Program-made: the position numbers and the translations under genes | Source: Minisyncoccia bacterium | Lineage (GTDB): Bacteria > Patescibacteriota > Minisyncoccia > Phycocordibacterales > UBA6065 | Direction: 5' to 3' | DNA: 64,000 nt | Assembly (NCBI GenBank): GCA_044233485.1 | Contig: JBIIJY010000004.1 | Location: forward strand, 16,022-80,021 | The notes under the pieces: generated by a model | Database searches by the model: none | The model's input: the letters and a program-made list of their open reading frames with translations, nothing else | Told to the model about the DNA's origin: nothing | Shown here: piece after piece, positions 1-64,000 of the stretch | Position numbering within the stretch: position 1 is the stretch's first letter | How the letters are laid out: each line of letters starts with the position of its first letter

Positions 1-464
1 AGACTGTAGAGATCGTCGGTCTTGGTGATACAAAGACAACAACCGTTACTGGTGTTGAAATGTTCAACAAGCAGCTCGAACAGGGTCAGGCAGGTGACAA
101 CGCCGGCGTACTTCTCCGAGGTACAGCGAAGGAAGATGTTACTCGAGGTCAGGTTCTTGCAAAGACTGGTACAGTAAAGCCACATACAGAATTCGAGGCA
201 GAAGTCTATATCTTGAAGAAGGAAGAAGGAGGTCGTCATACACCATTCTTCACTGGATATAAGCCACAGTTCTACGTACGAACAACAGACGTTACTGGTG
301 AAGTAACTCTTGCTGCCGGAGTAGAGATGGTTATGCCTGGAGATACAGTTACGTTCAAAGTAAAGCTTGTTGCTCCGATTGCTATTGAAGACAAACAGCG
401 ATTTGCTATCCGAGAAGGAGGTAAGACTGTAGGTGCTGGTGTCGTAACAAAGATCGTTGCCTAA
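1..464 (+). CDS. tuf: Elongation factor Tu, C-terminal fragment (5'-truncated by window edge)
   Basis: The frame is open from position 1. The translation ends ...[14 protein letters not shown], matching EF-Tu domain 3. The S10 operon follows. Confidence 0.9.
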
Positions 465-466
465 AG

Positions 467-494
467 TTGACAATGTGCTTTAAAAATGTAGTAT
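467..494 (+). promoter_or_regulatory. Putative sigma70-type promoter upstream of rpsJ (TTGACA-N16-TG-TAGTAT)
   Basis: Read directly: ttgaca at 467-472 and tgtagtat at 487-494. It lies in the tuf-rpsJ spacer. Confidence 0.4.
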
Positions 495-563
495 GAACCG
501 CACGCAAATGTGTGTGACTTCTTACGAAGTCTCAAGTTCATGCGTACATTGCACACAAACAAT

Positions 564-911
564 ATGACTGCACCAAAGACAACTGTAAAAAAGAAAGAAG
601 CAACTGATGCTCTTCCAAAGATGCGTATTCGAGTTCGTGCCTATGAGCACAAGCTCTTGGATAGTTCAGTAAAGCAAATCATGGATACTGCTCTCCGTTT
701 CGACGCGAAAGTAGTCGGTCCAGTGCCTTTGCCAACTGAAATTCGAAAATATACCGTCAATCGTTCGTCATTCGTCTACAAGAATGCGCGAGAACAATTC
801 GAGCGACGAACTCATAAACGAGTTATCGACATTATTAATCCAAACGCAAAGATAATCGAAGCGCTTCGAAACCTCTCACTCCCTTCAGGAGTAAATATTG
901 AGGTTAAATAG
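564..911 (+). CDS. rpsJ: 30S ribosomal protein S10
   Basis: RIRVRAYEH...GPVPLPT...ERRTHKRVIDI aligns to the S10 family. The start could instead be GTG at 510 or ATG at 621. Confidence 0.85.
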   Translation: MTAPKTTVKKKEATDALPKMRIRVRAYEHKLLDSSVKQIMDTALRFDAKVVGPVPLPTEIRKYTVNRSSFVYKNAREQFERRTHKRVIDIINPNAKIIEALRNLSLPSGVNIEVK

Positions 912-956
912 TCTTTCGGGGTTGGTCCGCTATTGTGAATATTAAACTAAACATCT

Positions 957-1571
957 ATGAAATTCCTGCTCGCACTCAAGCAGGACATGTTGCAGGTATT
1001 CGATGACCGAGGAGCTGTCTCTCCGGTGACATCAGTACTTGCCGGTCCTGTGGTAGTTACACAAATCAAGACAAAATCAAAAGACGGATACGATGCGATC
1101 CAGGTCGCTTTCGGCGAGACTAAACAAGCTCGTGTTTCAAAGTCAGTACAAGGACATGCAAAAAATCTCGGAAACTTTCGATTCTTTCGTGAGATTCCAG
1201 CTACATCAGAACTAGTCGCTACTGTAAAAGTGGGTGACAAGCTTGATGCAGGAGTTTTTGCTAAAGGTGACAAAGTCACGGTCTCTGGTACTTCACGAGG
1301 AAAGGGTTTCCAAGGTGCGGTAAAGCGTCACGGCTTTGCGGGAGGTTCTCGAACTCACGGTCAGAAACACTCTGAGCGAGAAGTGGGATCTATCGGTGGT
1401 GGTCTACGTACTCGTGTTCCAAAAGGTATGCGAATGGCGGGACGTATGGGAGGTGATCGAGTAACAGTGAAGAATCTCACTATTATCGACGTCAATCCAG
1501 CAACAAACACCCTTCTTATTAAAGGTGCTCTTCCAGGAGTAAAAGGAAGCTTGCTCGAAGTAATCGCATAA
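957..1571 (+). CDS. rplC: 50S ribosomal protein L3
   Basis: GFQGAVKRHGF...GGSRTHGQ is the L3 signature region. It is in the conserved position after S10. Confidence 0.93.
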   Translation: MKFLLALKQDMLQVFDDRGAVSPVTSVLAGPVVVTQIKTKSKDGYDAIQVAFGETKQARVSKSVQGHAKNLGNFRFFREIPATSELVATVKVGDKLDAGVFAKGDKVTVSGTSRGKGFQGAVKRHGFAGGSRTHGQKHSEREVGSIGGGLRTRVPKGMRMAGRMGGDRVTVKNLTIIDVNPATNTLLIKGALPGVKGSLLEVIA

Positions 1572-1581
1572 ATATACATAT

Positions 1582-2244
1582 ATGAACGCACAAATTTACG
1601 ATATACGCGGCAAGGAAGCAGGAACAATCGCACTCGATCCAAAAGTGTGGGGTCTTAAATTCAATCGAGACCTTGTTCACCAGGTAGTCACAACAATTCT
1701 CACTGCTCGACGAACACCGGTCGCTCACACAAAGACTCGAGGTGAGGTACGTGGAGGTGGACGAAAGCCATGGAAGCAAAAGGGTACTGGTCAGGCACGT
1801 CACGGTTCACGACGATCTCCGATCTGGGTAGGTGGTGGTGTTGCACACGGTCCACGAAACGAAAAGAATTTCGATCGAAAAGTAAACAAGAAGGTTAAGG
1901 CGAAGGCGCTCTTTACTGTTCTTTCAAAGAAGCTTGCTGACGGTGAAGTACTCTTTGTTAACTCGCTCTCATTCAAAGAGCCAAAGACAAAAGAGGCTAA
2001 GGCAGTCCTTGCTCAGCTTTCGACGATCAAGGGTTTTGAAAAACTCTCTCTTAAGCGAAAGAACGCGGCATACCTTGCACTCGATACTCGAGACGCAAAC
2101 ACCTTCAAGAGTTTTGCTAACTTCAGTAATCTCATCGTAGACGAGGCTCGAAACATGAATATTGTTGATCTCTTGAACAAAAAGTTTGTAATCATTACAA
2201 ACCCAGAGGTCAGTCTTAAGGCGCTTTCTTCTAAAATTAATTAA
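1582..2244 (+). CDS. rplD: 50S ribosomal protein L4
   Basis: The RGGGRKPWKQKGTGQARHGS motif is typical of L4. Confidence 0.93.
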   Translation: MNAQIYDIRGKEAGTIALDPKVWGLKFNRDLVHQVVTTILTARRTPVAHTKTRGEVRGGGRKPWKQKGTGQARHGSRRSPIWVGGGVAHGPRNEKNFDRKVNKKVKAKALFTVLSKKLADGEVLFVNSLSFKEPKTKEAKAVLAQLSTIKGFEKLSLKRKNAAYLALDTRDANTFKSFANFSNLIVDEARNMNIVDLLNKKFVIITNPEVSLKALSSKIN

Positions 2245-2250
2245 ACTACC

Positions 2251-2640
2251 ATGGCATTATTTGGAATTGGAAAGAATAAAACAGAGAAGAAAGTTGCAAA
2301 AAAGACTACGAAGTCTACAAAGGCAACTCGTGTCACTTCAGCTGGCGCAGCAGTAAAGGGTACTGGGGTAGATACAACAATTATCCTTCGTCCACACGTT
2401 ACTGAGAAGGCTGGAATTGCTTCTGGAGCTGGGGTATACACCTTTGATGTAGCGGCTCGTGCAAACAAGCATTCAGTCGCACAGGCAGTTCGTAAGCTCT
2501 ACGGTGTCGAGGTGGTCAAAGTAGCGATCTCAAATCAGAGTGATAAGCCAACGACAGTAAAAGGTCGACCAGACTTCATCATTCGCGGTAAGAAGGCTAT
2601 GGTTACTCTCACAAAAGGTGCAACCATAAACTTCATCTAA
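2251..2640 (+). CDS. rplW: 50S ribosomal protein L23 (with Lys/Ala-rich N-terminal extension)
   Basis: The C-terminal ~90 aa match L23 (ILRPHVTEKA...KAMVTL). Gene order is conserved. Confidence 0.88.
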   Translation: MALFGIGKNKTEKKVAKKTTKSTKATRVTSAGAAVKGTGVDTTIILRPHVTEKAGIASGAGVYTFDVAARANKHSVAQAVRKLYGVEVVKVAISNQSDKPTTVKGRPDFIIRGKKAMVTLTKGATINFI

Positions 2641-2650
2641 CGATACGAAC

Positions 2651-3511
2651 ATGAAAACATTTAAACCAACTTCAAACGGCCGACGACAGATGTCAGTGAT
2701 TGACTTCAAAAAGTTCATCACAACACAAGAGCCATACAAGCCTCTTACCTACGGTCGTAAGCGAGATGTGGGACGAAACGCTTTCGGTCGTATCACCGTT
2801 CGACACAAGGGTACTGGACATAAGAAATTGTTCCGAGATGTTGATTTTTCATACAACAAGCGAAACATCGAGGCAACAGTAGAAACAGTTGAGTACGATC
2901 CAAACCGAACAGGGTTCATTGGTCTTATCTCATACCGAGATGGTGAGAAGCGATATACGCTTCTTCCAAAAGGAGTGACTGTTGGTGCAAAGCTCACTGT
3001 CAGTGCTGAGGCTCCGGTAGAAGTCGGAAACGCTCTTCCACTCAAGAAAATCCCTGTCGGTGCTTTCGTCTACAATATCGAGGTTAAGCCAAATGGTGGT
3101 GCAAAGATGGTTCGAAGTGCTGGCTCATTTGCGCAGGTGATCGCTCACGATGCTGGGTATACTCAGATCAAGATGCCTTCAACCGAAGTTCGAAAAGTTC
3201 ACTCAGAATGTTTCGCAACGATTGGTCAGGTATCAAACGATGAGAACCACTTGGTGGTCATTGGTAAAGCAGGACGAAGTCGATGGATGGGTATCCGTCC
3301 GACGGTTCGAGGTTCAGTTATGAACCCTGTGGATCACCCATATGGTGGTGGTGAACAGCGACAAGGTCGAGGTCTCCGACGAGCAAAGACTATGTGGGGT
3401 AAACCTTCAGGAAAGGGTCAAAAGACACGAACTCCGAAGAAATACTCAAACACTTCTATCGTCTCTCGACGAAAAGTGGGCAAGACTCGAGAAATCGCTT
3501 CTCAGTCATAA
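2651..3511 (+). CDS. rplB: 50S ribosomal protein L2
   Basis: GRNAFGRITVRHKGTGHKK and the C-terminal GGGEQRQGRG motif identify L2. Confidence 0.95.
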   Translation: MKTFKPTSNGRRQMSVIDFKKFITTQEPYKPLTYGRKRDVGRNAFGRITVRHKGTGHKKLFRDVDFSYNKRNIEATVETVEYDPNRTGFIGLISYRDGEKRYTLLPKGVTVGAKLTVSAEAPVEVGNALPLKKIPVGAFVYNIEVKPNGGAKMVRSAGSFAQVIAHDAGYTQIKMPSTEVRKVHSECFATIGQVSNDENHLVVIGKAGRSRWMGIRPTVRGSVMNPVDHPYGGGEQRQGRGLRRAKTMWGKPSGKGQKTRTPKKYSNTSIVSRRKVGKTREIASQS

Positions 3512-3514
3512 AAA

Positions 3515-3543
3515 CGAAAAAAACCGCCTCGGGCGGTTTTTTT
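3515..3543 (+). terminator. Rho-independent terminator after rplB
   Basis: An A-tract, then a ccgcc-tcg-ggcgg hairpin, then TTTTTTT. This is unusual inside an S10 operon. Confidence 0.65.
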
Positions 3544-3692
3544 GTGGTGGTGGGGTAAGACATCGCCGTGCTGCTGGACTAAATATTGACAAAACTTAGA
3601 AACAGTTGAACTTTCAGAGGGTGACCTGAAGACTGTTGGTGGGGGTTTTGAATCCGTGCAATATCTTCACCCCTTCCGCTAGGGGTGAGTCG

Positions 3693-3720
3693 TTGACACT
3701 GTCTTAAAATATGCTAGGAT
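3693..3720 (+). promoter_or_regulatory. Putative internal promoter for the rpsS sub-operon (TTGACA-N13-TGc-TAGGAT, extended -10)
   Basis: Read directly from the sequence. It sits about 40 nt upstream of the rpsS ATG. A 7-bp hairpin (tcacccc..ggggtga) lies just upstream. Confidence 0.45.
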
Positions 3721-3758
3721 ATCCCGTACGGCTCATTTGAGCTTATTTATTTTATTCC

Positions 3759-4097
3759 ATGTCACGGTCTCTAACAAAAGGTCCATACGTTGACCCACGA
3801 GTTCTAAAGAAAGTTGAAGGTAAAAAACCGATTGAAACCGGTGTTATTAAGACGTGGTCACGCTCATGTGTGATTGCTCCTGAAATGATCGGGTTCAAGT
3901 TTGGTGTACACAACGGCAAAGATTTCATCGAAGTATTGGTCGCAGAAGATATGGTTGGCCACAAACTCGGTGAATTCGCCCTCACTCGTAAGTTCACACG
4001 TCATGGAGGTAAGATGCAGCGAGAGCTCGATGCCAAGAAGAAGGAGGCAGAAATCGCAGCAGCTCAGACCGCTAAAGCAGCACCAGCTGGAAAATAA
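3759..4097 (+). CDS. rpsS: 30S ribosomal protein S19 (with Ala/Lys-rich C-terminal tail)
   Basis: [12 protein letters not shown]...[16 protein letters not shown] is the S19 core. Confidence 0.92.
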
Positions 4098-4106
4098 TCT
4101 CTCACC

Positions 4107-4469
4107 ATGGCAACCGCAACTCTTAAAAATTATCGTCAGTCACCACGAAAAGTACGCCTTGTCGCTACTCTCGTAAAAGGAAAGTCTGTCGCACGAGCGC
4201 AAGAAATACTCAAGTTTACTGATAAGCGAGCAGCTCCAGTTCTCTTGAAACTCCTCGCTTCAGCGGTTGCAAACGCAGGGGTATCTATTGAAAACCTTTT
4301 TATTAAGGATTTTCGTGTTGATGCAGGATTTGTGATGAAACGAATCATGCCTCGAGCGCGAGGTACTGCCTACGGCATCAAGAAACGAACTTCACATGTA
4401 TTTGTTGAGGTTGCTCCTCGACAAGTAGCGCTTGCGAAGACAAAGAAAGCTAATACTAAGAAGTCATAA
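4107..4469 (+). CDS. rplV: 50S ribosomal protein L22
   Basis: It has the L22 family pattern (RQSPRKVRLVA...AVANA). Confidence 0.9.
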   Translation: MATATLKNYRQSPRKVRLVATLVKGKSVARAQEILKFTDKRAAPVLLKLLASAVANAGVSIENLFIKDFRVDAGFVMKRIMPRARGTAYGIKKRTSHVFVEVAPRQVALAKTKKANTKKS

Positions 4470-4473
4470 TTTT

Positions 4474-5160
4474 ATGTCACACGTAGTACACCCATACGCT
4501 CATAGACTCGGAGTTCATCGCGATTGGAAATCACGATGGTTTGGTATCTCAGATGCTAAGTTTCGAGAATTTTTGAAGAGTGACATTATGCTCCGAGAGT
4601 TTCTTGCAAAGAAATTCCGAGGTCAGTACGTCGGTGCGCTTGAAATCGAGCGAAGTGAAAAGACTCTTCGAATCATTGTGAAGACTTCACGTCCTGGAGT
4701 GGTGATCGGTCGCTCAGGAGAGGGGGCAGACAAGCTTCGAAAGGATATCTTGAGTTTCATTGCAAAGCACAAACTCGCTAAGCATCAGGAGCTCAAAGTT
4801 GATGTAGAAGAGATTCGATCTCCAGAATCTTCAGCCGCAATCGTTGCTCAGATGGTTGCAGAAGGTCTTGAAAAGCGTCTCCCATATCGACGTGTGGCAA
4901 AGCAGATGATCGAGAAGGTTTCAGCAAACCGAGATGTGAAAGGAATTCGTATTTACCTTGGTGGTCGTCTTGGTGGTGCAGAAATGGCACGTATCGAGGA
5001 GCACAAGAAGGGTCGAATTCCACTTCAGACACTTCGAGCAGATGTTGACTTCGCTCGAGAGAAGGCACATATGACCTACGGTGATATCGGTATCAAGGTG
5101 TGGATCTATAAGGGTGAAGTTTTTGAAAAAGATACAAAAGCTCGCACACAAGCGAAATAA
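4474..5160 (+). CDS. rpsC: 30S ribosomal protein S3
   Basis: The start MSHVVHPYAHRLG resembles the S3 N-terminus and a KH domain follows. The ORF track begins at the TTG at 4432, but the ATG at 4474 fits S3 starts better. Confidence 0.9.
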   Translation: MSHVVHPYAHRLGVHRDWKSRWFGISDAKFREFLKSDIMLREFLAKKFRGQYVGALEIERSEKTLRIIVKTSRPGVVIGRSGEGADKLRKDILSFIAKHKLAKHQELKVDVEEIRSPESSAAIVAQMVAEGLEKRLPYRRVAKQMIEKVSANRDVKGIRIYLGGRLGGAEMARIEEHKKGRIPLQTLRADVDFAREKAHMTYGDIGIKVWIYKGEVFEKDTKARTQAK

Positions 5161-5174
5161 TTAATTAAACGAGT

Positions 5175-5609
5175 ATGTCAGTATTTATTCCAAAAAAAGT
5201 AAAGTACCGAAAGTGGCACACGATGCGAAAGAACCCAAAGAAGCTTGGGCTCGAAACACGTGGACACTATCTCTCATTCGGAGCATTTGGCCTCAAGGCT
5301 ACTGACTATGCCCGTGTTGAGTCGAATCAAATCGAAGCTGCACGAAAGGTGATTAGTCGTGAGGTAGGTAAGAACGGCAAGATCTGGATCCGAATCTTCC
5401 CTGATATGCCCTATACTGCAAAACCACCCGAGGTAAAGCTTGGTCGTGGAAAGGGTGACCTCCAAGGATACTGTACTCCAATCAAGCCTGGACGAATTTT
5501 GTTCGAGGTTGATGGTGTCACTGAAGCAGTCGCTCGTGAAGCTCTCCGAAAGGCAGGTACAAAACTTCCAACAACTACTGTTTTCGTTACTCGAGACTTG
5601 AAAATATAA
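5175..5609 (+). CDS. rplP: 50S ribosomal protein L16
   Basis: KYRKWHTMRKN...GRGKGD matches the L16/L10e family. Confidence 0.9.
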   Translation: MSVFIPKKVKYRKWHTMRKNPKKLGLETRGHYLSFGAFGLKATDYARVESNQIEAARKVISREVGKNGKIWIRIFPDMPYTAKPPEVKLGRGKGDLQGYCTPIKPGRILFEVDGVTEAVAREALRKAGTKLPTTTVFVTRDLKI

Positions 5610-5620
5610 GTACAACTACC

Positions 5621-5800
5621 ATGAAAGATTTTATAAACAAAACTCCACAGGAACTCACCGCCCTCATCACAGAAAAGAAAGCAGCTCTTCGAGAGTTTGC
5701 GTGGAATAAAATTGGTGGTAAGGTGAAAAATGTCTGGGAAGGAAAGACTCTTCGAAAAGACATTGCACGCCTCAGTACAATTCTTTCTTCAAAGAAGTAA
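5621..5800 (+). CDS. rpmC: 50S ribosomal protein L29 (59 aa, below the ORF-track size cutoff)
   Basis: Hand translation gives MKDFINKTPQELTALITEKKAALREFAWNKIGGKVKNVWEGKTLRKDIARLSTILSSKK. It sits in the conserved L16-L29-S17 slot. Confidence 0.8.
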   Translation: MKDFINKTPQELTALITEKKAALREFAWNKIGGKVKNVWEGKTLRKDIARLSTILSSKK

Positions 5801-5815
5801 TCTAATACAACGACG

Positions 5816-6070
5816 ATGTCAACAAAAACAAACACAATCAAAAAGTCAGGACACTCCCTCAAGGGTGAGGTTGTTTCTACTTCAATGAAAGACACGGTAG
5901 TTGTAAAAGTAAACCGTTTCGTTAAGCACGAAAAGTATAATAAGTACTATACAATCTCAAAGAAGTACAAAGCGCACGATGCGGGTAATACTGCAAAAGT
6001 GGGTGACAAGGTAGAAATTTTCCCTTGCGCTCCAGTTTCTAAAGATAAGCGATACTCTCTCGTAAAATAA
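5816..6070 (+). CDS. rpsQ: 30S ribosomal protein S17
   Basis: LKGEVVSTSMKDTVVVKV...KYYTISKKYKAHD matches S17. Confidence 0.9.
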   Translation: MSTKTNTIKKSGHSLKGEVVSTSMKDTVVVKVNRFVKHEKYNKYYTISKKYKAHDAGNTAKVGDKVEIFPCAPVSKDKRYSLVK

Positions 6071-6080
6071 CCTTACCACC

Positions 6081-6452
6081 ATGCTTCAACTACGCAGTAT
6101 TGTAAAAATCGCAGATAACTCAGGTGCCAAGATCGGTCGAGTGTTTAAAGTGCTCGGCAGTTCAAAGAAACGCTACGCTCAGCTCGGAGAAGTGGTGGTA
6201 TTGTCAGTACAAAAAGCAGAACCACGAAAAGCAGTGAAGAAGAAGGATGTTTATCATGCTGTGGTTGTACGACAGGTACGTTCATTCCGACGAAAGGACG
6301 GTTCATATATCCGCTTCGATGAAAACGCAGTAGTGCTTTTACAGAAAGGAAAGAAGGAGCCAGTTGGTGCTCGATTCTTTGGACCAATGCCACGTGAGCT
6401 TATGGAAAAAGGTTTCCAGGCTATCGCTTCTAAAGCACCAGAAATTGTGTAA
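6081..6452 (+). CDS. rplN: 50S ribosomal protein L14
   Basis: MLQLRSIVKIADNSGAK is the L14 N-terminal signature. Confidence 0.95.
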   Translation: MLQLRSIVKIADNSGAKIGRVFKVLGSSKKRYAQLGEVVVLSVQKAEPRKAVKKKDVYHAVVVRQVRSFRRKDGSYIRFDENAVVLLQKGKKEPVGARFFGPMPRELMEKGFQAIASKAPEIV

Positions 6453-6461
6453 TCTACTATC

Positions 6462-6677
6462 ATGATCAAAAAAGGAGACAATGTAATCGTATTGACTGGT
6501 AAAGATAAAGGAAAGAAAGGAGAGGTTCTCAAAGTCTTTCCTGCACTTGAACAGGTGCTCGTTGCTGGTGTTCGAACATTCAAGCGTCATGAGAAAGCAC
6601 GACGACAGAATGGTAAAGGACAGGTAGTTGAGAAAAATTTCCCTATCCACGTTTCAAACGTAAAACTCGCGAAATAG
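6462..6677 (+). CDS. rplX: 50S ribosomal protein L24
   Basis: It has a KOW motif (IKKGDNVIVLTGKDKGKKGEV). Confidence 0.9.
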   Translation: MIKKGDNVIVLTGKDKGKKGEVLKVFPALEQVLVAGVRTFKRHEKARRQNGKGQVVEKNFPIHVSNVKLAK

Positions 6678-6697
6678 TTTTGTATAACCATACAACC

Positions 6698-7234
6698 ATG
6701 ACAACCATTAAAGAAAAAGTTAAATCAGCCTTCACCACTCTCTCGAAAGAGCATGCGTTGACAAACGTAATGCAGGCGCCAAAGATCACGAAAGTGATTG
6801 TCACTTCAGGTACAGGTTCATTTAAGGACAAGAAGCGAAACCAGATCGTTGCGGAGCGACTCGCACGAATCACTGGTCAGAAGCCTTCAGCTAAGCTTGC
6901 AAAGAAGTCTATCGCTGGATTCAAGCTTCGTGAGAATGATCTCGTGGGTTACCAGGTAACTCTTCGAGGAGAGCGAATGTTTGATTTCCTTGAGAAGCTT
7001 GTTCACGTTGCATTTCCTCGTACTAAAGACTTCCGTGGTATTACTCCAGATGCAGTTGATGCGATGGGGAACTATTCTATCGGTGTTCGAGAAAACACTA
7101 TCTTCCCAGAATGTGCTGATGAAGATTTGAAAGATGTTTTCGGACTTGGAATCACAATCGTCACAACCTCAAAGGATAAAAAGCTCACTATTAGTTTCCT
7201 CAAGTATCTCGGCTTCCCATTTAAGAAAGCCTAA
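6698..7234 (+). CDS. rplE: 50S ribosomal protein L5
   Basis: KITKVIV..GTGS and the rest match the L5 family. The ATG at 6698 is preferred over the upstream TTG at 6680. Confidence 0.9.
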   Translation: MTTIKEKVKSAFTTLSKEHALTNVMQAPKITKVIVTSGTGSFKDKKRNQIVAERLARITGQKPSAKLAKKSIAGFKLRENDLVGYQVTLRGERMFDFLEKLVHVAFPRTKDFRGITPDAVDAMGNYSIGVRENTIFPECADEDLKDVFGLGITIVTTSKDKKLTISFLKYLGFPFKKA

Positions 7235-7248
7235 ATACACTCGAAAAA

Positions 7249-7270
7249 TGCGCCTGAGGGCGCTTTTTTC
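7249..7270 (+). terminator. Rho-independent terminator after rplE
   Basis: A gcgcc-tgag-ggcgc hairpin followed by TTTTTTC. Confidence 0.6.
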
Positions 7271-7312
7271 ATTTTAGTGTCAGAATACGACAGCAAACGA
7301 GGCCTCAATTCG

Positions 7313-7341
7313 TTGACTTTCATATAAAACCTTGCTAGAGT
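7313..7341 (+). promoter_or_regulatory. Putative internal promoter for the rpsN sub-operon (TTGACT-N14-TGc-TAGAGT)
   Basis: Read directly. It has the same TGC-TAGRRT extended -10 architecture as the site at 3693. Downstream (7350-7378) an aaagcttt-acag-aaagcttttttt hairpin lies in the leader. Confidence 0.45.
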
Positions 7342-7401
7342 GAGTGCCTAAAGCTTTACAGAAAGCTTTTTTATTTCAACACAAACTTCTTAATTCCACG
7401 T

Positions 7402-7587
7402 ATGGCAAAAACTTCGGTAGTAGCCCGCTCACAAAAAAAACCTAAATTTTCATCTCGTATCGTACGACGATGTTTTCGATGCGGACGAAAAAATGGATAT
7501 ATGCGAGACTTCGGACTCTGCCGTATTTGCTTCCGTGAAGCTGCGAATGACGGTCTCATTCCAGGTATTAAAAAGTCTTCGTGGTAA
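7402..7587 (+). CDS. rpsN: 30S ribosomal protein S14, zinc-binding (type Z, 61 aa)
   Basis: CFRCGRK...CRIC is the 4-Cys zinc ribbon typical of short-form S14. Confidence 0.9.
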
Positions 7588-7598
7588 TTAACCGGTCA

Positions 7599-7991
7599 AT
7601 GAAACCAGCGACAGATACTATCTCTGATCTCATCATCAGATTAAAAAACGCCAACAATGCGGGTAAGTCTGCCGTAACAATTCCAGCTTCTAGTTTGAAG
7701 CACGCTATTTGTAACGTGCTCAAAGCAGAAGGATTTGTTGGGGCAGTAAAAAAGCATGATACCTCACGAACACTCGAGGTCGAGCTTCTCTATACAGGAA
7801 AGCATCCTCGAATTCATGAAGTGTTTCGAATTTCGAAGCCTTCAAAGCGAGTGTATAGTAAATCAAGTAATCAGCGTCCGTACAAGAATGGATATGGTCG
7901 AGTCATTCTTTCAACTCCACAGGGCATTATGACAGGTGAAGCTGCCAAGAAAGCCAACGTCGGTGGAGAGCTTCTCTTTAAGATTTGGTAA
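7599..7991 (+). CDS. rpsH: 30S ribosomal protein S8
   Basis: TDTISDLIIRLKNAN...GEAAKKANVGGELL matches S8. Confidence 0.92.
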   Translation: MKPATDTISDLIIRLKNANNAGKSAVTIPASSLKHAICNVLKAEGFVGAVKKHDTSRTLEVELLYTGKHPRIHEVFRISKPSKRVYSKSSNQRPYKNGYGRVILSTPQGIMTGEAAKKANVGGELLFKIW

Positions 7992-8001
7992 TACAACTTC
8001 T

Positions 8002-8535
8002 ATGTCACGAATTGCAAAAAAACCAATAGTACTTCCAGCCAACACCGAGATTACTCTCGCGCAGGGCGTGCTCACTGTAAAGGGTCCACTTGGAACTCTC
8101 TCACGACCGATCGTTGCTGGAGTTGATGTGACTGTAACTGACGGTAAGGCTCAGGTGGCGGCATCTGCAAAGAGTGGTGCTATCTCAGCCCATGTTGGTA
8201 CAACTGTTGCTCACCTCAAGAACATGATCGCTGGAGTAAATAAAGCCTTTGAGAAGAGACTTATTATCGAAGGAATCGGCTTCAAAGCTGAAATAAAAGG
8301 TAATGAAGTAGTTCTTGCTCTCGGTTTTTCTCATCCGATCAAGCTCCCAATTCCAGCTGGTATCACCGCTGGTAATGACAAGACGGGTCTCCTTATCTCA
8401 GGAATGAACAAGGATGCTGTCGGTCAGTTCGCTTCATATATCCGCTCACTCAAAAAGCCAGAACCATATAAGGGTAAGGGTGTTCGATATGAAGGTGAAG
8501 TTATCAGACGTAAGCAGGGTAAGAAAGCTGCATAA
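8002..8535 (+). CDS. rplF: 50S ribosomal protein L6
   Basis: MSRIAKKPIVLPANTEITL...VKGPLG matches the L6 N-terminus. The ORF track starts further upstream, in frame with the S8 tail. Confidence 0.92.
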   Translation: MSRIAKKPIVLPANTEITLAQGVLTVKGPLGTLSRPIVAGVDVTVTDGKAQVAASAKSGAISAHVGTTVAHLKNMIAGVNKAFEKRLIIEGIGFKAEIKGNEVVLALGFSHPIKLPIPAGITAGNDKTGLLISGMNKDAVGQFASYIRSLKKPEPYKGKGVRYEGEVIRRKQGKKAA

Positions 8536-8547
8536 TAGTACACATAT

Positions 8548-8889
8548 ATGAACGTATCAAAACGACAACAAGTAGTACGACGACATGCACGAATCCGAGC
8601 GAAGGTAAAAGGAACGCTCGAGCGTCCACGTCTTGCAGTATTTCGATCAAATCGATACCTCTACGCCCAGATCATCAACGATGCAACATCAAAGACTTTG
8701 TGTGCATCTTCTTCACTCGAACTCGAACTTCCTCTCAAGGATGCAGCAGTAAAAGTCGGAGCTGATATTGCTCAAAAAGCAAAGAAAGCTGGTATTACGA
8801 AAGTAGTATTCGACCGAGGAGGATTTCTCTTTACTGGAAAGATAAAAGCTCTTGCTGAGTCAGCTCGAAGTGCTGGTCTAGAATTTTAA
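8548..8889 (+). CDS. rplR: 50S ribosomal protein L18
   Basis: PRLAVFRSNRYLYAQIIND is the L18 signature. Confidence 0.92.
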   Translation: MNVSKRQQVVRRHARIRAKVKGTLERPRLAVFRSNRYLYAQIINDATSKTLCASSSLELELPLKDAAVKVGADIAQKAKKAGITKVVFDRGGFLFTGKIKALAESARSAGLEF

Positions 8890-8900
8890 TTAGTAACACC

Positions 8901-9533
8901 ATGGAAGATACAACAAAAACAACAGTAGCTACTCCAGTCGAAGCAACAGCACCGGTATCGGCAGACAAAACTGCTGCTCCAGCTGCTCAGGGCTTTGCTG
9001 GTCGTGGTCCACGAAAAGATTTTCGACGAGGTGGTCCAGGTGGTGGACGACGTCCGATGAATCGTGAGGCACGAATCAAGCCTGAGTACGATCAGAAGAT
9101 CCTCGAGATTCGACGCGTAACTCGTGTGACATCTGGTGGTCGAAAGCTTTCGTTCTCAGTCACTCTCGTAGCGGGAAACCGAAAGGGAATGGTGGGAATT
9201 GGTCTTGGAAAAGCTGTCGATACGACTCTCGCTATCGACAAGGCATATCGAAATGCTAAGAAGAACGCTGTTCGAGTTCAGATGACAAAGAATAACTCAA
9301 TTCCTCACGATGTGAGTGCAAAGTATTCTTCATCACGAGTAATCATTATGCCGGCTCCAGGACGTGGTCTCATCGCCGGAAGTTCTGTGCGAACTGTACT
9401 TGAGCTCGCGGGTGTAAAAGATGTTGGTGCAAAGCTCCTTTCTCCGACAAAGAATAAGCTCAATAACGCTCGAGTAGCGATCAAGGCTCTCTCACGTCTC
9501 TCACCAGTTCGAGAATTTAAGAAAACAGCATAA
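8901..9533 (+). CDS. rpsE: 30S ribosomal protein S5 (with ~50-aa Ala/Pro/Gly-rich N-terminal extension)
   Basis: RVTRVTSGGRKLSFSVTLVAGNRKG...MPAPGRGLIAG is the S5 core. Confidence 0.92.
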   Translation: MEDTTKTTVATPVEATAPVSADKTAAPAAQGFAGRGPRKDFRRGGPGGGRRPMNREARIKPEYDQKILEIRRVTRVTSGGRKLSFSVTLVAGNRKGMVGIGLGKAVDTTLAIDKAYRNAKKNAVRVQMTKNNSIPHDVSAKYSSSRVIIMPAPGRGLIAGSSVRTVLELAGVKDVGAKLLSPTKNKLNNARVAIKALSRLSPVREFKKTA

Positions 9534-9543
9534 TACTACTTTC

Positions 9544-9981
9544 ATGCAAATCAACGAACTAAAACCAGTAACACCTCGAAAGAAGACAGTCCTTGTCGGA
9601 CGAGGAGGAAAGCGTGGAAAGACAAGTGGACGTGGTACGAAAGGCCAGAAGGCTCGTGCTGGACACAAGATCCGCCCAGAGATTCGAGACCAGATTCGAC
9701 GAGTTCCAAAGCTCCGAGGTCGAGGTATCAACAGTAACTTGCCAGTATTCGACAAGCCAGTAGCAGTTACTCTCACAACACTCAGTGCAGTGTTCAAGGA
9801 CGGTGATGTGGTATCTCCACAGTCACTCGTTGCGCAGAGTGTTATCACTAACAAGGGTGATAAATTCCCAAAGGTGAAAATCATCGGTGGGGAACTCGAT
9901 AAGAAGCTTGTTTTTGAAGGAGTTGCTTTCACTGCTGGTGCACGGGAAACCGTCACTAAGGTAGGAGGAACTATCAAATAA
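9544..9981 (+). CDS. rplO: 50S ribosomal protein L15
   Basis: GRGGKRGKTSGRGTKGQKARAG matches the L15 N-terminal region. It directly follows S5, with no L30 gene between them. Confidence 0.92.
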   Translation: MQINELKPVTPRKKTVLVGRGGKRGKTSGRGTKGQKARAGHKIRPEIRDQIRRVPKLRGRGINSNLPVFDKPVAVTLTTLSAVFKDGDVVSPQSLVAQSVITNKGDKFPKVKIIGGELDKKLVFEGVAFTAGARETVTKVGGTIK

Positions 9982-10004
9982 GCCCCGTTTCTACATAAAA
10001 ACAA

Positions 10005-10033
10005 TAAAAACACCCCTGGAGGGGTGTTTTTAT
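10005..10033 (+). terminator. Rho-independent terminator after rplO
   Basis: An acacccc-tgga-ggggtgt hairpin followed by TTTTTATT. Confidence 0.65.
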
Positions 10034-10117
10034 TGTGCAATGGCTTACGTGATGAAGGAACTCATTTGGCATTGAAAATACTTGTTTTTTGAAGTATTCT
10101 GTATAGCACATACTTTT

Positions 10118-11404
10118 ATGACAAATTTATCCAAAAAACTTCAGATGGTCTTCACGAGTCCGGCAATTCTCAAGAAGATTTTGTTTATTCTTCTCGGTCT
10201 TGTGGCTTTCCGAGCCCTCGCCACAATTCCAATCCCTGGTGTGAATGCGCTCGCCCTTGAGTCGTTCTTGGCTCAGAGTGGAAACGAATTCTTCGGACTC
10301 TTGAATATTTTCTCGGGTGGTGGTCTCTCAAATCTCTCGATTGTAATGCTTGGTGTCGGTCCCTACATCACTGCTTCAATTATCATGCAGCTATTGACGA
10401 TGATTTTCCCAAAGTTGAAAGCGACATATCAGGAAGAAGGTGAGGCCGGTCGACTTCGATTTTCACAGTGGACTCGATTCATCTCAGTGCCGCTTGCTAT
10501 CATTCAGGCCTATGGCTTTTTGGCACTTTTGCGAACACAGGGTGGAGGGCAGATTTTGGGTGATCTCACCATGTATCAGACATTGCTCAACGTGCTCATT
10601 ATTACTGCTGGTTCAGTTGCTCTCATGTGGATCGGTGAGGTTATCTCAGAGTTTGGTCTCGGTAACGGAACGTCATTCATTATCTTTGCTGGTATCGTCT
10701 CAGCTCTTCCGACGACAGTAAATACATTGCTCTTGAACTATGATCCGAGTCAGATTCCACTCTTCTTGATCTTCGGTGCGGTAGCTCTCATTGCTACGTT
10801 TGGGGTGGTCATGGTCAATGAAGCAGAGCGACCGATTCAGGTTACGTATTCAAAACAGATGCGTGGTGGGAAAGTGTTTGGTGGCGTCTCTTCATACCTT
10901 CCACTCCGTCTTAATCAGGCAGGTGTGATTCCAATCATTTTCGCCCTCTCGCTCTTGCTCTTCCCGCAACTATTCCTTTCACTTGTCGCAACCACGACTC
11001 ATCCAGGACTTCTAGCGGTTTCAAACTTCATTAAGACTGCTCTTAACCCGCAAGGATATATTTACGCCGCTCTCTACTTCGTTCTCGTATTTCTCTTTAC
11101 CTATTTCTACACAGCGGTAACGTTTGATCCGAAAGCAATCGCGGAGAATCTTCAGAAAAATGGAGCATTCATCCCAGGAGTGCGACCAGGAACTTCGACA
11201 GAAGAGTATCTCGGCGGAGTAGTGACACGAATCACTCTCGTTGGCGCGCTCTTCCTTGGTCTCATCGCTGTCCTACCACTCTTGATCCGAGATTCACAGT
11301 CGTTTAGTGTGGTGATCGGTGGTACAAGTCTCTTGATCGTCGTGTCAGTAGTGCTTGATATCTTGAAAAAGCTCGACGCACAGCTCTCGATGATGGAATA
11401 CTAG
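10118..11404 (+). CDS. secY: Preprotein translocase subunit SecY
   Basis: It has the ten-TM topology and SecY motifs (GVNALALESFL, GISPYITASIIMQLL-like, RPGTSTEEYL). The ATG at 10118 is preferred over the TTG at 10082. Confidence 0.93.
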   Translation: MTNLSKKLQMVFTSPAILKKILFILLGLVAFRALATIPIPGVNALALESFLAQSGNEFFGLLNIFSGGGLSNLSIVMLGVGPYITASIIMQLLTMIFPKLKATYQEEGEAGRLRFSQWTRFISVPLAIIQAYGFLALLRTQGGGQILGDLTMYQTLLNVLIITAGSVALMWIGEVISEFGLGNGTSFIIFAGIVSALPTTVNTLLLNYDPSQIPLFLIFGAVALIATFGVVMVNEAERPIQVTYSKQMRGGKVFGGVSSYLPLRLNQAGVIPIIFALSLLLFPQLFLSLVATTTHPGLLAVSNFIKTALNPQGYIYAALYFVLVFLFTYFYTAVTFDPKAIAENLQKNGAFIPGVRPGTSTEEYLGGVVTRITLVGALFLGLIAVLPLLIRDSQSFSVVIGGTSLLIVVSVVLDILKKLDAQLSMMEY

Positions 11405-11430
11405 TCTCTCGTATTGGTTTGTTTTAAGTA

Positions 11431-11463
11431 GAAAGCGCGGCGCCCAAAGGGCGCCGCGCTTTC
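11431..11463 (+). terminator. GC-rich palindromic hairpin/terminator after secY (copy 1 of a repeated element)
   Basis: gaaagcgcggcgccc-aaa-gggcgccgcgctttc. A near-identical copy lies at 30508-30536. Confidence 0.6.
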
Positions 11464-11501
11464 TATACGGAGCAACTCAAACACGCTATACTATTTTTTA
11501 A

Positions 11502-12083
11502 ATGGAAAAGAAAGCATATATATTCATCGGACGATCTGGTTGCGGTAAGGGTACACAGGTTGATTTACTCGAGAAGCAGAGTAAAGAGTCAGGGGTGTCG
11601 AGTTTGAGACTAGAAACAGGAAAGTACTTTCGAGACTTCATTACTCGCTCAAACATCACTCACACGCTCTCAAAGACCATCTATGAAGCTGGTGGACTTC
11701 AGCCAGAGTTTCTGACTGTGCATATTTGGAGTACTGAGTTTGTCGAGAACTATCACGGCCAAGACGTATTGTTCATCGACGGAACACCACGAAAGTTGCA
11801 TGAGGCACAGGTGCTAAACACCGCTCTTGATTTTTATGGATTCACCAAACGAATCGTAGTGCATTTGGACGTCTCGCGGGAATGGTCAAAAAAGCGATTG
11901 CTTGCTCGAGGACGCCGAGATGACAATGCTGACGATATTGAACGACGCCTGAACTGGTTTGAGACAGACGTACAACCAGCTATTGAGTATTACAAAAATA
12001 ATCCAACCTACACCTATCTCCAGATCAACGGTGAGCGTTCAATCGAGGAGATTCATGCCGACCTTGTCGCTAATCTCTCGTAA
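11502..12083 (+). CDS. adk: Adenylate kinase (short form, no zinc-finger LID domain)
   Basis: It has the P-loop GRSGCGKGTQ, the DGTPR motif and RGRRDDNADDIERRL. It is in the conserved secY-adk-map position. A TATACT -10 lies about 12 nt upstream of the ATG, so the transcript may be near-leaderless. Confidence 0.8.
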   Translation: MEKKAYIFIGRSGCGKGTQVDLLEKQSKESGVSSLRLETGKYFRDFITRSNITHTLSKTIYEAGGLQPEFLTVHIWSTEFVENYHGQDVLFIDGTPRKLHEAQVLNTALDFYGFTKRIVVHLDVSREWSKKRLLARGRRDDNADDIERRLNWFETDVQPAIEYYKNNPTYTYLQINGERSIEEIHADLVANLS

Positions 12084-12086
12084 GTC

Positions 12087-12863
12087 ATGTCGATTACCTA
12101 TAAAACACCAGAAGAATTAGAAATCCTACAGGAGGGTGGTAAGCGGCATGCGCGAATCCTACAAGCACTCACGAAGCTTGTCACCCCAGGTGTCTCGACA
12201 CTACATCTCGACGAAGTCGCTCGTGGTCTTATTCTTGAAGCAGAGGGTGAATCTGCTTTTTTGGGATATAAGCCCTATGGTGCGGATCGTCCATTTCCTG
12301 CAGTGATCTGTGTCTCGATCAACGATGCAATTGTTCACGGGATTCCGAATGAAAATCCTGTCATCATTCAAAATGGTGACATTGTCTCAATCGACCTAGG
12401 GTTTGTGTACTGTGGATTAATTACCGATAGCGCTCGGACAGTGATTGCTGGTACAGGGGACAAGGAAGCCTATCGAATGCTTGAGGTGGCTCGACAAGCC
12501 CTCTCCGCGGGGCTTGAAGCAGTGTCGTGTGGTGGTCGTGTCGGTGATATCGGGCAGGCGATCGAGTCTGTAGTCGGTAAAGCACGTTTTGGTACGGTAC
12601 GTGAACTCGCTGGGCACGGAGTGGGCTACTCGGTGCACGAGGCTCCGTATGTTCCCAATTATGGCAAAAAGGGTACTGGCGAGAAGATTAAAGAAGGAAT
12701 GGTGTTTGCAATTGAGCCGATGATTACCGAAGGCAGTGAAGAGATCGTTCTCGATGCAGACGGCTATACCTATCGCACGGCGGATGGTGGGCGCGCGGTT
12801 CATGAAGAAGACACGGTCGCGATTTCGCATGACGGGGAAGTGCTTATCTTGACCCGCCTCTAA
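12087..12863 (+). CDS. map: Methionine aminopeptidase, type I
   Basis: The metal-binding residues are present in DAIVHGIP...SIDLG...HGVGYSVHE..FAIEPM. Confidence 0.92.
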   Translation: MSITYKTPEELEILQEGGKRHARILQALTKLVTPGVSTLHLDEVARGLILEAEGESAFLGYKPYGADRPFPAVICVSINDAIVHGIPNENPVIIQNGDIVSIDLGFVYCGLITDSARTVIAGTGDKEAYRMLEVARQALSAGLEAVSCGGRVGDIGQAIESVVGKARFGTVRELAGHGVGYSVHEAPYVPNYGKKGTGEKIKEGMVFAIEPMITEGSEEIVLDADGYTYRTADGGRAVHEEDTVAISHDGEVLILTRL

Positions 12864-12917
12864 ACTTATTCCCAGACGGGGTTTTGCGTAGCTTCGACGG
12901 GATATACTGAGAAGTAT

Positions 12918-15275
12918 ATGAGTGAACAACCACCTAGAAGCTATAGTGACGTCTACTTAGAAGTAAAAGAGCTTGTAAAGGGCTTTCCATTTGAGACTCC
13001 CAACGGTCTGTTAGCGTCTCCCGATGGAATCCCTGAGCGAGCTCAAGAAATTTTGAAAAAGATCGAAGAATTGGATCCATCGAATTCAATTAGTGAGCTA
13101 AATGCTTTGAGGGGGTGTTTGATAAAGGCTCATACTAACGGCAAGTTGGACTCTTTGAGAGATCTTGATACTCTTTTACCGCCACTTCCCGAACCTGGAA
13201 CTTCATCTGAAGTGGTAAGTGAAGTTGCTCAGGCTACCACAGGGTCAGAACAGCCAACGCCCGCTTCAGGTTCTACGTCAGAAGTTCCAGCGACTGAATC
13301 CGTTTCACCAGTACCTACTCCTGAAGCCCCTCCGGTGGTAGAGCCTCAGAATCCCACATCAGCTCCCGTCTCTCCTCCTGCGCCAGAGGCCTCAGCGCCA
13401 ACTTCTCCTGAAAAGAGTCCGGAGATAGATGAACTTAAAAGACAGATCAGTGAGCTTAAAGACGAGAACGGCAAAATTAAAGACGCGTTTAATAGGTTGA
13501 TCAAAGCGAATATTGATAATCGAGATCAAATCCTCGAGGAGTTGAGGAAAGTGCGAGAAGATGTGAAGGGAAGTGGTAGTAAAACTCCTACCACTCCAGC
13601 TCAGTCAAATGTAGCTCCAGAGGCTCGAAAGACTCCAGCAGAGTCAGCTCCTGCGGCGGAAACTAAAGAAGCGCCTAAGGCTGCACCAGAAAATGCTTCG
13701 CCAAAAGCAGAGTCAGTTAAAGAAAAACCAGATCCAAAAAAGATTTTTACGGAAAAGAATAAAGTATTAGACAATCATCAATTTGATGTCATCGTCGATA
13801 GTCTTGCTTCGGCAACTGAAAAAGGTAATGGCGAGGTTATCGCTGGACTTCGCGCTGAACTCGACGCAATTGCCGATGAGCCTGAATTCCGAGAGTGGAG
13901 ACATGCGTATGGGCACGAGTACAACCTGTCTCAACCCCCTACAGTTGAGGAGGCGAACGTCTTTGCTCGGCAGTACAAAACATATAAAGCACATCGCGAG
14001 ATTTTCTTTAAAAGTGAGGGTATCAAGAGCGAACTCGTAACTTTTGTGAACATGTCGCTTATGGATGCGTACAAGTCATATATCCCGCTCACTAAGGAGG
14101 ACGCCCAAGTGCTCGAGGGAAAGCTTGATGATTTGGTGAATCCACAGGAGCTCGATTTGAGTGGTGAGGATGGTCTGAATGAGTTCCGGCAGAAAATTGA
14201 GCAGGTGAATCGCATCGACGCGAGTATGCAAAATATCCGTATGAAGCTCATTCCTGAATTCGACAAAGCACATCGTCGTTTATTTGCTGAAGCGCGATCT
14301 CTCGGACTTGAAAAAGAGCTCAATGCCCAAGCTGGTTTTGAAGGTGTTCGCCCAGGCAGTGCAGAACGTATGATCGAGGTCCTCGATACTATGCTTGCCG
14401 ACGCGGATAGTCTTGAAGCTGAGCTCAGTGAGCATAAAACTAAAGGCATGAAAGGCACACGACAAGAAGCAATCGCTGGGTTCTTTGCAAAATACGATGG
14501 TCTCATGAATGCCTTTGGTTTTTCTGGGCCAGACTTTTTCCAAGCGATGAAATTTTACTTTCCATGGCGCAATATCAGTGTTAATGCGTTTAAAGAAAAA
14601 ATACAGGAGATTCGAAGCGTTGTTGACTCAAAAAAGAAGACCTATCGTGAAGCTGCGGACAGTTTAAAGAATGAACGGCAGCAAATAATCGAAACGCTCG
14701 GTGCCCAGGAGTTTATCGCTCGAGTGGCTCAGGAGAAGGTGATCAAAAAACTCACCAAGGCTCGTAATGCAATGTTTAGCGGCCTAGAACGTGGCGGTCT
14801 AAAACTCGAAGCCGATTCTGCACTAGCTCAAGCGGAGCTTGCACGGACATTTGAGGAGCTCGGTGATGATCCAAGTGATGTGAGTGGCTTGGGTGAGATT
14901 CTTAAGAATGCACCGGTAAGAGATGTTGACGGCAATATGACCACAGCTCGTGAAGCACGTATCAATCAGGGTACTAAAGCAATTGGCCAAATGATCGGTA
15001 CGTATCTTAGTGAAATGAGTACTACTCGAAACAAAGAATTTCAAGGCTTCATGTCACTTATTGATGGGCAGTTGAAGCGAGATAAATTCGGTGAAGAAAA
15101 AGGTGATAAGCAAAAGACAATCATCAGTGCTCTTCGGGATATCCAGTTGAAACTAGCTGCCGATAAAGCAGATGATCGTGTAGCGCGGCGCAAGCGTGAG
15201 TATGTGAAGCGAGCAATCGACACACTTGAGGCACGTATCGATCCGGCTAAAGTTAAGGGTGCTCGAACTAAATAA
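12918..15275 (+). CDS. Hypothetical 785-aa protein. It has two Pro/Glu/Thr/Ala-rich low-complexity linkers (about aa 85-175 and 215-270) flanking a predicted coiled coil, then a ~500-aa alpha-helical domain.
   Basis: It is a long ORF with coding-like codon usage. No family was recognised. Neither a signal peptide nor a TM segment is apparent. It is co-directional and tightly spaced with the next two genes. Confidence 0.6.
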   Translation: MSEQPPRSYSDVYLEVKELVKGFPFETPNGLLASPDGIPERAQEILKKIEELDPSNSISELNALRGCLIKAHTNGKLDSLRDLDTLLPPLPEPGTSSEVVSEVAQATTGSEQPTPASGSTSEVPATESVSPVPTPEAPPVVEPQNPTSAPVSPPAPEASAPTSPEKSPEIDELKRQISELKDENGKIKDAFNRLIKANIDNRDQILEELRKVREDVKGSGSKTPTTPAQSNVAPEARKTPAESAPAAETKEAPKAAPENASPKAESVKEKPDPKKIFTEKNKVLDNHQFDVIVDSLASATEKGNGEVIAGLRAELDAIADEPEFREWRHAYGHEYNLSQPPTVEEANVFARQYKTYKAHREIFFKSEGIKSELVTFVNMSLMDAYKSYIPLTKEDAQVLEGKLDDLVNPQELDLSGEDGLNEFRQKIEQVNRIDASMQNIRMKLIPEFDKAHRRLFAEARSLGLEKELNAQAGFEGVRPGSAERMIEVLDTMLADADSLEAELSEHKTKGMKGTRQEAIAGFFAKYDGLMNAFGFSGPDFFQAMKFYFPWRNISVNAFKEKIQEIRSVVDSKKKTYREAADSLKNERQQIIETLGAQEFIARVAQEKVIKKLTKARNAMFSGLERGGLKLEADSALAQAELARTFEELGDDPSDVSGLGEILKNAPVRDVDGNMTTAREARINQGTKAIGQMIGTYLSEMSTTRNKEFQGFMSLIDGQLKRDKFGEEKGDKQKTIISALRDIQLKLAADKADDRVARRKREYVKRAIDTLEARIDPAKVKGARTK

Positions 15276-15284
15276 CATACATAT

Positions 15285-15584
15285 ATGAACAAAGACTATA
15301 CAGATGTACTTGCGCTCGTCGACGATGTGCTCACGCACGGGAAGCCAAAAGAGATTGAGCATATCATTGAGGCATTCCTGGATCAGCCCGGACTCTATAA
15401 ACCATCAACGATAACCCCTCTCGATATTGTTGAGGTCAAATTGAAAATTTCTGAGCTTCTCCTGACCCTTGCAACTGATCGGCTGAACGCGGTCGCCGAT
15501 GCTCTCACTGCTCTTCGAGAAGAGGAAGCGGATCTAGATACTCGGGCAAAGATAGAAGAACTTAAAAAGCTCTTGAAGAAATAA
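15285..15584 (+). CDS. Hypothetical small acidic helical protein (99 aa)
   Basis: The ORF starts 10 nt after the upstream stop, and the ATPase gene starts 32 nt later. No family was recognised. Confidence 0.5.
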   Translation: MNKDYTDVLALVDDVLTHGKPKEIEHIIEAFLDQPGLYKPSTITPLDIVEVKLKISELLLTLATDRLNAVADALTALREEEADLDTRAKIEELKKLLKK

Positions 15585-15616
15585 GTCGACAGTTTCGCGT
15601 GATACACTACTAGTAT

Positions 15617-18346
15617 ATGAACGAAGGAGGACTTTCGCTTGAAAAAAAGTTCAAGAACCCTGAAGAGGAAATTGCTTTTTTGCGTGAACAAGTGGCCCTT
15701 CGCGAGCGGGAACTTAAAGTCTCGACCGAGACTGCTCGGAGTGAAGTCGTACGTGATGTAGTGAATTCATACGCGGCTGTTCCGAAACCTCAAGTAATTC
15801 ACGAGGAGTACACTTCAACTCCGGAACATAAAGAGTCGATCCGGCTCAAGCTCTCTCCAGAGGCTCACGATAGTGAGCTCGGGCAATATATCTTTCTCTT
15901 GCAAGAGAAGGGGGTCAAGGTGGCGATCGATGCAGTGGCTCGAGTCAAAGACATACATCTTTATGATGATTTCCATCGCTTTCTAGTTGAGTATTTGAAA
16001 GAAGGACTTAACTTAAGTGGTCTCAAAGAAAAGACGCCACTGTGGCGAGAATTGCACATGACTCTCTATGAAGTAGTCCTTCCGGAGCCTGAGACAGGGA
16101 AAGAGCGCTCGCTTGGAGAAGTACTTTCTTCGATGGAGCAATTTTATGCGGGTATGAACTCTGTCGGAGACGCAGAGGATAATAATTACTATACTTTTGA
16201 GCTTGCGGTCTCAAATCATAGTGACGAGTTCATCTTTTACTTTGGTATACCCGATGAGAAGACAGTTTTGTTTGAAAAGCAGATTCTGGCCATCTTCCCA
16301 AACGCTAAAGTCGTTACGAAGTCAGATGATTACAATATTTTTAATGAGACAGGTGTGGCGACTACTGCGACGATCGCCCTCGCGCACAATCATGCGTTGC
16401 CAATCAAGTCATACGAACAATTTAACTATGATCCGCTCAATGTTCTAACAAACGCCTTTTCAAAAATAAAACGGAGTGGTGAAGGGGCGGCGATACAATT
16501 TCTCATTCGTCCAGCTCGTCGTGACTACATTAAGACCTATAAAGAATATATTACAAAGCTCGAGGGCGGGGCTTCACTACGAGAGCTAGGGGGGAGTGAA
16601 TCGCTCGGCACCGTCTTTACCTCTGTATTGAAAGAGTTTTGGACTGGTTCGAAATCAAAAGAAACAAAGACAGACGAAGCAAAGAAAAAAGTAGATACAC
16701 AGGCGATCGACTCGATTCGTAAAAAGATGGAGTCGCCACTCCTTGAGGTAAATGCCCGCATCGTAGTATCAAGTGAAAGTGTCGAGCTCTCAAACGCAAT
16801 TCTCGATGATATTGAGAGTTCGTTTAATCAGTTTGAGCTCACCCACGGGAACAAGGTTGTCTTTAAGCGTCCTCAGAAAAGTCGACTCGAATCTTCTCTT
16901 GAGGATTTCGTCTATCGTCGGTTTGTGCCAGATGAGCGCCTCGTCCTTTCGCAAAAAGAACTTGCCACCCTCATTCATGTCCCAGCCACCGGAAAGCTCG
17001 CTTCTTCACAGGTAAAGCTGGTTCGTTCGAGTGGTGCCCCAGCGCCCCTGGACTTACCACAAGAGGGGACTTTGCTTGGTACAAATACCTATCAAGGTAT
17101 TGAGACAAATGTTTACCTAACCAAAGAAGATCGAGTTCGACATTTCTACTGTATTGGTCAGACAGGAACAGGTAAAACAACCCTGCTCAAGAATATGATC
17201 GTTCAGGATATTCGAGCTGGGCATGGAGTCTGTTATATCGACCCACATGGTACGGATATTCAAGATATTCTCGCGAGTATTCCACCCGAGCGAGCTGATG
17301 ATGTGATCTATTTTGACCCGGCTTACACCGAGCGCCCGATGGCGCTTAATATGCTTGAGTACGATGTGCGCTACCCAGAGCAGAAAACATTCGTCGTCAA
17401 TGAACTCCTGGGGATTTTCAATAAACTCTTCGACATGAAGACGGCAGGTGGGCCGATGTTTGAGCAGTATTTTCGAAATGCCGTCATGCTCGTCATTGAG
17501 CACCCAGAGTCGGGTTCGACGCTACTCGATGTCTCTCGAGTGTTGGCGAGTAAAGAATTCCGTAAACTCAAGCTGGATAATTGTAAAAATCCAATTGTGA
17601 CTCAGTTTTGGAGAGAAGTAGCTGAAAAAGCTGGTGGAGAAGCGAGTCTGCAGAATATTGTTCCCTACATCACTTCAAAATTTGATAACTTCCTGTCGAA
17701 CGAAATCATGCGTCCGATCATTGCTCAGGAAAAATCAGCCTTTAATTTCCGTGAGGTAATGGATGGTAAAAAAATCCTTCTCGTAAATCTTTCAAAAGGT
17801 CGACTAGGGGATCTAAACGCCAATCTCATTGGCCTTATCGTTGTTGGTAAGATTTTGATGTCCGCTCTCTCTCGTGTCGACGCCTACGGAACTGAACTCC
17901 ATGATTTTTATCTGTATATTGATGAGTTTCAAAATGTGACCACGGACTCAATCGCGGCAATTTTGTCTGAGGCGCGTAAGTATCGACTCTCGCTCAATAT
18001 CGCTCACCAGTACATTGCTCAACTTCAGGACACGATACGCGATGCTGTTTTTGGAAACGTCGGTTCGCTTGCTGCCTTTCGTATTGGTGCCGATGATGCA
18101 GAATATCTTGCAAAGCAATTCGAGCCAGTCTTTTCAGCAAAAGATTTGATCAATATTGATAATCGTAATGCGTACATCAAGATTCTCGCTCACGGTAAAC
18201 CGATCAAGCCTTTTAATATCGAGACCAAGGCGCCATCGAAGGGGCAGCAAGAGAATATCGCTACCCTAAAAGAGCTTTCGTACCTCAAGTATGGAGCAGA
18301 CCGAGCACAACTAGAAGCTCAAATACGCGCCCGCTATGAAAAATAA
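15617..18346 (+). CDS. FtsK/HerA/VirB4/VirD4-superfamily P-loop ATPase (909 aa). An N-terminal ~450-aa domain of unknown type precedes a C-terminal AAA_10/TraG-like ATPase domain.
   Basis: It has Walker A GQTGTGKTT, then an IDPHG motif about 20 aa later, then Walker B YLYIDEFQNV, then RKYRLSLNIAHQYIAQL. This motif set is shared by HerA, VirB4/TrbE and TrwB/VirD4-type coupling ATPases. No TM helix is obvious. Confidence 0.7.
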   Translation: MNEGGLSLEKKFKNPEEEIAFLREQVALRERELKVSTETARSEVVRDVVNSYAAVPKPQVIHEEYTSTPEHKESIRLKLSPEAHDSELGQYIFLLQEKGVKVAIDAVARVKDIHLYDDFHRFLVEYLKEGLNLSGLKEKTPLWRELHMTLYEVVLPEPETGKERSLGEVLSSMEQFYAGMNSVGDAEDNNYYTFELAVSNHSDEFIFYFGIPDEKTVLFEKQILAIFPNAKVVTKSDDYNIFNETGVATTATIALAHNHALPIKSYEQFNYDPLNVLTNAFSKIKRSGEGAAIQFLIRPARRDYIKTYKEYITKLEGGASLRELGGSESLGTVFTSVLKEFWTGSKSKETKTDEAKKKVDTQAIDSIRKKMESPLLEVNARIVVSSESVELSNAILDDIESSFNQFELTHGNKVVFKRPQKSRLESSLEDFVYRRFVPDERLVLSQKELATLIHVPATGKLASSQVKLVRSSGAPAPLDLPQEGTLLGTNTYQGIETNVYLTKEDRVRHFYCIGQTGTGKTTLLKNMIVQDIRAGHGVCYIDPHGTDIQDILASIPPERADDVIYFDPAYTERPMALNMLEYDVRYPEQKTFVVNELLGIFNKLFDMKTAGGPMFEQYFRNAVMLVIEHPESGSTLLDVSRVLASKEFRKLKLDNCKNPIVTQFWREVAEKAGGEASLQNIVPYITSKFDNFLSNEIMRPIIAQEKSAFNFREVMDGKKILLVNLSKGRLGDLNANLIGLIVVGKILMSALSRVDAYGTELHDFYLYIDEFQNVTTDSIAAILSEARKYRLSLNIAHQYIAQLQDTIRDAVFGNVGSLAAFRIGADDAEYLAKQFEPVFSAKDLINIDNRNAYIKILAHGKPIKPFNIETKAPSKGQQENIATLKELSYLKYGADRAQLEAQIRARYEK

Positions 18347-18929
18347 ACTCACTGAACAAACACTTGTAGTCGTAAAACCTGACGGCGTCGAACGAAACCT
18401 CGTTGGCGAAGTCATCGCTCGTTTCGAGCGTGTGGGGCTCAAGATTGTTGGAATGCGTATGTTTGTCCCTACTCAAGAGCTCGTCACGAAGCATTATCTT
18501 ACCGATCCAGAATGGAGACGAAAAGCGGGAGAAAAGGCAATCGCCAATTTCAAAGCCAAGGGACTAACACCACCAGAATCAGATCCAGAGCGCTATGGCG
18601 AAAATGTTCTCCAGAGTCTCGTGACCTATCTCACTCGTGGCCCAGTGGTCGCACTTGTGCTCGAGGGCTTTCATGCGGTCGCGATTGTGAGAAAACTCGT
18701 TGGTTCTACCGAACCGCTCTCTTCTGATGTGGGTACAATCCGTGGGGACTATATGATTGACTCTTATGAACTGTCGACACTTGAAGATCGAAGCATTCAA
18801 AATATTCTTCATGCCTCAGGCAATGTCCAGGAGGCGCAAGGGGAAATTCCGCTGTGGTTTGGAAACGATGCTCTGATCGAGTATCACAATATTCACGACT
18901 CTCATCACGAGAAACGACGAGTTAAATAA
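18336..18929 (+). CDS. ndk: Nucleoside diphosphate kinase (with internal insertion)
   Basis: VVVKPDGVERNLVGEVIARFE...GPVVALVLEG...GTIRGDY...HASGN are NDK motifs. Confidence 0.85.
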   Translation: MKNKLTEQTLVVVKPDGVERNLVGEVIARFERVGLKIVGMRMFVPTQELVTKHYLTDPEWRRKAGEKAIANFKAKGLTPPESDPERYGENVLQSLVTYLTRGPVVALVLEGFHAVAIVRKLVGSTEPLSSDVGTIRGDYMIDSYELSTLEDRSIQNILHASGNVQEAQGEIPLWFGNDALIEYHNIHDSHHEKRRVK

Positions 18930-20760
18930 GTGAACGAGGCTCGACCTCAATCTTGATATACGGGGGAAGTGAGCGAATCCGTTTAGCCAAGTCGCTCTCT
19001 GGCCACGTAGAGGCTTGTATCATAGCTGACAGACTGACTCCGTCTGGATGAGGAACAAATGCTGGATATACCAGTACCTCAGTCGGAGCAATTATTTTTT
19101 GTAATCGTTCCATGTTGGCCTGCACGAATTCTTTGTTACCGGTGATGGTGCACTTTATGAGTGTTGTATAAGGTGGTTGGCTGAATCGTTTACGTGACTC
19201 GAGTTCTTTAGTGACCCACTCTTGATGTGAGTTTGAAATAAAATGAGAGAAGACATCGTATCCTTTCATGCGTGTACTGACTGTCATGGTACGGACGGCA
19301 CAGTTTTGAAGTTTTGTAATCAAGTTGTGAATACGCTCGCTGGTGTGTAGGTCGGGTAGGGAGAGAAGAATATCGTTTTCGAGCCAGTATATATGATCGA
19401 CCGTGCGTGGGAGCACATGAAGCGCAAGCTCAGTGCCACAGAGGATTGAAAATTTCGTTCCCCACTGGGCAAGTGTCTCGGTGAGCGCACTTTCACGGGG
19501 CGTGTGTGTACTGCTAATCATTCCGTAAGGGAGTTTGTATTCTGTGAGAAGTTCGGCAAAGCGCTCAAGCCCTGCTCCGAGTGGGTCAAGGTTCCAGCTC
19601 TCACAGTGTGTACATCGGCGCTCGGCTGTTTCGCGAGTGCCACAGTGTCGGCAAATATAGATACGCCCCTCTGCCTTTTGATGAAGAACGAGAGGGAATC
19701 GGCAGGTTGAACATCGGACGAGCTCGTGACAGTCACGACAGGCGGTGAGTGGGTAGAGCCCTTTCTGCGCTACAAAGATGAAAATACGCTCTCCACGTGC
19801 ACTCTGTTCCTGGAGTTGTTTTTTAAATGTCTCGGAGTTGAGGTAGTCACCGTTCGTGTTATACGCATCAATGCAAAGTCGTCGTGCATCGTCTCTTTGG
19901 CGAAAGGTCAGAGGCTGCGCCTCGACTTCACTGTGCTCGAGTCGTCGTGCATGTCTCTCGATGCTTAAAAAATCTGCACCAAAGTAGAGAGGTGAATTGA
20001 AAGTCTGCGCCACGAACTGCATCAGTCGACGAACATCAAAGTAGGGTGATTTGAGATGGATATAGTTGCGATTACTTTCATCTTCGACGATGAAGCATCG
20101 TCCATGATGGAGCCCGACCAAGAGTCGACTAGGCGTGAGGACGGTCACAGTACCAGAAAGTTTTGTCTGTGCTTCTTTGTATTTTTCTAATTGCTTTTCA
20201 GTTGTTGCGGGGGTAATGCAGAATACTTTCTCTTCAATGCCTTTACGAATATCTTCAAAAATCTGTTCCGCATAGTGACTATTCGGGCAGATAACTAGAG
20301 TGTGAATATGTTTTGAGAGCATCTCCCGGGTGAGAGTGCGGTAAAAGCTAATTCGGTCTTCGTATGGTTTTTGTATATCAAGAACTTCGTAGTGCAGGCC
20401 GTTCGACTCTGATTCACTCGAAGGCTCTTCATCGAGAATATGCTCGACGCCAAGTAGTCGGAGGATCTGTCCTGATGAGCCGAGGTAGTAGTCTGCTGTT
20501 TGCGCCACCGCACTCAGTGCTCGAGAGGCGAGGGTACCAAGCGGAGCTGTTGAGACAACTTTCCGGACGGCAAAATCCTGGGTCTTGAGTTCTTGTTTGA
20601 GGGATCGGGCATCGACCACCTCGAGCACGACAGCCTTGATTGTCTTTTTGCGTAGCGGCACCTCAACGATATCCCCACAGGCAAAAAGAGTGCCTGAAAA
20701 ATAGCTCAGTTGCGCCAGTTCTCGGCTTTTTGAGAGTGGAAGTACGTGCACGAGGTACAT
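18922..20760 (-). CDS. priA: Primosomal protein N' (PriA)-like protein with a degenerate helicase core
   Basis: A PriA-type N-terminal 3'-DNA-binding region (VEVPLRKK..KAVVLEV; YYLGSSGQILRLL) is present. The C-terminal Cys-rich zinc-binding insert (CRDCHELVRCSTC..CRHCG..CTHC) is retained. The Walker A position reads QKPYEDRI instead of GxTGSGKT. The DEEH box is VEDESNRNY. Confidence 0.7.
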   Translation of the reverse strand: MYLVHVLPLSKSRELAQLSYFSGTLFACGDIVEVPLRKKTIKAVVLEVVDARSLKQELKTQDFAVRKVVSTAPLGTLASRALSAVAQTADYYLGSSGQILRLLGVEHILDEEPSSESESNGLHYEVLDIQKPYEDRISFYRTLTREMLSKHIHTLVICPNSHYAEQIFEDIRKGIEEKVFCITPATTEKQLEKYKEAQTKLSGTVTVLTPSRLLVGLHHGRCFIVEDESNRNYIHLKSPYFDVRRLMQFVAQTFNSPLYFGADFLSIERHARRLEHSEVEAQPLTFRQRDDARRLCIDAYNTNGDYLNSETFKKQLQEQSARGERIFIFVAQKGLYPLTACRDCHELVRCSTCRFPLVLHQKAEGRIYICRHCGTRETAERRCTHCESWNLDPLGAGLERFAELLTEYKLPYGMISSTHTPRESALTETLAQWGTKFSILCGTELALHVLPRTVDHIYWLENDILLSLPDLHTSERIHNLITKLQNCAVRTMTVSTRMKGYDVFSHFISNSHQEWVTKELESRKRFSQPPYTTLIKCTITGNKEFVQANMERLQKIIAPTEVLVYPAFVPHPDGVSLSAMIQASTWPESDLAKRIRSLPPYIKIEVEPRSLI

Positions 20761-20871
20761 ACTCCTATTGTATGACAGTCTCTATCGGCTTGTCAGTTGC
20801 GCGAGTCCGTATTTATCGGTCAGTATTCACAGAAGCAATTTAAGCGATTCCTACACTGGTATTATGGGGGT

Positions 20872-22077
20872 ATGAAAGAACGTAGCATGGAAGATCTTCC
20901 TGCTTTCGTCAAAGGTGTGGTCACAACGGCACAGCTTGTTGATTCTCTTATTGTTGATGCATTCGGGAAACATTCTTCGGATATTCACATTGACCCGCAT
21001 AAAGAAGGGTTGCTTGTTCGCTATCGCATCGATGGGTTACTTGAGAAAGCTTTCCTACTCACGCGTACTCGTCAGGACGAAGTGATTTCCCGTATCAAAC
21101 TTCTCTCAGGAGTGCGTATCGACGAGCATTTTCGTCCGCAAGATGGCCGGTTTACTTTTTCTTCTGAAGGAGTGATGCTTGATATTCGGGCAACGTTTGG
21201 AAAATCACTTAATGGAGAGTACATAGTACTTAGATTACTTGGCAAAAAACTGCATGGAGATTCTCTTTGTGTGCTCGGCTTTTCTCAAAAACAAATTGAA
21301 CTCATCAATCGACAGCTCGCGCGTCTCTCGGGCCTCATCGTAGTGGCTGGTCCTACAGGATCTGGAAAAACTACGACACTCTACACACTCCTTACGCAAT
21401 TAGTCGATTCGACTCGCTCAATGATCTCCATCGAAGATCCGATAGAGTATGAGTTGGCTGGTGTCAGGCAAATACAAGTACAGAATTCACTTGGTCTAGA
21501 TTTCGCTTCAAATCTTCGTTCAGTATTACGCCAAGATCCAGATGTGATCATGGTGGGGGAAATACGGGATGAGGAGACTGCGCGTATTGCAGTGCATGCC
21601 GGTCTCACTGGGCACTTGGTACTGACAACGCTTCACGCTGAATCCGCCGGGGCAATCATTCCTCGGCTTTTTGATATGGGTGTCCCTCCGTATATACTCG
21701 CCTCCACACTGCGTCTAGCTCTCTCACAGAGGCTTGTACGAAAGCATTGCTCAGGGTGCCGCTACGAGGTGGGTGTGTCGAGTGAATATCACGAGCTTAT
21801 GGAAAAGCTAGGGCTTGCAAAACGCGACTTCTATCACAAAACCAAGGGGTGTGATCTGTGTCGTGGAACGGGTATTGCTGGACGAATGGTTATCTCTGAG
21901 CTGATACCAATAACCGAGGTCGAGCAACATATGATTACGGAGCGTCGCTCACAGAGGGATTTTACTAATCAGATTGTGCGAACGACGGGAACTTCTTTTA
22001 TCAATGATGGAATTGAAAAGGTTCATGCTGGAGATGTTGATTTTGATGAGTGCATTCGAGTGATTTATGAAACATAA
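20872..22077 (+). CDS. pilB: Type IV pilus / type II secretion assembly ATPase (PilB/GspE family, short form)
   Basis: It has Walker A GPTGSGKTTT, the Asp box, Walker B VIMVGEIRD, a His box, and a C-terminal tetracysteine motif (CSGCRYE..CDLCRGTG). The start at 20872 is chosen over the TTG at 20797. Confidence 0.85.
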   Translation: MKERSMEDLPAFVKGVVTTAQLVDSLIVDAFGKHSSDIHIDPHKEGLLVRYRIDGLLEKAFLLTRTRQDEVISRIKLLSGVRIDEHFRPQDGRFTFSSEGVMLDIRATFGKSLNGEYIVLRLLGKKLHGDSLCVLGFSQKQIELINRQLARLSGLIVVAGPTGSGKTTTLYTLLTQLVDSTRSMISIEDPIEYELAGVRQIQVQNSLGLDFASNLRSVLRQDPDVIMVGEIRDEETARIAVHAGLTGHLVLTTLHAESAGAIIPRLFDMGVPPYILASTLRLALSQRLVRKHCSGCRYEVGVSSEYHELMEKLGLAKRDFYHKTKGCDLCRGTGIAGRMVISELIPITEVEQHMITERRSQRDFTNQIVRTTGTSFINDGIEKVHAGDVDFDECIRVIYET

Positions 22078-23098
22078 AATAAGTACACAACAGAGTACTG
22101 TCTTCCTGGAAAACTTTGTTCAAGCCTACACCCACGGATATACAATTCCACAAGTCCTTCGTCTGGTGGCTAAAGGATCCCGTGCTCAAGCTGATTTGGC
22201 TGAGGCGGTGAGTCGTCAGGTGGAGTCGGGCGGTTCTCTTACTCGGGCGCTTGCAAATGTCGGTGTGGTTCATGCTCGTGAACTACCACTCGTAACTCTC
22301 GGTGAGCAATCGGGCGAGTATATGCCAGTGCTGACCTATATTATTGAATCGCGAAAGAAGCGTAGGAGTTTTCTTGGAGAGCTTGGTGTGCTCTTGCTGT
22401 ATCCAAGTATTGTAGGTGTTCTTATGAGTGGGGTATGTATTTTTATAATGACGGCAATTATACCGTCTCTCGTGCGCGTGTTTTCTGGTATGAATGTCGT
22501 CTTGCCACTACACACTCGACTTCTGATTTGGTTTTCTGAACATGTATGGATAGTTTTCTCGGTGGGTGTGCTAAGTGTCCTCGTGGTCACTGGCACCTTG
22601 TATATTTACTTCAGGTCGCACTCTTCTTGCAGGATGATTGAGTATATATTTCGCATACCAATTATCGGTGGGCTGGTCCAGAATATGTATGCTCAAGTGA
22701 TTATTCGAGCGTGTATGACAGCTCTCGGACTACCGATCTCGCTTACCTCGAGCCTTGAACGGCTCAAAGTCGGAGTAGATTCCTATTCAGCTATACAGTT
22801 CAGTTCTATTCAGTCTTCGCTTGAGCGTGGGACGAGACTCTCGGAGTCTCTGCAGTCACTCTCTTGTATCAAACCGGCGTATGCTCTACAGATATGTTTT
22901 GGAGAAGAGACTGGTCGACTGCGTTCAGTTCTTGATATTGTGCAAAAGACAATCGAACAAGAGAATGCTCGATACATCAAGCTCTTTACTAAACTCTGCG
23001 AGCCGCTACTGATGATCGCACTGGGTGCCGGAGTTATTTTTATTGCTTCAGCGGTACTCACTCCGCTCTATGAAATCACTCGACATGTCAAAAGATAA
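22067..23098 (+). CDS. pilC: Type IV pilus inner-membrane platform protein (PilC/GspF family)
   Basis: It shows T2SS-F domain features and three TM segments. It overlaps the pilB stop by 11 nt, suggesting translational coupling. Confidence 0.75.
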   Translation: MKHKISTQQSTVFLENFVQAYTHGYTIPQVLRLVAKGSRAQADLAEAVSRQVESGGSLTRALANVGVVHARELPLVTLGEQSGEYMPVLTYIIESRKKRRSFLGELGVLLLYPSIVGVLMSGVCIFIMTAIIPSLVRVFSGMNVVLPLHTRLLIWFSEHVWIVFSVGVLSVLVVTGTLYIYFRSHSSCRMIEYIFRIPIIGGLVQNMYAQVIIRACMTALGLPISLTSSLERLKVGVDSYSAIQFSSIQSSLERGTRLSESLQSLSCIKPAYALQICFGEETGRLRSVLDIVQKTIEQENARYIKLFTKLCEPLLMIALGAGVIFIASAVLTPLYEITRHVKR

Positions 23099-23453
23099 AC
23101 TTGCCGGATTTACCTTGGTCGAGGTGGTACTGACCGTAGTGCTCGTGAGTGGAGTAATGATGATGGTTGCTCTGTATGCGCGCAACTTGTCCAGACTCCT
23201 TTTTACAAATGAGATAGAGAGCTTCATTACGCTCCTTGAGAGTAAGCGATTAGAAGCACAGGTATATCCTGTGCAACTCGTGTGTTCTAATCGAACGGTC
23301 ATGTCTGAGGTGCAGTTAGTTTTTACTTTTGCACACCATGACTGTGTCGGCGGGACGACCTTTCCGAAAAATTCAACTTCAACATTTAGACTGAGCGGTC
23401 AGACCGAGCAGGTAATACTTATTTCTCCCCATGGGATACTTTCGATTGAATAG
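23085..23453 (+). CDS. Prepilin-type N-terminal cleavage/methylation domain protein (pseudopilin 1)
   Basis: The N-terminus MSKDKLAGFTLVEVVLTVVLV has the G|FTLVE class III signal motif. Confidence 0.75.
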   Translation: MSKDKLAGFTLVEVVLTVVLVSGVMMMVALYARNLSRLLFTNEIESFITLLESKRLEAQVYPVQLVCSNRTVMSEVQLVFTFAHHDCVGGTTFPKNSTSTFRLSGQTEQVILISPHGILSIE

Positions 23454-24696
23454 TAATGGCTTCGTCACATTAGATGCACTCTGTGCACTCACTGTGCTAC
23501 TTATCTTGTTTGTGCTTGTTGTCTCACTCGGGTCTCCAGTAGTTATGAATACAAGACTTCTCGAGAGGCTAGATCTGGATACTTCACTGCGTATGTCGTC
23601 GGCAAGTAAAGATAATTTCTATACTGTACATGACCCTCGAGCTGAGTTTAGAAGTAAGATCCTGGGGCTCTACGAGGTCGTTCATGATACTGAAGTGTTT
23701 AGAGTGCACGTGGGAGTGGACGAATTGAGTCGAAGTAAATTTTGCCAATTTACTTTTTCAAAGCCCTACACGGTTTCTTTAATTCGTGAATTTCCTTCTA
23801 GTGCTCTGCCAGTCGATGCGCTGCTTTTTGATACTGATCTGTTTATTGCTACTGACGCCACCTCAACCTTCAGCGATCCTGATTTATTTCGATTCAAGAA
23901 AGAAAGAGATAGGTATGAGCTTGTAAGTAGTATAGATACTGGTTATGGAAGTGCACGACTGGTATATCACCAAGGGTTAATTCATGTGGCACAAAATTTT
24001 GCCTCGCATCAGTTCGATATAGTTAATTATCGAAGTCCTCAGTTACCGTATATTATCTCTCAAGTGAAACTGCCTGGTTCTGTAGTCGCTCGGGGAAAAT
24101 CAATTATTCGTATTGGATCGTATGTCTATATCGGAACGACGCATAATCCAGATGGTCCAGAACTTTTTGCCTACGATCTCAGTGGTGAAGAAGTGAAGTT
24201 TATTGATTCACTGGAAATCGGTGGCAGTGTAAATGATCTTGCGAGTGCAAATCAGACTATTTTTGCTGCGACGACGTATCGTGATGGTGAATTGATGTTG
24301 ATTGCACTTGATCGGGCGACAGGTGAATTTAAAGAGGTGATGTATCGAGATATTGCTCGAGGGAGTGGGAGTGTGCGGACACTTGGGGTTTCTGCCGAAT
24401 CTATTTTGGTGGGGCTGACGGTGGGTACGAATGAGTTAAAACGAGTTGATCATGCTGGGCAAGTGCTGATTGAGCGAGACCTTGATACTACTGTTGATGA
24501 TGTGGTGACTACGAATACTGGCTGGATTGTAGCAATTAATTGGACTGGCGAAGAGATACAAGAAATCAATCCTAGTTTAGATGTCCTACATACCATCTCG
24601 CTTGGTTCTCGTATCAAAGCCTTGCGTTGCCACAAAAATGAACTGCTTGTGATTAGTAATAATTCACCGGAGATTCGTCTCTATTCAAACCCATGA
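23431..24696 (+). CDS. Large prepilin-like protein (421 aa), putative minor pilin / tip-associated protein
   Basis: The N-terminus ...NSNGFVTLDALCALTVLLILFVLVV is prepilin-like, with Asp at +5. The rest of the protein looks beta-rich. Confidence 0.55.
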   Translation: MGYFRLNSNGFVTLDALCALTVLLILFVLVVSLGSPVVMNTRLLERLDLDTSLRMSSASKDNFYTVHDPRAEFRSKILGLYEVVHDTEVFRVHVGVDELSRSKFCQFTFSKPYTVSLIREFPSSALPVDALLFDTDLFIATDATSTFSDPDLFRFKKERDRYELVSSIDTGYGSARLVYHQGLIHVAQNFASHQFDIVNYRSPQLPYIISQVKLPGSVVARGKSIIRIGSYVYIGTTHNPDGPELFAYDLSGEEVKFIDSLEIGGSVNDLASANQTIFAATTYRDGELMLIALDRATGEFKEVMYRDIARGSGSVRTLGVSAESILVGLTVGTNELKRVDHAGQVLIERDLDTTVDDVVTTNTGWIVAINWTGEEIQEINPSLDVLHTISLGSRIKALRCHKNELLVISNNSPEIRLYSNP

Positions 24697-25079
24697 AAGG
24701 CTTCTCACTTGTTGAAACAATGCTCTATATTGTCTTCACGACTACGATCATCATGACTCTCGGTCAGGTGATAATGCTTGCTATTTATAAAACCGACTAT
24801 CCACAATTAGTGTATGCACTGACGACTCTGCGTGAGTACTCGAAGTCTGTCGAATACTCTGACTTCTCGGTCAGTACGAGCTCACTTTCTGTGAGTACGT
24901 CCACTGGAGTAGTTTTGTTCACCTGCGACGCTTATGGCCTACGTATTCGAGATGTATATTCCACCTCAGTACTCATGTCGTCCCCGTTTCAGTGTGAATT
25001 TGGTTCAGTTCCTGAGAGTAGGTTTGTATATATTAAATACAGCTATCAAGACACTCTCTACAAATATGCAATTAAATAG
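24693..25079 (+). CDS. Prepilin-type N-terminal domain protein (pseudopilin 3)
   Basis: MKGFSLVETMLYIVFTTTII carries the G|FSLVE motif. Confidence 0.75.
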   Translation: MKGFSLVETMLYIVFTTTIIMTLGQVIMLAIYKTDYPQLVYALTTLREYSKSVEYSDFSVSTSSLSVSTSTGVVLFTCDAYGLRIRDVYSTSVLMSSPFQCEFGSVPESRFVYIKYSYQDTLYKYAIK

Positions 25080-25425
25080 ACCAATAAAAGTAACGAGTGG
25101 TTTTGCACTCACATCGCTCGTGTTCATAGCAACAATACTCTCTGCCGCACTCGTAGTTGGGAATTTCGAGAGGCGAGTCCTTGAAATTAAGTCGGATCAA
25201 ACCCTTGAAGATATGTTCATCGCTACGCTCGATCTTCAAAACTGTCAGCAGTACCTCTATTATGAACTCCTTACCGACACGCTCAGTATTGGCGACGATC
25301 TGTCTGGGTGTAGGGTGGTCTCGCTCACGCAAGACGAACATGTGCTTTCCGTTTCGGTAGAAAAGAATGCCCGAGTGTATCGGTATGAGTTTGAAAAGAA
25401 GTATGCTTCGTGGGAAGTTCGATAG
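25066..25425 (+). CDS. Degenerate prepilin-like protein (pseudopilin 4)
   Basis: ...KVTSGFALTSLVFIATILSAALVV is hydrophobic and pilin-like, but position +5 is Ser rather than Glu. Confidence 0.5.
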   Translation: MQLNRPIKVTSGFALTSLVFIATILSAALVVGNFERRVLEIKSDQTLEDMFIATLDLQNCQQYLYYELLTDTLSIGDDLSGCRVVSLTQDEHVLSVSVEKNARVYRYEFEKKYASWEVR

Positions 25426-25495
25426 TTATTCACCGTGCATTTTTTGCATCTTTTTTAAGGAGTAGGATAGAGGTGTATCAATAAAAATTAAGATA

Positions 25496-25972
25496 ATGAA
25501 ACAAGTAGTATGCCCGCGGAGAATGTATCAAGGTTTTACGTTGGTGGAACTTGCGATCGTGATGGCCGTACTCGCCATACTCGCATCGATAGTCATTGTC
25601 GGTATTAATCCCACTCATCAGCTCAAATCTGCTCGTGATGCGCAGCGTGTCAGTCATGTTGCCGCGATCTCAGCAGCGGTAAATCAAAACATTTTACAGC
25701 ATCGAGGGGTGTATAAATGTAGTGGGGTAGAAGTGCCGCTTCCGACTTCTACGACGACTATCAGTAGTGAGAGTGGTGGATTCCCGATCGGCTGTCTCGT
25801 CCCTAATTATCTCTCAGCGATTCCGATAGATCCAAATCGAGCTGGAGCTACCTATACTGCAACAACGACGTATAATACACAGTATCAGATTATTAAAGAA
25901 TCAGATGGGCGAGTGAGTGTGTGGGCGGTGCCTGAGGTGGAGGGTGCCGACCCGATACGAGTGACTCGTTAG
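25496..25972 (+). CDS. pilA: Type IV pilin (probable major pilin)
   Basis: ...YQGFTLVELAIVMAVLAILASIVIVGI is a canonical class III signal peptide with a hydrophobic alpha1 helix. The mature start could be reached from either the M at 25496 or the M at 25523. Confidence 0.8.
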   Translation: MKQVVCPRRMYQGFTLVELAIVMAVLAILASIVIVGINPTHQLKSARDAQRVSHVAAISAAVNQNILQHRGVYKCSGVEVPLPTSTTTISSESGGFPIGCLVPNYLSAIPIDPNRAGATYTATTTYNTQYQIIKESDGRVSVWAVPEVEGADPIRVTR

Positions 25973-25973
25973 T

Positions 25974-26021
25974 CACTTCACAGCAAAAAATCCCCTCACG
26001 GGGATTTTTTGCTGTGAAGTG
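25974..26021 (+). terminator. Perfect 22-bp inverted repeat with 4-nt loop; the inner part is a bidirectional rho-independent terminator
   Basis: cacttcacagcaaaaaatcccc-tcac-ggggattttttgctgtgaagtg, read directly. It lies between pilA and murA. Confidence 0.7.
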
Positions 26022-26054
26022 CTCGAAACGCGCAAGAGTCGATACAATACTCGT

Positions 26055-27356
26055 ATGAATTCAGAAACCGTACTCAAAGTAACTGGTTGTGGCGGAAAAA
26101 AGTCCCTACAGGGACGAGTCCAGATCAATGGTGCAAAAAATGCACTCTTGCCAGCATTAGCGAGCAGTCTACTCTTTGCCGGTGATATGAAGATCACTAA
26201 TGCACCGATCACCGAAGATACACATCGAATGAAAGAGGTGATGGAGCCTCTCGGTGTTTCATTTGATATTTCTGGCGAACATGAGATAACCCTAAACTCA
26301 GACGGGCTTCGTTCAGGAAAGCTTTCAAAGGAAGTCGCGACAAAAATGCGTGCCTCAGTAGTCTTGACCGGCCCACTGCTCGCTCGAATCGGTCGAGTGG
26401 TGTTTCCTCAGCCGGGCGGGTGTGTGATCGGTGCTCGCCCGATCGATCAGTTTATCGAAGGGTATCAAAGACTCGGGGCTCGAGTGGTCTATACAAAAGA
26501 TGCATATGTGATGACCGCTCCACCGGGTGGACTACGCGGTGCAGATATTTTTTTCAAAGTGCAGACGGTGACCGGTACCTCGGCGCTCATGATGACCGCT
26601 CTTCTTGCAAAAGGAGTGACACGACTTTCAAACTGTGCACTTGAACCAGAGATCACAAGCTTGGCGGAGTATCTCGTGTCGTGTGGAGCACAGATCAAAG
26701 GAATCGGCACAACGACACTGACGATTACTGGTGGAAAACTTCTCAAGGCAAAGAAACCTTACGTCACTATTCCAGATCGAATTGAGACGGGAAGTTTCCT
26801 CCTCCTCGGAGCACTGACGTGTAAAAATCTTGCAATAGAAAATTGTCGTCCAGATCACGTAGAAATCCTCACTTCATACCTACAAGAAGCTGGTGTCCCG
26901 ATCGAGATTGAAAAGCAGACACTTCGAATCGTGAATAATACAAAACCAAACTTCTCATTCAAGAATTTTAATGTGCGAACACACGAGTATCCCGGCTTTC
27001 CGACAGACCTTCAGCCGATCGTTGTTGCGTTCCTTGCTCTGGTAAAAGGGGAGTCAAATTTATTCGAAACTATCTATGAAGGCCGACTCAAGTACACAGG
27101 TGATTTGATTCAAATGGGAGCTTCAATCCAGATTACCTCGGCTCGAGAGCTTGTCGTCACGGGTGTAAAAAAACTACAAGGAACAACACTGATGGCGCAC
27201 GATATTCGAGCTGGCTTCGCTGTGCTCATGGCCGCCCTCGTCGCTTCAGGACAGTCTACGATTCATGGAGTCTACTTTATTGATCGCGGATACGAGGCGA
27301 TAGAAAAGCGACTTCAGGCCCTCGGGGCGAGAATAGAGCGAATCCAGGCGAAGTAG
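26055..27356 (+). CDS. murA: UDP-N-acetylglucosamine 1-carboxyvinyltransferase
   Basis: LKVTGCGGKKSLQGRVQINGAKNA... shows the EPSP-synthase fold. The catalytic Cys-to-Asp region is conserved in layout. Confidence 0.9.
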   Translation: MNSETVLKVTGCGGKKSLQGRVQINGAKNALLPALASSLLFAGDMKITNAPITEDTHRMKEVMEPLGVSFDISGEHEITLNSDGLRSGKLSKEVATKMRASVVLTGPLLARIGRVVFPQPGGCVIGARPIDQFIEGYQRLGARVVYTKDAYVMTAPPGGLRGADIFFKVQTVTGTSALMMTALLAKGVTRLSNCALEPEITSLAEYLVSCGAQIKGIGTTTLTITGGKLLKAKKPYVTIPDRIETGSFLLLGALTCKNLAIENCRPDHVEILTSYLQEAGVPIEIEKQTLRIVNNTKPNFSFKNFNVRTHEYPGFPTDLQPIVVAFLALVKGESNLFETIYEGRLKYTGDLIQMGASIQITSARELVVTGVKKLQGTTLMAHDIRAGFAVLMAALVASGQSTIHGVYFIDRGYEAIEKRLQALGARIERIQAK

Positions 27357-27437
27357 TATCGTCTGTGTACTGTATTTCAATAAATACGATACTCTCTGGC
27401 AAGTGCGCGAACGACCGTTTCAAGGTATCCTTGAGCC

Positions 27438-28454
27438 GTGAAGGCATATTTTTCTCCTAAGCTCGGAATTGATCTCGGTACGGCAAATACCCTTGTTTTT
27501 ATACCTGGAAAAGGAATTGTCTTGAATGAGCCTTCAGTGGTGGCTATTTCGATAGAAGATAACAAAATCCTCGCGGTGGGTCTTGAAGCAAAAGCGATGA
27601 TTGGTAAAACGCCAGACAATATCATGGCCTACAAGCCACTTCGTGATGGAGTGATTGCCGACTATCGCGTGACGGAAGCGATGCTTCGCTACTTCATCGA
27701 TAAGGCGCTCGGCAAGTGGAATATTTTTAAACCAGATGTACTCGTCTCAGTGCCTGCTGGTATTACTTCAACGGAACGTCGAGCGGTGGTGGAGGCGGCG
27801 ATCAAAGCTGGAGCAAAGAACGCATACATTATCAAAGAGCCGATCCTGGCAGCTCTCGGTGCGGGGATTCCGATCAATGAAGCGGTGGGTCATATGATTG
27901 TTGATATTGGTGGTGGAACGACCGACGTCGCGGTAATTTCGCTTGGTGGAATTGTCTCATCGGCCTCAGTGAAGTGTGCAGGGAATCGAATCGATAGTGC
28001 AATCATCGACTATGTAAAACGCACACACAATCTAGCGATCGGTGATCGTTCAGCGGAAGAAATAAAAATTCAAGTCGGTTCAGCAGTGAATGTGGAAGAA
28101 GAACTTTCCATGCATGTGAAAGGTCGTGATTTTGTGACTGGATTACCACGGTCGGTAGAAATAAAAACAAATGAGGTAGTCAAAGCGATAGGTCGTGAAC
28201 TTCGTGAGATGCTCAAAGCTATCAAGGACGTATTGCAAGAGACACCACCTGAACTCGCTTCAGATATCATCGACCAGGGAATCACTCTCACTGGCGGCTC
28301 AGCGCAATTGCGAAATCTTTCAGAGTTGATCCTTCGAAGAATTGGGGTGAAGGCAGCAGTTGCAAACGATGCACTTTTTTGTGTGGCGAAAGGTACCGGA
28401 GTTGCACTCGATCATCTCGATGTCTACAAAAAGGCAATAGTCGCGAAACGATAG
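27438..28454 (+). CDS. mreB: Rod shape-determining protein MreB (GTG start)
   Basis: It has actin-fold ATPase motifs (LGIDLGTANT, VDIGGGTTD, GGSAQL). Confidence 0.92.
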   Translation: MKAYFSPKLGIDLGTANTLVFIPGKGIVLNEPSVVAISIEDNKILAVGLEAKAMIGKTPDNIMAYKPLRDGVIADYRVTEAMLRYFIDKALGKWNIFKPDVLVSVPAGITSTERRAVVEAAIKAGAKNAYIIKEPILAALGAGIPINEAVGHMIVDIGGGTTDVAVISLGGIVSSASVKCAGNRIDSAIIDYVKRTHNLAIGDRSAEEIKIQVGSAVNVEEELSMHVKGRDFVTGLPRSVEIKTNEVVKAIGRELREMLKAIKDVLQETPPELASDIIDQGITLTGGSAQLRNLSELILRRIGVKAAVANDALFCVAKGTGVALDHLDVYKKAIVAKR

Positions 28455-28476
28455 CGAACTTGGTACACTCAAGAGT

Positions 28477-29121
28477 ATGTTTTCCCTCGATCATCACGCC
28501 TATGTGTATTCCAGCGGAGAGCGAGATGTGCTTCCTGTAGTTCTCGAGGCGATTCGCGAGGTGTACGGAATCGACACCACCGGAGCAAATCCAGATTTTA
28601 CCTACACTGATACGTATCAGTTCGACATTGAAGAAGCTCGGTCACTGGGTGAATGGTCACGACGCAAGCCGTTTGGGGAGCGGAAGGTTCACGTGATTCG
28701 CACGCAGGGGATTCTTCTCGAGGCACAGCATGCGCTACTGAAGACTCTCGAAGAGCCATCGCCGCAAACTCATTTCATTTTCATACTACCGAGTGCACAG
28801 TCACTTTTACCGACGGTCCGTTCCCGTGTGCAGGTGATTGGGAGTGATTCAGAATCCGCTCAGGCCAGTAACTTTCTCACTTTGTCTCTTGAGAAGCGTA
28901 AAAAAGTAATTGATGCACTCCTTGCTGGTCTTGAGGATGAAAAATTTGGGCGTGCTCAGGTGAGTCAGTTTTGCCTCGGCGTATTTAATGAACTCATGGC
29001 GCTCGGTCAGTCGGTAGAAGCGGCACGGATTGGAGAGCTGAGCGTCTCGCTCAATGAGCGAGGAGTCTCGGCAAAGTATATTTTGGAATATATTTTGTAC
29101 TTGCCGCAGCTAAGGGCTTAG
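28477..29121 (+). CDS. holB: DNA polymerase III delta'-like clamp-loader subunit, short form (214 aa) with degenerate P-loop
   Basis: LLKTLEEP plus the sensor-1/SRC-like TVRSRVQ are present. The N-terminal nucleotide-binding region lacks GxxGxGK. Confidence 0.55.
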   Translation: MFSLDHHAYVYSSGERDVLPVVLEAIREVYGIDTTGANPDFTYTDTYQFDIEEARSLGEWSRRKPFGERKVHVIRTQGILLEAQHALLKTLEEPSPQTHFIFILPSAQSLLPTVRSRVQVIGSDSESAQASNFLTLSLEKRKKVIDALLAGLEDEKFGRAQVSQFCLGVFNELMALGQSVEAARIGELSVSLNERGVSAKYILEYILYLPQLRA

Positions 29122-29147
29122 TTTTGGTTTGATATACTGATACGACT

Positions 29148-30281
29148 ATGTACCAAAATATGTACGACACTCGAACGTGGATCGAGATACACAATGATGC
29201 ACTCATTCGAAATTGTGAAGCAGTGCGAGCCTTTCTCCCACCTCATGTAAAACTCATGTCAGTAGTAAAGTCCAATGCCTACGGACATGATTTTCTCCAT
29301 GTTGCTCGGATTATTCAAGGAAGTGTTGATGCGTTTGGTGTGGACGATATCGACGAGGCGCTTGCCTTGCGTATGTATGCACATGTACAGAAGCCTATCC
29401 TCTGTCTCGGGTACACACTCACCACGCGACTCGTGGAGGCAGCGGAGCAAGATGTTTCGGTAATGCTTTCGTCACTGGATACCGCTGGAGTTTTGCGTCA
29501 CATGTCCTTTGCAAAGCCACTACGTGTACATATAGCGGTAGACACCGGACTGCATCGGCAGGGATTTTCGTGGGATCAGCGAGAGAAGCTTTTGGCACTC
29601 CTTATCGAGCTTGGGCAAAAGATACAGATCGAGGGACTCTACACGCACTTTGCAATCGCCGAAGAGCCGGGCCATCCATACAATGACCAACAGCTTGCAC
29701 TGTTTATGAAATGGAAAGATTTTTTCAAGAGTCATGGTTTTACACCGCTCTCACACACGGCAAGTACTGCCGCTCTGCTCGCTCACACTGAGGCACGTTT
29801 TGATATGGTGCGGATGGGGATTGGGACGTATGGACTCTGGCCGTCGACTCAGGTTCAAGCTCTTGTCGGAGGGCAGGTGCCGCTTGAACCGGTCTTGTCC
29901 TGGAAGGCACTCGTGAGTGAGGTGAAGGTTTTGAAGAAGGGTGACTATATCGGTTACGATCTCACTGAGCAAATGCCTCATGATGGGAAGACTGCCGTGA
30001 TTCCGGTAGGGTATTCCGACGGACTTCCACGCTCGCTTTCTTCACAGGGGGAAGTGCTTATCGGTGGATTCCGAGCGAAGATCATGGGGCGCATTTCCAT
30101 GGATGTCACGGTGGTCGATGTCAGTCATATCCCTGATGTAAAGCAGAATGATGTAGTGACATTCATTGGTCGTTCACGAGGGGATGAGATTACTGTTGAA
30201 GAGTTTGCTCGTAAGGCGGGGACGATAAACTATGAGGCTGTTACTCGAATCAATCCGTGGATTCGACGCGTCGGGAAATAG
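29148..30281 (+). CDS. alr: Alanine racemase
   Basis: VVKSNAYGHDF contains the PLP-Lys motif. The C-terminal beta domain is present. Confidence 0.9.
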   Translation: MYQNMYDTRTWIEIHNDALIRNCEAVRAFLPPHVKLMSVVKSNAYGHDFLHVARIIQGSVDAFGVDDIDEALALRMYAHVQKPILCLGYTLTTRLVEAAEQDVSVMLSSLDTAGVLRHMSFAKPLRVHIAVDTGLHRQGFSWDQREKLLALLIELGQKIQIEGLYTHFAIAEEPGHPYNDQQLALFMKWKDFFKSHGFTPLSHTASTAALLAHTEARFDMVRMGIGTYGLWPSTQVQALVGGQVPLEPVLSWKALVSEVKVLKKGDYIGYDLTEQMPHDGKTAVIPVGYSDGLPRSLSSQGEVLIGGFRAKIMGRISMDVTVVDVSHIPDVKQNDVVTFIGRSRGDEITVEEFARKAGTINYEAVTRINPWIRRVGK

Positions 30282-30338
30282 GGTGGGTTGCTTTTTGCCT
30301 AAAAATACAGTAAAGTAGTCCGTACATAACCCAAACCC

Positions 30339-30497
30339 ATGTCACAGGATTTTCTCATAAAATTAGTTAATAAAGAGACCGGCGAGATTTACTGGTCACG
30401 AAAGAATAAGAAGAAGCTTGCCGATAAAAAAATCGAGCTTAAGAAATATTCAAAAAAACTTCGTAAGCGAGTAGTCTTCAAGGAGGCAAAGAAATAG
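30339..30497 (+). CDS. rpmG: 50S ribosomal protein L33 (52 aa, non-zinc form; below the ORF-track cutoff)
   Basis: Hand translation gives MSQDFLIKLVNKETGEIYWSRKNKKKLADKKIELKKYSKKLRKRVVFKEAKK. It matches the L33 C-terminal pattern (..ELKKY.P..RKHV.FKE.K). It lies upstream of tRNA-Trp, as in many bacteria. Confidence 0.75.
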   Translation: MSQDFLIKLVNKETGEIYWSRKNKKKLADKKIELKKYSKKLRKRVVFKEAKK

Positions 30498-30507
30498 TCT
30501 CAAAACT

Positions 30508-30536
30508 AAAGCGCGGCGCCCGAAGGGCGCCGCGCT
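30508..30536 (+). terminator. GC-rich palindromic hairpin/terminator after rpmG (copy 2 of the repeated element)
   Basis: aaagcgcggcgccc-gaa-gggcgccgcgct. It matches 11431-11463 except for one loop base. Confidence 0.55.
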
Positions 30537-30574
30537 GTAGTTTCCCGGCATTGTTTGCTAGACTACGTTCACCA

Positions 30575-30649
30575 GGGCCTATAGTTTCAATGGTAAAACA
30601 TCGGTCTCCAAAACCGAGGTTCTCCGTTCGAGTCGGAGTGGGCCCGCCA
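30575..30649 (+). tRNA. trnW: tRNA-Trp (anticodon CCA), 3' CCA encoded
   Basis: Folded by hand. Acceptor is gggccta/tgggccc, D-stem gttt/aaac, anticodon stem tcggt/accga with loop ctCCAaa, T-stem ctccg/cggag with loop ttcgagt. Confidence 0.85.
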
Positions 30650-30745
30650 ACAAAGGTGCCTCAGCGGAGTGTCTCATTTAGGTGCGTCAAAAAACTGAAG
30701 TATAATTATTGTGTGAATAAATCAATTTCATATTTAATACCTGTA

Positions 30746-30949
30746 ATGGTACTTGCCACTGCTTACGGATTATCAGTCTTTGTAAATAATGAATTCATTC
30801 TATTTATAGGAATCTTAGTATTTTTTGTTTGGTCAAATAGGGTTGCTGCTAAGTTTAATGATAAAATCGTTAAGGTAACGACGTTAACTCTAATTATCGT
30901 AGTCGCAGTTTGGGTTGTTGGATTATTAATGTGGGGATCCTCGTTTTAA
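30746..30949 (+). CDS. Small two-TM membrane protein (67 aa), low GC; sits where secE usually lies
   Basis: MVLATAYGLSVFVNNEFILFIGILVFFVWSNRVAAKFNDKIVKVTTLTLIIVVAVWVVGLLMWGSSF. The upstream part of ORF-track entry 30551..30949 overlaps the tRNA and is rejected. Confidence 0.4.
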   Translation: MVLATAYGLSVFVNNEFILFIGILVFFVWSNRVAAKFNDKIVKVTTLTLIIVVAVWVVGLLMWGSSF

Positions 30950-31067
30950 GGGATGCATGTTATTTAACCCTGCTCAAGTGGGGTTGTGTTGAATATATTG
31001 GAATTCCTGGAATTGATCTGGCCGACCTCAGTCATCGACGGTTTTAGACCGACTCGACGCTAGAACC

Positions 31068-31925
31068 CTATCCTTGCCTGAGCCACTGAATACTTTTATT
31101 ACGTTTAAACCAAGTTCGTTGGCGCTTGGCATACTGCCAGATGGCCGCCCCGAGCTCCTCGATAAGCGCTTCTCGTGAGAGTTCGCCTTGTAGGAAGCGT
31201 GAGACAAAACGATACTCAAGCCCGAGTTCAAAAAGTCGCTCGTGAGTCACTCCGCTGGAGAGTAGTCTCTCTACTTCAGCGATCATTCCTTGATCAATTC
31301 GCCGTATAAGTCGCTCATGTATTTTCTTTCGATGAGTCTCTGGTTCCATGTCGAGGCCAATCCACTCCGCCTCAAACTCGGATTCAAGTGAGTTTTCTGG
31401 TACCGCTCCGAGGGTGTCGACTATTTCGAGCGCGCGAATGAGGCGAACTCTATTGTGTGGGTCGATAGTTTCTGCTCGGCGAGAATCCTTTTTTTCAAGA
31501 AGAGCAAAAAGTTCTGATGTAGACAGTGTAGTAAGCCTTGCTCGTAATAGAGGGTTGGCACCGACTGAGGGAAGGGGTTCCTTAGCGAGAAGGGTCTCGA
31601 TGTAGAATCCACTCCCGCCACAGATGATCACGTGTTTACCGCGTGCCCAAATATCTCGCATTGCTTCACGTCCTTTCTCCCGAAAAAGTTCAGCGCTGAA
31701 TTGCTCAGTCGGTAGGGCAACGTCGAGAAGGTGGTGGGGGATACCCTGCATCTCCTCGCGAGTGATTTTACCCGAACCGATATCAAGTCCGATATACACC
31801 TGTCTCGAATCAGCAGAAATAATCTCGCCATCGAGTTGTTTGGCGAGGGTTACCGCAAAGTCACTCTTGCCCGTAGCGGTCGGTCCGCAGACGATAGTGA
31901 GTTTTTTATCTCCGTTGGCGTTCAT
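31068..31925 (-). CDS. miaA: tRNA dimethylallyltransferase
   Basis: It has the P-loop IVCGPTATGKS, SADSRQVY and GIPHHLLD. The start is taken at MNANGDKK; the ORF-track start at 31937 is also possible. Confidence 0.9.
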   Translation of the reverse strand: MNANGDKKLTIVCGPTATGKSDFAVTLAKQLDGEIISADSRQVYIGLDIGSGKITREEMQGIPHHLLDVALPTEQFSAELFREKGREAMRDIWARGKHVIICGGSGFYIETLLAKEPLPSVGANPLLRARLTTLSTSELFALLEKKDSRRAETIDPHNRVRLIRALEIVDTLGAVPENSLESEFEAEWIGLDMEPETHRKKIHERLIRRIDQGMIAEVERLLSSGVTHERLFELGLEYRFVSRFLQGELSREALIEELGAAIWQYAKRQRTWFKRNKSIQWLRQG

Positions 31926-32006
31926 TAGTATTCTCATTGTGCATGTTTTTTTCTATAAATAAAGCCTCGAGATTTTTTCGGTTGTGTGGTACAGTCGTAG
32001 GAATAA

Positions 32007-32087
32007 GCCGGAGTGGCGGAATGGCAGACGCACGCGACTCAAAATCGCGCGGGGTAACCCGTGGGGGTTCAAGTCCCCCCTTCGGCA
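32007..32087 (+). tRNA. trnL: tRNA-Leu (anticodon CAA), CCA not encoded
   Basis: Folded by hand. Acceptor is gccggag/cttcggc with one G-U pair. The anticodon stem is cgcga/tcgcg with loop ctCAAaa. There is a 13-nt variable arm, and a T-arm of ggggg-ttcaagt-ccccc. Confidence 0.8.
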
Positions 32088-32236
32088 CAAACGTTAGTTT
32101 GTGGTGGACTTGAACGTTAGGTATAACCGTGAGATATTGACAAGTACTACTATCCATGCGATAATTCTTATCGCAAGACACTCTTGCGACTGGTTCGGCA
32201 GATTTCCGAAAGAACATTGTAAATATAGGAAAAACG

Positions 32237-32809
32237 ATGAGCACTATCATCGACGATCGGAGGAAGCAGGAGCTCAAAGCCCCTGCGGAACCCACCGAGA
32301 AGTTTGATCTGCTCGCGGATCTCGGCATCATCACGGTGCCAGATGACTACGACCACGCATTTTGGCTCGCCAAATTTCACGAGAAGCATCAAGGTGGAGA
32401 GAAAAAGTCTTTTTATGACTACGACAGATCGATCTCTGATCGAAACTTCTCGAATCCGACTCGGGTCCTGAAGCCTGGCGACAAGCTTCATGTTCGCGCG
32501 TTCAAGCAAGTCGTCGTCGGCACGACAACCTCGGAGGAGCGCATGGCATTCTTGGCAACTCAAAAGGCCATCCACACAGGTGCACAAGGTGCATCTCTCG
32601 TCTTCGATCAGAAGCGCGATCAACTGCCGAAAGGTAAGTGGTATGCTTCCCTCGATGAAAAGGATCGCCTCTGTGCAGCTGCCGACGACTACTACGTGGT
32701 GCCGCGCGTGCACTGCGGCTCGGTCGGTGGCTTCGGGTTTAGTCTTGTCGGCTTCGGGAGTGTCTCGGACACCAGCGATGCCTTCCTCTGCTTCAGCGAC
32801 ATCGAGTAG
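32237..32809 (+). CDS. Hypothetical protein (190 aa) in a locally high-GC segment
   Basis: The ORF uses GC3-rich codons (ctg, ggc, gac, gcc), unlike neighbouring genes. A long antisense ORF (32168..32713) is a typical high-GC artefact. No family was recognised. Confidence 0.55.
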   Translation: MSTIIDDRRKQELKAPAEPTEKFDLLADLGIITVPDDYDHAFWLAKFHEKHQGGEKKSFYDYDRSISDRNFSNPTRVLKPGDKLHVRAFKQVVVGTTTSEERMAFLATQKAIHTGAQGASLVFDQKRDQLPKGKWYASLDEKDRLCAAADDYYVVPRVHCGSVGGFGFSLVGFGSVSDTSDAFLCFSDIE

Positions 32810-32851
32810 TCCTTGGACACTCAGTTTGTTCTTCGGGTTCTAAGAACCTCT

Positions 32852-32886
32852 GAGCCCTTGCTTCACTGCGAGGGCTCGTTTTTTAT
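32852..32886 (+). terminator. Hairpin plus T-tract terminator
   Basis: gagccct-(12-nt loop)-agggctc followed by GTTTTTTAT. Confidence 0.5.
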
Positions 32887-32928
32887 ACCCACTTTCACGA
32901 TTAGTGAACTTTTGCATATAATAGAGAG

Positions 32929-34038
32929 ATGAATAATCAATTCGCAGACAATGCCATCTTTTGGATTGAGGTGGAAAAAATAAATCCAAACCCATACCAG
33001 CCACGAAAAGAATTTGATGAGACTGCACTTCGAGACCTCTCGGACTCGATCAAAATGTACGGCGTCCTCCAGCCACTGGTGGTCACTCGTCGAGAAGAAT
33101 ATCGTGACGATGGGGGAATGAACGTCACCTACGAGCTCATCTCGGGTGAACGTCGTTGGCGCGCCTCTCGTCTCGCCGGTCTCAAGACAGTGCCAGCCCT
33201 GATCCGACAAGGGACAGATGATGCTAAGCTCAAACTCGAACTGGCAATCATCGAAAACCTTCAGCGTGAGGATCTCAATGTCGTCGAGCGTGCGCGATCG
33301 TTCTACAAGCTCATTCATGAGTTTGGAATGAAGCAGTTTGAGGTAGCGCAGAAAGTCCAGAAATCACGTGAGTACGTAAACAACACTCTCCGTATCCTCG
33401 CTCTGCCAGAAGAAATTCTCACCGGTCTTTCACAGGGGAAAATTACCGAGGGGCATACTCGACCGCTCTTGATGCTCAGTGACCGGCCACAAGAACAACT
33501 CGTTTTGTTCAAAGAAATCGTCTACAAAAAAATCTCAGTGCGTGAAGCAGAAAAAATCGCTCGACGTATTGCAGTCGATCGAGTTAAGAAGAAAGAGCTC
33601 ATCGTTGCTCCGGAGATTATCGAGCTTGAGAAGACGATTATGGATTCGCTTGGCACACGGGTACACATCGAGAAAGACACGAAGGGTGGGAAAATTACTA
33701 TCGACTTCTTCTCTGATGAGGATTTGAAAATGATTACCGCACTTTTGAATACTGGTGAGAAGCGTGGCGCACAGCACATGCTTAACAAGTTCATTGAATC
33801 GCAAGCCCAGGCTACTCCAGCTGTGGCGACTGATCCTCATCCGCAAGTGGTGACCGACGTGCATCCGGTAGTCTCTGCGGATCCGCATCCAGCAGTCCTT
33901 GAATCAAAAGCCGACATCGCTCAGGCGGCAGTAGTAGAAGAAGCGGCTGCACCAGAAGATGATCGGGCGACCGAAGACAAGAAGAAAGAAGAAGAGTCGA
34001 CTGACGAGATCTATTCGATAAAAAACTTCAGTCTCTAA
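32929..34038 (+). CDS. parB: Chromosome partitioning protein ParB/Spo0J family, with C-terminal DPHP-repeat / acidic extension
   Basis: The ParB N-domain is present (INPNPYQPRKEFDETALRDLSDSIKMYGVLQPLVV..ISGERRWRAS), then an HTH. There are C-terminal repeats TDPHPQVV / TDVHPVV / ADPHPAV. No parA is adjacent. Confidence 0.85.
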   Translation: MNNQFADNAIFWIEVEKINPNPYQPRKEFDETALRDLSDSIKMYGVLQPLVVTRREEYRDDGGMNVTYELISGERRWRASRLAGLKTVPALIRQGTDDAKLKLELAIIENLQREDLNVVERARSFYKLIHEFGMKQFEVAQKVQKSREYVNNTLRILALPEEILTGLSQGKITEGHTRPLLMLSDRPQEQLVLFKEIVYKKISVREAEKIARRIAVDRVKKKELIVAPEIIELEKTIMDSLGTRVHIEKDTKGGKITIDFFSDEDLKMITALLNTGEKRGAQHMLNKFIESQAQATPAVATDPHPQVVTDVHPVVSADPHPAVLESKADIAQAAVVEEAAAPEDDRATEDKKKEEESTDEIYSIKNFSL

Positions 34039-34048
34039 GAAAGTGAAA

Positions 34049-34076
34049 AACAACTGCCACGAGCAGTTGTTTTTCA
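34049..34076 (+). terminator. Rho-independent terminator after parB
   Basis: An aacaactgc-cacga-gcagttgtt hairpin followed by TTTTC. Confidence 0.6.
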
Positions 34077-34086
34077 TTCCGAAGCG

Positions 34087-34285
34087 TTGTATTTACAAAA
34101 CGTCAAAAAATGATAGAGTGGGGTGGTAAGCCAAAGACAGTAGAGACCGCAAGGTTTAATGAGGAACTCCTTACTCTACCGAGGTGATATGTACAGTAAT
34201 GTGCATTCTTCTCAATTGACGCTTACTCGGGCGTCTTTTTTCATAAAGACACTCGAAGGAATTATCAGATTCAGAACCTTACATT
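34087..34285 (+). promoter_or_regulatory. rplJ upstream region: putative promoter (TG-a-TAGAGT at 34111-34119) and a structured L10 leader with a hairpin/T-tract (34219-34243)
   Basis: The -10-like TAGAGT with an upstream TG shares the motif seen at 3712 and 7333. The leader is about 165 nt and contains a gacgc-ttactcgg-gcgtc-tttttt attenuator-like hairpin. L10 leaders are known autoregulatory targets. Confidence 0.4.
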
Positions 34286-34780
34286 ATGGCAATCACAAAG
34301 GCTCGAAAACAAGAAATTGTTGCTGACGTGGTTACAGCATTGAAGGGCGCATCTACCGTTACGTTCGTAAGTTTCAAAGGACTTTCTGCAAACAACACAG
34401 TAAAGTTCCGAAAGCAGCTTACTGGAGGTAATGTCGGATACGTAGTAGCAAAGAAGTCTCTCATCAAACGAGCGCTTGCTGAAGTAGGTGTCACTGGCGA
34501 AATGCCAAAGATTCCTGCAGAAGTAGCGATCGCCTATGGTGCAGACAAAATTGCTCCCGCGCGTGAAGTCTTTGATTTTGCAAAAAAGAACAAAGACGGA
34601 GTCACGATGCTCGGTGGAATTTTCGATGGAAAATACGTCTCACAGGCTGAGATCATTTCTATCGCTTCTATTCCTCCAGTGGAAACTCTCCGCGGCCAGC
34701 TCGTCTATCTTCTCCAGTCACCAATTCAGCGTTTCGCGATGGTGCTCGATGCGATAGCAAAGGCAAAACCACAGCAGTAA
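34286..34780 (+). CDS. rplJ: 50S ribosomal protein L10
   Basis: The L10 family pattern is present. It is immediately followed by L7/L12. Confidence 0.9.
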
Positions 34781-34805
34781 TTACTTATTTAAATTTACAC
34801 ATACT

Positions 34806-35180
34806 ATGGAAACTCCAGCAAAATTCCAGGCAATTGTAGACTCGATCGAAAAAATGTCAGTGATCGATCTCAATGAGCTTGTAAAATTCCTCGAAGCTAA
34901 GTTCGGGGTAACTGCAGCCGCTATGGCAGTTGCAGCTCCAGCAGCCGGCGCAGCCGCAGGTGAAGAGAAGTCAGCATTTACTCTCCATCTCGCAGATGCA
35001 GGTGCAAACAAGATCGCGGTTATCAAGGTTGTTAAAGAAGCTTTGAATCTCGGTCTCGCAGAGGCGAAAGCCGCTGTTGACGGTGCTCCAAAGGCGCTCA
35101 AGGAAGGTCTTAAGAAAGACGAAGCAGATGCTCTCAAGAAGAAACTTGAGGAGGCAGGTGCTAAGGTTGAACTTAAATAG
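34806..35180 (+). CDS. rplL: 50S ribosomal protein L7/L12
   Basis: It has the N-terminal dimerisation helix, an Ala-rich hinge, and the C-terminal domain [28 protein letters not shown].. Confidence 0.95.
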
Positions 35181-35193
35181 TCATCCCTTCTAC

Positions 35194-35225
35194 AAAAACC
35201 CACCTAACGGTGGGTTTTTGTTTTG
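35194..35225 (+). terminator. Rho-independent terminator after rplL
   Basis: A cccacc-taac-ggtggg hairpin followed by TTTTTGTTTTG. Confidence 0.7.
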
Positions 35226-35311
35226 GGAGAATTGCTAGGGTATGTGGTCTCGCCATATCTTCACTCTAATGCCAAGTACAAAACCACTCCGATTCCAGTA
35301 CAATTCACTGC

Positions 35312-35932
35312 ATGGAGAAACTCGTAAAAATCTTTGGCTCAGACTTACGGATCAAATTACTGAAACTCTTTATTTTTAACCCAGAGAAAGTGTTTGACGG
35401 TGAGATGATTATTGACCGCGTACAGGTAAAGAAACCGCTCGTCGCAAAAGAGCTCAAGAATCTGCTTTCAATTGGCTTTATCAAAGAAAAGCAGTTCATG
35501 AAGGAGGTGAATGAGACGAAGCGTGACGGCTCGGTGATCGCCACCAAAAAGCGCACTGATGGGTATGGGGCGAATCCATCTTTTGCGTATTTTCAAAACC
35601 TCGCGCAGTTTTTTGTTGATGTGAGTCCGCTCAATGACGAAGAGATTCGTCGTCGCGTAGAACTCGTCGGACGAGTAAAGCTTCTCATTGTTGCGGGAAT
35701 TTTTACCCAGAATCAAGACAGTATCGTCGATCTCTTTGTCGTTGCTGATGCGATCAAGAAGCAAAAGCTCGATAAGTTTGTGAAGTCTATCGAGGCTGAT
35801 ACTGGTCGAGAGATCCGCTATACAATCATGGATAGTGAAGAGTTTCGTGAGCGACAGACTATGTACGATCGACTCGTCCGTGACGTGCTCGATTTCCCGC
35901 ACAAGAAGCTTGTTAATAAGATAGGGGCGTAG
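35312..35932 (+). CDS. Hypothetical protein (206 aa), possible N-terminal winged-helix domain
   Basis: The N-terminal ~60 aa have a helix-turn-helix-like pattern (LRIKLLKLFIFNPEKVFDGEMIIDRVQVKKPLVAKELKNLLSIGFIKEK). No confident family call. Confidence 0.45.
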   Translation: MEKLVKIFGSDLRIKLLKLFIFNPEKVFDGEMIIDRVQVKKPLVAKELKNLLSIGFIKEKQFMKEVNETKRDGSVIATKKRTDGYGANPSFAYFQNLAQFFVDVSPLNDEEIRRRVELVGRVKLLIVAGIFTQNQDSIVDLFVVADAIKKQKLDKFVKSIEADTGREIRYTIMDSEEFRERQTMYDRLVRDVLDFPHKKLVNKIGA

Positions 35933-35952
35933 TCTGGTACAATAAAAGTACT

Positions 35953-36873
35953 ATGCAGTGGTTTTTCGTAGCATTAATAGCCCCGTTTCTCTGGAGTATT
36001 GTTAATCACGCTGATAAGTATCTGCTCTCAAAGTATTTTAAAAGAGGAGGGGTGGGTGCTCTCATGCTCTTCTCGACATTGTTCGGCTTAGTAGTACTAC
36101 CAATAGCCTTCTTCATGGCTAGTGATGTACTACTTCTCGATCCAAAGAGTATTACACTTTTGATAGTAGCCAGTATCGCGAACGCCCTTGCTATCACTCT
36201 CTATCTGCGGGCATTACAAGAAGAAGAGACTTCTGTGGTGGTACCAATATTCCAACTCGTTCCTTTTTTTTCATACATTCTCAGCTACTTTATTCTTGGT
36301 GAAAAATTAGAGCTCGTTCAAATGCTTGGAGGTATTTTAATTTTGTTTGGAGCGATCGCTATTACGATTGATTTCAAATACTTGGCGTCACGAAACTTTA
36401 AATTGAAATTAAGATTACTTGTCTCGATGATGGCCTCAAGCGCCCTCTTTGCACTGTATGTGGTCTTGTTTAAATCCGTGGCGGTAGAGGAGGGGTACTG
36501 GCTCTCTACTTTTTGGGAGTATGTCGGCCTAGTTATAGTCGGTGTCTTCATCTGGATTTTCAACCAAAAGGCGAGGGGTGAGTTTATCGCCACACTCAAA
36601 TCAAACAGTGCTCCAATTATTGGTGTGAACGTGGGGAGTGAAATTTTGACTATCGCCGGTAATATGATCACTAATTTTGCGGCTCTCGCGATCCCGGTGA
36701 CGATGGTACTCCTCGCCAGTGCCTATCAGCCAGTATTTGTTCTTATTCAGGGCGTGCTCCTTACGCTGCTCTTTCCGAAGATTGCAGAAGAGGATATTTC
36801 AAAAACGGCTCTGACAATAAAAATCACCGCAATTGTTATCGTTGTCATTGGTAGCTATATATTGCTTCAATGA
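35953..36873 (+). CDS. EamA-like transporter (drug/metabolite transporter superfamily), 10 TM
   Basis: Two EamA-type repeats are present, with the motif ILGEKL..GGILILFGAIAI. Confidence 0.75.
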   Translation: MQWFFVALIAPFLWSIVNHADKYLLSKYFKRGGVGALMLFSTLFGLVVLPIAFFMASDVLLLDPKSITLLIVASIANALAITLYLRALQEEETSVVVPIFQLVPFFSYILSYFILGEKLELVQMLGGILILFGAIAITIDFKYLASRNFKLKLRLLVSMMASSALFALYVVLFKSVAVEEGYWLSTFWEYVGLVIVGVFIWIFNQKARGEFIATLKSNSAPIIGVNVGSEILTIAGNMITNFAALAIPVTMVLLASAYQPVFVLIQGVLLTLLFPKIAEEDISKTALTIKITAIVIVVIGSYILLQ

Positions 36874-37253
36874 GTGATAAAACTGCGACAACAAGTAGAG
36901 GTACGGCGCCAACAGTAATTTTTATAATCTGTATCACCGGTGCTATCTTCTTTAAGATTTGGGTGTATCTATTCTCTGCCAATTTTCAACTTACCGGAGA
37001 ATTACCTTGTAGAAATGGAGAGTTGTGTTTTATAAAAGATTGTTCTACTGAGGTGTGTCTTAGGGCAGAAGATGACGGCATGTTCTACTATAAGAAATTT
37101 ACAGCGCAGGCTCGTAGTGTCTCTGAGCAGTGTACAAATGCAGATGGGTTTCTTGGTGAGTCATGCGTAGAAACTTTTTGTGCTACAAATCCGAAATCAT
37201 GTCAGGTAGAATACTGTTCGGGTGAGCAGTGCCGCTTAAATCTGAATGAATAG
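36870..37253 (+). CDS. Small membrane-anchored cysteine-rich protein (127 aa, ~11 Cys)
   Basis: It has an N-terminal TM helix. The Cys-rich ectodomain reads PCRNGELCFIKDCSTEVC...CTNADGFLGESCVETFCATNPKSCQVEYCSGEQC. It overlaps the stop of the EamA gene by 4 nt. Confidence 0.5.
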   Translation: MSDKTATTSRGTAPTVIFIICITGAIFFKIWVYLFSANFQLTGELPCRNGELCFIKDCSTEVCLRAEDDGMFYYKKFTAQARSVSEQCTNADGFLGESCVETFCATNPKSCQVEYCSGEQCRLNLNE

Positions 37254-38028
37254 TATGCGTGGCACCAGTGAAATTTACACCGAACTTGAAGTAGCACTCA
37301 GTGAGCTTGAAAGAAGGCAAAAGTCCTTTGAGTTTCCAGAGATGGAAAAGGATCTCTTGGTATCATTTCCTAGAAGTGAAAAACTCAGATTGAGTTATAT
37401 TCGTAATATCCACACCCCAAATCACGAGTTCAATCGTGTTCTGGCAATTAAAGATCGAGTTAAGAATTTCGCCGAAGTTCAATTTCTTGAGTTTACTAAA
37501 GATAAATTGGTGGCTCGAAATGCAATCAAATATCATCTGGCGAGACTACAGAATGCAAAACCACCAATAAGTACTAGTCGCGGCGATGTGTTCGACGCAA
37601 AAATGCTAGTAGATATGAATAAGTATGAAGGGAAATACTTTTCTGAGATTCAGACAAAGAAGGGGTTGCCGCTAGTCGACTTTCACCATGAACTTTTGAA
37701 AGCGTATACGGCTCCACACTCGATTCAATTTTTCGATATCTCAGATTGGTTTATAACTAATAAAGGAGTAGACGATTCGAATTATTACTACAATTTTTTA
37801 CTTAACTTCGTCAGAGACGGTATTTGGCTTGAGAATTTTGACTTCACAAGCAAGTACGAGCATGATTTTTTTCACTTGAAGATATTGCCTAGTTTTAAAA
37901 AAATAGAAGAAAAGTTTGGACTCAGGCCGCTCATTGTCCGAATCTTACCAGTAGAGTCGGAAGACAATCCTCAGTGGAGTCATTATGGTCCTAAAGCATG
38001 GACTATAATTAAGTCACTACTTGCATGA
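37246..38028 (+). CDS. Hypothetical protein (260 aa), low GC
   Basis: The ORF overlaps the start of the histidine kinase gene by 4 nt (atga). No family was recognised. Confidence 0.5.
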   Translation: MNSMRGTSEIYTELEVALSELERRQKSFEFPEMEKDLLVSFPRSEKLRLSYIRNIHTPNHEFNRVLAIKDRVKNFAEVQFLEFTKDKLVARNAIKYHLARLQNAKPPISTSRGDVFDAKMLVDMNKYEGKYFSEIQTKKGLPLVDFHHELLKAYTAPHSIQFFDISDWFITNKGVDDSNYYYNFLLNFVRDGIWLENFDFTSKYEHDFFHLKILPSFKKIEEKFGLRPLIVRILPVESEDNPQWSHYGPKAWTIIKSLLA

Positions 38029-39695
38029 TTGATGCCAACTTTTTTTCATACGTCTCACAGTGTCGAGATTTTGTTTCAAACATCGGACCTTTTCTCTATT
38101 ACTCTCATATGGTTCCGATCATTGCCAGTCTAGGCCTCTCATTTTATTCGTACTTCAAAATTAAGGAACATTATTTTTCAAGACTGTTGGCCGGCCTCGC
38201 TCTTCTTCTTGCAGTCTGGAGTATTGCAGATTTAGTGATCTGGTTGAACGTTGATCGAGGTGGGTTGATTATGCTCGCGTGGTCGTTGGTAAATATTGCG
38301 AGTGTTGGGTTCTTCGTTCTCGGGCTATTCTTGGTGGTAAGTCTTGTCACAAAAAAACCACCCACGGTTTTCTTGAAGACTTGTGGTGGTGTGGTGGTGG
38401 CTTTTATTACAATTCTCTCATCACTAAAGGGTGGCGGTATAGAGTCTTACGACCTAGTGAATTGCATTGCAACAGAATCTGAACTCTACTCCGCGATTCT
38501 TTTAATCATCCAAGTAATTTTGACTTTGGTGATACTCGGCTACACCGGTCTGAAAATCCCTCAGATTAGACAAATTAAAGAACGCCGTCATCTTATTGGA
38601 GTAGTATTTTCACTCTGTCTTTTCTATATTACATTCTTCTTTACGAGTTATATCTCTACAATTACGGATAACTTTTTCTACGAGCAATTTGGGATTTTGA
38701 TGATGGCGGTGATGGTGGGCATTGTCGTTTTCTTGATGTCTGAGTATCAGCTCTTTCAAGTACGGCTACTTACGATACACGGCATTACAGTTGCCCTCAT
38801 CCTCGTGACTGCTTCACAGTTTATTTATGCCGACACAGCAATAGAGCGCACCTTGATCACCATCAGTACACTGTTCGTGATTCTGATCTCTGTAGCACTG
38901 ACAAAATCGACGAGTATTTTGATTGACGTTAAGCAAAAATTGGCTGACTCGAATGAAAACCTGGAACACGCTAATGCTCGTCTGAAAGAACTCGATGCAC
39001 TCAAATCTGAGTTCGTCTCACTCGCTTCGCACCAGATGCGTGGACCACTCGGCGCGATTAAGGGATATGTCTCACTCATCAGTGAAGGGGAGCTAGGACA
39101 GGCTTCAGAGCAGGTGCGAGACGCTGCGGATAAAGTCGGTCAAGCGACCAATTCGCTCATGATTATGGTCGAAGATTTTTTGAATGTCTCACGAATCGAA
39201 CAAGGGCGAATGAAGTATGTGTTTAAGAAGATTGATCTCGTTTCATTTGTCGAAGAAGCGGTGCTTGAAATGAAACCAAGTATTGAAGCAAAAAACCTCT
39301 CTTTGAATTTCCAGCTTGGAGAGCCTGGTGTTTTTGTAGAAGCGGATGAGGCGCACTTGAAACAAGTGGTCGTCAATCTTATCGACAATGCAGTTAAATA
39401 TACTAAGGAGGGTGGTATTACAATTACGATCACGAAGCACTTTGCAGAAAGAAAAGTCCATGTCCGTTTTGCAGATACAGGAGTGGGAATTTCGCCTGAT
39501 ATGAAAGAGCGACTCTTCGAAAAATTCTCCCGAGCAAAAGACGCCGCACAGGTGAATGCTGGAGGTACCGGTCTCGGACTCTATGTTGCAAAAGAGATGA
39601 TGCGAGCGCATCGCGGCAATATCTGGGCTGAGTCTTTGGGTAAAGAAAAGGGTACGACCTTCGTGGTTGAGCTTCCACTCAGTGAGGAAAAATAA
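38025..39695 (+). CDS. Sensor histidine kinase (8-TM sensor domain + HisKA + HATPase_c); no cognate response regulator nearby
   Basis: H-box SHQMRGPL, N-box NLIDNAVKYT, G1 DTGVGI and G2 GGTGLGL are present. The N-terminal half is polytopic membrane. Confidence 0.88.
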   Translation: MIDANFFSYVSQCRDFVSNIGPFLYYSHMVPIIASLGLSFYSYFKIKEHYFSRLLAGLALLLAVWSIADLVIWLNVDRGGLIMLAWSLVNIASVGFFVLGLFLVVSLVTKKPPTVFLKTCGGVVVAFITILSSLKGGGIESYDLVNCIATESELYSAILLIIQVILTLVILGYTGLKIPQIRQIKERRHLIGVVFSLCLFYITFFFTSYISTITDNFFYEQFGILMMAVMVGIVVFLMSEYQLFQVRLLTIHGITVALILVTASQFIYADTAIERTLITISTLFVILISVALTKSTSILIDVKQKLADSNENLEHANARLKELDALKSEFVSLASHQMRGPLGAIKGYVSLISEGELGQASEQVRDAADKVGQATNSLMIMVEDFLNVSRIEQGRMKYVFKKIDLVSFVEEAVLEMKPSIEAKNLSLNFQLGEPGVFVEADEAHLKQVVVNLIDNAVKYTKEGGITITITKHFAERKVHVRFADTGVGISPDMKERLFEKFSRAKDAAQVNAGGTGLGLYVAKEMMRAHRGNIWAESLGKEKGTTFVVELPLSEEK

Positions 39696-39780
39696 GGCTC
39701 AATTGTCCCATGAATATAGGGTCTACGAGTGGGTAATTCAGAAGCGTTTGAACCCCTAATCAGTTATCCTCGTAGAGTGC

Positions 39781-39808
39781 TTGACTTTTGTTTCCAGATG
39801 CGTATACT
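39781..39808 (+). promoter_or_regulatory. Strong sigma70-like promoter (TTGACT-N16-TATACT) about 330 nt upstream of 23S rRNA
   Basis: Read directly. It is the best consensus match seen in the window. Confidence 0.5.
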
Positions 39809-39897
39809 AGTCCCTATCGTTTGATGTTAATAAAAACTAAGTCTAAAACTCACGGAATGGGGAATAGGATGTAGTAATACATTTTCTATAACTTGTT

Positions 39898-39921
39898 CCG
39901 TGCGAAAGCACGGATTTTTTA
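39898..39921 (+). terminator. Hairpin + T-tract (ccgtgc-gaaa-gcacgg-atttttt) between the promoter and 23S
   Basis: Read directly. Together with the promoter it would delimit a ~110-nt transcript. Alternatively it is a leader element or antitermination target. Confidence 0.4.
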
Positions 39922-40133
39922 TTAAAGGGATCAAACGAGAGCTTTGAAAGCGAAATCCCGGCACCACAAACTTCGTATCAACTGTTTATGGGAGACCGTT
40001 AGACTCGCGTGAGTAACGCGAGAGACTATAAACTCAATTGTATAAATTGAGAGCAAGGTAATGCACGTGTTTGTCACACGTGCATACAATAATGTATTTT
40101 CTTGATTGTGGTATGTAAAATTCCTAATAAGAA

Positions 40134-43085
<2,952 letters not shown>

Positions 43086-43199
43086 TCTTATTAGGAACTT
43101 TGCATATTACTTCCTAATCAAGAAATACATTTTGTCATTGACAAATGTGCCTATGCTTCAATATATGCTTCGTTGATACACAAAGTGTCAAACACTTTG

Positions 43200-43308
43200 T
43201 TCTGGTGGCTCGACGCGGTGGATACACCTCTCCCCATTCCGAACAGAGAAGTTAAGCGCCGTAGTGCCGATGATAGTCCTTCGGGGCGAAAGTAGGTAGT
43301 CGCCAGTA
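43200..43308 (+). rRNA. rrf: 5S ribosomal RNA
   Basis: ccccattccgaacagagaagttaagcgccgtagtgccgatgatagt is a 5S core match. Helix I closes between ctggtggc and gtcgccag. Confidence 0.9.
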
Positions 43309-43333
43309 CAAAGTGTTTGAATTTCTTTTCCAC

Positions 43334-43362
43334 AAAGACCATCCATGTGATGGTCTTTTTGG
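43334..43362 (+). terminator. Rho-independent terminator after 5S rRNA
   Basis: An aaagaccatc-catgt-gatggtcttt hairpin followed by TTGG. Confidence 0.7.
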
Positions 43363-43387
43363 TATACTATAAGAATAATCAAAACAT

Positions 43388-43612
43388 ATGGAACCTACAC
43401 AAAATCATACATTCGCAGAAGTTGTTAAGCATGTTGCAGTTGTCGTCTTTATCGTTGCCGTCGTTATTCTTGTTTTCGTTGCATTGCTTGGTGTTTGGGA
43501 AGTGATCGGAACTGACTCTGTGGTCAAGGCCTTTAGTTCTGGTCTTATCGTCCTCTTCGGTACGGTTTCAGTAGTGATCGCCGCACGTATCGCTGAATCT
43601 CGAGCAAAATAA
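43388..43612 (+). CDS. Small two-TM membrane protein (74 aa)
   Basis: It is a hydrophobic ORF flanked by terminators on both sides. Confidence 0.45.
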   Translation: MEPTQNHTFAEVVKHVAVVVFIVAVVILVFVALLGVWEVIGTDSVVKAFSSGLIVLFGTVSVVIAARIAESRAK

Positions 43613-43617
43613 TAAGT

Positions 43618-43643
43618 GCAGACGCCCTGAGGCGTCTGCTTTG
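43618..43643 (+). terminator. Rho-independent terminator
   Basis: A gcagacgcc-ctga-ggcgtctgc hairpin followed by TTTG. Confidence 0.6.
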
Positions 43644-43645
43644 CG

Positions 43646-44407
43646 ATGTCTGATTGGTCAACTAATCACAAGATAAAATATTTTCTCTATGGTCTGTCCA
43701 TAGTTTTTGTGGTTTTTCTCTATCCGACATTGACTATTCTCTTTCCGAAGCCGACCTGCACCGATGGGAAAAAGAACCAAGATGAAGAGCAGGTTGATTG
43801 TGGAGGGGTTTGTATAAACCTCTGTCAGAATCTCTATGAACAACCTCGTATCCTCTGGTCACGTTTTATGGAAGTACAGCCAGATATTTATAATCTGGTG
43901 GCGTACATCCGTAATCAAAACGATACTGCCGAAGGGTATAATGCTCCGTACTCGTTCAAGTTATATGATGAGTTTGGTAATGTGGTCGCCTCACGAAGTG
44001 GTACTACCTATATTCCAGCGGGAAAGAATTATGCAATCTTCGAGGGGGGAGTTGTCGTTCCTGAGGAAGACCGGCCAGTGAGAATGGTTTTTGAGTTTAC
44101 CGAGCCGGTCTACTTTGTCTCGCCTCAGTACTCACAGCCGGAGTTGTCTTGGAAAGTTGAGCGAGGTGAGGTGCGTGGCGGACCGCTGTTGACCGTGACA
44201 TTCAAGAACTCAACCATTAACGCTGTTGAGGATATTGCCGCTTTCGCTTTTCTCTATGACGCCGAAGACAATGTGGTGGCTTTTTCACGGACAATCATTG
44301 ACCGTATCGAAGCGCAGGGTGAGTATCAAGCTACGTACACGTGGCTCAAGCCTTTTGCGACCAGTACACCACGCGTTGAGATTGTTCCGATCCGCATACC
44401 GCGCTAG
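43646..44407 (+). CDS. Membrane-anchored extracytoplasmic protein (253 aa) with a Cys cluster near the TM; directly upstream of FtsW/RodA
   Basis: It has an N-terminal TM, then CTDGKKNQDEEQVDCGGVCINLC, then a beta-rich region. No family was recognised. Confidence 0.5.
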   Translation: MSDWSTNHKIKYFLYGLSIVFVVFLYPTLTILFPKPTCTDGKKNQDEEQVDCGGVCINLCQNLYEQPRILWSRFMEVQPDIYNLVAYIRNQNDTAEGYNAPYSFKLYDEFGNVVASRSGTTYIPAGKNYAIFEGGVVVPEEDRPVRMVFEFTEPVYFVSPQYSQPELSWKVERGEVRGGPLLTVTFKNSTINAVEDIAAFAFLYDAEDNVVAFSRTIIDRIEAQGEYQATYTWLKPFATSTPRVEIVPIRIPR

Positions 44408-44416
44408 ACTGATTCG

Positions 44417-45556
44417 GTGAAGTTTCTCAAAGAAATCGTTCAAGGAATCGATTGGTGGTTGCTTGGCCCAGCACTTTTAATTAGTGCGTTTGGTTTAATT
44501 ACCATGAAGTCTTTTAGCGGTGCTCTCGATGTGTATTTCAATCGTCAGCTCATCTGGCTCGTTATCTCGGTACTATTTTTCATTATCGTCTCTCGATTCG
44601 ACATAACGTCGATTCGTCGGACAAATAGTATTTTCCTTTTGTATGGAATTGTCGCCCTAACTCTCGGTGGGGTGCTCATCTTTGGCGATACGCTCAAGGG
44701 TGCTCGGAGTTGGTTTGACCTTGGCTTGTTTTCTTTTCAGCCGGTGGAATTGGCAAAACTGACACTGATACTGTTACTGGCAAAATTTTTCGCTAAACGT
44801 CACGTGGAGATCGCACGAATTCGTCACTTAATTGTCTCTGGTCTCTATGTCGGGCTGTATGTCGGACTGACACTGCTTCAGCCAGACTTTGGTTCGGCTA
44901 TGGTTCTTGTCTCAATCTGGTTTGGCCTTGTCCTTGTTTCCGGTATTTCAAAAAAGCATCTCGCAATACTTTTCTGTACAGGGATTCTTGTTTTCTCTGG
45001 CGCGTGGGTCGGAGTATTTAAGGAGTATCAGAAACAGCGAATCTTAACCTTTATTAATCCGACTCGTGATATCCGAGGGTCAGGCTATAATGCCTATCAG
45101 TCAATGATCGCTGTCGGTTCTGGGCAATTATTTGGAAAAGGTGTTGGCTATGGTACACAGTCACGTCTGCGTTTTCTCCCAGAATATCAAACCGACTTCA
45201 TCTTTGCAGCCTATGCTGAAGAATGGGGATTCATCGGAGTGCTGACTCTCTTGGCAAGTTTTGCCCTACTGCTTCTGCGTGCCGTACAGACCGCATCTCA
45301 AGCGTCGAGTAACTTTGAATCATTTCTGTGTATAGGCATCTGGGCGACATTTTTTGTGCATATCATGGTGAATATCGGAATGAATATTGGACTACTTCCT
45401 GTCACGGGAATCACTGTACCGTTCTTGAGTTATGGTGGTACAAGTTTGCTCGTCTCTTATTTTTCACTAGCGATTATCTCTGGAATTTCATTTCGGGCGC
45501 GTAAAAATCGGCGCATTCCACGAGAAGTTCCACTCGATGCGGTCTATTCTAGATAA
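44417..45556 (+). CDS. SEDS-family peptidoglycan glycosyltransferase (FtsW/RodA)
   Basis: It has a 10-TM topology and SEDS motifs (PVELAKL, FIFAAYAEEWGFIG, LPVTGITVPFLSYGGTS). Confidence 0.88.
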   Translation: MKFLKEIVQGIDWWLLGPALLISAFGLITMKSFSGALDVYFNRQLIWLVISVLFFIIVSRFDITSIRRTNSIFLLYGIVALTLGGVLIFGDTLKGARSWFDLGLFSFQPVELAKLTLILLLAKFFAKRHVEIARIRHLIVSGLYVGLYVGLTLLQPDFGSAMVLVSIWFGLVLVSGISKKHLAILFCTGILVFSGAWVGVFKEYQKQRILTFINPTRDIRGSGYNAYQSMIAVGSGQLFGKGVGYGTQSRLRFLPEYQTDFIFAAYAEEWGFIGVLTLLASFALLLLRAVQTASQASSNFESFLCIGIWATFFVHIMVNIGMNIGLLPVTGITVPFLSYGGTSLLVSYFSLAIISGISFRARKNRRIPREVPLDAVYSR

Positions 45557-46656
45557 AGGCCGAGAGTACGTTCCGCCATCTGCTCTATTCCAAAGTGATC
45601 TCGAACTGTCTTTTCGAGGACTTGTGAGTGCGTCGCTCGTAGTTCGGGTGAGGTGATATATCGCTCGAGTTGATTCTTGAATTCTACTGATGATCCAGAA
45701 GCTGCCAGTAGGCCTGATACGCCATCCTCGATAATCTCAGGGATTCCGCCAACACGTGATGCAACTACAGGGAGTCCGGCAATCCCAGCTTCAAGAACCG
45801 TATAGCTCAAGGCTTCGGTACGAGAAGAGAGTACAAAAATATCAAAGGCCTTGAGAAGGCGAGCTGGTGAAGAGACAAAACCGGCAAATACGACACGGTC
45901 TGCAATCTGTAAGCGGGCTGCCTGGGTTTTAAGTCGGTCTCGCTCTTCGCCGTCGCCAATGAGTGTGAGACGGGTTGAGGTAGGTAGCTGTGCAAACGCT
46001 TCAAGGAGGGTTGCGTGGTCTTTATTCGGATGAAGTTCAGCGACTGAAACGAGCTCGGTGTAAGCACCGAAGGTGATTCCTAGTAGCTTGGTGATTTCGC
46101 GTTGTGCCTCGGCCTGAGAGAGTGCAACCGCATCTACGCCGTTGGCAATTGTACTGATCTTGCCCGCAATGCAAGGGAGGGATTCAATACCTTTTCGCAC
46201 ATTGTTTGACACTGCAATGGTACGGTGAGACAAAACTACCGTCAGCCAGGCCAGGAGGCGAATCAACATTTTTTGATATTCTGGCCGCGCTTCATTGAAA
46301 GCCCAACCATGACTTGTAAATACTATTTTCTTTACACCGCATACTCGACCAAGTAGTGCTCCAAGTCCACCAATTTTTGAAGAGTTAACGTGCAAGACAT
46401 CAGGACGCTCCTTTTGAATGAGGAGAAAAAGTTCTCTCACAAGCCGAAATTCGCGCAGGAGAGAGATGTCTCGCTGTGAGCTTGCCAGAGTCTCTGTTCT
46501 GATACCAGCATCCTGAAGTTTTTTACGTAGGATTCCCTCTGGTCCACAAGCGACGACGGTCTCGATTCCACGTCGTTGTGCATGAGTAGCGATATCAAAA
46601 ACATAGCGCTGAGCGCCTCCGAAGTTTCCTTTTGTGATAAGTATGAGGACTTTCAT
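45544..46656 (-). CDS. Glycosyltransferase family 4 (GT-B, group 1)
   Basis: The C-terminal half has the GT1 motifs (VVASRVGGIPEII.DG.SG). Confidence 0.8.
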   Translation of the reverse strand: MKVLILITKGNFGGAQRYVFDIATHAQRRGIETVVACGPEGILRKKLQDAGIRTETLASSQRDISLLREFRLVRELFLLIQKERPDVLHVNSSKIGGLGALLGRVCGVKKIVFTSHGWAFNEARPEYQKMLIRLLAWLTVVLSHRTIAVSNNVRKGIESLPCIAGKISTIANGVDAVALSQAEAQREITKLLGITFGAYTELVSVAELHPNKDHATLLEAFAQLPTSTRLTLIGDGEERDRLKTQAARLQIADRVVFAGFVSSPARLLKAFDIFVLSSRTEALSYTVLEAGIAGLPVVASRVGGIPEIIEDGVSGLLAASGSSVEFKNQLERYITSPELRATHSQVLEKTVRDHFGIEQMAERTLGLYLE

Positions 46657-46715
46657 GGAGAAGACTAAATTTTTCTAACCTTGTAAATAGCCGTATTTCT
46701 AGTAGTATAGCATAT

Positions 46716-48050
46716 ATGCAGATCAGAAAGATGTTTACTCACTACGGTTTCATTATTGCAGTAGGCGACCTCTTCTTCTTGGCGGTTTCTCTCGTTGCTA
46801 CGATACTCATTCGATATCAGTTTGCTGTCACCGGAGAAATAATTACCCTTCACGTCGAACCGTTTCTCTACATTTTTGCACTCTGGATTTTCTGCGCATT
46901 CGTTATTGGTCTCTATGATCGTAGTCTCGGTTCGCATAGTGCAATCATTTGGCGTCTCTCGAGAAGCCATCTCTGGACTGGTGCAATCGCGGTGGCAATG
47001 TTCTATTTTGTGCCATTCTTTAGTATTGCTCCGAAGACAAACTTATTCATCTTTCTTGGATTGTCTCTCATCCTACTCTCACTCTGGAGAACTGTTGTGA
47101 CAAATAGTATTTTACCAAAGCGGAGGGTTTGTGTTATTGGCGAAGGGGCAGATGTGCATGAGCTCGTGAATGAAATCAAAAATGAACCTGGGCATCGCAT
47201 GATCGTCTCTCGTTTTGTAGACTTGGCTACCGTCTCGGCAGAGTCACTTGCGGGAACTGTGCACGCGCTCCGGCAAGAGTCTTTTGACGCCCTGATCATC
47301 GACAGTACGCACCCAAAAGTGACCGCCGACCCACATGTATTCTTTGACGGGTTACTCGCCGGCGTCTCATATTTTGATTTGCGTGACTTTTACGAAATTA
47401 TCTTCCGACGTGTCCCTCTTTCGCTTGTAAATGAGCGATGGTTTATTGAGCATATGAATGCACACACTCAGACTGGATATGCAGTAATCAAACGAGCAAT
47501 AGATATTGTTTGTTCACTGTGTATTGCACCTGTTTATTTTCTACTACTACCATTTGTCTGGTGTGCGGTCTACCTGGAAGACCGTGGCCCGCTATTTGTA
47601 AAGCAGGAGCGTATCGGAAAGTACGGAAAACAGATTTGGATTAAAAAGATTCGCACCATGCGTGGGAGTGACGCAGGGAAGTGGGTGGAAAAAGGCGATA
47701 TGCGGGTTACTCGAGTTGGTCGGCTCCTACGAAAGACTCGTATCGACGAACTCCCACAGATTTTTTCAGTTCTCACTGGTGATATCTCGCTTATTGGTCC
47801 ACGTCCTGATATTAGTGGCTTGGGGAAGGAGTTGCAGAGCAAATTACCGTACTATTCAGTACGTACTTTAGTCAGTCCTGGTCTTTCAGGTTGGGCTCAA
47901 GTCTCACAAGACTATGCTCCACAAAGTCTTGAGGAAACACGGCTTCGACTTGCTTATGATTTCTACTATATAAAAAATCGATCGATTGCCCTGGAGTGTT
48001 CGATTATTCTCAAGACAATTCGTACCCTCTTGTCGCGAGTTGGGGTATAG
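46716..48050 (+). CDS. Polyprenyl-phosphate glycosyl-1-phosphate transferase (bacterial sugar transferase, WbaP/PglC-like) with N-terminal TM segments
   Basis: The Bac_transf domain is present (KRAIDIVCSL..LEDRGPLFVKQERIGKYGKQIWIKKIRTM...DELPQIFSVLTGDISLIGPRP). Confidence 0.85.
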   Translation: MQIRKMFTHYGFIIAVGDLFFLAVSLVATILIRYQFAVTGEIITLHVEPFLYIFALWIFCAFVIGLYDRSLGSHSAIIWRLSRSHLWTGAIAVAMFYFVPFFSIAPKTNLFIFLGLSLILLSLWRTVVTNSILPKRRVCVIGEGADVHELVNEIKNEPGHRMIVSRFVDLATVSAESLAGTVHALRQESFDALIIDSTHPKVTADPHVFFDGLLAGVSYFDLRDFYEIIFRRVPLSLVNERWFIEHMNAHTQTGYAVIKRAIDIVCSLCIAPVYFLLLPFVWCAVYLEDRGPLFVKQERIGKYGKQIWIKKIRTMRGSDAGKWVEKGDMRVTRVGRLLRKTRIDELPQIFSVLTGDISLIGPRPDISGLGKELQSKLPYYSVRTLVSPGLSGWAQVSQDYAPQSLEETRLRLAYDFYYIKNRSIALECSIILKTIRTLLSRVGV

Positions 48051-48063
48051 TAATACATATATC

Positions 48064-49125
48064 ATGAATACACATACTGTTTTAATTACCGGAGCGGCGG
48101 GATATGTCGGAGCGATGCTTGTGCGTGACTATGCAAACCGAAGTGATGTTGCACGAGTGATCGGTCTTGATATGAAAGAGAAGCCAGATTTTCTAAATGG
48201 TATCTCGAAGCTTGAATGGATACAGTCAAATACTGCAGATAACAGTTGGCAGGAAAAAGCAAAGCAGTTCCAACCAGACATTGTGGTTCATACCGCGTGG
48301 CAGATTCGCGATCTGTACGGTAAAGAGAAAATGCAGCACGAGTGGAATATTGGGGGAAGTGATCAGGTATTTTCTTTTGTCTTTGGTACAGACTCTGTCA
48401 AACGTTTTATATATTTCTCTACGGTCTCTTCATACGCTGCCTATCCAGACAACGAGATTGACCGCTTATTTACCGAAGAGGATCAGTTTCGAGAAAGTGA
48501 CTATCGTTATGCAAAAGAAAAACGAACTGTCGAAGAGCGGCTCAAGCATGCCTACCTCATGGCTCGCTCAGAAGGTAAGTTGACTCCCCGAGTTTTTGTC
48601 CTACGCCCGGCAGCTATTACCGGTCCACGCGGGCGCTACATGCGAGTACGTTTTGGACTGCAATCTGCGCTCTCTGGTCAACTTACAAAAGGGTTTGTAC
48701 ATAGACTCGTCTCACTCCTTGTCTCATATGTACCGGCTACCGATAAGTGGTGTCGCCAATTTGTCCATGAGGATGATGTGGTAAATATTGTTACGCTTTG
48801 TGGTTTCGGTGACCATACTGGTGATTTCGAGATCTTCAACATGTGTCCTCCGGGTCCAGTGGTGAAGGCGGCAGACATGGCGCAAGCGGTGGGTAAGAAA
48901 ACAATTAAAATACATCCACAGATTATCCGTGTCGCATTCTTTGTACTCTGGCATTTGACTCGTGGCCGTGTGCCAACGTCTCGAGGAGGGTGGAAACAGT
49001 ATTCCTATCCGATAGCCGTTACGGGAAGTCGTATTACTCGAAAATATGGCTATACCTACCTCTATGAAAGCAAAAAAGCTTTCTCGGAAATCGTCGGTAC
49101 ATATGCCTCTTTCGTAAAAAAGTAG
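48064..49125 (+). CDS. NAD-dependent epimerase/dehydratase family protein
   Basis: It has the Rossmann motif VLITGAAGYVG and the SDR-extended layout. The ATG at 48064 is chosen. Confidence 0.75.
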   Translation: MNTHTVLITGAAGYVGAMLVRDYANRSDVARVIGLDMKEKPDFLNGISKLEWIQSNTADNSWQEKAKQFQPDIVVHTAWQIRDLYGKEKMQHEWNIGGSDQVFSFVFGTDSVKRFIYFSTVSSYAAYPDNEIDRLFTEEDQFRESDYRYAKEKRTVEERLKHAYLMARSEGKLTPRVFVLRPAAITGPRGRYMRVRFGLQSALSGQLTKGFVHRLVSLLVSYVPATDKWCRQFVHEDDVVNIVTLCGFGDHTGDFEIFNMCPPGPVVKAADMAQAVGKKTIKIHPQIIRVAFFVLWHLTRGRVPTSRGGWKQYSYPIAVTGSRITRKYGYTYLYESKKAFSEIVGTYASFVKK

Positions 49126-49151
49126 CCAATCCACTTACAGGTTACGGCATA

Positions 49152-49190
49152 AAACAGAGCCTCATTCAATTTCCAGGAGGCTCTGTTTTT
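49152..49190 (+). terminator. Rho-independent terminator
   Basis: An aaacagagcctc-(13-nt loop)-gaggctctgttttt hairpin. Confidence 0.6.
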
Positions 49191-49206
49191 GATACTATAT
49201 GAGACT

Positions 49207-50520
49207 ATGAGTCTTATTAAACGTCGAGTGCTTGCACTCATTATATTACTAGCGGCTGGGGCAGCGGTATGGGCAATCGTCCACACTGAACGAAGTGAAT
49301 CAGGTTCATTTAAGTTTAAACGCGGACTTGATTTGGTAAGTGGTGTGCATCTCGTGTATCGAGCTGATGTCTCAAAGCTCGATGAAAAAGAAGTTTCTGG
49401 CGCACTCACTTCACTTCGACAGGTGATCGACAGACGAATCAATGCTTTCGGAGTAACCGAGCCACTTATTCAGATTGAGAAAGGTGGTGTACTTGGCTCA
49501 GGTGAGGAACGGTTGATTATTGAACTTCCTGGATTTACTGATGTAGGCAGTGCAATTGAAAGTATCGGAAAGACTCCGACACTTGAGTTTTTGCTTGTTG
49601 AAGAAATCAGTACCTCAACCCAGGCGACTTCAACCAATCTCGTGCAGTATATTCCAACCGGCCTTACCGGTGCGCTCCTCAAGAGTGCTCGCGTTCAATT
49701 CGACCAGACTACACTCCCGGTGATTGGAATTACCTTTAATGAAGTGGGGGCGGCACTCTTTGCAAAGATCACTAAGGAAAATATCGGCAAACCACTCGCC
49801 ATCTTCCTTGATGGAGCGCCTATCTCAGCTCCAATTATTCAGTCAGAGATCACTGGTGGTGAGGCGGTAATCAATGGTCGTTTCAGTGTAAAAGAAGCGC
49901 GAGAGCTTGCTCGAAACCTCAATCTCGGTGCGCTACCAGTACCAATTGAACTAGTCTCAACCGAAACAATCGGAGCGAGTCTTGGAGCTGAGGCTCTGAA
50001 CTCAAGTATTCGTGCTGGTATCTGGGCACTTATTTTGGTAAGTCTCTTCTTAATCGTCTGGTATCGTCTGCCTGGAATTATTGCAGTACTTGCCTTGGTG
50101 TTCTGGATTATTCTCAACCTCCTTGCTTTCAAGCTCTTTAGTGTAACGTTGACTGCGGCTGGTATTGCAGGTTTCGTCTTGTCGATTGGTATGGCGGTGG
50201 ATGCAAACATCTTGATCTTCGAGCGTATGAAAGAGGAACGACGAAAAGGTAAGTCTGCCTCAGATGCGCTCAGTGAAGGTTTTGCACGAGCATGGCTCTC
50301 GATTCGCGACTCAAACATCTCAACACTCATCACTTGTGCGATTCTTTTCTTCTTTGCGTCAACTGCAATTGTTAAAGGATTTGCGCTCGTCTTGGCGATC
50401 GGCGTTGTGACCTCTCTCTTCACCGCGATCACCATATCTCGAACATTCCTCTATGCAATGGGGTTTACAAAAGAAAGTAAATTAAATTCATTTCTCTTGG
50501 GAAGTGGACTTAAAAACTAA
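49207..50520 (+). CDS. secD: Protein translocase subunit SecD
   Basis: LDLVSGVHLVY matches the GLDLkGG region. The periplasmic domain is present. The C-terminal 6-TM region has IGMAVDANILIFERMKEE. Confidence 0.88.
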   Translation: MSLIKRRVLALIILLAAGAAVWAIVHTERSESGSFKFKRGLDLVSGVHLVYRADVSKLDEKEVSGALTSLRQVIDRRINAFGVTEPLIQIEKGGVLGSGEERLIIELPGFTDVGSAIESIGKTPTLEFLLVEEISTSTQATSTNLVQYIPTGLTGALLKSARVQFDQTTLPVIGITFNEVGAALFAKITKENIGKPLAIFLDGAPISAPIIQSEITGGEAVINGRFSVKEARELARNLNLGALPVPIELVSTETIGASLGAEALNSSIRAGIWALILVSLFLIVWYRLPGIIAVLALVFWIILNLLAFKLFSVTLTAAGIAGFVLSIGMAVDANILIFERMKEERRKGKSASDALSEGFARAWLSIRDSNISTLITCAILFFFASTAIVKGFALVLAIGVVTSLFTAITISRTFLYAMGFTKESKLNSFLLGSGLKN

Positions 50521-50529
50521 TTCACCACT

Positions 50530-51432
50530 ATGTTTATCGTAACTTATCGAAAAATATTCTTCGCTATCGGAATCCTGCTCGTTGTGGCTTCTGGGGTGGC
50601 ACTCTCAATTTGGGGACTACGGCCAGGCCTTGATTTCACTGGAGGAACGCTTATTGAAGTGCAGTACCAGAAACTACCAGCACCGGAGGAAGTTACTCAG
50701 GCTCTTGATGCCACTGGGTATATGGGGGCAACGCTCAGAAAAGCAGGTGAAAGCAACTACATCATCCGACTCCCAGAGGTGAAGTCTGAAGATCGTACCA
50801 AGGTGCAGGAAGCTCTCGTGCTCGGTGAGGCAGGCGGCGTGGAAAAACGTTTTTCAACAGTTGGGCCGGTTCTTGGTCGGGAGGCAATCGCCAACTCAGC
50901 CTTCGCTCTAATTCTAGTTATCGTTGGAATTATCCTCTTTATCTGGCGAGCGTTTCGAAATATCACCGCACCGATTCCATCATGGAAATACGGTATCGTG
51001 GCGATCGTTGCTTTGATTCACGATGTGGTGATTCCGATGGGTGTATTTGCAGTACTTGGAGCCTTTGCCGGTGTTGAGGTTGACTCACTTTTCGTCACTG
51101 CACTCCTTGTGATTCTCGGATTCTCAATTCACGACACAATTGTGGTATTTGATCGAGTCCGTGAGAATCTCCACACTGCCACCGCACTTGAGAAGAAGGA
51201 TTTTGCTCAAATAGTCGGTAAAAGTATTAGTGAGACATTTGTTCGCTCAATCAATACTTCTTTGACCACGGTCTTTTCTATTGTCGCTCTCATGGTTTTT
51301 GGTCCTGAATCAGTGAGACTCTTTGCGATTGCTCTGCTTATCGGTATCAGCTTCGGTACCTATTCTTCAATCTTCATTGCTTCACCTCTTTTGGTGACAA
51401 TCGACGCGTTCCAGAATCGAGCAAGGAAATAG
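50530..51432 (+). CDS. secF: Protein translocase subunit SecF
   Basis: GLDFTGGTLIEVQY is present, with a 6-TM C-terminal domain. Confidence 0.88.
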   Translation: MFIVTYRKIFFAIGILLVVASGVALSIWGLRPGLDFTGGTLIEVQYQKLPAPEEVTQALDATGYMGATLRKAGESNYIIRLPEVKSEDRTKVQEALVLGEAGGVEKRFSTVGPVLGREAIANSAFALILVIVGIILFIWRAFRNITAPIPSWKYGIVAIVALIHDVVIPMGVFAVLGAFAGVEVDSLFVTALLVILGFSIHDTIVVFDRVRENLHTATALEKKDFAQIVGKSISETFVRSINTSLTTVFSIVALMVFGPESVRLFAIALLIGISFGTYSSIFIASPLLVTIDAFQNRARK

Positions 51433-51456
51433 TTTGCTGTCTGATATACTCAGAAT

Positions 51457-51861
51457 ATGATTATTGAATTTCATCTTGAGAATATCATTGCTGTCTTTGT
51501 GAGTTCAGTGCTCGCAACTGTATTCCAGTGGTTGTGGTTTGGTTGGCTATCTTCAAAATGGCATCTCAATGAAGGAGTGCATAGTTCGGTGCGTGCGGTT
51601 GTTGAGAAAAAGCTCGTGGTCTTGTTTATGCTCAACTACGTAGTGGGGTACGCTCTCACGTATGCAGCCGGCTACTTCTATGCTCATTCAGTCGACTCAA
51701 TGTTTCTCGTCGGTTTGCGCTTCATCGCCGGCTTTGTTCTGCCGTTTTCACTTATCAATATGGTTTTGGCGCAGCGTAAATTACCTTCAGTACTTGTCGG
51801 CTTTGGATGTTACGCAATTACCATCATGATCCATAGCTTCTTTATTGCGCTGATTCGATAA
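51457..51861 (+). CDS. Hypothetical four-TM membrane protein
   Basis: A hydrophobic ORF with no recognised family. Confidence 0.4.
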   Translation: MIIEFHLENIIAVFVSSVLATVFQWLWFGWLSSKWHLNEGVHSSVRAVVEKKLVVLFMLNYVVGYALTYAAGYFYAHSVDSMFLVGLRFIAGFVLPFSLINMVLAQRKLPSVLVGFGCYAITIMIHSFFIALIR

Positions 51862-51870
51862 CATATTGGT

Positions 51871-53253
51871 ATGAGTCGATTACGAAATAATTCTCCCTGG
51901 ATTGCCGAACTAACTACAGACCGCGAGATCCGATCCCTTACGCAAGACAAACAGACACAGAGTGTAGTTGTCGGGGCGGGCATTGCTGGTGTCGCTACGG
52001 CATACCATCTTCTGAGAGATACTGATGAACAGGTTGTCTTGGTCGAGAAAGGGAGACTTGCTAGTGGGGCGACAGGGCACAATGCAGGGCAAATGGTGGC
52101 CCACTTTGAACGAACCTTCGAAGAGTTATCAAACGAATTCTCGCTTGAGGCGATGGTTGATGCGCAGAAAAGTATCGAACATGGCTGGGAAATTTTCGAT
52201 CGGATGTACCGAGAGTGTGGTTTGAAAATACCATTTCATACATTTGATGGACATATTGGTTATTCGCGAATTGATCAGCTTGTTCTCGATTTGAAAGATA
52301 GTCGACTCAAAAAAAGAGGTGGACTTAGTCCGTACCCAGTACGGGTCAGTGAGACGGTAGCTGAAGATCCTCGACTACAGGAGTTTGTTGATCTTTTCGA
52401 GATAGTGCCTCATGCTGAAGTGCTCAAGTTACTTGAGACAGAGTGCCAGGATTTTATTGCGGTAGAGACGGATCCTCGCGGAGTGATCAACTCAGCACTA
52501 CTTTGCGAGAAAGTGATCGAGTATCTCTTGGTGACATATGCAGACCGTTTTTCTTTCTATGAGAATACGGATATCAAAAAAGTCGTCCTTCATCACGACC
52601 AGGTGTTACTCGATGCAGAGAAAGCGACCCTACGTGCAGGACGGGTTGTTTTGTGTACGAATGGTTTCGAGCATTTAAAAATCTTTGATGAGAGTGGTTT
52701 GGGTATTGATACAAAATTTCATCACGATATACAAGGAACGATCGGGTATATGTCTGCCTATCTGGAAACGCATGACAAGCCGCCAAGTGCGAATTCATAC
52801 TTTACCAAAGAACCTCCTCGGCCTGGTCAGGACACTATCGAGCCGTATTATTACCTCACACGACGTCCCTACGACTACGGTACAGGAGCTGAGCGTAAAG
52901 CACATAACTTGATTTCGATTGGTGGTCCAGAGCGAAACCTCGAAGATCGTAAAGAGTACATTGCAGAGTATGAGTACCCAGAACAGTATGCCCAGCAGAT
53001 CGACACTTTTATCAAAAAAGTCTACGAGACAGATCCGGGCAAGCATATTGATTATATCTTTACCTGGCATGGCCTCATGGGATATACACGAACAAAAGTC
53101 CGAATCATCGGTCATGAGCCAAAGAATCCACGTCTAATGTATAATGTGGGTTGTAATGGTATTGGGATACTGCCTTCACTCTATGGTGCTTGGAAAATTG
53201 GCCAGCTCTGTAAAGGTGTCTCGTTCAAACCACAAGTTTTTGATCCGCAATGA
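51871..53253 (+). CDS. FAD-dependent oxidoreductase (DAO family)
   Basis: It has the N-terminal dinucleotide-binding motif VVVGAGIAGVATAYHL...EKGRLASGATGHNAG. Confidence 0.75.
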   Translation: MSRLRNNSPWIAELTTDREIRSLTQDKQTQSVVVGAGIAGVATAYHLLRDTDEQVVLVEKGRLASGATGHNAGQMVAHFERTFEELSNEFSLEAMVDAQKSIEHGWEIFDRMYRECGLKIPFHTFDGHIGYSRIDQLVLDLKDSRLKKRGGLSPYPVRVSETVAEDPRLQEFVDLFEIVPHAEVLKLLETECQDFIAVETDPRGVINSALLCEKVIEYLLVTYADRFSFYENTDIKKVVLHHDQVLLDAEKATLRAGRVVLCTNGFEHLKIFDESGLGIDTKFHHDIQGTIGYMSAYLETHDKPPSANSYFTKEPPRPGQDTIEPYYYLTRRPYDYGTGAERKAHNLISIGGPERNLEDRKEYIAEYEYPEQYAQQIDTFIKKVYETDPGKHIDYIFTWHGLMGYTRTKVRIIGHEPKNPRLMYNVGCNGIGILPSLYGAWKIGQLCKGVSFKPQVFDPQ

Positions 53254-53837
53254 TAATCACCTCAATTGATCGTGCCATAAGTCAGTGGATAAGTGCACTT
53301 GAATACACTCCGGCTACTACAACGCTCATAGTTAGCTGTGCCGAATTCACGGTGTATGTGGTGATGATCGGTTTTCTTGTATACCTTTTTAATAAAAAAC
53401 GATTACCGCGAGAATCAATGTTTGCCCTCTGGGTACTTGTTGGGGCGTTCGTAATACGACAAGTAGTTAAGAGTCTTGCCGCAATCTATTTTTTGAGAGA
53501 CCGTCCATTTAAATATTTCACTACTACACCGCTTGTCGAAGTGCCAGGTGCTGAGGTTGCTCTTTCTTTCCCGTCTGGACATACGCTTTTTTTGGCAGCG
53601 ATCGCCGGAGCTATTTTTTATAAGTCGCGCCGTCTCGGTTGGTTACTTCTGGCGGTTACGCTGATTACAGGGGTCGCTCGAGTATTTGCTCGAGTGCATT
53701 GGCCGTCTGACATTGTGGGAGGATTAGTAATTGGCTTTGCTGGTGGATATCTCTCGAGTTTCCTCTTTGGTGTCATCCGTGCGCGGCACGCACAATATGT
53801 TCATGAAAAGAATGCTCGCCGGGATAATTTAAAATAA
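53250..53837 (+). CDS. PAP2-family phosphatase (undecaprenyl-diphosphatase / phosphatidic acid phosphatase type 2)
   Basis: The three PAP2 motifs are present: LRDRPF, SFPSGHT and ARVHWPSD. Confidence 0.8.
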   Translation: MIITSIDRAISQWISALEYTPATTTLIVSCAEFTVYVVMIGFLVYLFNKKRLPRESMFALWVLVGAFVIRQVVKSLAAIYFLRDRPFKYFTTTPLVEVPGAEVALSFPSGHTLFLAAIAGAIFYKSRRLGWLLLAVTLITGVARVFARVHWPSDIVGGLVIGFAGGYLSSFLFGVIRARHAQYVHEKNARRDNLK

Positions 53838-54461
53838 CAGAGTAGGGTCGATTTCCACTGCTTGTTTTCCTTCCACAAACTTGATTGCGCCGATTTGAGA
53901 TCGAACTATCTTGGTAGGGGTGAGTCGGACGCGCTCAAGTAGCTCACGAATTCGTGAAGATTCGAAAAAAGGAATTTTGATTCGTAGTTCGTGTGCGTCG
54001 AGTCGTTTTGCTTCAAGTGCGACCACTTCGCCCCGTCGTCCACTGGAGCATGCTTCTTCGATCTGGGCTGGGACAATTGATTCTTGAGTGAACACGGTAA
54101 AAGTCGCCACGCAGTCACCACCTGACTGTAGCGCCTTCTTAAGCCGAGAATCATTGGTGTACAACAGGATACCGGAGCTAGTCTTAGGGAGTTCATCGAC
54201 GAAGAAATGTCCTCCGAGTGGTTTCTGGCTCACTGTCTTGAGGCTCTCGGTGTCAGATTTTTTATGTACTGCGTATGTAGTGAGGGCTCGTTTTGCGGAG
54301 TCGCGCACCTCAACTTTATCTTTGAGAGGGTCAACTTTTACACCAAATTCACGGACCTGAACTCCGTTAAGGTATACGAGTCCTTGTGCAATAAAACGCT
54401 CGGCTTCACGTCGTGAGCAGATGCCTTGTTCTGAGAGGTGTTTTTGAATTCGTATTTCCAT
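53829..54461 (-). CDS. RsuA/RluB-family pseudouridine synthase with N-terminal S4 domain
   Basis: It has the S4 motif IQKHLSEQGICSRREAERFIAQGLVYLNG and a catalytic-core-like SGILLYTNDSRL. Confidence 0.7.
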   Translation of the reverse strand: MEIRIQKHLSEQGICSRREAERFIAQGLVYLNGVQVREFGVKVDPLKDKVEVRDSAKRALTTYAVHKKSDTESLKTVSQKPLGGHFFVDELPKTSSGILLYTNDSRLKKALQSGGDCVATFTVFTQESIVPAQIEEACSSGRRGEVVALEAKRLDAHELRIKIPFFESSRIRELLERVRLTPTKIVRSQIGAIKFVEGKQAVEIDPTLLF

Positions 54462-54533
54462 AGAGTGCCTTTCGTGTTGTGTAGTATAGCATTATTTACC
54501 AACTTATGCTCAGTTTGCTACTATTAGTCGTAT

Positions 54534-54926
54534 ATGAAAAATTGGACACTCTGGATCGTAGGGGGATTACTTATTGTTGGTGCAATTGGTGGAATTGTTG
54601 GATTTGAGATGTGGAAATATAAGCAGTCACAAAAACCTGGTCCGCTTGATAGCTTTGCAACTTGTATTAAAGATTCCGGAGCAATTTTTTACGGAGCATA
54701 TTGGTGTCAGCACTGTCAGAATCAGAAGAAGATGTTTGGAACATCTGCTCGGCTATTACCATATCACGAGTGCGCCAAGGGCGGGGATCTCGGTAAGCGG
54801 TGTGAAGAAGTAAAAATTGAAGGATACCCAACATGGGTTTTTGCTGACGGCTCTCGACTCTCTGGTGAAGTTCCTCTAGCAAATCTCGCTTCCTCAACTC
54901 AGTGTAGTTTGCCTCAAACTCCATAA
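54534..54926 (+). CDS. Membrane-anchored thioredoxin-fold thiol-disulfide oxidoreductase (CQHC active site; resembles the Trx-like domain associated with VKOR/DsbB systems)
   Basis: It has an N-terminal TM and then FYGAYWCQHCQNQKKMFG...YHEC..G....C..V.IEGYPTWVF. Confidence 0.7.
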   Translation: MKNWTLWIVGGLLIVGAIGGIVGFEMWKYKQSQKPGPLDSFATCIKDSGAIFYGAYWCQHCQNQKKMFGTSARLLPYHECAKGGDLGKRCEEVKIEGYPTWVFADGSRLSGEVPLANLASSTQCSLPQTP

Positions 54927-54928
54927 TT

Positions 54929-55498
54929 ATGACAATCGACCTTCTGAAAAATATCCTCGATACCTTTTTCGGAATCGGAGCGCTGCTCTTAATTCTCGTG
55001 TCGCTTTTAGCGCTCGTTGTCCTGATTAAAAAACCAAATTCGTTTTCAAAGGTGATTGATCATGTGACTCAGTTTGCACCTGTATACGGAATTATTTTCG
55101 TTATGCTGGCTTTCATTGGCCCACTGACATATTCAGAGATTATTCAGTACACTCCATGTAAACTCTGCTGGTTCCAGAGAATCGCCATGTTCCCACAACT
55201 CGTGATTTTGGCAGTCGCTCTCTGGTATTCTGATAAAAATTATTGGAGATACACGTTGATACTTTCGAGTATCGGTCTGTGTTTCTCACTCTTCCATTAT
55301 GGACTCCAGATGGGACTCCCGATCACTACAGAGTGCGCTACGGTCGGTCAGGCAGCTAGTTGTGCCTCACTGTACGTAAATACTTTTGATTTTGTAACGA
55401 TGCCACTAATGGCGGCAAGTGTGTTTGTGGCTCAGATAGTTCTTTCATTGTACGCTCGACGTGGTTCGCGTGGACAGGCTTCCTATGACGCCAACTAG
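54929..55498 (+). CDS. dsbB: Disulfide bond formation protein B (DsbB/BdbC-like)
   Basis: It has a 4-TM topology. The first loop carries CKLCWFQR, which is Cys-x-x-Cys-x3-Arg as in E. coli DsbB C41/C44/R48. The second loop carries the Cys pair ECATVGQAASC. Confidence 0.75.
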   Translation: MTIDLLKNILDTFFGIGALLLILVSLLALVVLIKKPNSFSKVIDHVTQFAPVYGIIFVMLAFIGPLTYSEIIQYTPCKLCWFQRIAMFPQLVILAVALWYSDKNYWRYTLILSSIGLCFSLFHYGLQMGLPITTECATVGQAASCASLYVNTFDFVTMPLMAASVFVAQIVLSLYARRGSRGQASYDAN

Positions 55499-56234
55499 GT
55501 TTGCTGTGATTGTCGGATGTCTCCTCCTCCTCGGCTGGGCTCTTTGGTTTGGCCTTCGAATTACCGACACTGGTCGCAGTGTGCGGGCTTTTGATTTTGA
55601 GACCTGTGAGCGACTCGGTGGCGCAGTGGAAGGTGAAGTAAATCAGGTGTGTCTCTACGGCAGTGATTCATTTGAAGAACCACAGGCGCGTAAATCCATG
55701 GATCGACTCATCCAGCTCCAATCGCCATCCAAAGATGCGGTAAGTAAGAGTCCACTTGTGGTCTCAGGAAGTGCTCGTCGTGAGTTCATCGATGGTGGGC
55801 GTATTCAGCTCGAGCTGTATGATTCGGAAAAAGCTCTCATCGCCACAGGTACTGCTCGTTTCGTTCAGGCAACAACCTCGCCACTTCTTGATTGGAATGA
55901 TTTTCGGACACGACTTTTCTTTGAAACCACTCAAGCAACAGGAACTCTGGTGATGCGGGGTGCGCAGGTTGAAAATTTCTCAACTCGGGCAGAGTACCCG
56001 ATTCGTTTTACTCCGCTCCGTGCAACACAAGCTAAAGTGCAATCTGGAATGTGCGTTCGCGCTGGCTGTGGCGGTGAGCTCTGTGTACGAGCTGAATCAC
56101 AAGCCGAAGCGACTCAATGTACGACTCAGGTAGAGAATAAATGCCTTGAAAATACTACCTGTAGAATGCAGGAAAATGGGGAGTGTGGCTGGTCAAAAAC
56201 ACCCGGAATCGGGCAATGTAAAAGTGCCCAGTAG
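55485..56234 (+). CDS. Exported protein with C-terminal cysteine-rich domain (10 Cys in the last ~80 aa)
   Basis: It has an N-terminal signal/anchor MTPTRFAVIVGCLLLLGWALWFG. The C-terminus reads CVRAGCGGELCVRAESQAEATQCTTQVENKCLENTTCRMQENGECGWSKTPGIGQC. It overlaps the dsbB stop by 14 nt. Confidence 0.55.
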   Translation: MTPTRFAVIVGCLLLLGWALWFGLRITDTGRSVRAFDFETCERLGGAVEGEVNQVCLYGSDSFEEPQARKSMDRLIQLQSPSKDAVSKSPLVVSGSARREFIDGGRIQLELYDSEKALIATGTARFVQATTSPLLDWNDFRTRLFFETTQATGTLVMRGAQVENFSTRAEYPIRFTPLRATQAKVQSGMCVRAGCGGELCVRAESQAEATQCTTQVENKCLENTTCRMQENGECGWSKTPGIGQCKSAQ

Positions 56235-56251
56235 TATGCTACTATAGGGGT

Positions 56252-56596
56252 ATGGAAACTCTTGTAAAAGCAGATATATTCTTTTTCATTACAACCATAG
56301 CTGTTATTTTCGTCACTGTCGTGTTCGGAATAATAGCCTTCTACGTGGTAATGTTCTTGCGAAATGCTCGCGAGATTTCAGAAGAATTTAAACTTGAAGC
56401 AAAAGAAGTCGTGCGAGACATTCGCTTACTCCGGGGTAATCTTAAAGATGAAGGGTTGCGCTGGAAGCATGTGCTCGGATTTCTTCGAAATATTGTAGTT
56501 AAAGATACCGAAGAAGAGAAAGCTCCAAAAAAAGTTTCAGTTCGAAAAGTGGTGCGGAAAGAAAAAGAAGCCTCATCAGAAACTGTAGTAAACTAA
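56252..56596 (+). CDS. Small membrane-anchored protein (DUF948/YoxC-like architecture)
   Basis: An N-terminal TM followed by a charged helical region. Confidence 0.4.
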   Translation: METLVKADIFFFITTIAVIFVTVVFGIIAFYVVMFLRNAREISEEFKLEAKEVVRDIRLLRGNLKDEGLRWKHVLGFLRNIVVKDTEEEKAPKKVSVRKVVRKEKEASSETVVN

Positions 56597-56600
56597 TACT

Positions 56601-56942
56601 ATGTCACACAAACCAACACAAACTCATACAGGTCGTAAAGTAGGTCTCGGGCTCGGGATCATCGGAGCACTTGGTGCTCTCGGTGCCTATGCTCTTTACG
56701 GGGCAAAGAATGCCACTTCAAATCGGCGTAAAGCAAAACTATGGATGTTCAAGGCAAAGGCCGAGGTATTGGCTCGTGTGTCTAAGCTTAGCGACGCGAG
56801 TGAAGAATCATACGCTCAAGTAGTAAAAGAGGTACTTGCGAAATATAAGCACGCAAAAAAGATTATTCCTGATGAGATGGCGGAGTTTGAATCTTTTATC
56901 GGCGACTATGTTAAGAAGCTTCTCAAGACAAAGAAGCGTTAA
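56601..56942 (+). CDS. YtxH-like protein
   Basis: The Gly-rich amphipathic N-terminus GLGLGIIGALGALGAYALYGAKNA and a charged helical tail are typical of YtxH/DUF948. Confidence 0.45.
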   Translation: MSHKPTQTHTGRKVGLGLGIIGALGALGAYALYGAKNATSNRRKAKLWMFKAKAEVLARVSKLSDASEESYAQVVKEVLAKYKHAKKIIPDEMAEFESFIGDYVKKLLKTKKR

Positions 56943-56945
56943 TCT

Positions 56946-57695
56946 ATGAGTGAGACTTCGTGGGGTTCAGTTGCGAATTGGTATAAAGAATTATTGGCGA
57001 CTGATGCTGATAGTTATCAGTTAAAAGTTATTCAGCCAAATCTGATTCGCCTTTTGAAGCCTACAGCCACTGACCGTATTCTCGATCTTGCTTGCGGTGA
57101 AGGTTTTTTTACTCGAAGTTTTGCCGCTAGTGGTGCGAGTATGGTTGGGGTTGATATTTCAAAGGAACTCATTTCGTTGGCACGCGAGGCCGACTCTCGA
57201 AGTGAGTATATTGTTTCTAATGCCGAACATCTTCCGATGCTTAAGGCTGGTAATTTTAATCTGGTCTACAGTGTGCTCGCGATTCAAAACATTGAGCACT
57301 TTTCTCGCGTTTGTCTTGAAGTGTCACGAGTCCTGGATGAATCTGGTCGTTTTGCGTTCGTGTTGAATCACCCGGTGTTACGAAATGCCCGTGAGACTGA
57401 ATGGGTGTTCGACGCAGAGCGAGGTATTCAGTATCGACGACTCAATTCATACATGAGTGAGACTCGCACGGAGATTGCTATGAATCCGAGTCAGAGTAAT
57501 TCATCAAAGACCGTCTCATTTCATCGACCCTTACAGTTTTATGTAAAAACACTTGCCAGTGCCGGTTTTGTTATCACTCGGATCGAAGAGTGGATCTCGC
57601 ATAAAGAAAGCCAATCAGGTCCGCGAAAGTTGGCTGAAGATCGGGCTCGAAAAGAGTTCCCAATGTTTATGTATATCGAAGCACAGAAAAGATAA
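56946..57695 (+). CDS. Class I SAM-dependent methyltransferase
   Basis: Motif I ILDLACGEGFFT is present, with an acidic post-I residue (VGVDIS). Confidence 0.8.
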   Translation: MSETSWGSVANWYKELLATDADSYQLKVIQPNLIRLLKPTATDRILDLACGEGFFTRSFAASGASMVGVDISKELISLAREADSRSEYIVSNAEHLPMLKAGNFNLVYSVLAIQNIEHFSRVCLEVSRVLDESGRFAFVLNHPVLRNARETEWVFDAERGIQYRRLNSYMSETRTEIAMNPSQSNSSKTVSFHRPLQFYVKTLASAGFVITRIEEWISHKESQSGPRKLAEDRARKEFPMFMYIEAQKR

Positions 57696-57943
57696 TGAAA
57701 TTAATTGTGTATACAAAGAGAGGGTGTCCGTGGTGTGAAGAAGTACTTTCTTTTTTGAGAGGCGAAAAAATTAGTTTTGAGGAGCGGGAAGTGAGGGCAA
57801 ACGCGGGGTATTTTCAAGAACTTGAAACGAAAAGTCATCAAAATAAGACTCCGACATTTGATATTGATGGCGAGATTTTTGCCGACTCAAGTAAGGCTGA
57901 AATTATTCCTGTATTAATCCAGAAAGGTATACTGGTGAAATGA
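57695..57943 (+). CDS. Glutaredoxin-like protein (CPWC active site)
   Basis: IVYTKRGCPWCEEV...TPTFDIDGE shows the glutaredoxin/NrdH fold. Confidence 0.75.
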   Translation: MKLIVYTKRGCPWCEEVLSFLRGEKISFEEREVRANAGYFQELETKSHQNKTPTFDIDGEIFADSSKAEIIPVLIQKGILVK

Positions 57944-58662
57944 CCTCGCTTGAATCCCTGCGCCTCGAGTTGCGCCGTAAATCTTCAAAAACTCGTGCGC
58001 GAACGAATGCTCGATATTTTAAAATGGGTACAGGAGAGTATGGAGAAGGAGATATCTCGATCGGGGTAACTGTTCCAGATAATCGTCGCCTCGCAAAGAA
58101 ATTCGCATACCACCTAAGTCTGGATCAAATACGGGAGCTACTCAGGAGTCCGATTCATGAAGAGCGTCTCTGTGCGCTATTGATATCAGTCTATCGCTAT
58201 GAGAAGGCTTCTGATGCTGAACAAAAGCAGATAGTGGGGTATTTGCTCAAAAATACGCAATACATCAATAACTGGGATCTTGTTGATAGTTGCGCTCCGT
58301 ATTGCATCGGAGCATATGTCTTTAAGACCGAAAAAAATTTTAATACACTACGCTCACTGGCTCGTAGTCGTAGTCTGTGGGAGCGAAGAATCGCTATTGT
58401 TGCCACGCTCTACCATATTCGGCAGAATGAATTTTTACCGACGCACTACATCGCGGAGCGACTTATAAATGATCCGCATGATCTCATTCATAAAGCAACC
58501 GGTTGGATGCTTCGGGAGATGGGCAAACGAGATCGTCAGGAATTGGTAAAATTTCTAGACCAACATCACGCCGCACTTCCTCGTACTGCTTTGCGGTATA
58601 GTCTTGAGCACTTCAACCATCGTGAAAGAGCTCACTACATGCGTCGAGAAGTAACTAATTGA
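57940..58662 (+). CDS. DNA alkylation repair protein (AlkC/AlkD-like HEAT-repeat glycosylase family)
   Basis: The N-terminus ...TNARYFKMGTGEYGEGDISIGVTVPDNRRLAKKF matches the DNA_alkylation family signature. Confidence 0.7.
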   Translation: MTSLESLRLELRRKSSKTRARTNARYFKMGTGEYGEGDISIGVTVPDNRRLAKKFAYHLSLDQIRELLRSPIHEERLCALLISVYRYEKASDAEQKQIVGYLLKNTQYINNWDLVDSCAPYCIGAYVFKTEKNFNTLRSLARSRSLWERRIAIVATLYHIRQNEFLPTHYIAERLINDPHDLIHKATGWMLREMGKRDRQELVKFLDQHHAALPRTALRYSLEHFNHRERAHYMRREVTN

Positions 58663-58675
58663 TATACTACACACT

Positions 58676-60025
58676 ATGACTTTCGACGAACGACGAGTGC
58701 GATATCTTTCAGAACAGCGGGAAATTCCTGGTTCTGTACTCTATGTGATGACTCGAGATATGAGATTGCACGATAACTGGGCGCTCATCTATGCCCAGAC
58801 ATGTGCACTTAAGAAAAAAGTTCCTTTGACCATATTGTATGCACTAAAGGCGGAGTTTGGCGGTGGGGCACGTCGCCAATTTGACTTTAAAGTCGGTGCG
58901 CTCGAGCACCTCGTCCGTGATGCGCGAGAGAAGGGTTTTGGGTTCGTCGTTTCGACTGAGGGTGAAGATAGTGCTGTGCTTAATTTTGTTAAAACACATG
59001 AGACTTCGTGTATTGTGAGTGACTACTCACCTCTGCGAATTCATAAAGAGTGGAAACAGAGAATTTGCGCCAAGACAGATATACCTTTTGCCGAAGTTGA
59101 TGCTCACAATATCGTGCCAGTGTGGGTTGCGAGTAGTAAGCGTGAGTACGGGGCATATACACTGAGACCAAAGCTTCATAAACTGATACCAGAATTTTGT
59201 ACAGACTTTCCTAAGCTTCGAAGTCACCTGGTGGCGCCACTTGAACTTCCGATTGTTGATTTTGAAAGTATCCGAGCAGGGGCGGTGTTCACTCGAGATG
59301 TACCACCAGTCACTTGGTGTCTGCCAGGTGAAGTGGCGGCTCAGAGTGCACTCAAAGAGTTTATTGATAATCGGCTGGCCGGCTACAGTGTTCGTCGCAA
59401 TGATCCGACTCTTGATGGTCAGTCCGGATTATCGCCGTATATTCATTATGGAATGATCGCACCTCAGCGTGTCGCCTATGAAGTGATGCACAAGTCCGGA
59501 ATTCCTCGTGACGACTCAAGCGCCTTTTTAGAAGAACTCATTGTTCGGCGAGAGCTTGCTGATAATTTTTGTGAATACACCCCTCTCTATGACTCTCCGG
59601 ATGCATTTCCACAGTGGGCTCGCACTTCGCTTGACACACATGTGTCTGATAAGCGGGACTATTTGTATTCTCGAGAGCAATTTGAACAAGCTAAGACCCA
59701 TGATGAAGCGTGGAATGCCTGTCAGCGAGAATTACTTAAGACAGGGAAAATGCATGGATACATGCGTATGTACTGGGCAAAAAAAATTCTCGAATGGACT
59801 CGAAACTACACTGAGGCGATGGAGATAGCGATCTACCTCAATGATACGTATGAACTCGATGGGAGAGATCCGAACGGATATGCAGGGATCGCCTGGTCTA
59901 TTGGAGGGGTACATGACCGTCCGTGGTTTGATCGTCCGATTTTCGGAGTGATCCGCTATATGAATGCCAGCGGTCTCGCCAAGAAATTTGATGTACAGGA
60001 ATACTGTCGTCGATGGAGTCAGTAA
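58676..60025 (+). CDS. phr: Deoxyribodipyrimidine photolyase, class II (CPD photolyase)
   Basis: The C-terminal FAD-binding region DPNGYAGIAWSIGGVHDRPW...FGVIRYMN is characteristic of class II CPD photolyases. The N-terminal alpha/beta domain is present. Confidence 0.8.
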   Translation: MTFDERRVRYLSEQREIPGSVLYVMTRDMRLHDNWALIYAQTCALKKKVPLTILYALKAEFGGGARRQFDFKVGALEHLVRDAREKGFGFVVSTEGEDSAVLNFVKTHETSCIVSDYSPLRIHKEWKQRICAKTDIPFAEVDAHNIVPVWVASSKREYGAYTLRPKLHKLIPEFCTDFPKLRSHLVAPLELPIVDFESIRAGAVFTRDVPPVTWCLPGEVAAQSALKEFIDNRLAGYSVRRNDPTLDGQSGLSPYIHYGMIAPQRVAYEVMHKSGIPRDDSSAFLEELIVRRELADNFCEYTPLYDSPDAFPQWARTSLDTHVSDKRDYLYSREQFEQAKTHDEAWNACQRELLKTGKMHGYMRMYWAKKILEWTRNYTEAMEIAIYLNDTYELDGRDPNGYAGIAWSIGGVHDRPWFDRPIFGVIRYMNASGLAKKFDVQEYCRRWSQ

Positions 60026-60082
60026 TATGGTTATGAAATTCCCTTTACTAAACGTCAAGAGTAGCGTAATGTGTAGCTATAT

Positions 60083-61048
60083 ATGGCATTCGTCGATGAA
60101 ATCGTAATACACGCAAAGGCAGGACGGGGTGGGGACGGGGTGGTACGTTTTCGACATGAGAAAGGAAAGGAATTTTCTGGTCCTTCAGGGGGGAATGGCG
60201 GTAAAGGCGGTGATGTGTATGTGCGAGCGACTCGCGATATTGGCCTACTCTCAAAATATCGACATGTGAAGGAGTTTGAAGCTGAGCGTGGTGAAGACGG
60301 AATGAAGGACTCAATGTTTGGTCGAGGTGGTGAAGATTTGATTATCGACATCCCACTTGGCTCATGCATTAAGAACCTTACCAATGGACTCGAGTTTGAG
60401 CTCCTCCAGGACGAGCAGATGCTGAAAGTCCTTAAAGGAGGTAATGGCGGTATCGGTAATGAGCAGTTTAAAGGCTCGACCAATCAGCGACCACAAGAAT
60501 CTACACCAGGAAAAGAAGGTGAAGAAGCAGATTTTCATATTGAGCTCCGTCTCATGGTCGATGCTGGTCTCATTGGACTTCCAAATGCCGGTAAATCTAG
60601 TCTTATTAATGTGCTGACGAACGCAAAGGCAAAAGTTGCCGGATACCAATTCACCACTCTTGAACCAAATCTCGGTGACATGTATGGGTATATCATTGCC
60701 GACATCCCTGGGCTTATCGAAGGAGCGTCAGAGGGTAAAGGGTTGGGGTACGAATTCCTAAGACATGTTTCTCGAACAAAGAAACTATTCCACTGTATTT
60801 CACTTGAGAATGAAGATCCGCTTGCTGTCTACAATGTGATACGCGCTGAGCTGGCTGGATACAGTAAAGAGCTTGTTGCTAAAGACGAGGTGATTATTCT
60901 GACTAAAACAGATGTGACGACTCCAGAGCATATCAAGCAAGTCGCTGAGTTATTCCCTGGTAAACGGGTACTGACAGTCTCAGTCTATGATGACAACTCG
61001 ATTAAACTGCTCCGAGACTCACTCGTCGAGATCCTCCGCGTCGGTTAA
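60083..61048 (+). CDS. obg: GTPase Obg (no C-terminal OCT domain)
   Basis: It has the N-terminal Gly-rich Obg fold (GGDGVVRF, GGNGGKGGDV, GGNGGIGNEQF) and the G-domain motifs GLPNAGKSSL and DIPGLIEGA. Confidence 0.9.
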   Translation: MAFVDEIVIHAKAGRGGDGVVRFRHEKGKEFSGPSGGNGGKGGDVYVRATRDIGLLSKYRHVKEFEAERGEDGMKDSMFGRGGEDLIIDIPLGSCIKNLTNGLEFELLQDEQMLKVLKGGNGGIGNEQFKGSTNQRPQESTPGKEGEEADFHIELRLMVDAGLIGLPNAGKSSLINVLTNAKAKVAGYQFTTLEPNLGDMYGYIIADIPGLIEGASEGKGLGYEFLRHVSRTKKLFHCISLENEDPLAVYNVIRAELAGYSKELVAKDEVIILTKTDVTTPEHIKQVAELFPGKRVLTVSVYDDNSIKLLRDSLVEILRVG

Positions 61049-61068
61049 TTCATATATACTAGACTCAT

Positions 61069-62541
61069 ATGAGTAATACGTTCTATCCAACGATTGGCCT
61101 CGAGATCCATTGTGAACTTTCAACGACGTCAAAGATGTTTTGTGGCTGTAAAAATGATCCAGACGAAGAACGTCCGAATGTGAATGTGTGCCCAGTCTGT
61201 ATGGGACATCCAGGAACTCTTCCAACTCTCAATGCTCAAGCGATAGAAAATGTCTTGAAGCTTGGTCTCGCGCTTGATTCAAAAATTGCAGAGTACACCG
61301 AATGGGATCGTAAGAATTATTTCTACCCAGATATTCCGAAAGGATATCAGATCAGTCAGTATGCTCATCCGTTGGTGCGGGGTGGGTCGGTACGAGGTGT
61401 TGAGATTACCCGAGTGCACCTAGAAGAAGACACTGGCTCAAATATTCATGAAGGTGAACAATCAAAAATAAATTACAACCGAGCGGGAGTGCCGCTCATG
61501 GAACTCGTGACCGAGCCAGTGATACACAGTGGTGAACAGGCGGGCGCTTTTGCGCGTGAATTGCAACTGATACTCCGCACGCTCGGTATTGCTGAAGCGA
61601 ACATGGAAAAAGGTGAAATGCGAGTCGAAGCAAATATTTCCGTCTCACAGGATCCGGAAAAATTCGGCACAAAGGTCGAAGTAAAGAACCTGAACTCATT
61701 TAAAGCTGTCGAGCGAGCGATCAGTTTTGAGATCAAGAGACAGCAAGAAGTCATTTTGAAAGGTGAGAAAGTTGTTCAAGAGACCCGAGGATGGGATGAT
61801 GCTGGGCAGAAGACGTATTCTCAGCGTGCAAAGGAGGATTCACATGATTATCGATATTTTCCAGATCCTGATCTACCAAAACTTCTAATTTCTAAAGTGT
61901 GGAACCTTGAGTCACTTAAGGCCGACCTCCCGCTGCTTCCCCAAGCGAAGCGAGAGCTCCTCAAGAAGGAATTCGATTTGAAGGATGGTGATATTGAGAT
62001 TTATGTAGATGATGTTGAAGAGAAGACACTCGGTAAGCTCTTTAAAGACATTGCAGCGCAGCTAGGAACAAATAAAGCCTCTATTCAGCTTGCTTCAAAT
62101 ATTATCTGTTCTGATTTGAAGGGTTACGTCAATAAAAATATTAAGACAACTGAGGCTTTCACTGAGTTCGTCAATAAGTATCTAGCGAGCGGCACGTTGG
62201 CTATCGCCATCGCCGAGCTTGTCCGTCTCTATGAAGCGGGAACTATTTCTTCACGTGGCGTGAAAGATCTACTTCCATTACTACTCGAATCGAGCCAAAT
62301 CAGCGCTGGACTTGTTGAGAAATTGGCAACTGAAAAAGGTTTTATTCAGAAAAACGATCCTGAGGAATTAAAACGAGTACTTAATGAGGTGATTGTTGCA
62401 AACAAAACCGCTGCTGACGAATATAAAGCTGGTAAAGAAGCTTCACTTATGTTTTTGGTTGGGCAGGGAATGAAAGCGATGAAAGGAGCGGGTAATCCTC
62501 AGTTGATCAAAGAAACACTGCGAACACTTCTCGGTAAATAG
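61069..62541 (+). CDS. gatB: Asp-tRNA(Asn)/Glu-tRNA(Gln) amidotransferase subunit B
   Basis: IGLEIHCELSTTSKMFCGC..VCPVCMGHPGTLP and the C-terminal YqeY-like domain identify GatB. Confidence 0.92.
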   Translation: MSNTFYPTIGLEIHCELSTTSKMFCGCKNDPDEERPNVNVCPVCMGHPGTLPTLNAQAIENVLKLGLALDSKIAEYTEWDRKNYFYPDIPKGYQISQYAHPLVRGGSVRGVEITRVHLEEDTGSNIHEGEQSKINYNRAGVPLMELVTEPVIHSGEQAGAFARELQLILRTLGIAEANMEKGEMRVEANISVSQDPEKFGTKVEVKNLNSFKAVERAISFEIKRQQEVILKGEKVVQETRGWDDAGQKTYSQRAKEDSHDYRYFPDPDLPKLLISKVWNLESLKADLPLLPQAKRELLKKEFDLKDGDIEIYVDDVEEKTLGKLFKDIAAQLGTNKASIQLASNIICSDLKGYVNKNIKTTEAFTEFVNKYLASGTLAIAIAELVRLYEAGTISSRGVKDLLPLLLESSQISAGLVEKLATEKGFIQKNDPEELKRVLNEVIVANKTAADEYKAGKEASLMFLVGQGMKAMKGAGNPQLIKETLRTLLGK

Positions 62542-62600
62542 TTTTCCACAGTGTGGGTGAGATCAGGGTATGTAACTTTGATGCTATACTAACGAATGTC

Positions 62601-63284
62601 ATGAAAACTTTTATACAGAAATCTGAAATCTTCCTTGCCAGTGCCCTTACCGTGCTACTTGTACTGTCATATGTCGCCTATGAGCCAGCCTTCATCGATG
62701 CGCAGTCGACACAGAGTCAGTTCATCGTCAGTCAGTCAGTCACTGCTGAAATCGCTTTTAGTACGCCGGCAAGTAATGTTACGCTCTCACCAGCAATAAA
62801 CGGTATTACGGGAGGTACATCAAACGGCGGAACACAGTTCGTGGTCACAACAAACAACTCTACTGGATATAATGTCACTGTTACGGCAAGTTCATCTCTC
62901 GGAATGATTAACTCTAGTGCATCATCTACAATCGCCGCATACGTTCCGGCTTCAGGAATCGTGCCAGACTTTACTTTCACTGCTCCAGCCAACACATCTC
63001 GTTTTGGTTATACCGTTGAAGCCTCATCAACGATTGACCTCGACACCGCCTTCAGAGACAACGGTTCTACCTGTGGAGCAGGTTCGGCTGATGCTTCACT
63101 TTCATGTTGGGTAAATGCAAGTACTTCAGCTCGAACAATTATCAACCGATCAACATCAACTCCTACTTCAGGAGCGACATCTACTATTCGCTTCCGAGCA
63201 CAGATTCAGTCAAACCCATCTCCAGCAGTCCCTTCAGGCTCATACTTTGCAACTACGACATTAACTGCTACAGTAAACCCATAA
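62601..63284 (+). CDS. Secreted Ser/Thr-rich protein (signal peptide; possible surface/adhesin-like protein)
   Basis: MKTFIQKSEIFLASALTVLLVLSYVAYEPAFIDAQ is signal-like. The remainder is about 35% Ser/Thr. Confidence 0.5.
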   Translation: MKTFIQKSEIFLASALTVLLVLSYVAYEPAFIDAQSTQSQFIVSQSVTAEIAFSTPASNVTLSPAINGITGGTSNGGTQFVVTTNNSTGYNVTVTASSSLGMINSSASSTIAAYVPASGIVPDFTFTAPANTSRFGYTVEASSTIDLDTAFRDNGSTCGAGSADASLSCWVNASTSARTIINRSTSTPTSGATSTIRFRAQIQSNPSPAVPSGSYFATTTLTATVNP

Positions 63285-63296
63285 AACGTTTTGGGC

Positions 63297-64000
63297 ATGA
63301 AAATAAAAGCGGGACATATATTACTATTTTCTCTAGGATTCGTACTCCTTGTCTTGGTACAGCCCGCTTTTGCTATGACGGTTGAACAGCTTGATAATGT
63401 TCAAGTAACCGGAGATTTCGTTGTTGGTCCCGGTAAAATCGAACTTCAGCTCAATCCTGGTGAAGAGCGTCAAATCGAAATGACGGTCACAAACCGTATG
63501 GGAGAGGATCGCATCTTTCTGATTTCAACTGAGGACTTTGAAGGTACACGAAATCTCAATGAAACGGTGCGGCTCCTCGGAGACGAGGCCAGTCCGTTCA
63601 CTCTGAAGGATAATATTATTCCGGAGAGAAATTCTTTTGTACTTAAACACGGTGAGCGCGCTCGACTTCCTGTTCGAATAAAAGTAGCCAAGAATGAAGA
63701 CCCGGGAGGTAAGTATGCCACCGTGCTCGTGAGTACTATTTCTCGAGACTCGACGAAACCGAGCGCTGATGGCGCTACCGGCGGTGCGGCTATCATTGCC
63801 CGTATTGGGACTCTATTTTTTGTGCGAATTCCTGGTGAGGTAAAACAAGATTCACGGCTTGTAGATTTTGAAAAGGCAGAAGGGAACATACTCTGGTCAA
63901 GTCCAGATGAAATTCGTTTCCGTATCCTGACCGAGAATAACGGTTCGGTACACGTTAATCCGTACGGGCAGATCCGCATTTCGAATTTTTTTGATGCTGA
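63297..64000 (+). CDS. Secreted hypothetical protein, 3'-truncated by window edge (signal peptide MKIKAGHILLFSLGFVLLVLVQPAFA)
   Basis: Hand translation of the + frame from the ATG at 63297 runs stop-free to the window end. It is absent from the ORF track, apparently because no stop is reached. The competing minus-strand ORF 63470..63979 has Arg/Ser-rich antisense-like composition. Confidence 0.55.
   Translation, partial: MKIKAGHILLFSLGFVLLVLVQPAFAMTVEQLDNVQVTGDFVVGPGKIELQLNPGEERQIEMTVTNRMGEDRIFLISTEDFEGTRNLNETVRLLGDEASPFTLKDNIIPERNSFVLKHGERARLPVRIKVAKNEDPGGKYATVLVSTISRDSTKPSADGATGGAAIIARIGTLFFVRIPGEVKQDSRLVDFEKAEGNILWSSPDEIRFRILTENNGSVHVNPYGQIRISNFFDA

What the first reader, a model, noticed from the sequence alone, without database searches (positions are those of the whole stretch)
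12918..18346. Three-gene module with a HerA/VirB4/VirD4-like ATPase replaces the infA-rpoA segment of the ribosomal protein cluster
After secY-adk-map, bacteria almost universally continue with infA-rpmJ-rpsM-rpsK-rpsD-rpoA-rplQ. Here map is followed, 54 nt later, by three co-directional genes, and then ndk.

The three genes are tightly packed, with gaps of 10 nt and 32 nt, and the last one overlaps ndk by 11 nt:
- A 785-aa protein with two Pro/Glu/Thr/Ala-rich low-complexity linkers, a coiled coil and a large helical domain.
- A 99-aa acidic helical protein.
- A 909-aa protein whose C-terminal half has the motif set of FtsK/HerA/VirB4/TrwB-type hexameric translocase ATPases: Walker A GQTGTGKTT, a downstream IDPHG, Walker B YIDEFQNV, and RKYRLSLNIAHQYIAQL. 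Its ~450-aa N-terminal domain is unrecognised and has no TM segment.

I recognise no family for the first two proteins. The architecture resembles ATPase-plus-partner defence or DNA-translocation modules more than a canonical T4SS. Large partner, small adaptor and HerA-like ATPase fit known defence modules. Its location inside the most conserved operon in bacteria is striking.
Basis: partly seen in the sequence, partly recalled or inferred. Interest (0 to 1): 0.8.

Follow-up and report, generated by a model that had tools for sequence, protein, structure and literature searches.

The report
Orphan conjugation-type ATPase in ribosomal operon
The big ATPase after secY-adk-map is a soluble relative of the coupling ATPases of conjugation (type IV secretion) systems; a whole class of ultra-small Patescibacteria has kept it at this housekeeping position, so it is an inherited core gene of unknown job, not an inserted defence island.

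Summary
The three ORFs, their spacing and all four ATPase motifs are real. infA to rplQ is absent from the whole 64 kb window.

Two-domain homologues sit in T4CP position on Gram-positive plasmids, next to a Replic_Relax protein and a separate VirB4.

The gene is not an insertion. At least 597 Patescibacteria species carry it. In most sampled loci the order is S5-L15-SecY-Adk-Map-ATPase-Ndk, often with no gene in between, and it is about as conserved as SecY.

The 785-aa and 99-aa genes are clade-restricted accessories. The small protein belongs to a 95-99-aa family found in 12 of 81 loci, preceded by a large, fast-evolving acidic protein in 11 of them and beside the ATPase in all.

No defence-system membership was found.

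The most likely role is a domesticated T4CP-like motor with an adaptor and a client; this role is inferred, not shown. It is a new variant of a known kind, of moderate interest.

The parts
12087..12863 (+). map (methionine aminopeptidase), the last canonical gene of the spc operon tail and the upstream anchor of the conserved synteny
   Evidence: Peptidase_M24. Map lies upstream on the same strand in 37 of 54 related loci with at least 8 kb of upstream sequence.
12918..15275 (+). 785-aa large accessory protein. It is acidic (pI 5.3) and has no signal peptide or membrane helix. It has two P/S/T/A-rich linkers, a coiled-coil-like stretch and a helical C-terminal domain whose last 35 residues carry a net charge of +6. 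It evolves fast.
   Evidence: Only one homologue was found among 5.8 billion proteins (P0122). It is 61% identical to the L088 orthologue, where SecY is 99% identical, with dN/dS 0.12. Similarity to the large partners of other loci is weak and not significant (hhalign E 0.0084, probability 4.8%; hmmsearch E 0.35).
15285..15584 (+). 99-aa small acidic helical accessory protein, a member of a 95-99-aa family encoded beside the ATPase
   Evidence: It matches end to end (residues 1-98) a profile built without it from 8 loci, E 1.2e-7, and is the only non-training hit among 360 ORFs. The family occurs in 12 of 81 loci, directly downstream of a large protein in 11 of them and next to the ATPase in all. 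It is 91% identical in L088, dN/dS 0.06. PDB hits are weak only: designed helical bundles and a TPR-like protein.
15617..16021 (+). ATPase residues 1-135: helical N-terminal extension
   Evidence: AF2 models. It is absent from the ~800-aa distant variants, whose match begins at about query residue 140, and from plasmid homologues, whose match begins at about residue 190.
16022..16996 (+). ATPase residues ~136-460: core of DUF8128, an alpha/beta domain with a VirB4 N-terminal-domain-like fold
17057..18346 (+). ATPase residues ~481-909: P-loop translocase domain of the T4CP/VirB4/HerA clade. Walker A is at 17156-17182, DPHG at 17237-17251, Walker B at 17915-17938 and the RK...Q motif at 17975-18025. 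A helical insertion spans about aa 588-716.
18336..18929 (+). ndk (nucleoside diphosphate kinase), which overlaps the ATPase stop by 11 nt and is the downstream anchor of the conserved synteny
   Evidence: PF00334. Ndk lies downstream in 50 of 81 loci, and the gap is under 200 nt in 23 of those 50.

Best explanation
The 909-aa gene encodes a soluble ATPase of the type IV secretion family. It joins a VirB4-like N-terminal domain (DUF8128) to a coupling-protein-like (VirD4/TrwB-type) P-loop motor that is presumably hexameric.

Related two-domain proteins serve as the coupling protein of Gram-positive and archaeal conjugative plasmids. There they sit next to a Replic_Relax protein and a separate VirB4.

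In the Paceibacteria class of Patescibacteria this ATPase has been domesticated. It is a vertically inherited core gene fixed between map and ndk at the tail of the ribosomal-protein/secY operon, so it is probably expressed with growth-coupled housekeeping genes.

Inferred mechanism:
1. With no membrane anchor, it docks through the VirB4-like N-domain onto a membrane platform. The likely platform is the patescibacterial T4SS-like inner-membrane complex encoded elsewhere.
2. It uses ATP hydrolysis to recruit and feed a macromolecular substrate.
3. In the window organism and about 15% of sampled relatives, an accessory pair is attached: a ~96-99-aa acidic helical protein and a large, fast-evolving, signal-less acidic protein.
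4. The small protein most plausibly acts as an adaptor or regulator. Precedents are IcmS/IcmW for DotL, CagZ for Cag-beta and TraM for TraD. The large protein would be its client or substrate.

What is shown: the domain identities, the motifs, the absence of a membrane segment, the conserved synteny, the degree of conservation and the recurrent adjacency of the pair. What is inferred: hexamer formation, docking, the nature of the substrate and the roles of the two partners.
For: Fold and family:
- The C-terminal domain passes Pfam TraG-D_C and TrwB_AAD_bind thresholds. It has partial TraD/VirD4 NCBIfam hits.
- TrwB is the only PDB sequence match.

Plasmid homologues:
- 455 plasmid records match, covering about residues 190-886 of the query in the best-ranked ones.
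- In a B. subtilis plasmid and an Embleya plasmid, the homologue is distinct from the AAA_10 VirB4 and abuts a Replic_Relax gene. BLASTP gives 24% identity over 714 aa, E 1e-38.

Core-gene status:
- More than 1,497 homologues at 55-62% full-length identity among those listed, all Patescibacteria where named. At least 597 GTDB species carry it.
- Mean identity across loci is 54% for the ATPase, against SecY 57%, Map 50%, Ndk 46% and Adk 39%.
- Map lies upstream in 37 of 54 loci, and Ndk is the most frequent neighbour (51 loci).
- The map/ndk context occurs in all deep clades of the ATPase tree.
- GC content shows no anomaly.

Accessory pair:
- The small-protein family is supported.
- In 11 of 12 cases the small gene follows a 362-1645-aa acidic protein with no membrane helix, at a gap of -3 to 118 nt. 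The pair lies upstream or downstream of the ATPase, including in a locus without map or ndk (L005).

Literature: PMC12102498 reports 5,713 VirD4-like T4CP homologues in 2,918 of 3,035 Patescibacteria genomes, only 148 of them near virB4. It raises exaptation as a possibility.
Against: - No T4SS structural gene, relaxase or Replic_Relax gene lies within 10 kb in any of the Patescibacteria loci fetched, or in the 64 kb window. Linkage to a T4SS is therefore not shown.
- T4CP homologues are more prevalent (2,918 genomes) than VirB4 (2,417) in PMC12102498, so some may work without a T4SS.
- According to PMC12102498, the T4CP homologue of Southlakia was not essential for epibiotic growth. Whether that protein is of the DUF8128 type is unknown.
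- NCBIfam full-length cut-offs are missed by a wide margin.
- The 785-aa protein cannot be shown to be homologous to the large partners elsewhere.
- 85% of sampled loci lack the pair next to the ATPase.
Confidence: 0.5

Rival explanations
1. A housekeeping nucleic-acid motor that works independently of any T4SS. Examples would be a DNA-uptake or import translocase working with type IV pili and ComEC, or a chromosome-handling pump doing an FtsK-like job.
For: - The fold is shared with the DNA translocases HerA, FtsK and TrwB.
- VirB4-like ATPases have precedents in DNA import. CedB and CedD of Sulfolobales carry VirB4 N-terminal-domain pieces (PMC11868833). There is a weak CedD NCBIfam hit.
- The fixed neighbours adk and ndk are nucleotide-metabolism genes.
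- T4CP homologues are more widespread than VirB4 in Patescibacteria (PMC12102498).
- A type IV pilus cluster lies 2.4 kb downstream in this window.
Against: - No DNA-binding domain was identified.
- Pilus genes lie near the ATPase in only one other locus.
- adk and map are simply the normal operon tail.
- FtsK_SpoIIIE Pfam scores 12 bits, below its cut-off of 24.
- The closest homologues with an interpretable context are plasmid coupling proteins.
- I could not check whether FtsK or ComFA is present elsewhere in the genome.
Confidence: 0.25
2. A VirB4-type assembly or energising ATPase paralogue. It would be a second VirB4 used for building a T4SS or pilus rather than a substrate-coupling protein.
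For: - It has no N-terminal membrane anchor, unlike classical T4CPs.
Against: - Sequence profiles favour T4CP families. VirB4 models barely register: TIGR00929 scores 13 bits against a cut-off of 643, and AAA_10 and CagE_TrbE_VirB give no hit.
- On plasmids the homologue coexists with a bona fide AAA_10 VirB4 and sits next to the relaxase-like gene, which is the T4CP position.
- Patescibacteria have their own monophyletic VirB4, encoded near dnaA and dnaN, not here (PMC12102498).
Confidence: 0.12
3. An anti-phage defence module: a HerA-like ATPase with a large partner and a small adaptor.
For: - PADLOC gives a partial mad8 hit (41.5 bits, residues 508-863) and P-loop-only HerA hits.
- The large partner evolves fast.
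Against: - Neither partner hits any PADLOC model.
- No nuclease, Sir2 or other effector domain is present.
- The ATPase is about as conserved as SecY and is syntenic in a housekeeping operon across hundreds of species, the opposite of the patchy, island-borne pattern of defence genes.
- The partners are absent from 85% of loci.
Confidence: 0.04
4. A remnant of a recently integrated conjugative element or prophage that landed after map.
For: Homologues occur on plasmids and in phages: 455 plasmid records, Bacillus phage G gp156 and phrog_5156 at E 2.3e-79.
Against: - No integrase, relaxase or other mobile-element gene was recognised among the window ORFs scanned.
- GC content is identical to the window.
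- The same position is found across all deep clades of the family tree.
- Identity to plasmid and phage homologues is only 20-28%, against 52-61% among Patescibacteria.
Confidence: 0.03

Closest known systems
Type IV coupling proteins (VirD4 / TrwB / TraD / DotL / Cag-beta)
   Same: - The P-loop nucleotide-binding domain has the same motif set: Walker A followed by DPxG, Walker B DE, and RK...Q.
- It has a helical insertion between Walker A and Walker B.
- Pfam TraG-D_C and TrwB_AAD_bind score above their thresholds.
- Small helical partners are known for several T4CPs (IcmS/W, CagZ, TraM).
   Different: - It has no N-terminal membrane helices. Instead it carries a ~460-aa soluble N-terminal region with a VirB4-like fold.
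- It has no neighbouring relaxase or mating-pore genes.
- It is a chromosomal core gene in a ribosomal/secY operon.
- It scores far below NCBIfam family cut-offs.
Two-domain 'DUF87 / T4SS-DNA_transf' proteins of Gram-positive and archaeal conjugative plasmids (e.g. B. subtilis plasmid NZ_CP154917 WP_345805471; Embleya plasmid NZ_CP108778 WP_331738717), and phrog_5156 / Bacillus phage G gp156
   Same: - The architecture is the same across the DUF8128-like N-domain core and the ATPase. BLASTP gives 24% identity over 714 aa, E 1e-38.
- The Bacillus protein also lacks a membrane segment.
   Different: - The plasmid proteins sit beside Replic_Relax and a full T4SS gene set that includes a separate VirB4. 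The window protein is orphan.
- The helical extension at residues 1-135 is not covered by any plasmid or phage match.
- Identity is only 20-28%.
VirB4 / TrwK / TrbE
   Same: - It shares the soluble two-domain layout.
   Different: - It has no sequence-level membership (no AAA_10 or CagE_TrbE_VirB hit; TIGR00929 scores 13 bits).
- It is not next to VirB3/6/8.
- Patescibacteria have a separate canonical VirB4 lineage (PMC12102498).
CedB / CedD DNA-import ATPases of Sulfolobales
   Same: - They are VirB4-related ATPases carrying VirB4 N-terminal-domain-like pieces.
- They act outside a classical conjugation system (PMC11868833).
   Different: - Only a P-loop-level NCBIfam hit was found (18 bits against a cut-off of 600).
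- They are archaeal and UV-inducible, and are not in a ribosomal operon.
HerA-based defence ATPases (MADS mad8, HerA-Sir2/Nezha, HerA-DUF, DptH)
   Different: - It has no effector partner and no system-level match.
- It has a core-gene distribution and synteny.

Membership tests
Type IV coupling protein (VirD4/TrwB/TraD) | P-loop nucleotide-binding domain with T4CP motifs (Walker A followed by DPxG, Walker B, RK...Q / TraG-D_C region) | tested here: met
   [not shown]
Type IV coupling protein (VirD4/TrwB/TraD) | N-terminal transmembrane anchor | tested here: not met
   The maximum 19-residue hydropathy is 1.78, inside the ATPase core. No helix is found in residues 1-480. The AF2 N-terminal region is a soluble alpha/beta domain.
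Type IV coupling protein (VirD4/TrwB/TraD) | All-alpha domain inserted in the nucleotide-binding domain | tested here: inconclusive
   The model shows an all-helical insertion at about residues 588-716, between Walker A and Walker B. The TrwB_AAD_bind hit covers only the P-loop region, 500-546. The VirB4 C-terminal domain also has a helical bundle at that position (my own knowledge).
Type IV coupling protein (VirD4/TrwB/TraD) | Genetic linkage to a relaxase and/or mating-pore genes | tested here: not met
   No Replic_Relax gene or canonical VirB4 lies within 10 kb in any of the Patescibacteria loci fetched, or in the window. Window neighbours are housekeeping genes. Linkage is met for the plasmid homologues.
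Type IV coupling protein (VirD4/TrwB/TraD) | Curated full-length family score (NCBIfam TraD/VirD4 models) | tested here: not met
   SXT_TraD scores 57 bits against a cut-off of 366, and CD1115 VirD4-like 35 against 250.
VirB4 (TrbE/CagE/TrwK) | VirB4-type N-terminal domain | tested here: met
   [not shown]
VirB4 (TrbE/CagE/TrwK) | VirB4-family C-terminal ATPase by sequence (AAA_10 / TIGR00929) | tested here: not met
   There is no AAA_10 hit. TIGR00929 scores 13 bits against a cut-off of 643.
VirB4 (TrbE/CagE/TrwK) | Encoded with VirB3/VirB6/VirB8-type membrane components | tested here: not met
   None is present in the window or in the related loci.
Pfam DUF8128 (PF26449)-containing ATPases | Match to PF26449 in the N-terminal region | tested here: met
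   Precomputed PF26449 is recorded on the identical protein P0001 and on all 120 listed homologues. The model is not in the local Pfam copy, so I could not rescore it.
HerA-type anti-phage defence systems (PADLOC: MADS, HerA-coevolved systems) | System-level match: ATPase model plus cognate partner or effector genes | tested here: not met
   Only a partial mad8 hit (41.5 bits) and P-loop HerA hits were found. The two partner proteins give weak or zero PADLOC hits.
HerA-type anti-phage defence systems (PADLOC: MADS, HerA-coevolved systems) | Patchy, island-like distribution among close relatives | tested here: not met
   The gene has a conserved position and 52-61% identity across at least 597 species.
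FtsK/SpoIIIE DNA translocases | FtsK_SpoIIIE motor domain by sequence | tested here: not met
   [not shown]

The most novel reading that the evidence does not exclude
The DUF8128 ATPase is an essential, growth-coupled translocation motor of Paceibacteria: a coupling protein that kept a VirB4-like docking domain. It is co-expressed with the Sec translocon and ribosome genes. It delivers lineage-specific, rapidly evolving, signal-less giant proteins into or onto host cells, or imports host nucleic acid. The ~96-aa protein acts as its dedicated adaptor. This would make it a central machine of the epibiotic lifestyle, and a living intermediate between VirB4 and VirD4.
Probability: 0.2. Interest if true: 0.8.

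Novelty: new variant of a known kind. Interest (0 to 1): 0.5.

Why it matters
Patescibacteria make up a large share of bacterial diversity and depend on hosts, yet the machines that mediate this dependence are poorly known. A published survey (PMC12102498) counted about two "orphan" VirD4-like proteins per genome and left their role open.

This analysis adds three points for one such family:
- Its unknown N-domain is VirB4-like.
- Its closest homologues with an interpretable gene context are plasmid coupling proteins.
- In Paceibacteria it is fixed in the secY-adk-map-ndk operon and is about as conserved as SecY.

Together these argue for a core cellular role rather than gene mobility or defence. 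The recurrent adaptor-like and hypervariable partner genes give concrete candidates for interaction and substrate tests.

It also records a conserved break of the ribosomal super-operon after map in this lineage.

Tried and rejected
- **Homologues of the 785-aa protein.** Two searches of the 5.8-billion-protein set, full length and C-terminal domain only, returned one relative. phmmer against neighbouring ORFs found nothing. Profiles of the other loci's large partners did not significantly recover it. hhalign gave probability 4.8%. Homology is therefore unproven, and only a suggestive shared block ("K-D/E-K-F/L-G-x-K-G") remains.
- **Pfam, NCBIfam, PADLOC and PHROGs on the two partners.** No meaningful hits.
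- **PDB profile search for the small family.** Only designed helical bundles and TPR-like proteins matched, and weakly.
- **Promoter and terminator scan of 11.4-21 kb.** The counts did not differ clearly from shuffled sequence, so it was uninformative.
- **Looking for infA to rplQ elsewhere in the window.** The ORFs at 34-37 kb are rplJ/rplL and unrelated genes.
- **Other architectures for DUF8128.** 955 representatives were found. All the full-length ones I aligned (about 800-1,120 aa) share the ATPase motifs, and the shorter hits look like fragments.
- **Taxon names for distant variants.** Only Paceibacterota and Minisyncoccia were returned.
- **Literature.** "DUF8128" gave zero papers. Searches for a described T4CP class with a VirB4-like N-domain were unproductive.
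- **Readings rejected.** The defence-island and recent-insertion readings were rejected on synteny, conservation and composition.
Full report
**1. Observation**

The ORF map reproduces the finding. map lies at 12087-12863. It is followed by ORFs of 785 aa (12918-15275), 99 aa (15285-15584) and 909 aa (15617-18346), and then by ndk at 18336-18929, all on the + strand. The intergenic gaps are 54, 9 and 32 nt, and the overlap with ndk is 11 nt.

The four quoted ATPase motifs sit at residues 514-522, 541-545, 767-774 and 787-803. Walker A, DPHG and most Walker B/RK-Q residues are invariant in 26 homologues and remain invariant or nearly so across 51. No membrane helix is predicted in any of the three proteins.

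tblastn with E. coli InfA, L36, S13, S11, S4, RpoA and L17 finds nothing in the whole window. It also finds nothing within 10 kb of the ATPase gene in any related locus.

Against the closest relative locus (L088, same gene order), amino-acid identity is:
- SecY 98.6%
- ATPase 92%
- small protein 91%
- Map 88%
- large protein 61%

dN/dS is 0.04, 0.06 and 0.12 for the ATPase, the small protein and the large protein. All three are therefore real, selected genes, and the large one evolves about five times faster. GC content of the region (0.457) equals that of the window (0.458).

**2. What the 909-aa protein is**

Sequence profiles place residues ~480-870 with type IV coupling proteins:
- Pfam TraG-D_C and TrwB_AAD_bind score just above their gathering scores. 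T4SS-DNA_transf and DUF87 score just below theirs.
- NCBIfam gives partial hits to TraD and VirD4-like models, far below family cut-offs.
- A profile of 26 homologues finds only TrwB among PDB sequences. It aligns Walker A/DPxG and Walker B/RK...Q.

The N-terminal region is Pfam DUF8128 (PF26449) in precomputed annotations. No paper mentions that name.

I modelled residues 1-480 (mean pLDDT 74.8, core mostly 85-95) and the full protein (mean pLDDT 84.7, pTM 0.68).
- Foldseek agrees independently. Its top 13 PDB hits are all TrwK chains.

The fold therefore places the motor in the HerA/VirB4/VirD4 clade but does not discriminate within it.

Net result: a soluble protein with a VirB4-like overall layout and a coupling-protein-like motor sequence.

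**3. Relatives with an interpretable context**

tblastn against plasmids finds 455 records. They include Bacillus (205), Streptomyces (104), Staphylococcus, Clostridium, haloarchaea, Sulfolobus and Thermococcus. The best-ranked ones cover about residues 190-886, that is, both the N-domain core and the ATPase. Phage hits include Bacillus phage G gp156. phrog_5156 matches at E 2.3e-79.

Two plasmid contexts were examined.
- **B. subtilis 27.5-kb plasmid.** The 885-aa homologue (24% identity over 714 aa, E 1e-38, no membrane segment) is followed by a Replic_Relax protein, conjugal-transfer proteins and a separate AAA_10 VirB4.
- **Embleya plasmid.** The order is PrgI-family protein, VirB4-like ATPase, the homologue, Replic_Relax, then an NlpC/P60 hydrolase.

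In mobile elements, therefore, this two-domain family occupies the coupling-protein position of monoderm-type conjugation systems.

**4. Distribution and synteny in Patescibacteria**

More than 1,497 proteins match. The 120 listed are 55-62% identical, nearly all over their full length. All that carry a name are Patescibacteria/Parcubacteria.

Eighty loci were retrieved, and I mapped the window's proteins onto them.
- Map lies upstream on the same strand in 37 of 54 loci with at least 8 kb of upstream sequence.
- Ndk lies downstream in 50 of 81 loci.
- The map-to-ATPase gap is under 200 nt in 19 of 44 loci. The ATPase-to-ndk gap is under 200 nt in 23 of 50.

Clustering the neighbours gives a conserved block. 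It runs L18-S5-L15-SecY-Adk-Map-ATPase-Ndk-DUF2238-betaCASP RNase, followed by L20/L35/IF3 on the other strand.

Mean identities to the window proteins are S5 62%, SecY 57%, ATPase 54%, Map 50%, L15 50%, Ndk 46% and Adk 39%.

In a neighbour-joining tree of the ATPases, the map/ndk context occurs in all deep clades. Loci without it are mostly nested within those clades. The position after map is therefore ancestral for this lineage and not an insertion in this genome.

No Replic_Relax gene or canonical VirB4 occurs in any of these loci or in the window. The rest of the window holds housekeeping genes, a type IV pilus cluster and a 23S-5S rRNA pair.

**5. The two partner genes**

The 99-aa protein finds nothing by direct search. 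However, eight loci carry a 95-98-aa ORF right beside the ATPase. A profile of those eight matches the window protein end to end (E 1.2e-7), and it is the only non-training hit.

Re-searching all 6,541 ORFs finds the family in 12 of 81 distinct loci. In 11 of the 12, the small gene directly follows a large protein, with these properties:
- the gap is -3 to 118 nt
- the large protein is 362-1645 aa
- it is acidic in 10 of the 11 (pI 4.7-5.8)
- it has no hydrophobic helix

The pair lies upstream of the ATPase in most loci. It lies downstream in L003 and L005, and L005 lacks map and ndk nearby. The association with the ATPase therefore holds in different contexts.

The large proteins of the other loci are weakly related to each other. 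The window's 785-aa protein aligns only to a short C-terminal block shared by them. The support is hhalign E 0.0084 at probability 4.8% and hmmsearch E 0.35, ranked second among non-family ORFs. This is suggestive, not proof.

In the sampled set the pair is concentrated in the clade nearest the window organism. The "trio" is thus a real but clade-restricted elaboration of a conserved single gene.

**6. Mechanism**

Shown here:
- a Walker-type motor of the T4SS ATPase clade
- a VirB4-like N-domain in place of a membrane anchor
- core-gene conservation
- a fixed place in a growth-related operon
- a recurrent small-plus-large partner pair

Inferred from knowledge of the families:
- Such motors act as hexamers.
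- VirB4 N-domains contact inner-membrane T4SS subunits.
- Coupling proteins recruit substrates, often through small acidic helical partners (IcmS/IcmW, CagZ, TraM).

The best reading is a domesticated coupling-type ATPase. It would dock onto a membrane platform encoded elsewhere and process a macromolecular substrate. The 99-aa protein would be its adaptor or regulator, and the hypervariable signal-less large protein its client.

The published survey of patescibacterial T4SS found VirD4-like homologues in 2,918 of 3,035 genomes, with only 148 near virB4. It left exaptation open (PMC12102498). That fits this picture, but it also keeps alive a T4SS-independent role such as DNA import, for which CedB/CedD offer a precedent (PMC11868833).

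**7. Rejected readings**

A defence module is not supported:
- There is no system-level PADLOC match.
- No effector domain is present.
- The gene has a core-gene distribution.

A recent mobile-element insertion is not supported:
- There is no integrase or relaxase.
- GC content is identical to the window.
- The position is the same clade-wide.

**8. Verdict**

The family is catalogued (DUF8128, "TraM recognition domain-containing protein"), and its existence as orphan T4CP homologues has been published. What appears to be new:
- the VirB4-like nature of the N-domain
- the plasmid coupling-protein kinship
- the fixed operon position with SecY-level conservation
- the adaptor-like partner family

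I rate it a new variant of a known kind, with interest about 0.5.

Noticed in passing
window 40122-43308: A 23S rRNA (40122-43098) and a 5S rRNA (43201-43308) are present, but no 16S rRNA is detected anywhere in the 64 kb window. The rRNA genes appear to be unlinked.
   Followed up: no
window 18922-20760 (- strand): A 612-aa PriA-like protein matches only the PriA 3'-DNA-binding domain (23 bits). It has a Cys-rich zinc-finger stretch but no helicase or DEAD-box Pfam hit at E <= 1e-3. It may be a degenerate or highly divergent PriA.
   Followed up: no
window 20797-25972: A type IV pilus cluster lies 2.4 kb downstream of the ATPase: PilB-like T2SSE, PilC-like T2SSF, several unannotated genes and an N_methyl pilin. 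PilB lies near the ATPase in only one other locus, L040, so this adjacency is not conserved.
   Followed up: partly
L003 and about 40 other loci; window 8901-18929: Paceibacteria share a conserved block: L18-S5-L15-SecY-Adk-Map-ATPase-Ndk-DUF2238-betaCASP RNase, then L20/L35/IF3 on the opposite strand. The usual infA to rpoA continuation is missing within 10 kb in all sampled loci.
   Followed up: yes
L085 4604-14582: A distant ~800-aa DUF8128 ATPase (P0245) is not located after map. It is embedded among co-directional genes: an FtsQ-like POTRA protein, a 597-aa protein with 8 membrane helices, an acidic 162-aa protein, four small multi-membrane-helix proteins and a 532-aa poly-proline secreted protein. 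This may be a membrane apparatus associated with this variant.
   Followed up: partly
L086 3558-6215; L087 8581-11019; phage records JN638751.1, GU568037.1: Two-domain homologues (DUF8128-like N-domain plus ATPase) are widespread on Bacillus, Streptomyces, Clostridium and archaeal plasmids, next to Replic_Relax genes. They also occur in large Bacillus phages (phage G gp156) and in phrog_5156, which has no assigned function.
   Followed up: partly
L013 4297-9234; L035 (2117-aa ORF); L024 5010-8663: In several relatives the interval between map and the ATPase holds giant ORFs of 1,217-2,117 aa. This spot seems to be a hotspot for large, rapidly changing proteins.
   Followed up: no
L028 and L046 (both assembly CALRBL01): One Nomurabacteria MAG carries two distinct copies of the ATPase on different contigs. 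This is either a paralogue or bin contamination.
   Followed up: no
[not shown]
   Followed up: no

Follow-up and report, generated by a model that had tools for sequence, protein, structure and literature searches.

The priA-like gene and its domains

The window, the whole 64-kb stretch of DNA that was analysed, carries on its minus strand an ATG-to-stop open reading frame of 612 codons plus a stop codon (18922–18924) that encodes a homologue of PriA. The neighbours of this gene are ndk (convergent) and pilB (divergent), with a pilus cluster on that side, and murA-mreB-holB nearby constitute partial synteny. Neither def nor fmt is present in the 64-kb window, and the gene order priA-def-fmt that is found at family loci is not seen there. 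The features of the gene, all on the minus strand, are as follows:

18922–20760, minus: complete priA-like gene (open reading frame list, PriA homology, identical DNA in assemblies L001 and L002, family-profile match over the full length)
20455–20760, minus: 3'-end-binding domain (3'BD), residues 1–102 (PF17764 match; beta-rich fold modelled with pLDDT ~90)
20389–20454, minus: short acidic linker, residues 103–124 (alignment gap opposite E. coli residues 110–198)
19861–20388, minus: helicase-like lobe 1 (RecA fold), residues 125–300 (alignment and fold match; motifs I, Ia, Ib, II and III degenerate)
20341–20373, minus: Walker A replacement Q130-K-P-Y-E-D-R136-I-S-F-Y140 (alignment to E. coli PriA)
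20062–20091, minus: motif II (DExH) replacement I224-V-E-D-E228-S-N-R-N-Y233 (alignment to E. coli PriA)
19258–19860, minus: helicase-like lobe 2, residues 301–501 (remnants of motifs IV, V and VI)
within lobe 2 (19258–19860), minus: motif IV remnant Q-K-G-L-Y-P (alignment)
19585–19746, minus: cysteine-rich region inserted in lobe 2, residues 339–392 (four CxxC pairs, two-zinc module)
19414–19437, minus: motif V remnant G442-T-E-L-A-L-H-V (alignment)
19291–19314, minus: motif VI remnant K483-L-Q-N-C-A-V-R (alignment)
18925–19257, minus: C-terminal domain, residues 502–612 (PriA alignment to residue 557; Foldseek covers the full length)

The first-pass annotation had described this protein as a minus-strand PriA homologue of 612 residues that retains the 3'-DNA-binding N-domain and the Cys-rich CxxC insert, and all three parts of that description hold. 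The NCBIfam model TIGR00595 (priA) matches residues 141–557 with an E-value of 2.3e-37, at a score (128.7 bits) that is far under the equivalog cutoff of 230.35; every PRK05580 model likewise scores the protein far under its own cutoff, and in the PDB it matches the E. coli and Klebsiella PriA proteins (E 3e-16, for E. coli, to 1e-15). An AlphaFold2 model of the protein (pLDDT 92.4, pTM 0.91) aligned by Foldseek with E. coli PriA 8fak_H over its full length (E 2.9e-38, TM 0.81, 664 columns); the top nine Foldseek matches are all PriA chains, and the best non-PriA match has a TM of ≤0.39. Model and matches alike give the PriA-type arrangement of two RecA-like SF2 lobes and a C-terminal domain, and the PriA domain order is kept throughout: 3'BD, lobe 1, lobe 2 with its two-zinc cysteine-rich insert, C-terminal domain. 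As a side observation that is a hint only, the model is closer to fork-bound PriA (TM 0.81) than to apo forms (0.68–0.70). We do not read a conformational state from this difference, since a canonical control gave no preference (0.77, 0.75, 0.77) and global TM cannot prove domain orientation.

In the 3'BD, the Pfam model PriA_3primeBD (PF17764) matches residues 27–102 with 23.1 bits (cutoff 22.7), and Y20 corresponds to E. coli Y18, which is invariant in canonical PriA and in the family described below. The linker that follows replaces the ~90-residue winged-helix domain of E. coli PriA and is the lowest-confidence part of the model (block pLDDT 63–82); short canonical PriAs such as P0028 are likewise without a winged-helix domain. 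All eight zinc ligands are present (C341, C344, C350, C353, C370, C373, C383 and C386), their four CxxC pairs aligning with E. coli PriA C436 to C479. The Pfam PriA C-terminal model, PF18074, was not detected in the protein, and R523, P529 and P530 of its C-terminal domain are invariant in the family. A comparison of SSB-tail binding residues (W82, Y86, K370, R697 and Q701) was dropped because they did not match the E. coli numbering in the alignment.

Motifs of the ATP site in the protein and its family

Alignment to E. coli PriA confirmed the first-pass reading of the two central helicase motifs, QKPYEDRI where GxTGSGKT is expected and VEDES in place of DEEH. Motif I, GVTGSGKTEVY in E. coli, is QKPYEDRISFY (Q130 to Y140); motif II, I-V-D-E-E-H, is I224-V-E-D-E-S229; and motifs III, V and VI are altered from GSATP to GADFL, from GTQMLAKG to GTELALHV and from QVAGRAGR to KLQNCAVR, respectively. 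These motifs are not merely displaced, as the motif map against PriA references found neither a canonical Walker A nor a DExH box, and GK[ST], G-x4-GK and DExH/DExD are absent from the entire 612-residue protein. In its model a strand ends at residue 130 and a helix starts at 133, leaving a two-residue loop where the canonical control model has a five-residue Gly-rich loop; the phosphate-binding Gly-rich loop is thus replaced, in the model, by an N-terminal extension of helix alpha-1 that bears E-D-R.

Relatives that share these substitutions, the existence of which the first-pass annotation had left to be checked, form a large family. Of the 150 best cluster representatives at 50% identity, 145 are missing both the Walker A and the DExH motif, and a genome scan made with an eight-sequence family alignment found relatives encoded in at least 572 genome stretches of GTDB species genomes (Patescibacteria/Paceibacteria). 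Eighty of these 572 were examined, and all 80 are without Walker A and come from genomes titled Paceibacterota, Parcubacteria or Patescibacteria. A word-indexed protein search with the family profile rescored the same candidates and gave no further members. The family profile A3 scores the 612-residue protein at 604 bits, versus ≤319 for canonical PriAs, and in a neighbor-joining (NJ) tree without P0006 the family is monophyletic in 59 of 60 bootstraps with the 612-residue protein nested inside it. The members are ~610–660 residues long and lack the winged-helix domain.

The replacement sequences have signatures of their own. Motif I of the family is Q-x3-[ED][ED]-R-h-x2-Y (more broadly Q-x3-[ED][ED]-R-x3-[YFW]), with Q at the position of E. 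coli G224 in 138/155 members, an acidic residue at G229 in 141/155, Arg at the Walker lysine K230 in 152/155 (R136 in the 612-residue protein) and Y234 kept in 141/155. Motif II is I-x-[ED]-x-E-[SN]-S-x2-Y (more broadly [ED]-x-E-[SNG]-[SAN]-x2-[YWF]); the E322 equivalent is kept in 148/155 members, and at the position of H323 the members have S, N or G, just seven of the 155 retaining H. All 52 canonical PriAs compared have H323 and R584, and 51 of them have R587; neither arginine is conserved in the family. By this alignment all of the ATP-contacting motifs (I, the His of II, III and VI) are replaced. The family does conserve the positions in motifs Ia, Ib, IV and V through which SF2 helicases touch the nucleic-acid backbone. 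Of the E. coli residues R427, G429 and T539, each is found in 149–153 of 155 members; the 612-residue protein departs from this at R427, where it has Q, and Q540 is changed to E.

The zinc domain is kept as well, each of its eight Cys being conserved in 149–154 of 154 members, and it carries the family-specific residues D343 and S388-W389. D343 is present in 152 and W389 in 151 of the 154 members, at positions where residues are variable in the 52 canonical PriAs; their aligned counterparts in E. coli PriA are D438 and T482, which belong to the site where PriB docks (PMC10175261). With QKPYEDRISFY, EDESNRNY, D343 and W389, the window's protein carries each of the defining features of the family.

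At family loci, def follows the priA-like gene on the same strand in 51/51 cases (median 41 bp) and fmt follows it in 56/56, so that the priA-def-fmt order is found at 51–56 of 80 loci. The canonical short PriA P0028 has this arrangement too, and the family gene is on this evidence best read as the PriA orthologue. Curated models at present miss or under-score PriAs of this kind: the 612-residue protein does not reach the NCBIfam cutoff, and a member in the P0004 cluster carries the source name "hypothetical protein". We found no published description of an ATP-site-less PriA in the Candidate Phyla Radiation, Patescibacteria, Parcubacteria or Nitrospira in the literature covered, which was incomplete.

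Interpretation and alternative explanations

The most probable reading of these observations is that the gene encodes the Patescibacteria orthologue of PriA, a natural pseudohelicase without an ATP site that is kept by selection and that would recognise forks and recruit partners without ATP. The placement of the bacterium in Patescibacteria (CPR; Paceibacteria-related) is based on membership of the family and on the similarity of mreB, murA and holB. The ATPase-dead, non-catalytic scaffold proposed in the first-pass annotation agrees with this reading and is supported as far as sequence comparison can support it: the ATP-contacting motifs are replaced, and the protein retains the fold, the 3'BD, the zinc domain and the motif residues that touch nucleic acid. 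The protein is predicted neither to bind nor to hydrolyse ATP, and from this loss it would follow that it neither translocates nor unwinds DNA. Abandoned forks or D-loops should still be recognised through the 3'BD and the DNA surfaces of the lobes and the C-terminal domain. As a landing pad specific for such structures, the protein may bring in DnaB, the replicative helicase, or the loader of DnaB. Contact with this partner would most likely be made by the conserved patch Asp343/Ser388-Trp389, which lies on the zinc-domain surface that docks PriB in E. coli (PMC10175261). A ligand might be bound, in a way not yet recognised, by the two acidic residues that motif II retains and by the Arg that is near-invariant at the Walker lysine.

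Loss of the catalytic motifs might also be a sign of gene decay, or of a frameshift or misassembly, and the first-pass annotation had raised both decay and artefact. Neither idea survives comparison with other genomes. The DNA of the gene is identical in two other, independent assemblies (L001 and L002), its frame is uninterrupted, and the protein matches the family profile along its entire length and is predicted to fold with high confidence. Against a syntenic orthologue of 84% identity (L003), pN is 0.098 and pS 0.748 (pN/pS ~0.13), pN is well under pS in every domain, and dN/dS is ~0.03 with dS saturated; the same substitutions are, moreover, conserved across the large monophyletic family. 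By these sequence comparisons the gene is intact and under strong purifying selection, and we give decay or artefact a negligible probability. A diverged paralogue, for example a zinc-dependent DNA-structure-binding factor outside replisome reloading, with an ATP-dependent PriA elsewhere in the genome, is a more serious alternative. The window is a 64-kb part of a genome that measures 681 kb or more, its gene lies between ndk and the pilus cluster and not ahead of def and fmt, and the TIGR00595 score is below the equivalog cutoff, all of which are compatible with a paralogue. However, the gene has the priA-def-fmt position in most family genomes, as does canonical P0028; all PriA domains are present in order, with a predicted fold that matches PriA over its whole length; and neither the 64-kb window nor the 1.29 Mb of sequence that flanks 80 family genes in related genomes holds a second PriA-like open reading frame, no canonical PriA being found in those flanks. 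Patescibacteria genomes are small, and two PriA copies would for that reason be unexpected. We consider a paralogue improbable.

A nucleotide-dependent motor or switch with a non-canonical site built from Q130, E134/D135, R136, E226 and E228 is less probable still. The replacement residues are conserved as a catalytic site would be (R in 152/155, E in 148/155), the Q...[DE]-R pattern also occurs in Nitrospirota PriA, and E. coli PriA has been proposed to possess another nucleotide site, weaker than the first (PMC5778457). Such a site would nevertheless have no Gly-rich anion hole, its segment being a helix in the model, and would lack both the arginine fingers of motif VI and the histidine of DExH; in E. 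coli PriA, the K230R change alone abolishes ATPase activity (PMC5778457, PMC4504706).

The ATP-site-less form is no isolated defect but recurs across a large radiation of tiny, uncultured bacteria: within the regions searched, the only PriA detectable in them is strongly conserved yet has no ATP site. This suggests that the core function of PriA is fork recognition and an adaptor role, not that of a motor. The family would offer a natural minimal PriA for structural and biochemical work, and the D343/S388-W389 surface suggests itself as the place to seek a helicase-loading partner in organisms lacking PriB and DnaT; neither PriB nor DnaT was seen near family genes. More speculatively, ATP-independent PriA might be a widespread restart mode in at least three phyla (Deinococcus-Thermus, Patescibacteria and Nitrospirota) and not a peculiarity of Deinococcus, the P-loop replacement of the latter two phyla, a Q...[DE]-R helix cap, being either convergent or the mark of an old shared pseudohelicase lineage and the near-invariant Asp/Trp patch docking DnaB or a Patescibacteria-specific partner; we regard this wider proposal as possible but doubtful.

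Comparison with known PriA proteins

The family resembles canonical PriA of E. coli and K. pneumoniae (4nl4, 6dcr, 6dgd and 8fak) in its domain order, two-zinc insert, 3'BD and C-terminal domain and, at the family level, in its priA-def-fmt context. It differs in lacking the Walker A, DExH, motif III and motif VI residues and in the near-invariant Asp and Trp on its zinc domain; unlike canonical E. coli-type PriA, the 612-residue protein is also without the winged-helix domain and under the NCBIfam equivalog cutoff. The motif I pattern Q...[DE]-R recurs in Nitrospirota PriA. Separate origins for the Patescibacteria and Nitrospirota forms were not upheld once P0006 was placed in the tree, as NJ then paired them in 29 of 40 bootstraps with all columns and in only 11 of 40 without lobe 1, a pairing in which long-branch attraction is, by this method, inseparable from motif convergence.

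Known PriA proteins that work without ATPase provide the closest functional parallels. The E. coli K230R (priA300), K230A and K230D proteins are ATPase-, helicase- and translocase-dead and still assemble primosomes (reviewed in PMC5778457). In vivo, priA300 is close to wild type, and K230A has been used in DnaB-loading assays (PMC5778457, PMC10175261). The K230 mutants support the PriA-PriB restart pathway, for which PriB and DnaT are needed, with little phenotype; the PriA-PriC pathway and phage Mu do require the helicase (PMC5778457). Deinococcus radiodurans PriA has no ATPase or helicase activity, yet binds ssDNA, fork DNA and DnaB (Lopper et al. 2015, PMC4504706); it matches motifs I and II poorly and has Arg at the Walker A lysine, in an organism that lacks priB and dnaT (PMC4504706). 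By analogy, the mechanism of the Patescibacteria protein may resemble these two cases, in which restart is supported, or fork and DnaB are bound, without ATPase.

The Lys-to-Arg substitution of priA300 is the same one that is fixed in the Patescibacteria family, but the E. coli K230 mutants are single engineered changes in an otherwise intact motor, whereas the family has all of its ATP-site motifs remodelled. Similarly, the family shares with the Deinococcus-Thermus PriA pseudohelicase a clear PriA homology, degenerate motifs I and II and Arg for the Walker lysine (R136). It differs from Deinococcus PriA, which we compared by its published description, in that the Gly-rich loop is wholly replaced (Q-x3-[ED][ED]-R), in lacking the motif VI arginines and the winged-helix domain, in being short (~610–650 residues) and in belonging to a different phylum. 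The Patescibacteria family is best read as a new and more radical form of the PriA pseudohelicases already known.

The gene and its altered helicase motifs

The features of the window that bear on the analysis are as follows:

Window features (coordinates, strand, description)
12918–18346, + strand: three genes after map, encoding a 785-aa ORF, a 99-aa ORF and a 909-aa TraG/VirD4-like coupling-protein ATPase
18336–18929: ndk, convergent with the priA-like gene
18922–20760, − strand: priA-like ORF, 612 aa, ATG start (from the ORF listing)
20797 or 20872 to 22077: divergent pilB-like ATPase gene, 36–111 bp from the priA-like gene
20797–25972, + strand: type IV pilus cluster between priA and murA-mreB-holB, with pilB- and pilC-like genes
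25496–25972, + strand: prepilin-like ORF with an N_methyl motif, in the pilus cluster
40122–43308, + strand: 23S rRNA and 5S rRNA genes
58676–60025, + strand: 449-aa ORF with a DNA photolyase N-terminal domain only (PF00875)

The priA-like protein matches NCBIfam TIGR00595 “replication restart helicase PriA” over residues 141–557 (E 2.3e-37; 128.7 bits, where the cutoff is 230), PriA structures from E. coli and K. pneumoniae (E 3e-16 to 1e-15) and, slightly above the cutoff, the Pfam 3′-end-binding domain (3′BD) model PriA_3primeBD. It was aligned with E. coli PriA (from NC_000913) and two canonical PriAs, all segment coordinates being confirmed by translation. In this alignment the window protein retains each of the eight zinc-ligand cysteines and has no winged-helix domain, and five motifs are altered as follows:

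Helicase motifs, E. coli PriA and window protein
Motif I: GVTGSGKTEVY; Q130-KPYEDRISF-Y140
Motif II: IVDEEH; I224-VEDES229
Motif III: GSATP; GADFL
Motif V: GTQMLAKG; GTELALHV
Motif VI: QVAGRAGR; KLQNCAVR

The alignment and profile matches bear out the first-pass annotation, which had described a PriA homologue that lost motifs I and II and kept its Cys-rich insert and 3′BD. No canonical motif has been displaced: neither GK[ST] nor DExH is present at any other position of the protein.

An AlphaFold2 model of the window protein, built with a 91-sequence family alignment (pLDDT 92.4, pTM 0.91), has only PriA chains as its nine top PDB matches, led by 8fak_H, E. coli PriA in a fork/PriB complex (entry released 2023); non-PriA helicases reach a TM score of at most 0.39. 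In the model, strand β1 ends at residue 130 and helix α1 begins at 133, so R136 lies within the helix and two residues are left of the phosphate-binding loop; the control model of P0028, a canonical short PriA, has the expected five-residue Gly-rich loop and then a helix starting at the Walker lysine. The window model has a TM score of 0.81 against the fork-bound state and 0.68–0.70 against apo crystal forms, and the control model has no state preference (0.77, 0.75, 0.77). These models hint that the zinc domain may sit in the pivoted, pore-forming position, although global TM scores are no proof of this. The PriA architecture is retained and the ATP-site residues are lost.

A family with conserved replacements

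Six such proteins were combined into a profile, with which 1.84 billion cluster representatives were scored. The top 150 are full-length matches of ~570–700 aa (530–920 bits), and 145 of them lack both GxxxxGK[ST] and DExH; by comparison, both are present in 51 of the 53 PriAs from a first word-based search. Residues at key E. coli positions are as follows:

Family residues at E. coli PriA positions
G224: Q, 138/155
G229: E or D, 141/155
K230: R, 152/155
Y234: retained, 141/155
D320: E or D, 153/155
E322: E, 148/155
H323: S, N or G
S356: D, 136/155
Q540: E, 141/155
R584 and R587: unconserved

Residues P253 (motif Ia), T303 (motif Ib), R427 and G429 (motif IV) and T539 (motif V), which belong to the nucleic-acid-contacting motifs of SF2 helicases, are retained in 149–153 of 155 members; the window protein has Q332 in place of the R427 of the family and of canonical PriAs. 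Each zinc cysteine is kept in 149–154 of 154 members, and the zinc domain also carries D343 (152/154) and W389 (151/154), at positions that vary in 52 canonical PriAs. DNA-contact residues (by SF2 knowledge), zinc ligands and one surface patch are retained. The family is monophyletic in 59/60 NJ bootstraps with the window protein nested within it, among the most divergent members (35% identity to the family consensus). P0006, a 612-aa protein on a Logan contig, clusters with these proteins (a clade of the family and P0006 appears in 59/60 bootstraps); its motif I segment is wholly deleted, and it retains motif II as EDES and the zinc ligands.

The first-pass annotation had also entertained a decaying gene or a frameshift artefact, and the data exclude both. 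All 1839 bases of the gene recur without difference in two other assemblies (Logan SRA and a JGI metagenome). Against P0002, an 84%-identical orthologue whose gene neighbourhood (on an ENA contig) matches that of the window, pN is 0.098 and pS 0.748 (synonymous sites are saturated; dN/dS ~0.03), pN lies well below pS in each domain, degenerate lobe 1 included, and neighbouring ndk behaves similarly. The gene is under purifying selection. The substitutions are common to a large family of relatives and are conserved replacements, not random decay.

Distribution and gene context

Two family-specific peptide patterns, scanned against GTDB species represented by a single genome each, gave at least 572 genome stretches that encode a relative. 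The best 80 of these loci bear titles such as Candidatus Paceibacterota (placed by NCBI in phylum Minisyncoccota), Parcubacteria group, Zambryskibacteria, Taylorbacteria, Campbellbacteria and Patescibacteria group, and Walker A is missing in all 80. Downstream on the same strand these 80 have def in 51 (median gap 41 bp) and fmt in 56, and upstream are divergent murA, mreB, holB, frr, rseP and proS; murA-mreB-holB near priA, then def and fmt after it, are found in 50–68 of 80 other family genomes. This is the priA-def-fmt order of Bacillus subtilis, which is also that of P0028, so the family genes sit at the PriA locus. The window has murA-mreB-holB 5–8 kb from the priA-like gene, beyond the pilus cluster, and lacks both def and fmt.

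The 3′ ends of priA and ndk overlap by 8 bases (18922–18929), as they also do in the 84%-identical relative on contig L003, where the gene trio at 12918–18346 is conserved as well. The trio's ATPase matches PF12696, PF10412 and DUF8128 and has the Walker A sequence GQTGTGKT; its 785- and 99-aa ORFs gave no Pfam match. Lying beside type IV pilus genes, which include several ORFs without a Pfam match, the trio is possibly a DNA-transfer or secretion module. The rRNA operon is split, as no 16S rRNA gene lies beside the 23S and 5S genes, and no FAD-binding C-terminal photolyase domain match was listed for the 449-aa ORF.

Proposed role and relation to known pseudohelicases

The window protein would be unable to bind or hydrolyse ATP, and therefore to unwind DNA. 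It would bind abandoned forks via its 3′BD and its lobe and C-terminal-domain surfaces, and recruit DnaB or its loader, probably via the D343/S388-W389 patch. There are precedents for such a role: the K230R substitution in E. coli PriA abolishes ATPase activity, yet the cells are close to wild type in behaviour, the helicase being required only for the PriA-PriC route (PMC5778457); DnaB-loading assays employ PriA K230A (PMC10175261); and D. radiodurans PriA, with Arg at the Walker lysine, lacks ATPase and unwinding activity and binds forks and DnaB (PMC4504706). No second PriA-like gene was found in the window or in 1.29 Mb of flanks from related genomes, nor were replication-restart partner genes in the 64-kb window.

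About 120 PriAs of ~774 aa (P0023 and P0228–P0346), several labelled Nitrospira, Nitrospiraceae or Nitrospirota by NCBI, resemble the Patescibacteria family in having a Q...[DE]-R replacement in motif I (L-v-Q-A-p-W-x-D-R-L; motif II is EGEED), and Walker A and DExH are missing in 116 of 119. In NJ trees a pairing of this group with the Patescibacteria family has 29/40 bootstraps when every column is used and 11/40 once lobe 1 is left out, and the common pattern could reflect either convergence or shared ancestry. Our literature search, whose coverage was incomplete, found no published description of the Patescibacteria family, and no paper was found on the Nitrospirota proteins.

PriA pseudohelicases are a known kind, described for Deinococcus-Thermus, and a review names Deinococcus as the sole exception (PMC5778457). 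Compared with the Deinococcus-Thermus PriA as described, the present family comes from a different phylum, has its whole P-loop replaced and not the lysine alone, also lacks the motif VI arginines and the winged-helix domain, and has invariant residues of its own.

What the first reader, a model, noticed from the sequence alone, without database searches (positions are those of the whole stretch)
32088..32886. High-GC island with an unknown 190-aa gene immediately 3' of tRNA-Leu
The ~0.75 kb after tRNA-Leu(CAA) is conspicuously more GC-rich than the rest of the window, with runs such as ccgcgcgtgcactgcggctcggtcggtggcttcggg. The ORF uses GC3-rich codons, unlike the r-protein and envelope genes. 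A long spurious antisense ORF is a hallmark of the compositional shift.

tRNA 3' ends are classic integration sites. The protein ends in a Gly/Ser/Phe-rich tail (GSVGGFGFSLVGFGSVSDTSDAFLCFSDIE) and has no recognisable family.

This is a candidate horizontally acquired cargo gene, which could be a toxin, an immunity protein or a defence protein.
Basis: seen in the sequence. Interest (0 to 1): 0.55.

Follow-up and report, generated by a model that had tools for sequence, protein, structure and literature searches.

The report
Solo DGR hypervariable-protein gene beside tRNA-Leu
The GC-rich 190-aa gene is not an unknown toxin but a stand-alone copy of a target gene of a diversity-generating retroelement (a reverse-transcriptase system that rewrites one end of a binding protein), acquired as a 0.76-kb module next to tRNA-Leu in a Patescibacteria genome, with no reverse transcriptase or template in the 64-kb window.

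Summary
ORF 32237-32809 has GC 0.551 and GC3 0.665, against window gene means of 0.46 and 0.42 (z about 3.4 and 4).

It has more than 436 unannotated homologues, those named being Patescibacteria. In relatives the gene sits next to a template repeat (TR), an Avd accessory gene and a reverse transcriptase. In 16 loci the gene's 3' 120 nt differ from the TR almost only at TR adenines (for example 19 of 19). This is the signature of a diversity-generating retroelement (DGR).

Against the closest foreign TR, 71% of TR adenines are changed but only 10% of other bases.

The window has no TR, Avd or RT. Relatives at 87-91% nucleotide identity are collinear but lack window 32117-32876 (one contig reaches only its right edge). 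Those relatives carry instead a short segment with a 22-nt repeat of the tRNA-Leu 3' end. So "acquired cargo" is supported, and "toxin, immunity or defence" is replaced by "DGR variable protein".

I cannot settle whether a DGR elsewhere in the genome still rewrites this copy. The split is about 50% frozen orphan, 43% remote target and 7% other readings. This is a new member of a known kind. The family's gene-wide GC3 excess in every host remains unexplained.

The parts
32007..32088 (+). tRNA-Leu(CAA). It is ancestral to this locus, and the module lies 28 nt past its 3' end.
   Evidence: ARAGORN and Rfam RF00005 at 55 bits. tRNA-Leu(CAA) also sits between miaA and parB in L059-L061, on the opposite strand, and in L062 on the same strand.
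32089..32116 (+). Post-tRNA segment shared with the relative that lacks the gene (AACGTTAGTTTGTGGTGGACTTGAACG). It contains a small hairpin and a 13-nt complement of the tRNA T-arm. Collinearity with L062 ends at its right edge.
   Evidence: Identical in L062 up to window 32116, after which the sequences diverge. Inverted repeat I5.
32117..32876 (+). The roughly 760-nt indel: promoter, 5' UTR, variable-protein gene, post-VR hairpins and terminator. It is present here and replaced by about 124 nt in L062; L063 starts inside that replacement segment.
   Evidence: blastn of L062 and L063 against the window. Collinear blocks stop at 32116 and resume at 32881. Positions 32137-32887 are 80-92% identical in pieces to target-gene loci in unrelated hosts.
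32137..32165 (+). Sigma-70-type promoter: TTGACA, 17-nt spacer, TG-extended GATAAT. Homology to other target loci starts here.
   Evidence: 11 of 12 consensus matches. Upstream homology to L010, L055, L058 and L020 begins at about 32134-32137.
32166..32236 (+). Conserved 5' UTR with a small hairpin (TCGCAAGA-CACT-CTTGCGA). Role unknown.
   Evidence: 85-92% identical to the 55-70 nt before the ATG in L009, L011, L014, L016, L024 and L056. No Rfam family.
32237..32809 (+). DGR variable-protein (target) gene, 190 aa. It has no signal peptide or membrane segment. It lacks the roughly 45-aa N-terminal extension that most close homologues carry.
   Evidence: homologues. AF2 model with pLDDT 87.6 and pTM 0.81. 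The weak Foldseek hits are almost all C-type lectin domains.
32681..32800 (+). Variable region (VR), encoding residues about 149-188. Composition is A 13, G 40, C 37, T 30, with no AAC codon.
   Evidence: Aligns with 12 TRs. Against the L010 TR, 22 of 31 TR adenines are changed and 9 of 89 other bases. Its A fraction of 0.11 is VR-like; TRs have 0.22-0.27 with 4-11 AAC.
32804..32822 (+). Conserved stem straddling the stop codon (GAGTAGTC-CTTG-GACACTC). It is a candidate DGR target-recognition hairpin. The loop is 8 nt shorter than in most relatives, but the stem is intact.
   Evidence: Family alignment. RNAalifold pairs 30-47, 31-46 and 32-45, with 3 compensatory changes. The same stem folds in the window and in L010. 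Cassette-linked L024 also has a 4-nt loop.
32828..32848 (+). Second small hairpin (GTTCTT...AAGAAC, or GGTTC/GAACC).
   Evidence: By eye, relatives have GGGTC/GACCC or GGATC/GATCC at the same place. Present in the MFE fold. RNAalifold did not call it.
32851..32885 (+). Intrinsic terminator (11-pair stem, 6-nt loop, T-run). It is the right end of the conserved module.
   Evidence: Fold z-score -4.65. 10 predicted pairs, 6 of them with compensatory changes, across 20 loci.
32929..34038 (+). parB, the host gene on the right flank, with its own promoter at 32894-32922. It is not part of the module.
   Evidence: Pfam ParB_N, HTH_ParB and ParB_C. Promoter. Directly follows tRNA-Leu in relatives.
31068..31937 (-). 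miaA, the host gene on the left flank. It is not part of the module.
   Evidence: Pfam IPPT, E = 4.6e-60. Conserved neighbour in relatives.

Best explanation
**Identity (about 0.93; shown by comparison)**
The ORF is a member of a Patescibacteria family of DGR variable (target) proteins. In a complete element the RT, helped by Avd, copies the TR RNA into cDNA and misincorporates opposite adenines. The cDNA then replaces the last ~120 nt of the target gene. This randomises about a dozen codons (mostly AAC in the TR) on one face of a probably C-type-lectin-like binding domain. The rest of the scaffold stays fixed.

The window's VR (32681-32800) carries that footprint. TR-type adenines have become G, C or T. 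This is why that stretch reads as a GC-rich run and as a Gly/Ser/Phe-rich tail.

**Acquisition (shown by comparison)**
The gene arrived as a self-contained ~760-nt module of promoter, 5' UTR, ORF, post-VR hairpin and terminator. It sits 28 nt downstream of tRNA-Leu(CAA), in a spot where close relatives carry only an att-like scar.

**Status (inferred; about 0.5)**
This copy is solo and currently frozen. It has no TR, Avd or RT within 31 kb on either side, and its VR is invariant across assemblies. It is expressed from its own strong promoter as a cytoplasmic binding protein of fixed specificity.

**Origin (inferred)**
One possibility is that it is what remains of a tRNA-Leu-integrated element that lost TR-Avd-RT. 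The other is that it was copied in alone.

The confidence below is for the whole statement, including "frozen".
For: **The family is a DGR target family**
- In L001 the order is target, TR, Avd (bAvd, PF22296), then RT (RVT_1). All 19 VR/TR mismatches fall at TR adenines.
- 16 of the 46 genome-collection loci have Avd next to the target, 15 of them with a full-length RT and one (L033) with only an 81-aa RT match.
- 16 loci have TR/VR pairs with 10-19 adenine mismatches and 0-3 others.
- L024 and L026 each have two targets sharing one TR.

**This copy carries a VR**
- TRs and VRs separate cleanly by A content and AAC count, and the window segment is VR-like.
- Against the L010 TR, 71% of adenines are changed and 10% of other bases.

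**Fold**
- The AF2 model is confident.
- The top weak Foldseek hits are nearly all C-type lectin domains.

**Acquisition**
- The indel is seen against L062, with L063 agreeing at the right edge.
- miaA, tRNA-Leu and parB are adjacent in L059-L061.
- Module DNA is about 80% identical to loci in hosts whose ParB is at most 68% identical at the protein level.

**Solo and frozen**
- No TR by blastn at word size 7.
- No RT or Avd by tblastn, and no RT with an HMM built from 120 RTs. The positive control scored 3e-185.
- The VR is identical in L006-L008, although L006 has a SNP elsewhere.
- The 90% identity cluster holds one sequence from 5 contigs, while the ParB cluster holds two.
- W177S and G171V lie at codons that are TGG and GGN in all 12 aligned TRs.
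- No RT among the top 120 hits sits on a 681,047-nt contig.
Against: **Limits on "frozen"**
- Only 64 kb of a contig of at least 681 kb is visible.
- The public scans did not contain this genome. One search failed to re-find the window's own VR, and one search returned no 100% locus. A cognate TR elsewhere therefore cannot be excluded.
- Remote servicing is real in this family. The solo L050 VR differs from the L046 TR of the same MAG at 10 of 10 adenine positions and nowhere else.
- Nine non-adenine differences from the nearest foreign TR is normal for VRs with a live cassette. They show 2-16.
- The post-VR stem, promoter, terminator and ORF are intact.
- The protein deviates from family-conserved columns no more than average: 5 of 102.
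- The invariant assemblies may all sample one near-clonal population.

**Limits elsewhere**
- The C-type lectin assignment rests on non-significant hits (best E = 0.2).
- The direction of the indel (gain here or loss in relatives) is inferred by parsimony only.
Confidence: 0.5

Rival explanations
1. Same identity, but this copy is a live remote target. A DGR cassette (TR-Avd-RT, with or without its own adjacent target) lies elsewhere on the chromosome, more than 31 kb away. It periodically rewrites this VR in trans.
For: - Trans-servicing is shown within one MAG: L046 TR against L050 VR, 10 of 10 mismatches at adenines, although the two genes are only 80% identical.
- Several solo copies (L004, L009, L012, L015) match the L010-type TR with 0-1 non-adenine differences.
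- The window keeps the post-VR stem, which shows compensatory changes across the family.
- The ORF, promoter and terminator are intact.
- Remote targets are documented for other DGRs (PMC5758913).
Against: - The VR is identical in four assemblies, and the protein cluster holds a single sequence.
- Two substitutions fall at codons invariant in all 12 aligned TRs.
- No candidate RT on the 681-kb contig appears among the 120 best RT hits.
- Of roughly 24 MAGs with solo copies, only one or two yielded a cassette of this family in the same scan.
- Wu et al. found targets more than 100 kb away only in non-CPR lineages, and found that CPR DGRs tend to have one target.
Confidence: 0.43
2. The resemblance to DGR targets is incidental. 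The gene is an ordinary horizontally acquired cargo gene (toxin, immunity or other defence protein).
For: - It has foreign composition and shows a presence/absence polymorphism next to a tRNA.
- No curated family assigns a function.
Against: - It is 60-73% identical over its whole length to proteins that sit beside TR-Avd-RT with adenine-only VR differences.
- It has no hit in PADLOC.
- It has no partner gene. The module holds a single ORF.
Confidence: 0.03
3. The gene is native and ancestral at this locus. Its composition falls within normal genomic variance, and relatives lost it by deletion.
For: - L062 and L063 carry a tRNA 3'-end repeat at the same spot, so their state is itself derived.
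- The direction of the indel is not proven.
Against: - Its GC3 is the highest of 65 ORFs, at z about 4.
- The family sits at different loci in different genomes.
- Three outgroups have tRNA-Leu next to parB without it.
- The family is GC-rich relative to every host, on average by +0.11.
Confidence: 0.03

Closest known systems
DGR variable proteins with a C-terminal C-type-lectin-fold VR (Bordetella phage BPP-1 Mtd, Treponema TvpA, Thermus TaqVP, archaeal AvpA)
   Same: - The VR occupies the last ~40 codons of the ORF.
- The TR is rich in AAC codons, and TR/VR differences fall only at adenines.
- Avd and RT are adjacent in relatives.
- A stem lies just after the VR.
- The predicted alpha/beta fold has C-type lectin domains as its only, weak, structural neighbours.
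   Different: - There is no detectable sequence similarity to any solved VP or to Pfam CLec, FGE-sulfatase or DUF1566 models.
- Foldseek matches are non-significant (E at least 0.2).
- The protein is small, single-domain and apparently cytoplasmic.
- This copy has no cassette in the 64-kb window.
CPR (Patescibacteria) DGRs, clade 2 of Roux et al. 2021 (PMC8144416)
   Same: - The element is cell-encoded and, as far as records are named, found in Patescibacteria.
- The targets have no recognisable transmembrane or conserved domain, and that paper predicts them to be new CLec variants.
- RT homologues number more than 8000.
   Different: - That survey could not see targets away from the RT.
- Here about half of the family's copies are solo, including this one.
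Remote or non-adjacent DGR targets (Treponema denticola and the lineage-4 DGRs of Wu et al. 2018, PMC5758913)
   Same: - A target gene lies far from any RT.
- Within this family, the L046/L050 pair shows that trans-servicing occurs.
   Different: - Wu et al. found targets more than 100 kb away only outside CPR, and CPR DGRs mostly with one target.
- For the window copy the servicing element is not demonstrated.
tRNA-gene-targeted genomic islets or integrative elements
   Same: - The module lies 28 nt from a tRNA 3' end.
- It has foreign composition and is absent from close relatives.
- Those relatives carry a 22-nt repeat of the tRNA 3' end.
   Different: - There is no integrase.
- The window has no flanking direct repeat.
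- It holds only one gene.

Membership tests
DGR variable (target) protein family | Homologues have a cognate TR nearby whose differences from the VR fall at TR adenines only. | tested here: met
   16 loci show 10-19 adenine mismatches against 0-3 others.
DGR variable (target) protein family | Homologues sit next to a DGR-clade RT and an Avd accessory gene. | tested here: met
   16 of the 46 genome-collection loci have Avd next to the target, 15 with a full-length RT and L033 with only an 81-aa RT match. The same holds in L001, L055 and L058. Precomputed Pfam hits are bAvd and RVT_1.
DGR variable (target) protein family | The sequence is homologous over its full length to such targets. | tested here: met
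   About 60-73% identity at 81-100% coverage among the 120 listed. The VR aligns column for column.
DGR variable (target) protein family | This copy's VR shows adenine-specific divergence from the TR. | tested here: met
   Tested against foreign TRs only. 65-71% of TR adenines are changed, against 10-34% of other bases. The best case is L010, at 22 of 31 against 9 of 89. A fraction is 0.11 with 0 AAC codons.
Complete (autonomous) DGR locus | TR, RT and the accessory gene lie in the same locus as the VR. | tested here: not met
   The 64-kb window has no TR and no RT or Avd.
Active DGR target (adjacent or remote) | A cognate TR exists somewhere in the same genome. | not testable with these tools
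   The source genome is not in the scannable collections. The RT search gave no hit on the 681-kb contig among the top 120, which is inconclusive.
Active DGR target (adjacent or remote) | The VR is polymorphic between strains or samples at the adenine-templated sites. | tested here: not met
   L006-L008 have an identical VR. The protein cluster holds a single sequence. Sampling is limited and no read-level data are available.
Active DGR target (adjacent or remote) | A recognition element (IMH plus a hairpin) lies just 3' of the VR. | tested here: inconclusive
   The conserved stem is present with 3 compensatory changes. Its fold energy is not unusual, with z from -0.6 to -0.8. The loop is 8 nt shorter here. 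Function is untested.
C-type lectin fold | Structural similarity to CLec domains. | tested here: inconclusive
   The model is confident (pLDDT 87.6). The top weak hits in PDB, and several of the top hits in BFVD, are C-type lectin domains. The best E-value is 0.19-0.2 and target-normalised TM-scores among the top PDB hits are about 0.32-0.48.
tRNA-integrated genomic island | A direct repeat of the tRNA 3' end lies at the far boundary. | tested here: not met
   None in the window. A 22-nt repeat is present in L062 and L063, which lack the gene.
tRNA-integrated genomic island | An integrase or recombinase gene is present. | tested here: not met
   The 760-nt module holds one real ORF.
tRNA-integrated genomic island | The segment is present or absent among close relatives and has atypical composition. 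| tested here: met
Known anti-phage defence, toxin or immunity proteins | A match to a curated defence or toxin model. | tested here: not met
   PADLOC, Pfam, NCBIfam and PHROGs gave nothing.

The most novel reading that the evidence does not exclude
The promoter-to-terminator target module is itself the unit that spreads among Patescibacteria, independently of the RT cassette. Solo copies like this one would be seeded into genomes as ready-made, DGR-compatible or already-selected binding proteins. The family's gene-wide GC3 excess would be the trace of that turnover, or of a GC-biased repair process coupled to retrohoming that reaches beyond the VR. The excess is +0.125 over the flanks in every host, while the neighbouring RT tracks host GC.
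Probability: 0.15. Interest if true: 0.65.

Novelty: new member of a known kind. Interest (0 to 1): 0.4.

Why it matters
**Annotation.** This gives a function-level label to a large family with no label in the libraries I searched. The family has more than 436 proteins, and 757 clusters at 50% identity. It is absent from Pfam, NCBIfam, PADLOC and PHROGs, and the few members that carry a source name are called "hypothetical". The label is: DGR variable protein of Patescibacteria, with the VR at the C-terminus.

**Survey bias.** About half of the copies surveyed have no TR, Avd or RT in the DNA fetched around them, 4-10 kb on each side for about 20 of them. RT-anchored DGR surveys state that they miss such copies (PMC8144416). 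Counts of diversified or formerly diversified genes in CPR genomes are therefore probably too low.

**General lesson.** A short GC-rich, A-poor patch at the 3' end of an ORF in an AT-leaning genome can be the footprint of adenine mutagenesis.

**Open puzzle.** The gene-wide GC3 excess that adenine mutagenesis does not explain is small but genuine.

Tried and rejected
**Direct repeat of the tRNA-Leu 3' end in or after the island.** None was found. Only a 13-nt inverted match to the T-arm turned up.

**Cognate TR by a metagenome scan.** I used the window VR with N at every position differing from the L010 TR. The scan returned four L010-type TRs from other organisms and did not re-find the window's own VR. 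The collection therefore lacks this genome, and the test says nothing about a TR elsewhere.

**RT of the same genome.** I looked for a contig length of 681,047 among RT homologues. None appeared in the top 120 of more than 8000. This is inconclusive.

**Non-adenine mismatches as evidence of decay.** Rejected. VRs with live cassettes show 2-16 such differences to the nearest foreign TR.

**The 8-nt deletion after the stop codon as evidence of inactivation.** Rejected. It removes loop bases only, the stem is kept, and cassette-linked L024 also has a 4-nt loop.

**"The whole cassette came from a GC-rich donor" as the cause of the GC excess.** Rejected. Avd and RT are not GC-rich.

**A 3'-to-5' GC3 gradient, as expected from conversion tracts.** Absent.

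**Rfam search of the conserved 5' UTR and the post-VR elements.** Only the tRNA matched.

**Paul et al. 2017 (Nature Microbiology), the key CPR DGR paper.** It is not in the held library.
Full report
**1. The observation**

tRNA-Leu(CAA) is at 32007-32088 on the + strand. The 190-aa ORF is at 32237-32809 on the + strand and carries the quoted C-terminal sequence.

- ORF GC is 0.551 against 0.458 for the window. That is z = 3.4, and only 0.08% of equal-sized windows reach it.
- GC3 is 0.665. The 65 long ORFs have mean 0.424 and sd 0.060, so this is the highest in the window.
- GC1 and GC2 are ordinary.
- The antisense ORF (32168-32713) is real but spurious. The same thing appears opposite the homologue in L010.

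**2. What the gene is**

Curated libraries give nothing: Pfam, NCBIfam, PADLOC, PHROGs and PDB sequences. The protein is far from an orphan, though.

- It has more than 436 homologues, the 120 listed being about 60-73% identical. All are unnamed or called hypothetical. The few that carry organism names are Patescibacteria or Paceibacterota.
- It has 757 representative clusters.
- Most close homologues are about 230 aa. The window protein lacks an internal ~45-aa N-terminal stretch. Many more distant members also lack it.
- The "tail" aligns column for column with the homologues and is the most variable part.

The first long contig I examined (L001) shows the gene followed by a bAvd-family gene and a reverse transcriptase. 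The last 125 nt of the gene are repeated 340 nt downstream at 84.8% identity. All 19 mismatches are at adenines of the downstream copy: 13 A-to-G, 4 A-to-T and 2 A-to-C. That is the diagnostic signature of a diversity-generating retroelement, with a TR upstream of Avd and RT and a VR at the 3' end of the target gene.

A genome scan returned 46 loci.

- 16 of them have Avd adjacent to the target, 15 with a full-length RT and one (L033) with only an 81-aa RT match.
- 16 loci, counting L001, have TR/VR pairs with 10-19 adenine mismatches and 0-3 others.
- L024 and L026 each have two target paralogues that share one TR.
- TRs have an A fraction of 0.22-0.27 and 4-11 AAC triplets. VRs have 0.10-0.19 and 0-2.

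**3. The window copy**

Its 3' segment (32681-32800) aligns with all 12 aligned TRs. It is VR-like, with an A fraction of 0.11 and no AAC. Against the closest foreign TR (L010), 22 of 31 TR adenines are changed but only 9 of 89 other bases.

The rest of the module is well formed.

- Upstream is a near-consensus promoter: TTGACA, 17 nt, TG-extended GATAAT, at 32137-32165.
- Downstream are a conserved stem across the stop codon (32804-32822), a second small hairpin and a strong terminator at 32851-32885.

The AF2 model is confident, with pLDDT 87.6 and pTM 0.81. Foldseek finds nothing significant. Nearly all of the top 50 weak PDB hits, and several of the top BFVD hits, are C-type lectin domains. 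This is the fold expected for DGR variable proteins, and Roux et al. predict it for unannotated CPR targets (PMC8144416). By inspection of the sequence there is no signal peptide or membrane segment.

**4. What is missing**

The 64-kb window contains none of the other DGR parts.

- No TR, by blastn at word size 7.
- No Avd or RT by tblastn.
- No RT with an HMM built from 120 family RTs. The positive control scored 3e-185.

This copy is therefore solo. About half of the family's copies are. Roughly 20 loci with 4-10 kb of flank on each side have a VR but no TR.

**5. Acquisition**

The nearest ParB homologues outside the species are only 66-68% identical. In those genomes miaA, tRNA-Leu(CAA) and parB are directly adjacent, with the tRNA on the opposite strand.

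Two closer relatives, at 87% (L062) and 91% (L063) nucleotide identity, are more informative.

- L062 is collinear with window 25736-30648, 31171-32116 and 32881-36968. Window 32117-32876 is replaced by about 124 nt in L062.
- L063 starts inside that replacement segment, so it confirms only the right edge.
- The replacement contains a 22-nt exact repeat of the tRNA-Leu 3' end (CAAGTCCCCCCTTCGGCACAAA). This is an att-like scar. The window has no such repeat.
- The window's 32137-32887 is about 80-92% identical in pieces to target-gene loci in unrelated hosts. The homology starts exactly at the -35 hexamer and ends at the terminator T-run.

It is a one-gene module without an integrase.

My inference is that the tRNA-Leu 3' flank is an integration hotspot in this lineage. 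Either the module is the remnant of a larger integrated element that lost TR-Avd-RT and the distal repeat, or it was inserted alone.

**6. Is it still being diversified?**

For "frozen":
- The VR is identical in three other assemblies, although one of them has a SNP elsewhere.
- The 90% cluster holds one sequence from 5 contigs, while ParB has two variants.
- W177S and G171V lie at codons that are TGG and GGN in all 12 aligned TRs.
- No RT on a 681,047-nt contig appears among the top 120 RT hits.
- Only one or two of about 24 MAGs with solo copies yielded a cassette.

For "live remote target":
- In one Lloydbacteria MAG, the solo L050 VR differs from the L046 TR at 10 of 10 adenines and nowhere else. 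The two genes are otherwise only 80% identical.
- Several solo VRs match the L010-type TR with 0-1 non-adenine differences.
- The window keeps the ORF, promoter, terminator and post-VR stem.
- It deviates from conserved columns no more than average.

Two apparent signs of decay turned out to be uninformative.
- Nine non-adenine differences to the nearest foreign TR is typical of live VRs.
- The 8-nt deletion after the stop codon removes loop bases only.

I put frozen at about 50% and remote-active at about 43%, with the remainder on the two minor rivals. The public collections available here do not hold the source genome, so the decisive search could not be run.

**7. Composition beyond the VR**

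Adenine mutagenesis explains the VR but not the remaining ~150 codons, which have GC3 0.61 in the window.

- Across the fetched loci the target gene averages GC 0.553 against 0.446 for its locus. Host GC ranges from 0.34 to 0.55.
- In cassette loci the target is +0.125 above the flanks, while the adjacent RT is -0.034 and tracks host GC with r = 0.75.
- GC3 is 0.64-0.73 in every non-VR sixth of the gene and 0.82 in the VR sixth, with no gradient.

This is a property of the family, not of this genome, and I cannot explain it.

**8. Comparison with what is known, and verdict**

It works like the classical C-terminal-VR, CLec-type DGR targets (Mtd, TvpA, TaqVP, AvpA). It belongs with the CPR DGR clade described by Roux et al.. 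Remote targets are known (Wu et al.), although they are reported as uncommon for CPR DGRs.

The finding is a new member of a known kind. It is a solo copy of an uncurated DGR-target family, acquired beside tRNA-Leu. Its "acquired cargo" reading is supported. Its functional guess is replaced by a specific one. Interest is moderate at 0.4.

Noticed in passing
L062 5919-5940 and 6050-6071; L063 9-30: The close relatives that lack the target gene carry a 22-nt exact direct repeat of the tRNA-Leu(CAA) 3' end. An anticodon-arm-like fragment precedes it. This is an att-like scar of a past integration at the same tRNA.
   Followed up: partly
window 32007-32088, compared with L059 4863-4945, L060 4827-4909 and L061 4861-4944: tRNA-Leu(CAA) lies between miaA and parB in all relatives. 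It is on the opposite strand in the three more distant ones, so a local inversion occurred in the window's lineage.
   Followed up: partly
window 32086-32119: Just after the tRNA are three small features. There is a perfect small hairpin (ACAAAC-GTTA-GTTTGT). There is a 13-nt complement of the tRNA T-arm (32103-32115 against 32067-32079). There is an 8-nt direct repeat AACGTTAG at 32089 and 32112. All are shared with L062. Their meaning is unknown.
   Followed up: no
window 32137-32236, and upstream of the target genes in L009-L025, L055-L058: The promoter and 5' UTR of the target gene are 80-92% identical across unrelated hosts and include a small hairpin. There is no Rfam match. This may be a conserved regulatory leader.
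   Followed up: partly
All cassette loci (L001, L010, L011, L014, L017, L022, L024, L026, L027, L030, L035, L038, L039, L046, L048): The target gene is GC3-rich along its whole length in every host (+0.125 GC over the flanks). The adjacent RT and Avd are not. Adenine mutagenesis does not explain this.
   Followed up: partly
L024 7396-7878 and 10001-10534; L026 2596-3084 and 5338-5868: Two diverged target paralogues (about 40% and 60% identical to the window protein) flank one cassette. Both match its single TR with adenine-only differences.
   Followed up: partly
L033 10846-11534: This cassette has an intact Avd and TR, but only 81 aa of RT are detectable. Its VR still shows 15 of 15 adenine mismatches. 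It may be a DGR caught in decay. L051 repeats 1.15 kb of it at 99.8% on another contig of the same MAG.
   Followed up: no
L001, L010, L011 (Avd genes): Avd is 95-99% identical at the protein level among loci whose flanks have GC of 0.35-0.47. The L010-type TR is identical over the 97 nt compared in four further metagenome loci (L055-L058). This points to recent horizontal spread of the cassette.
   Followed up: no
window 33862-33901 (parB 3' end): The ParB C-terminal tail contains a short tandem DPHP-type repeat (ATDPHPQVVTDVHPVVSADPHPAVL). It is the part that varies between strains: P0390 and P0510 are separate sequences in one cluster.
   Followed up: no
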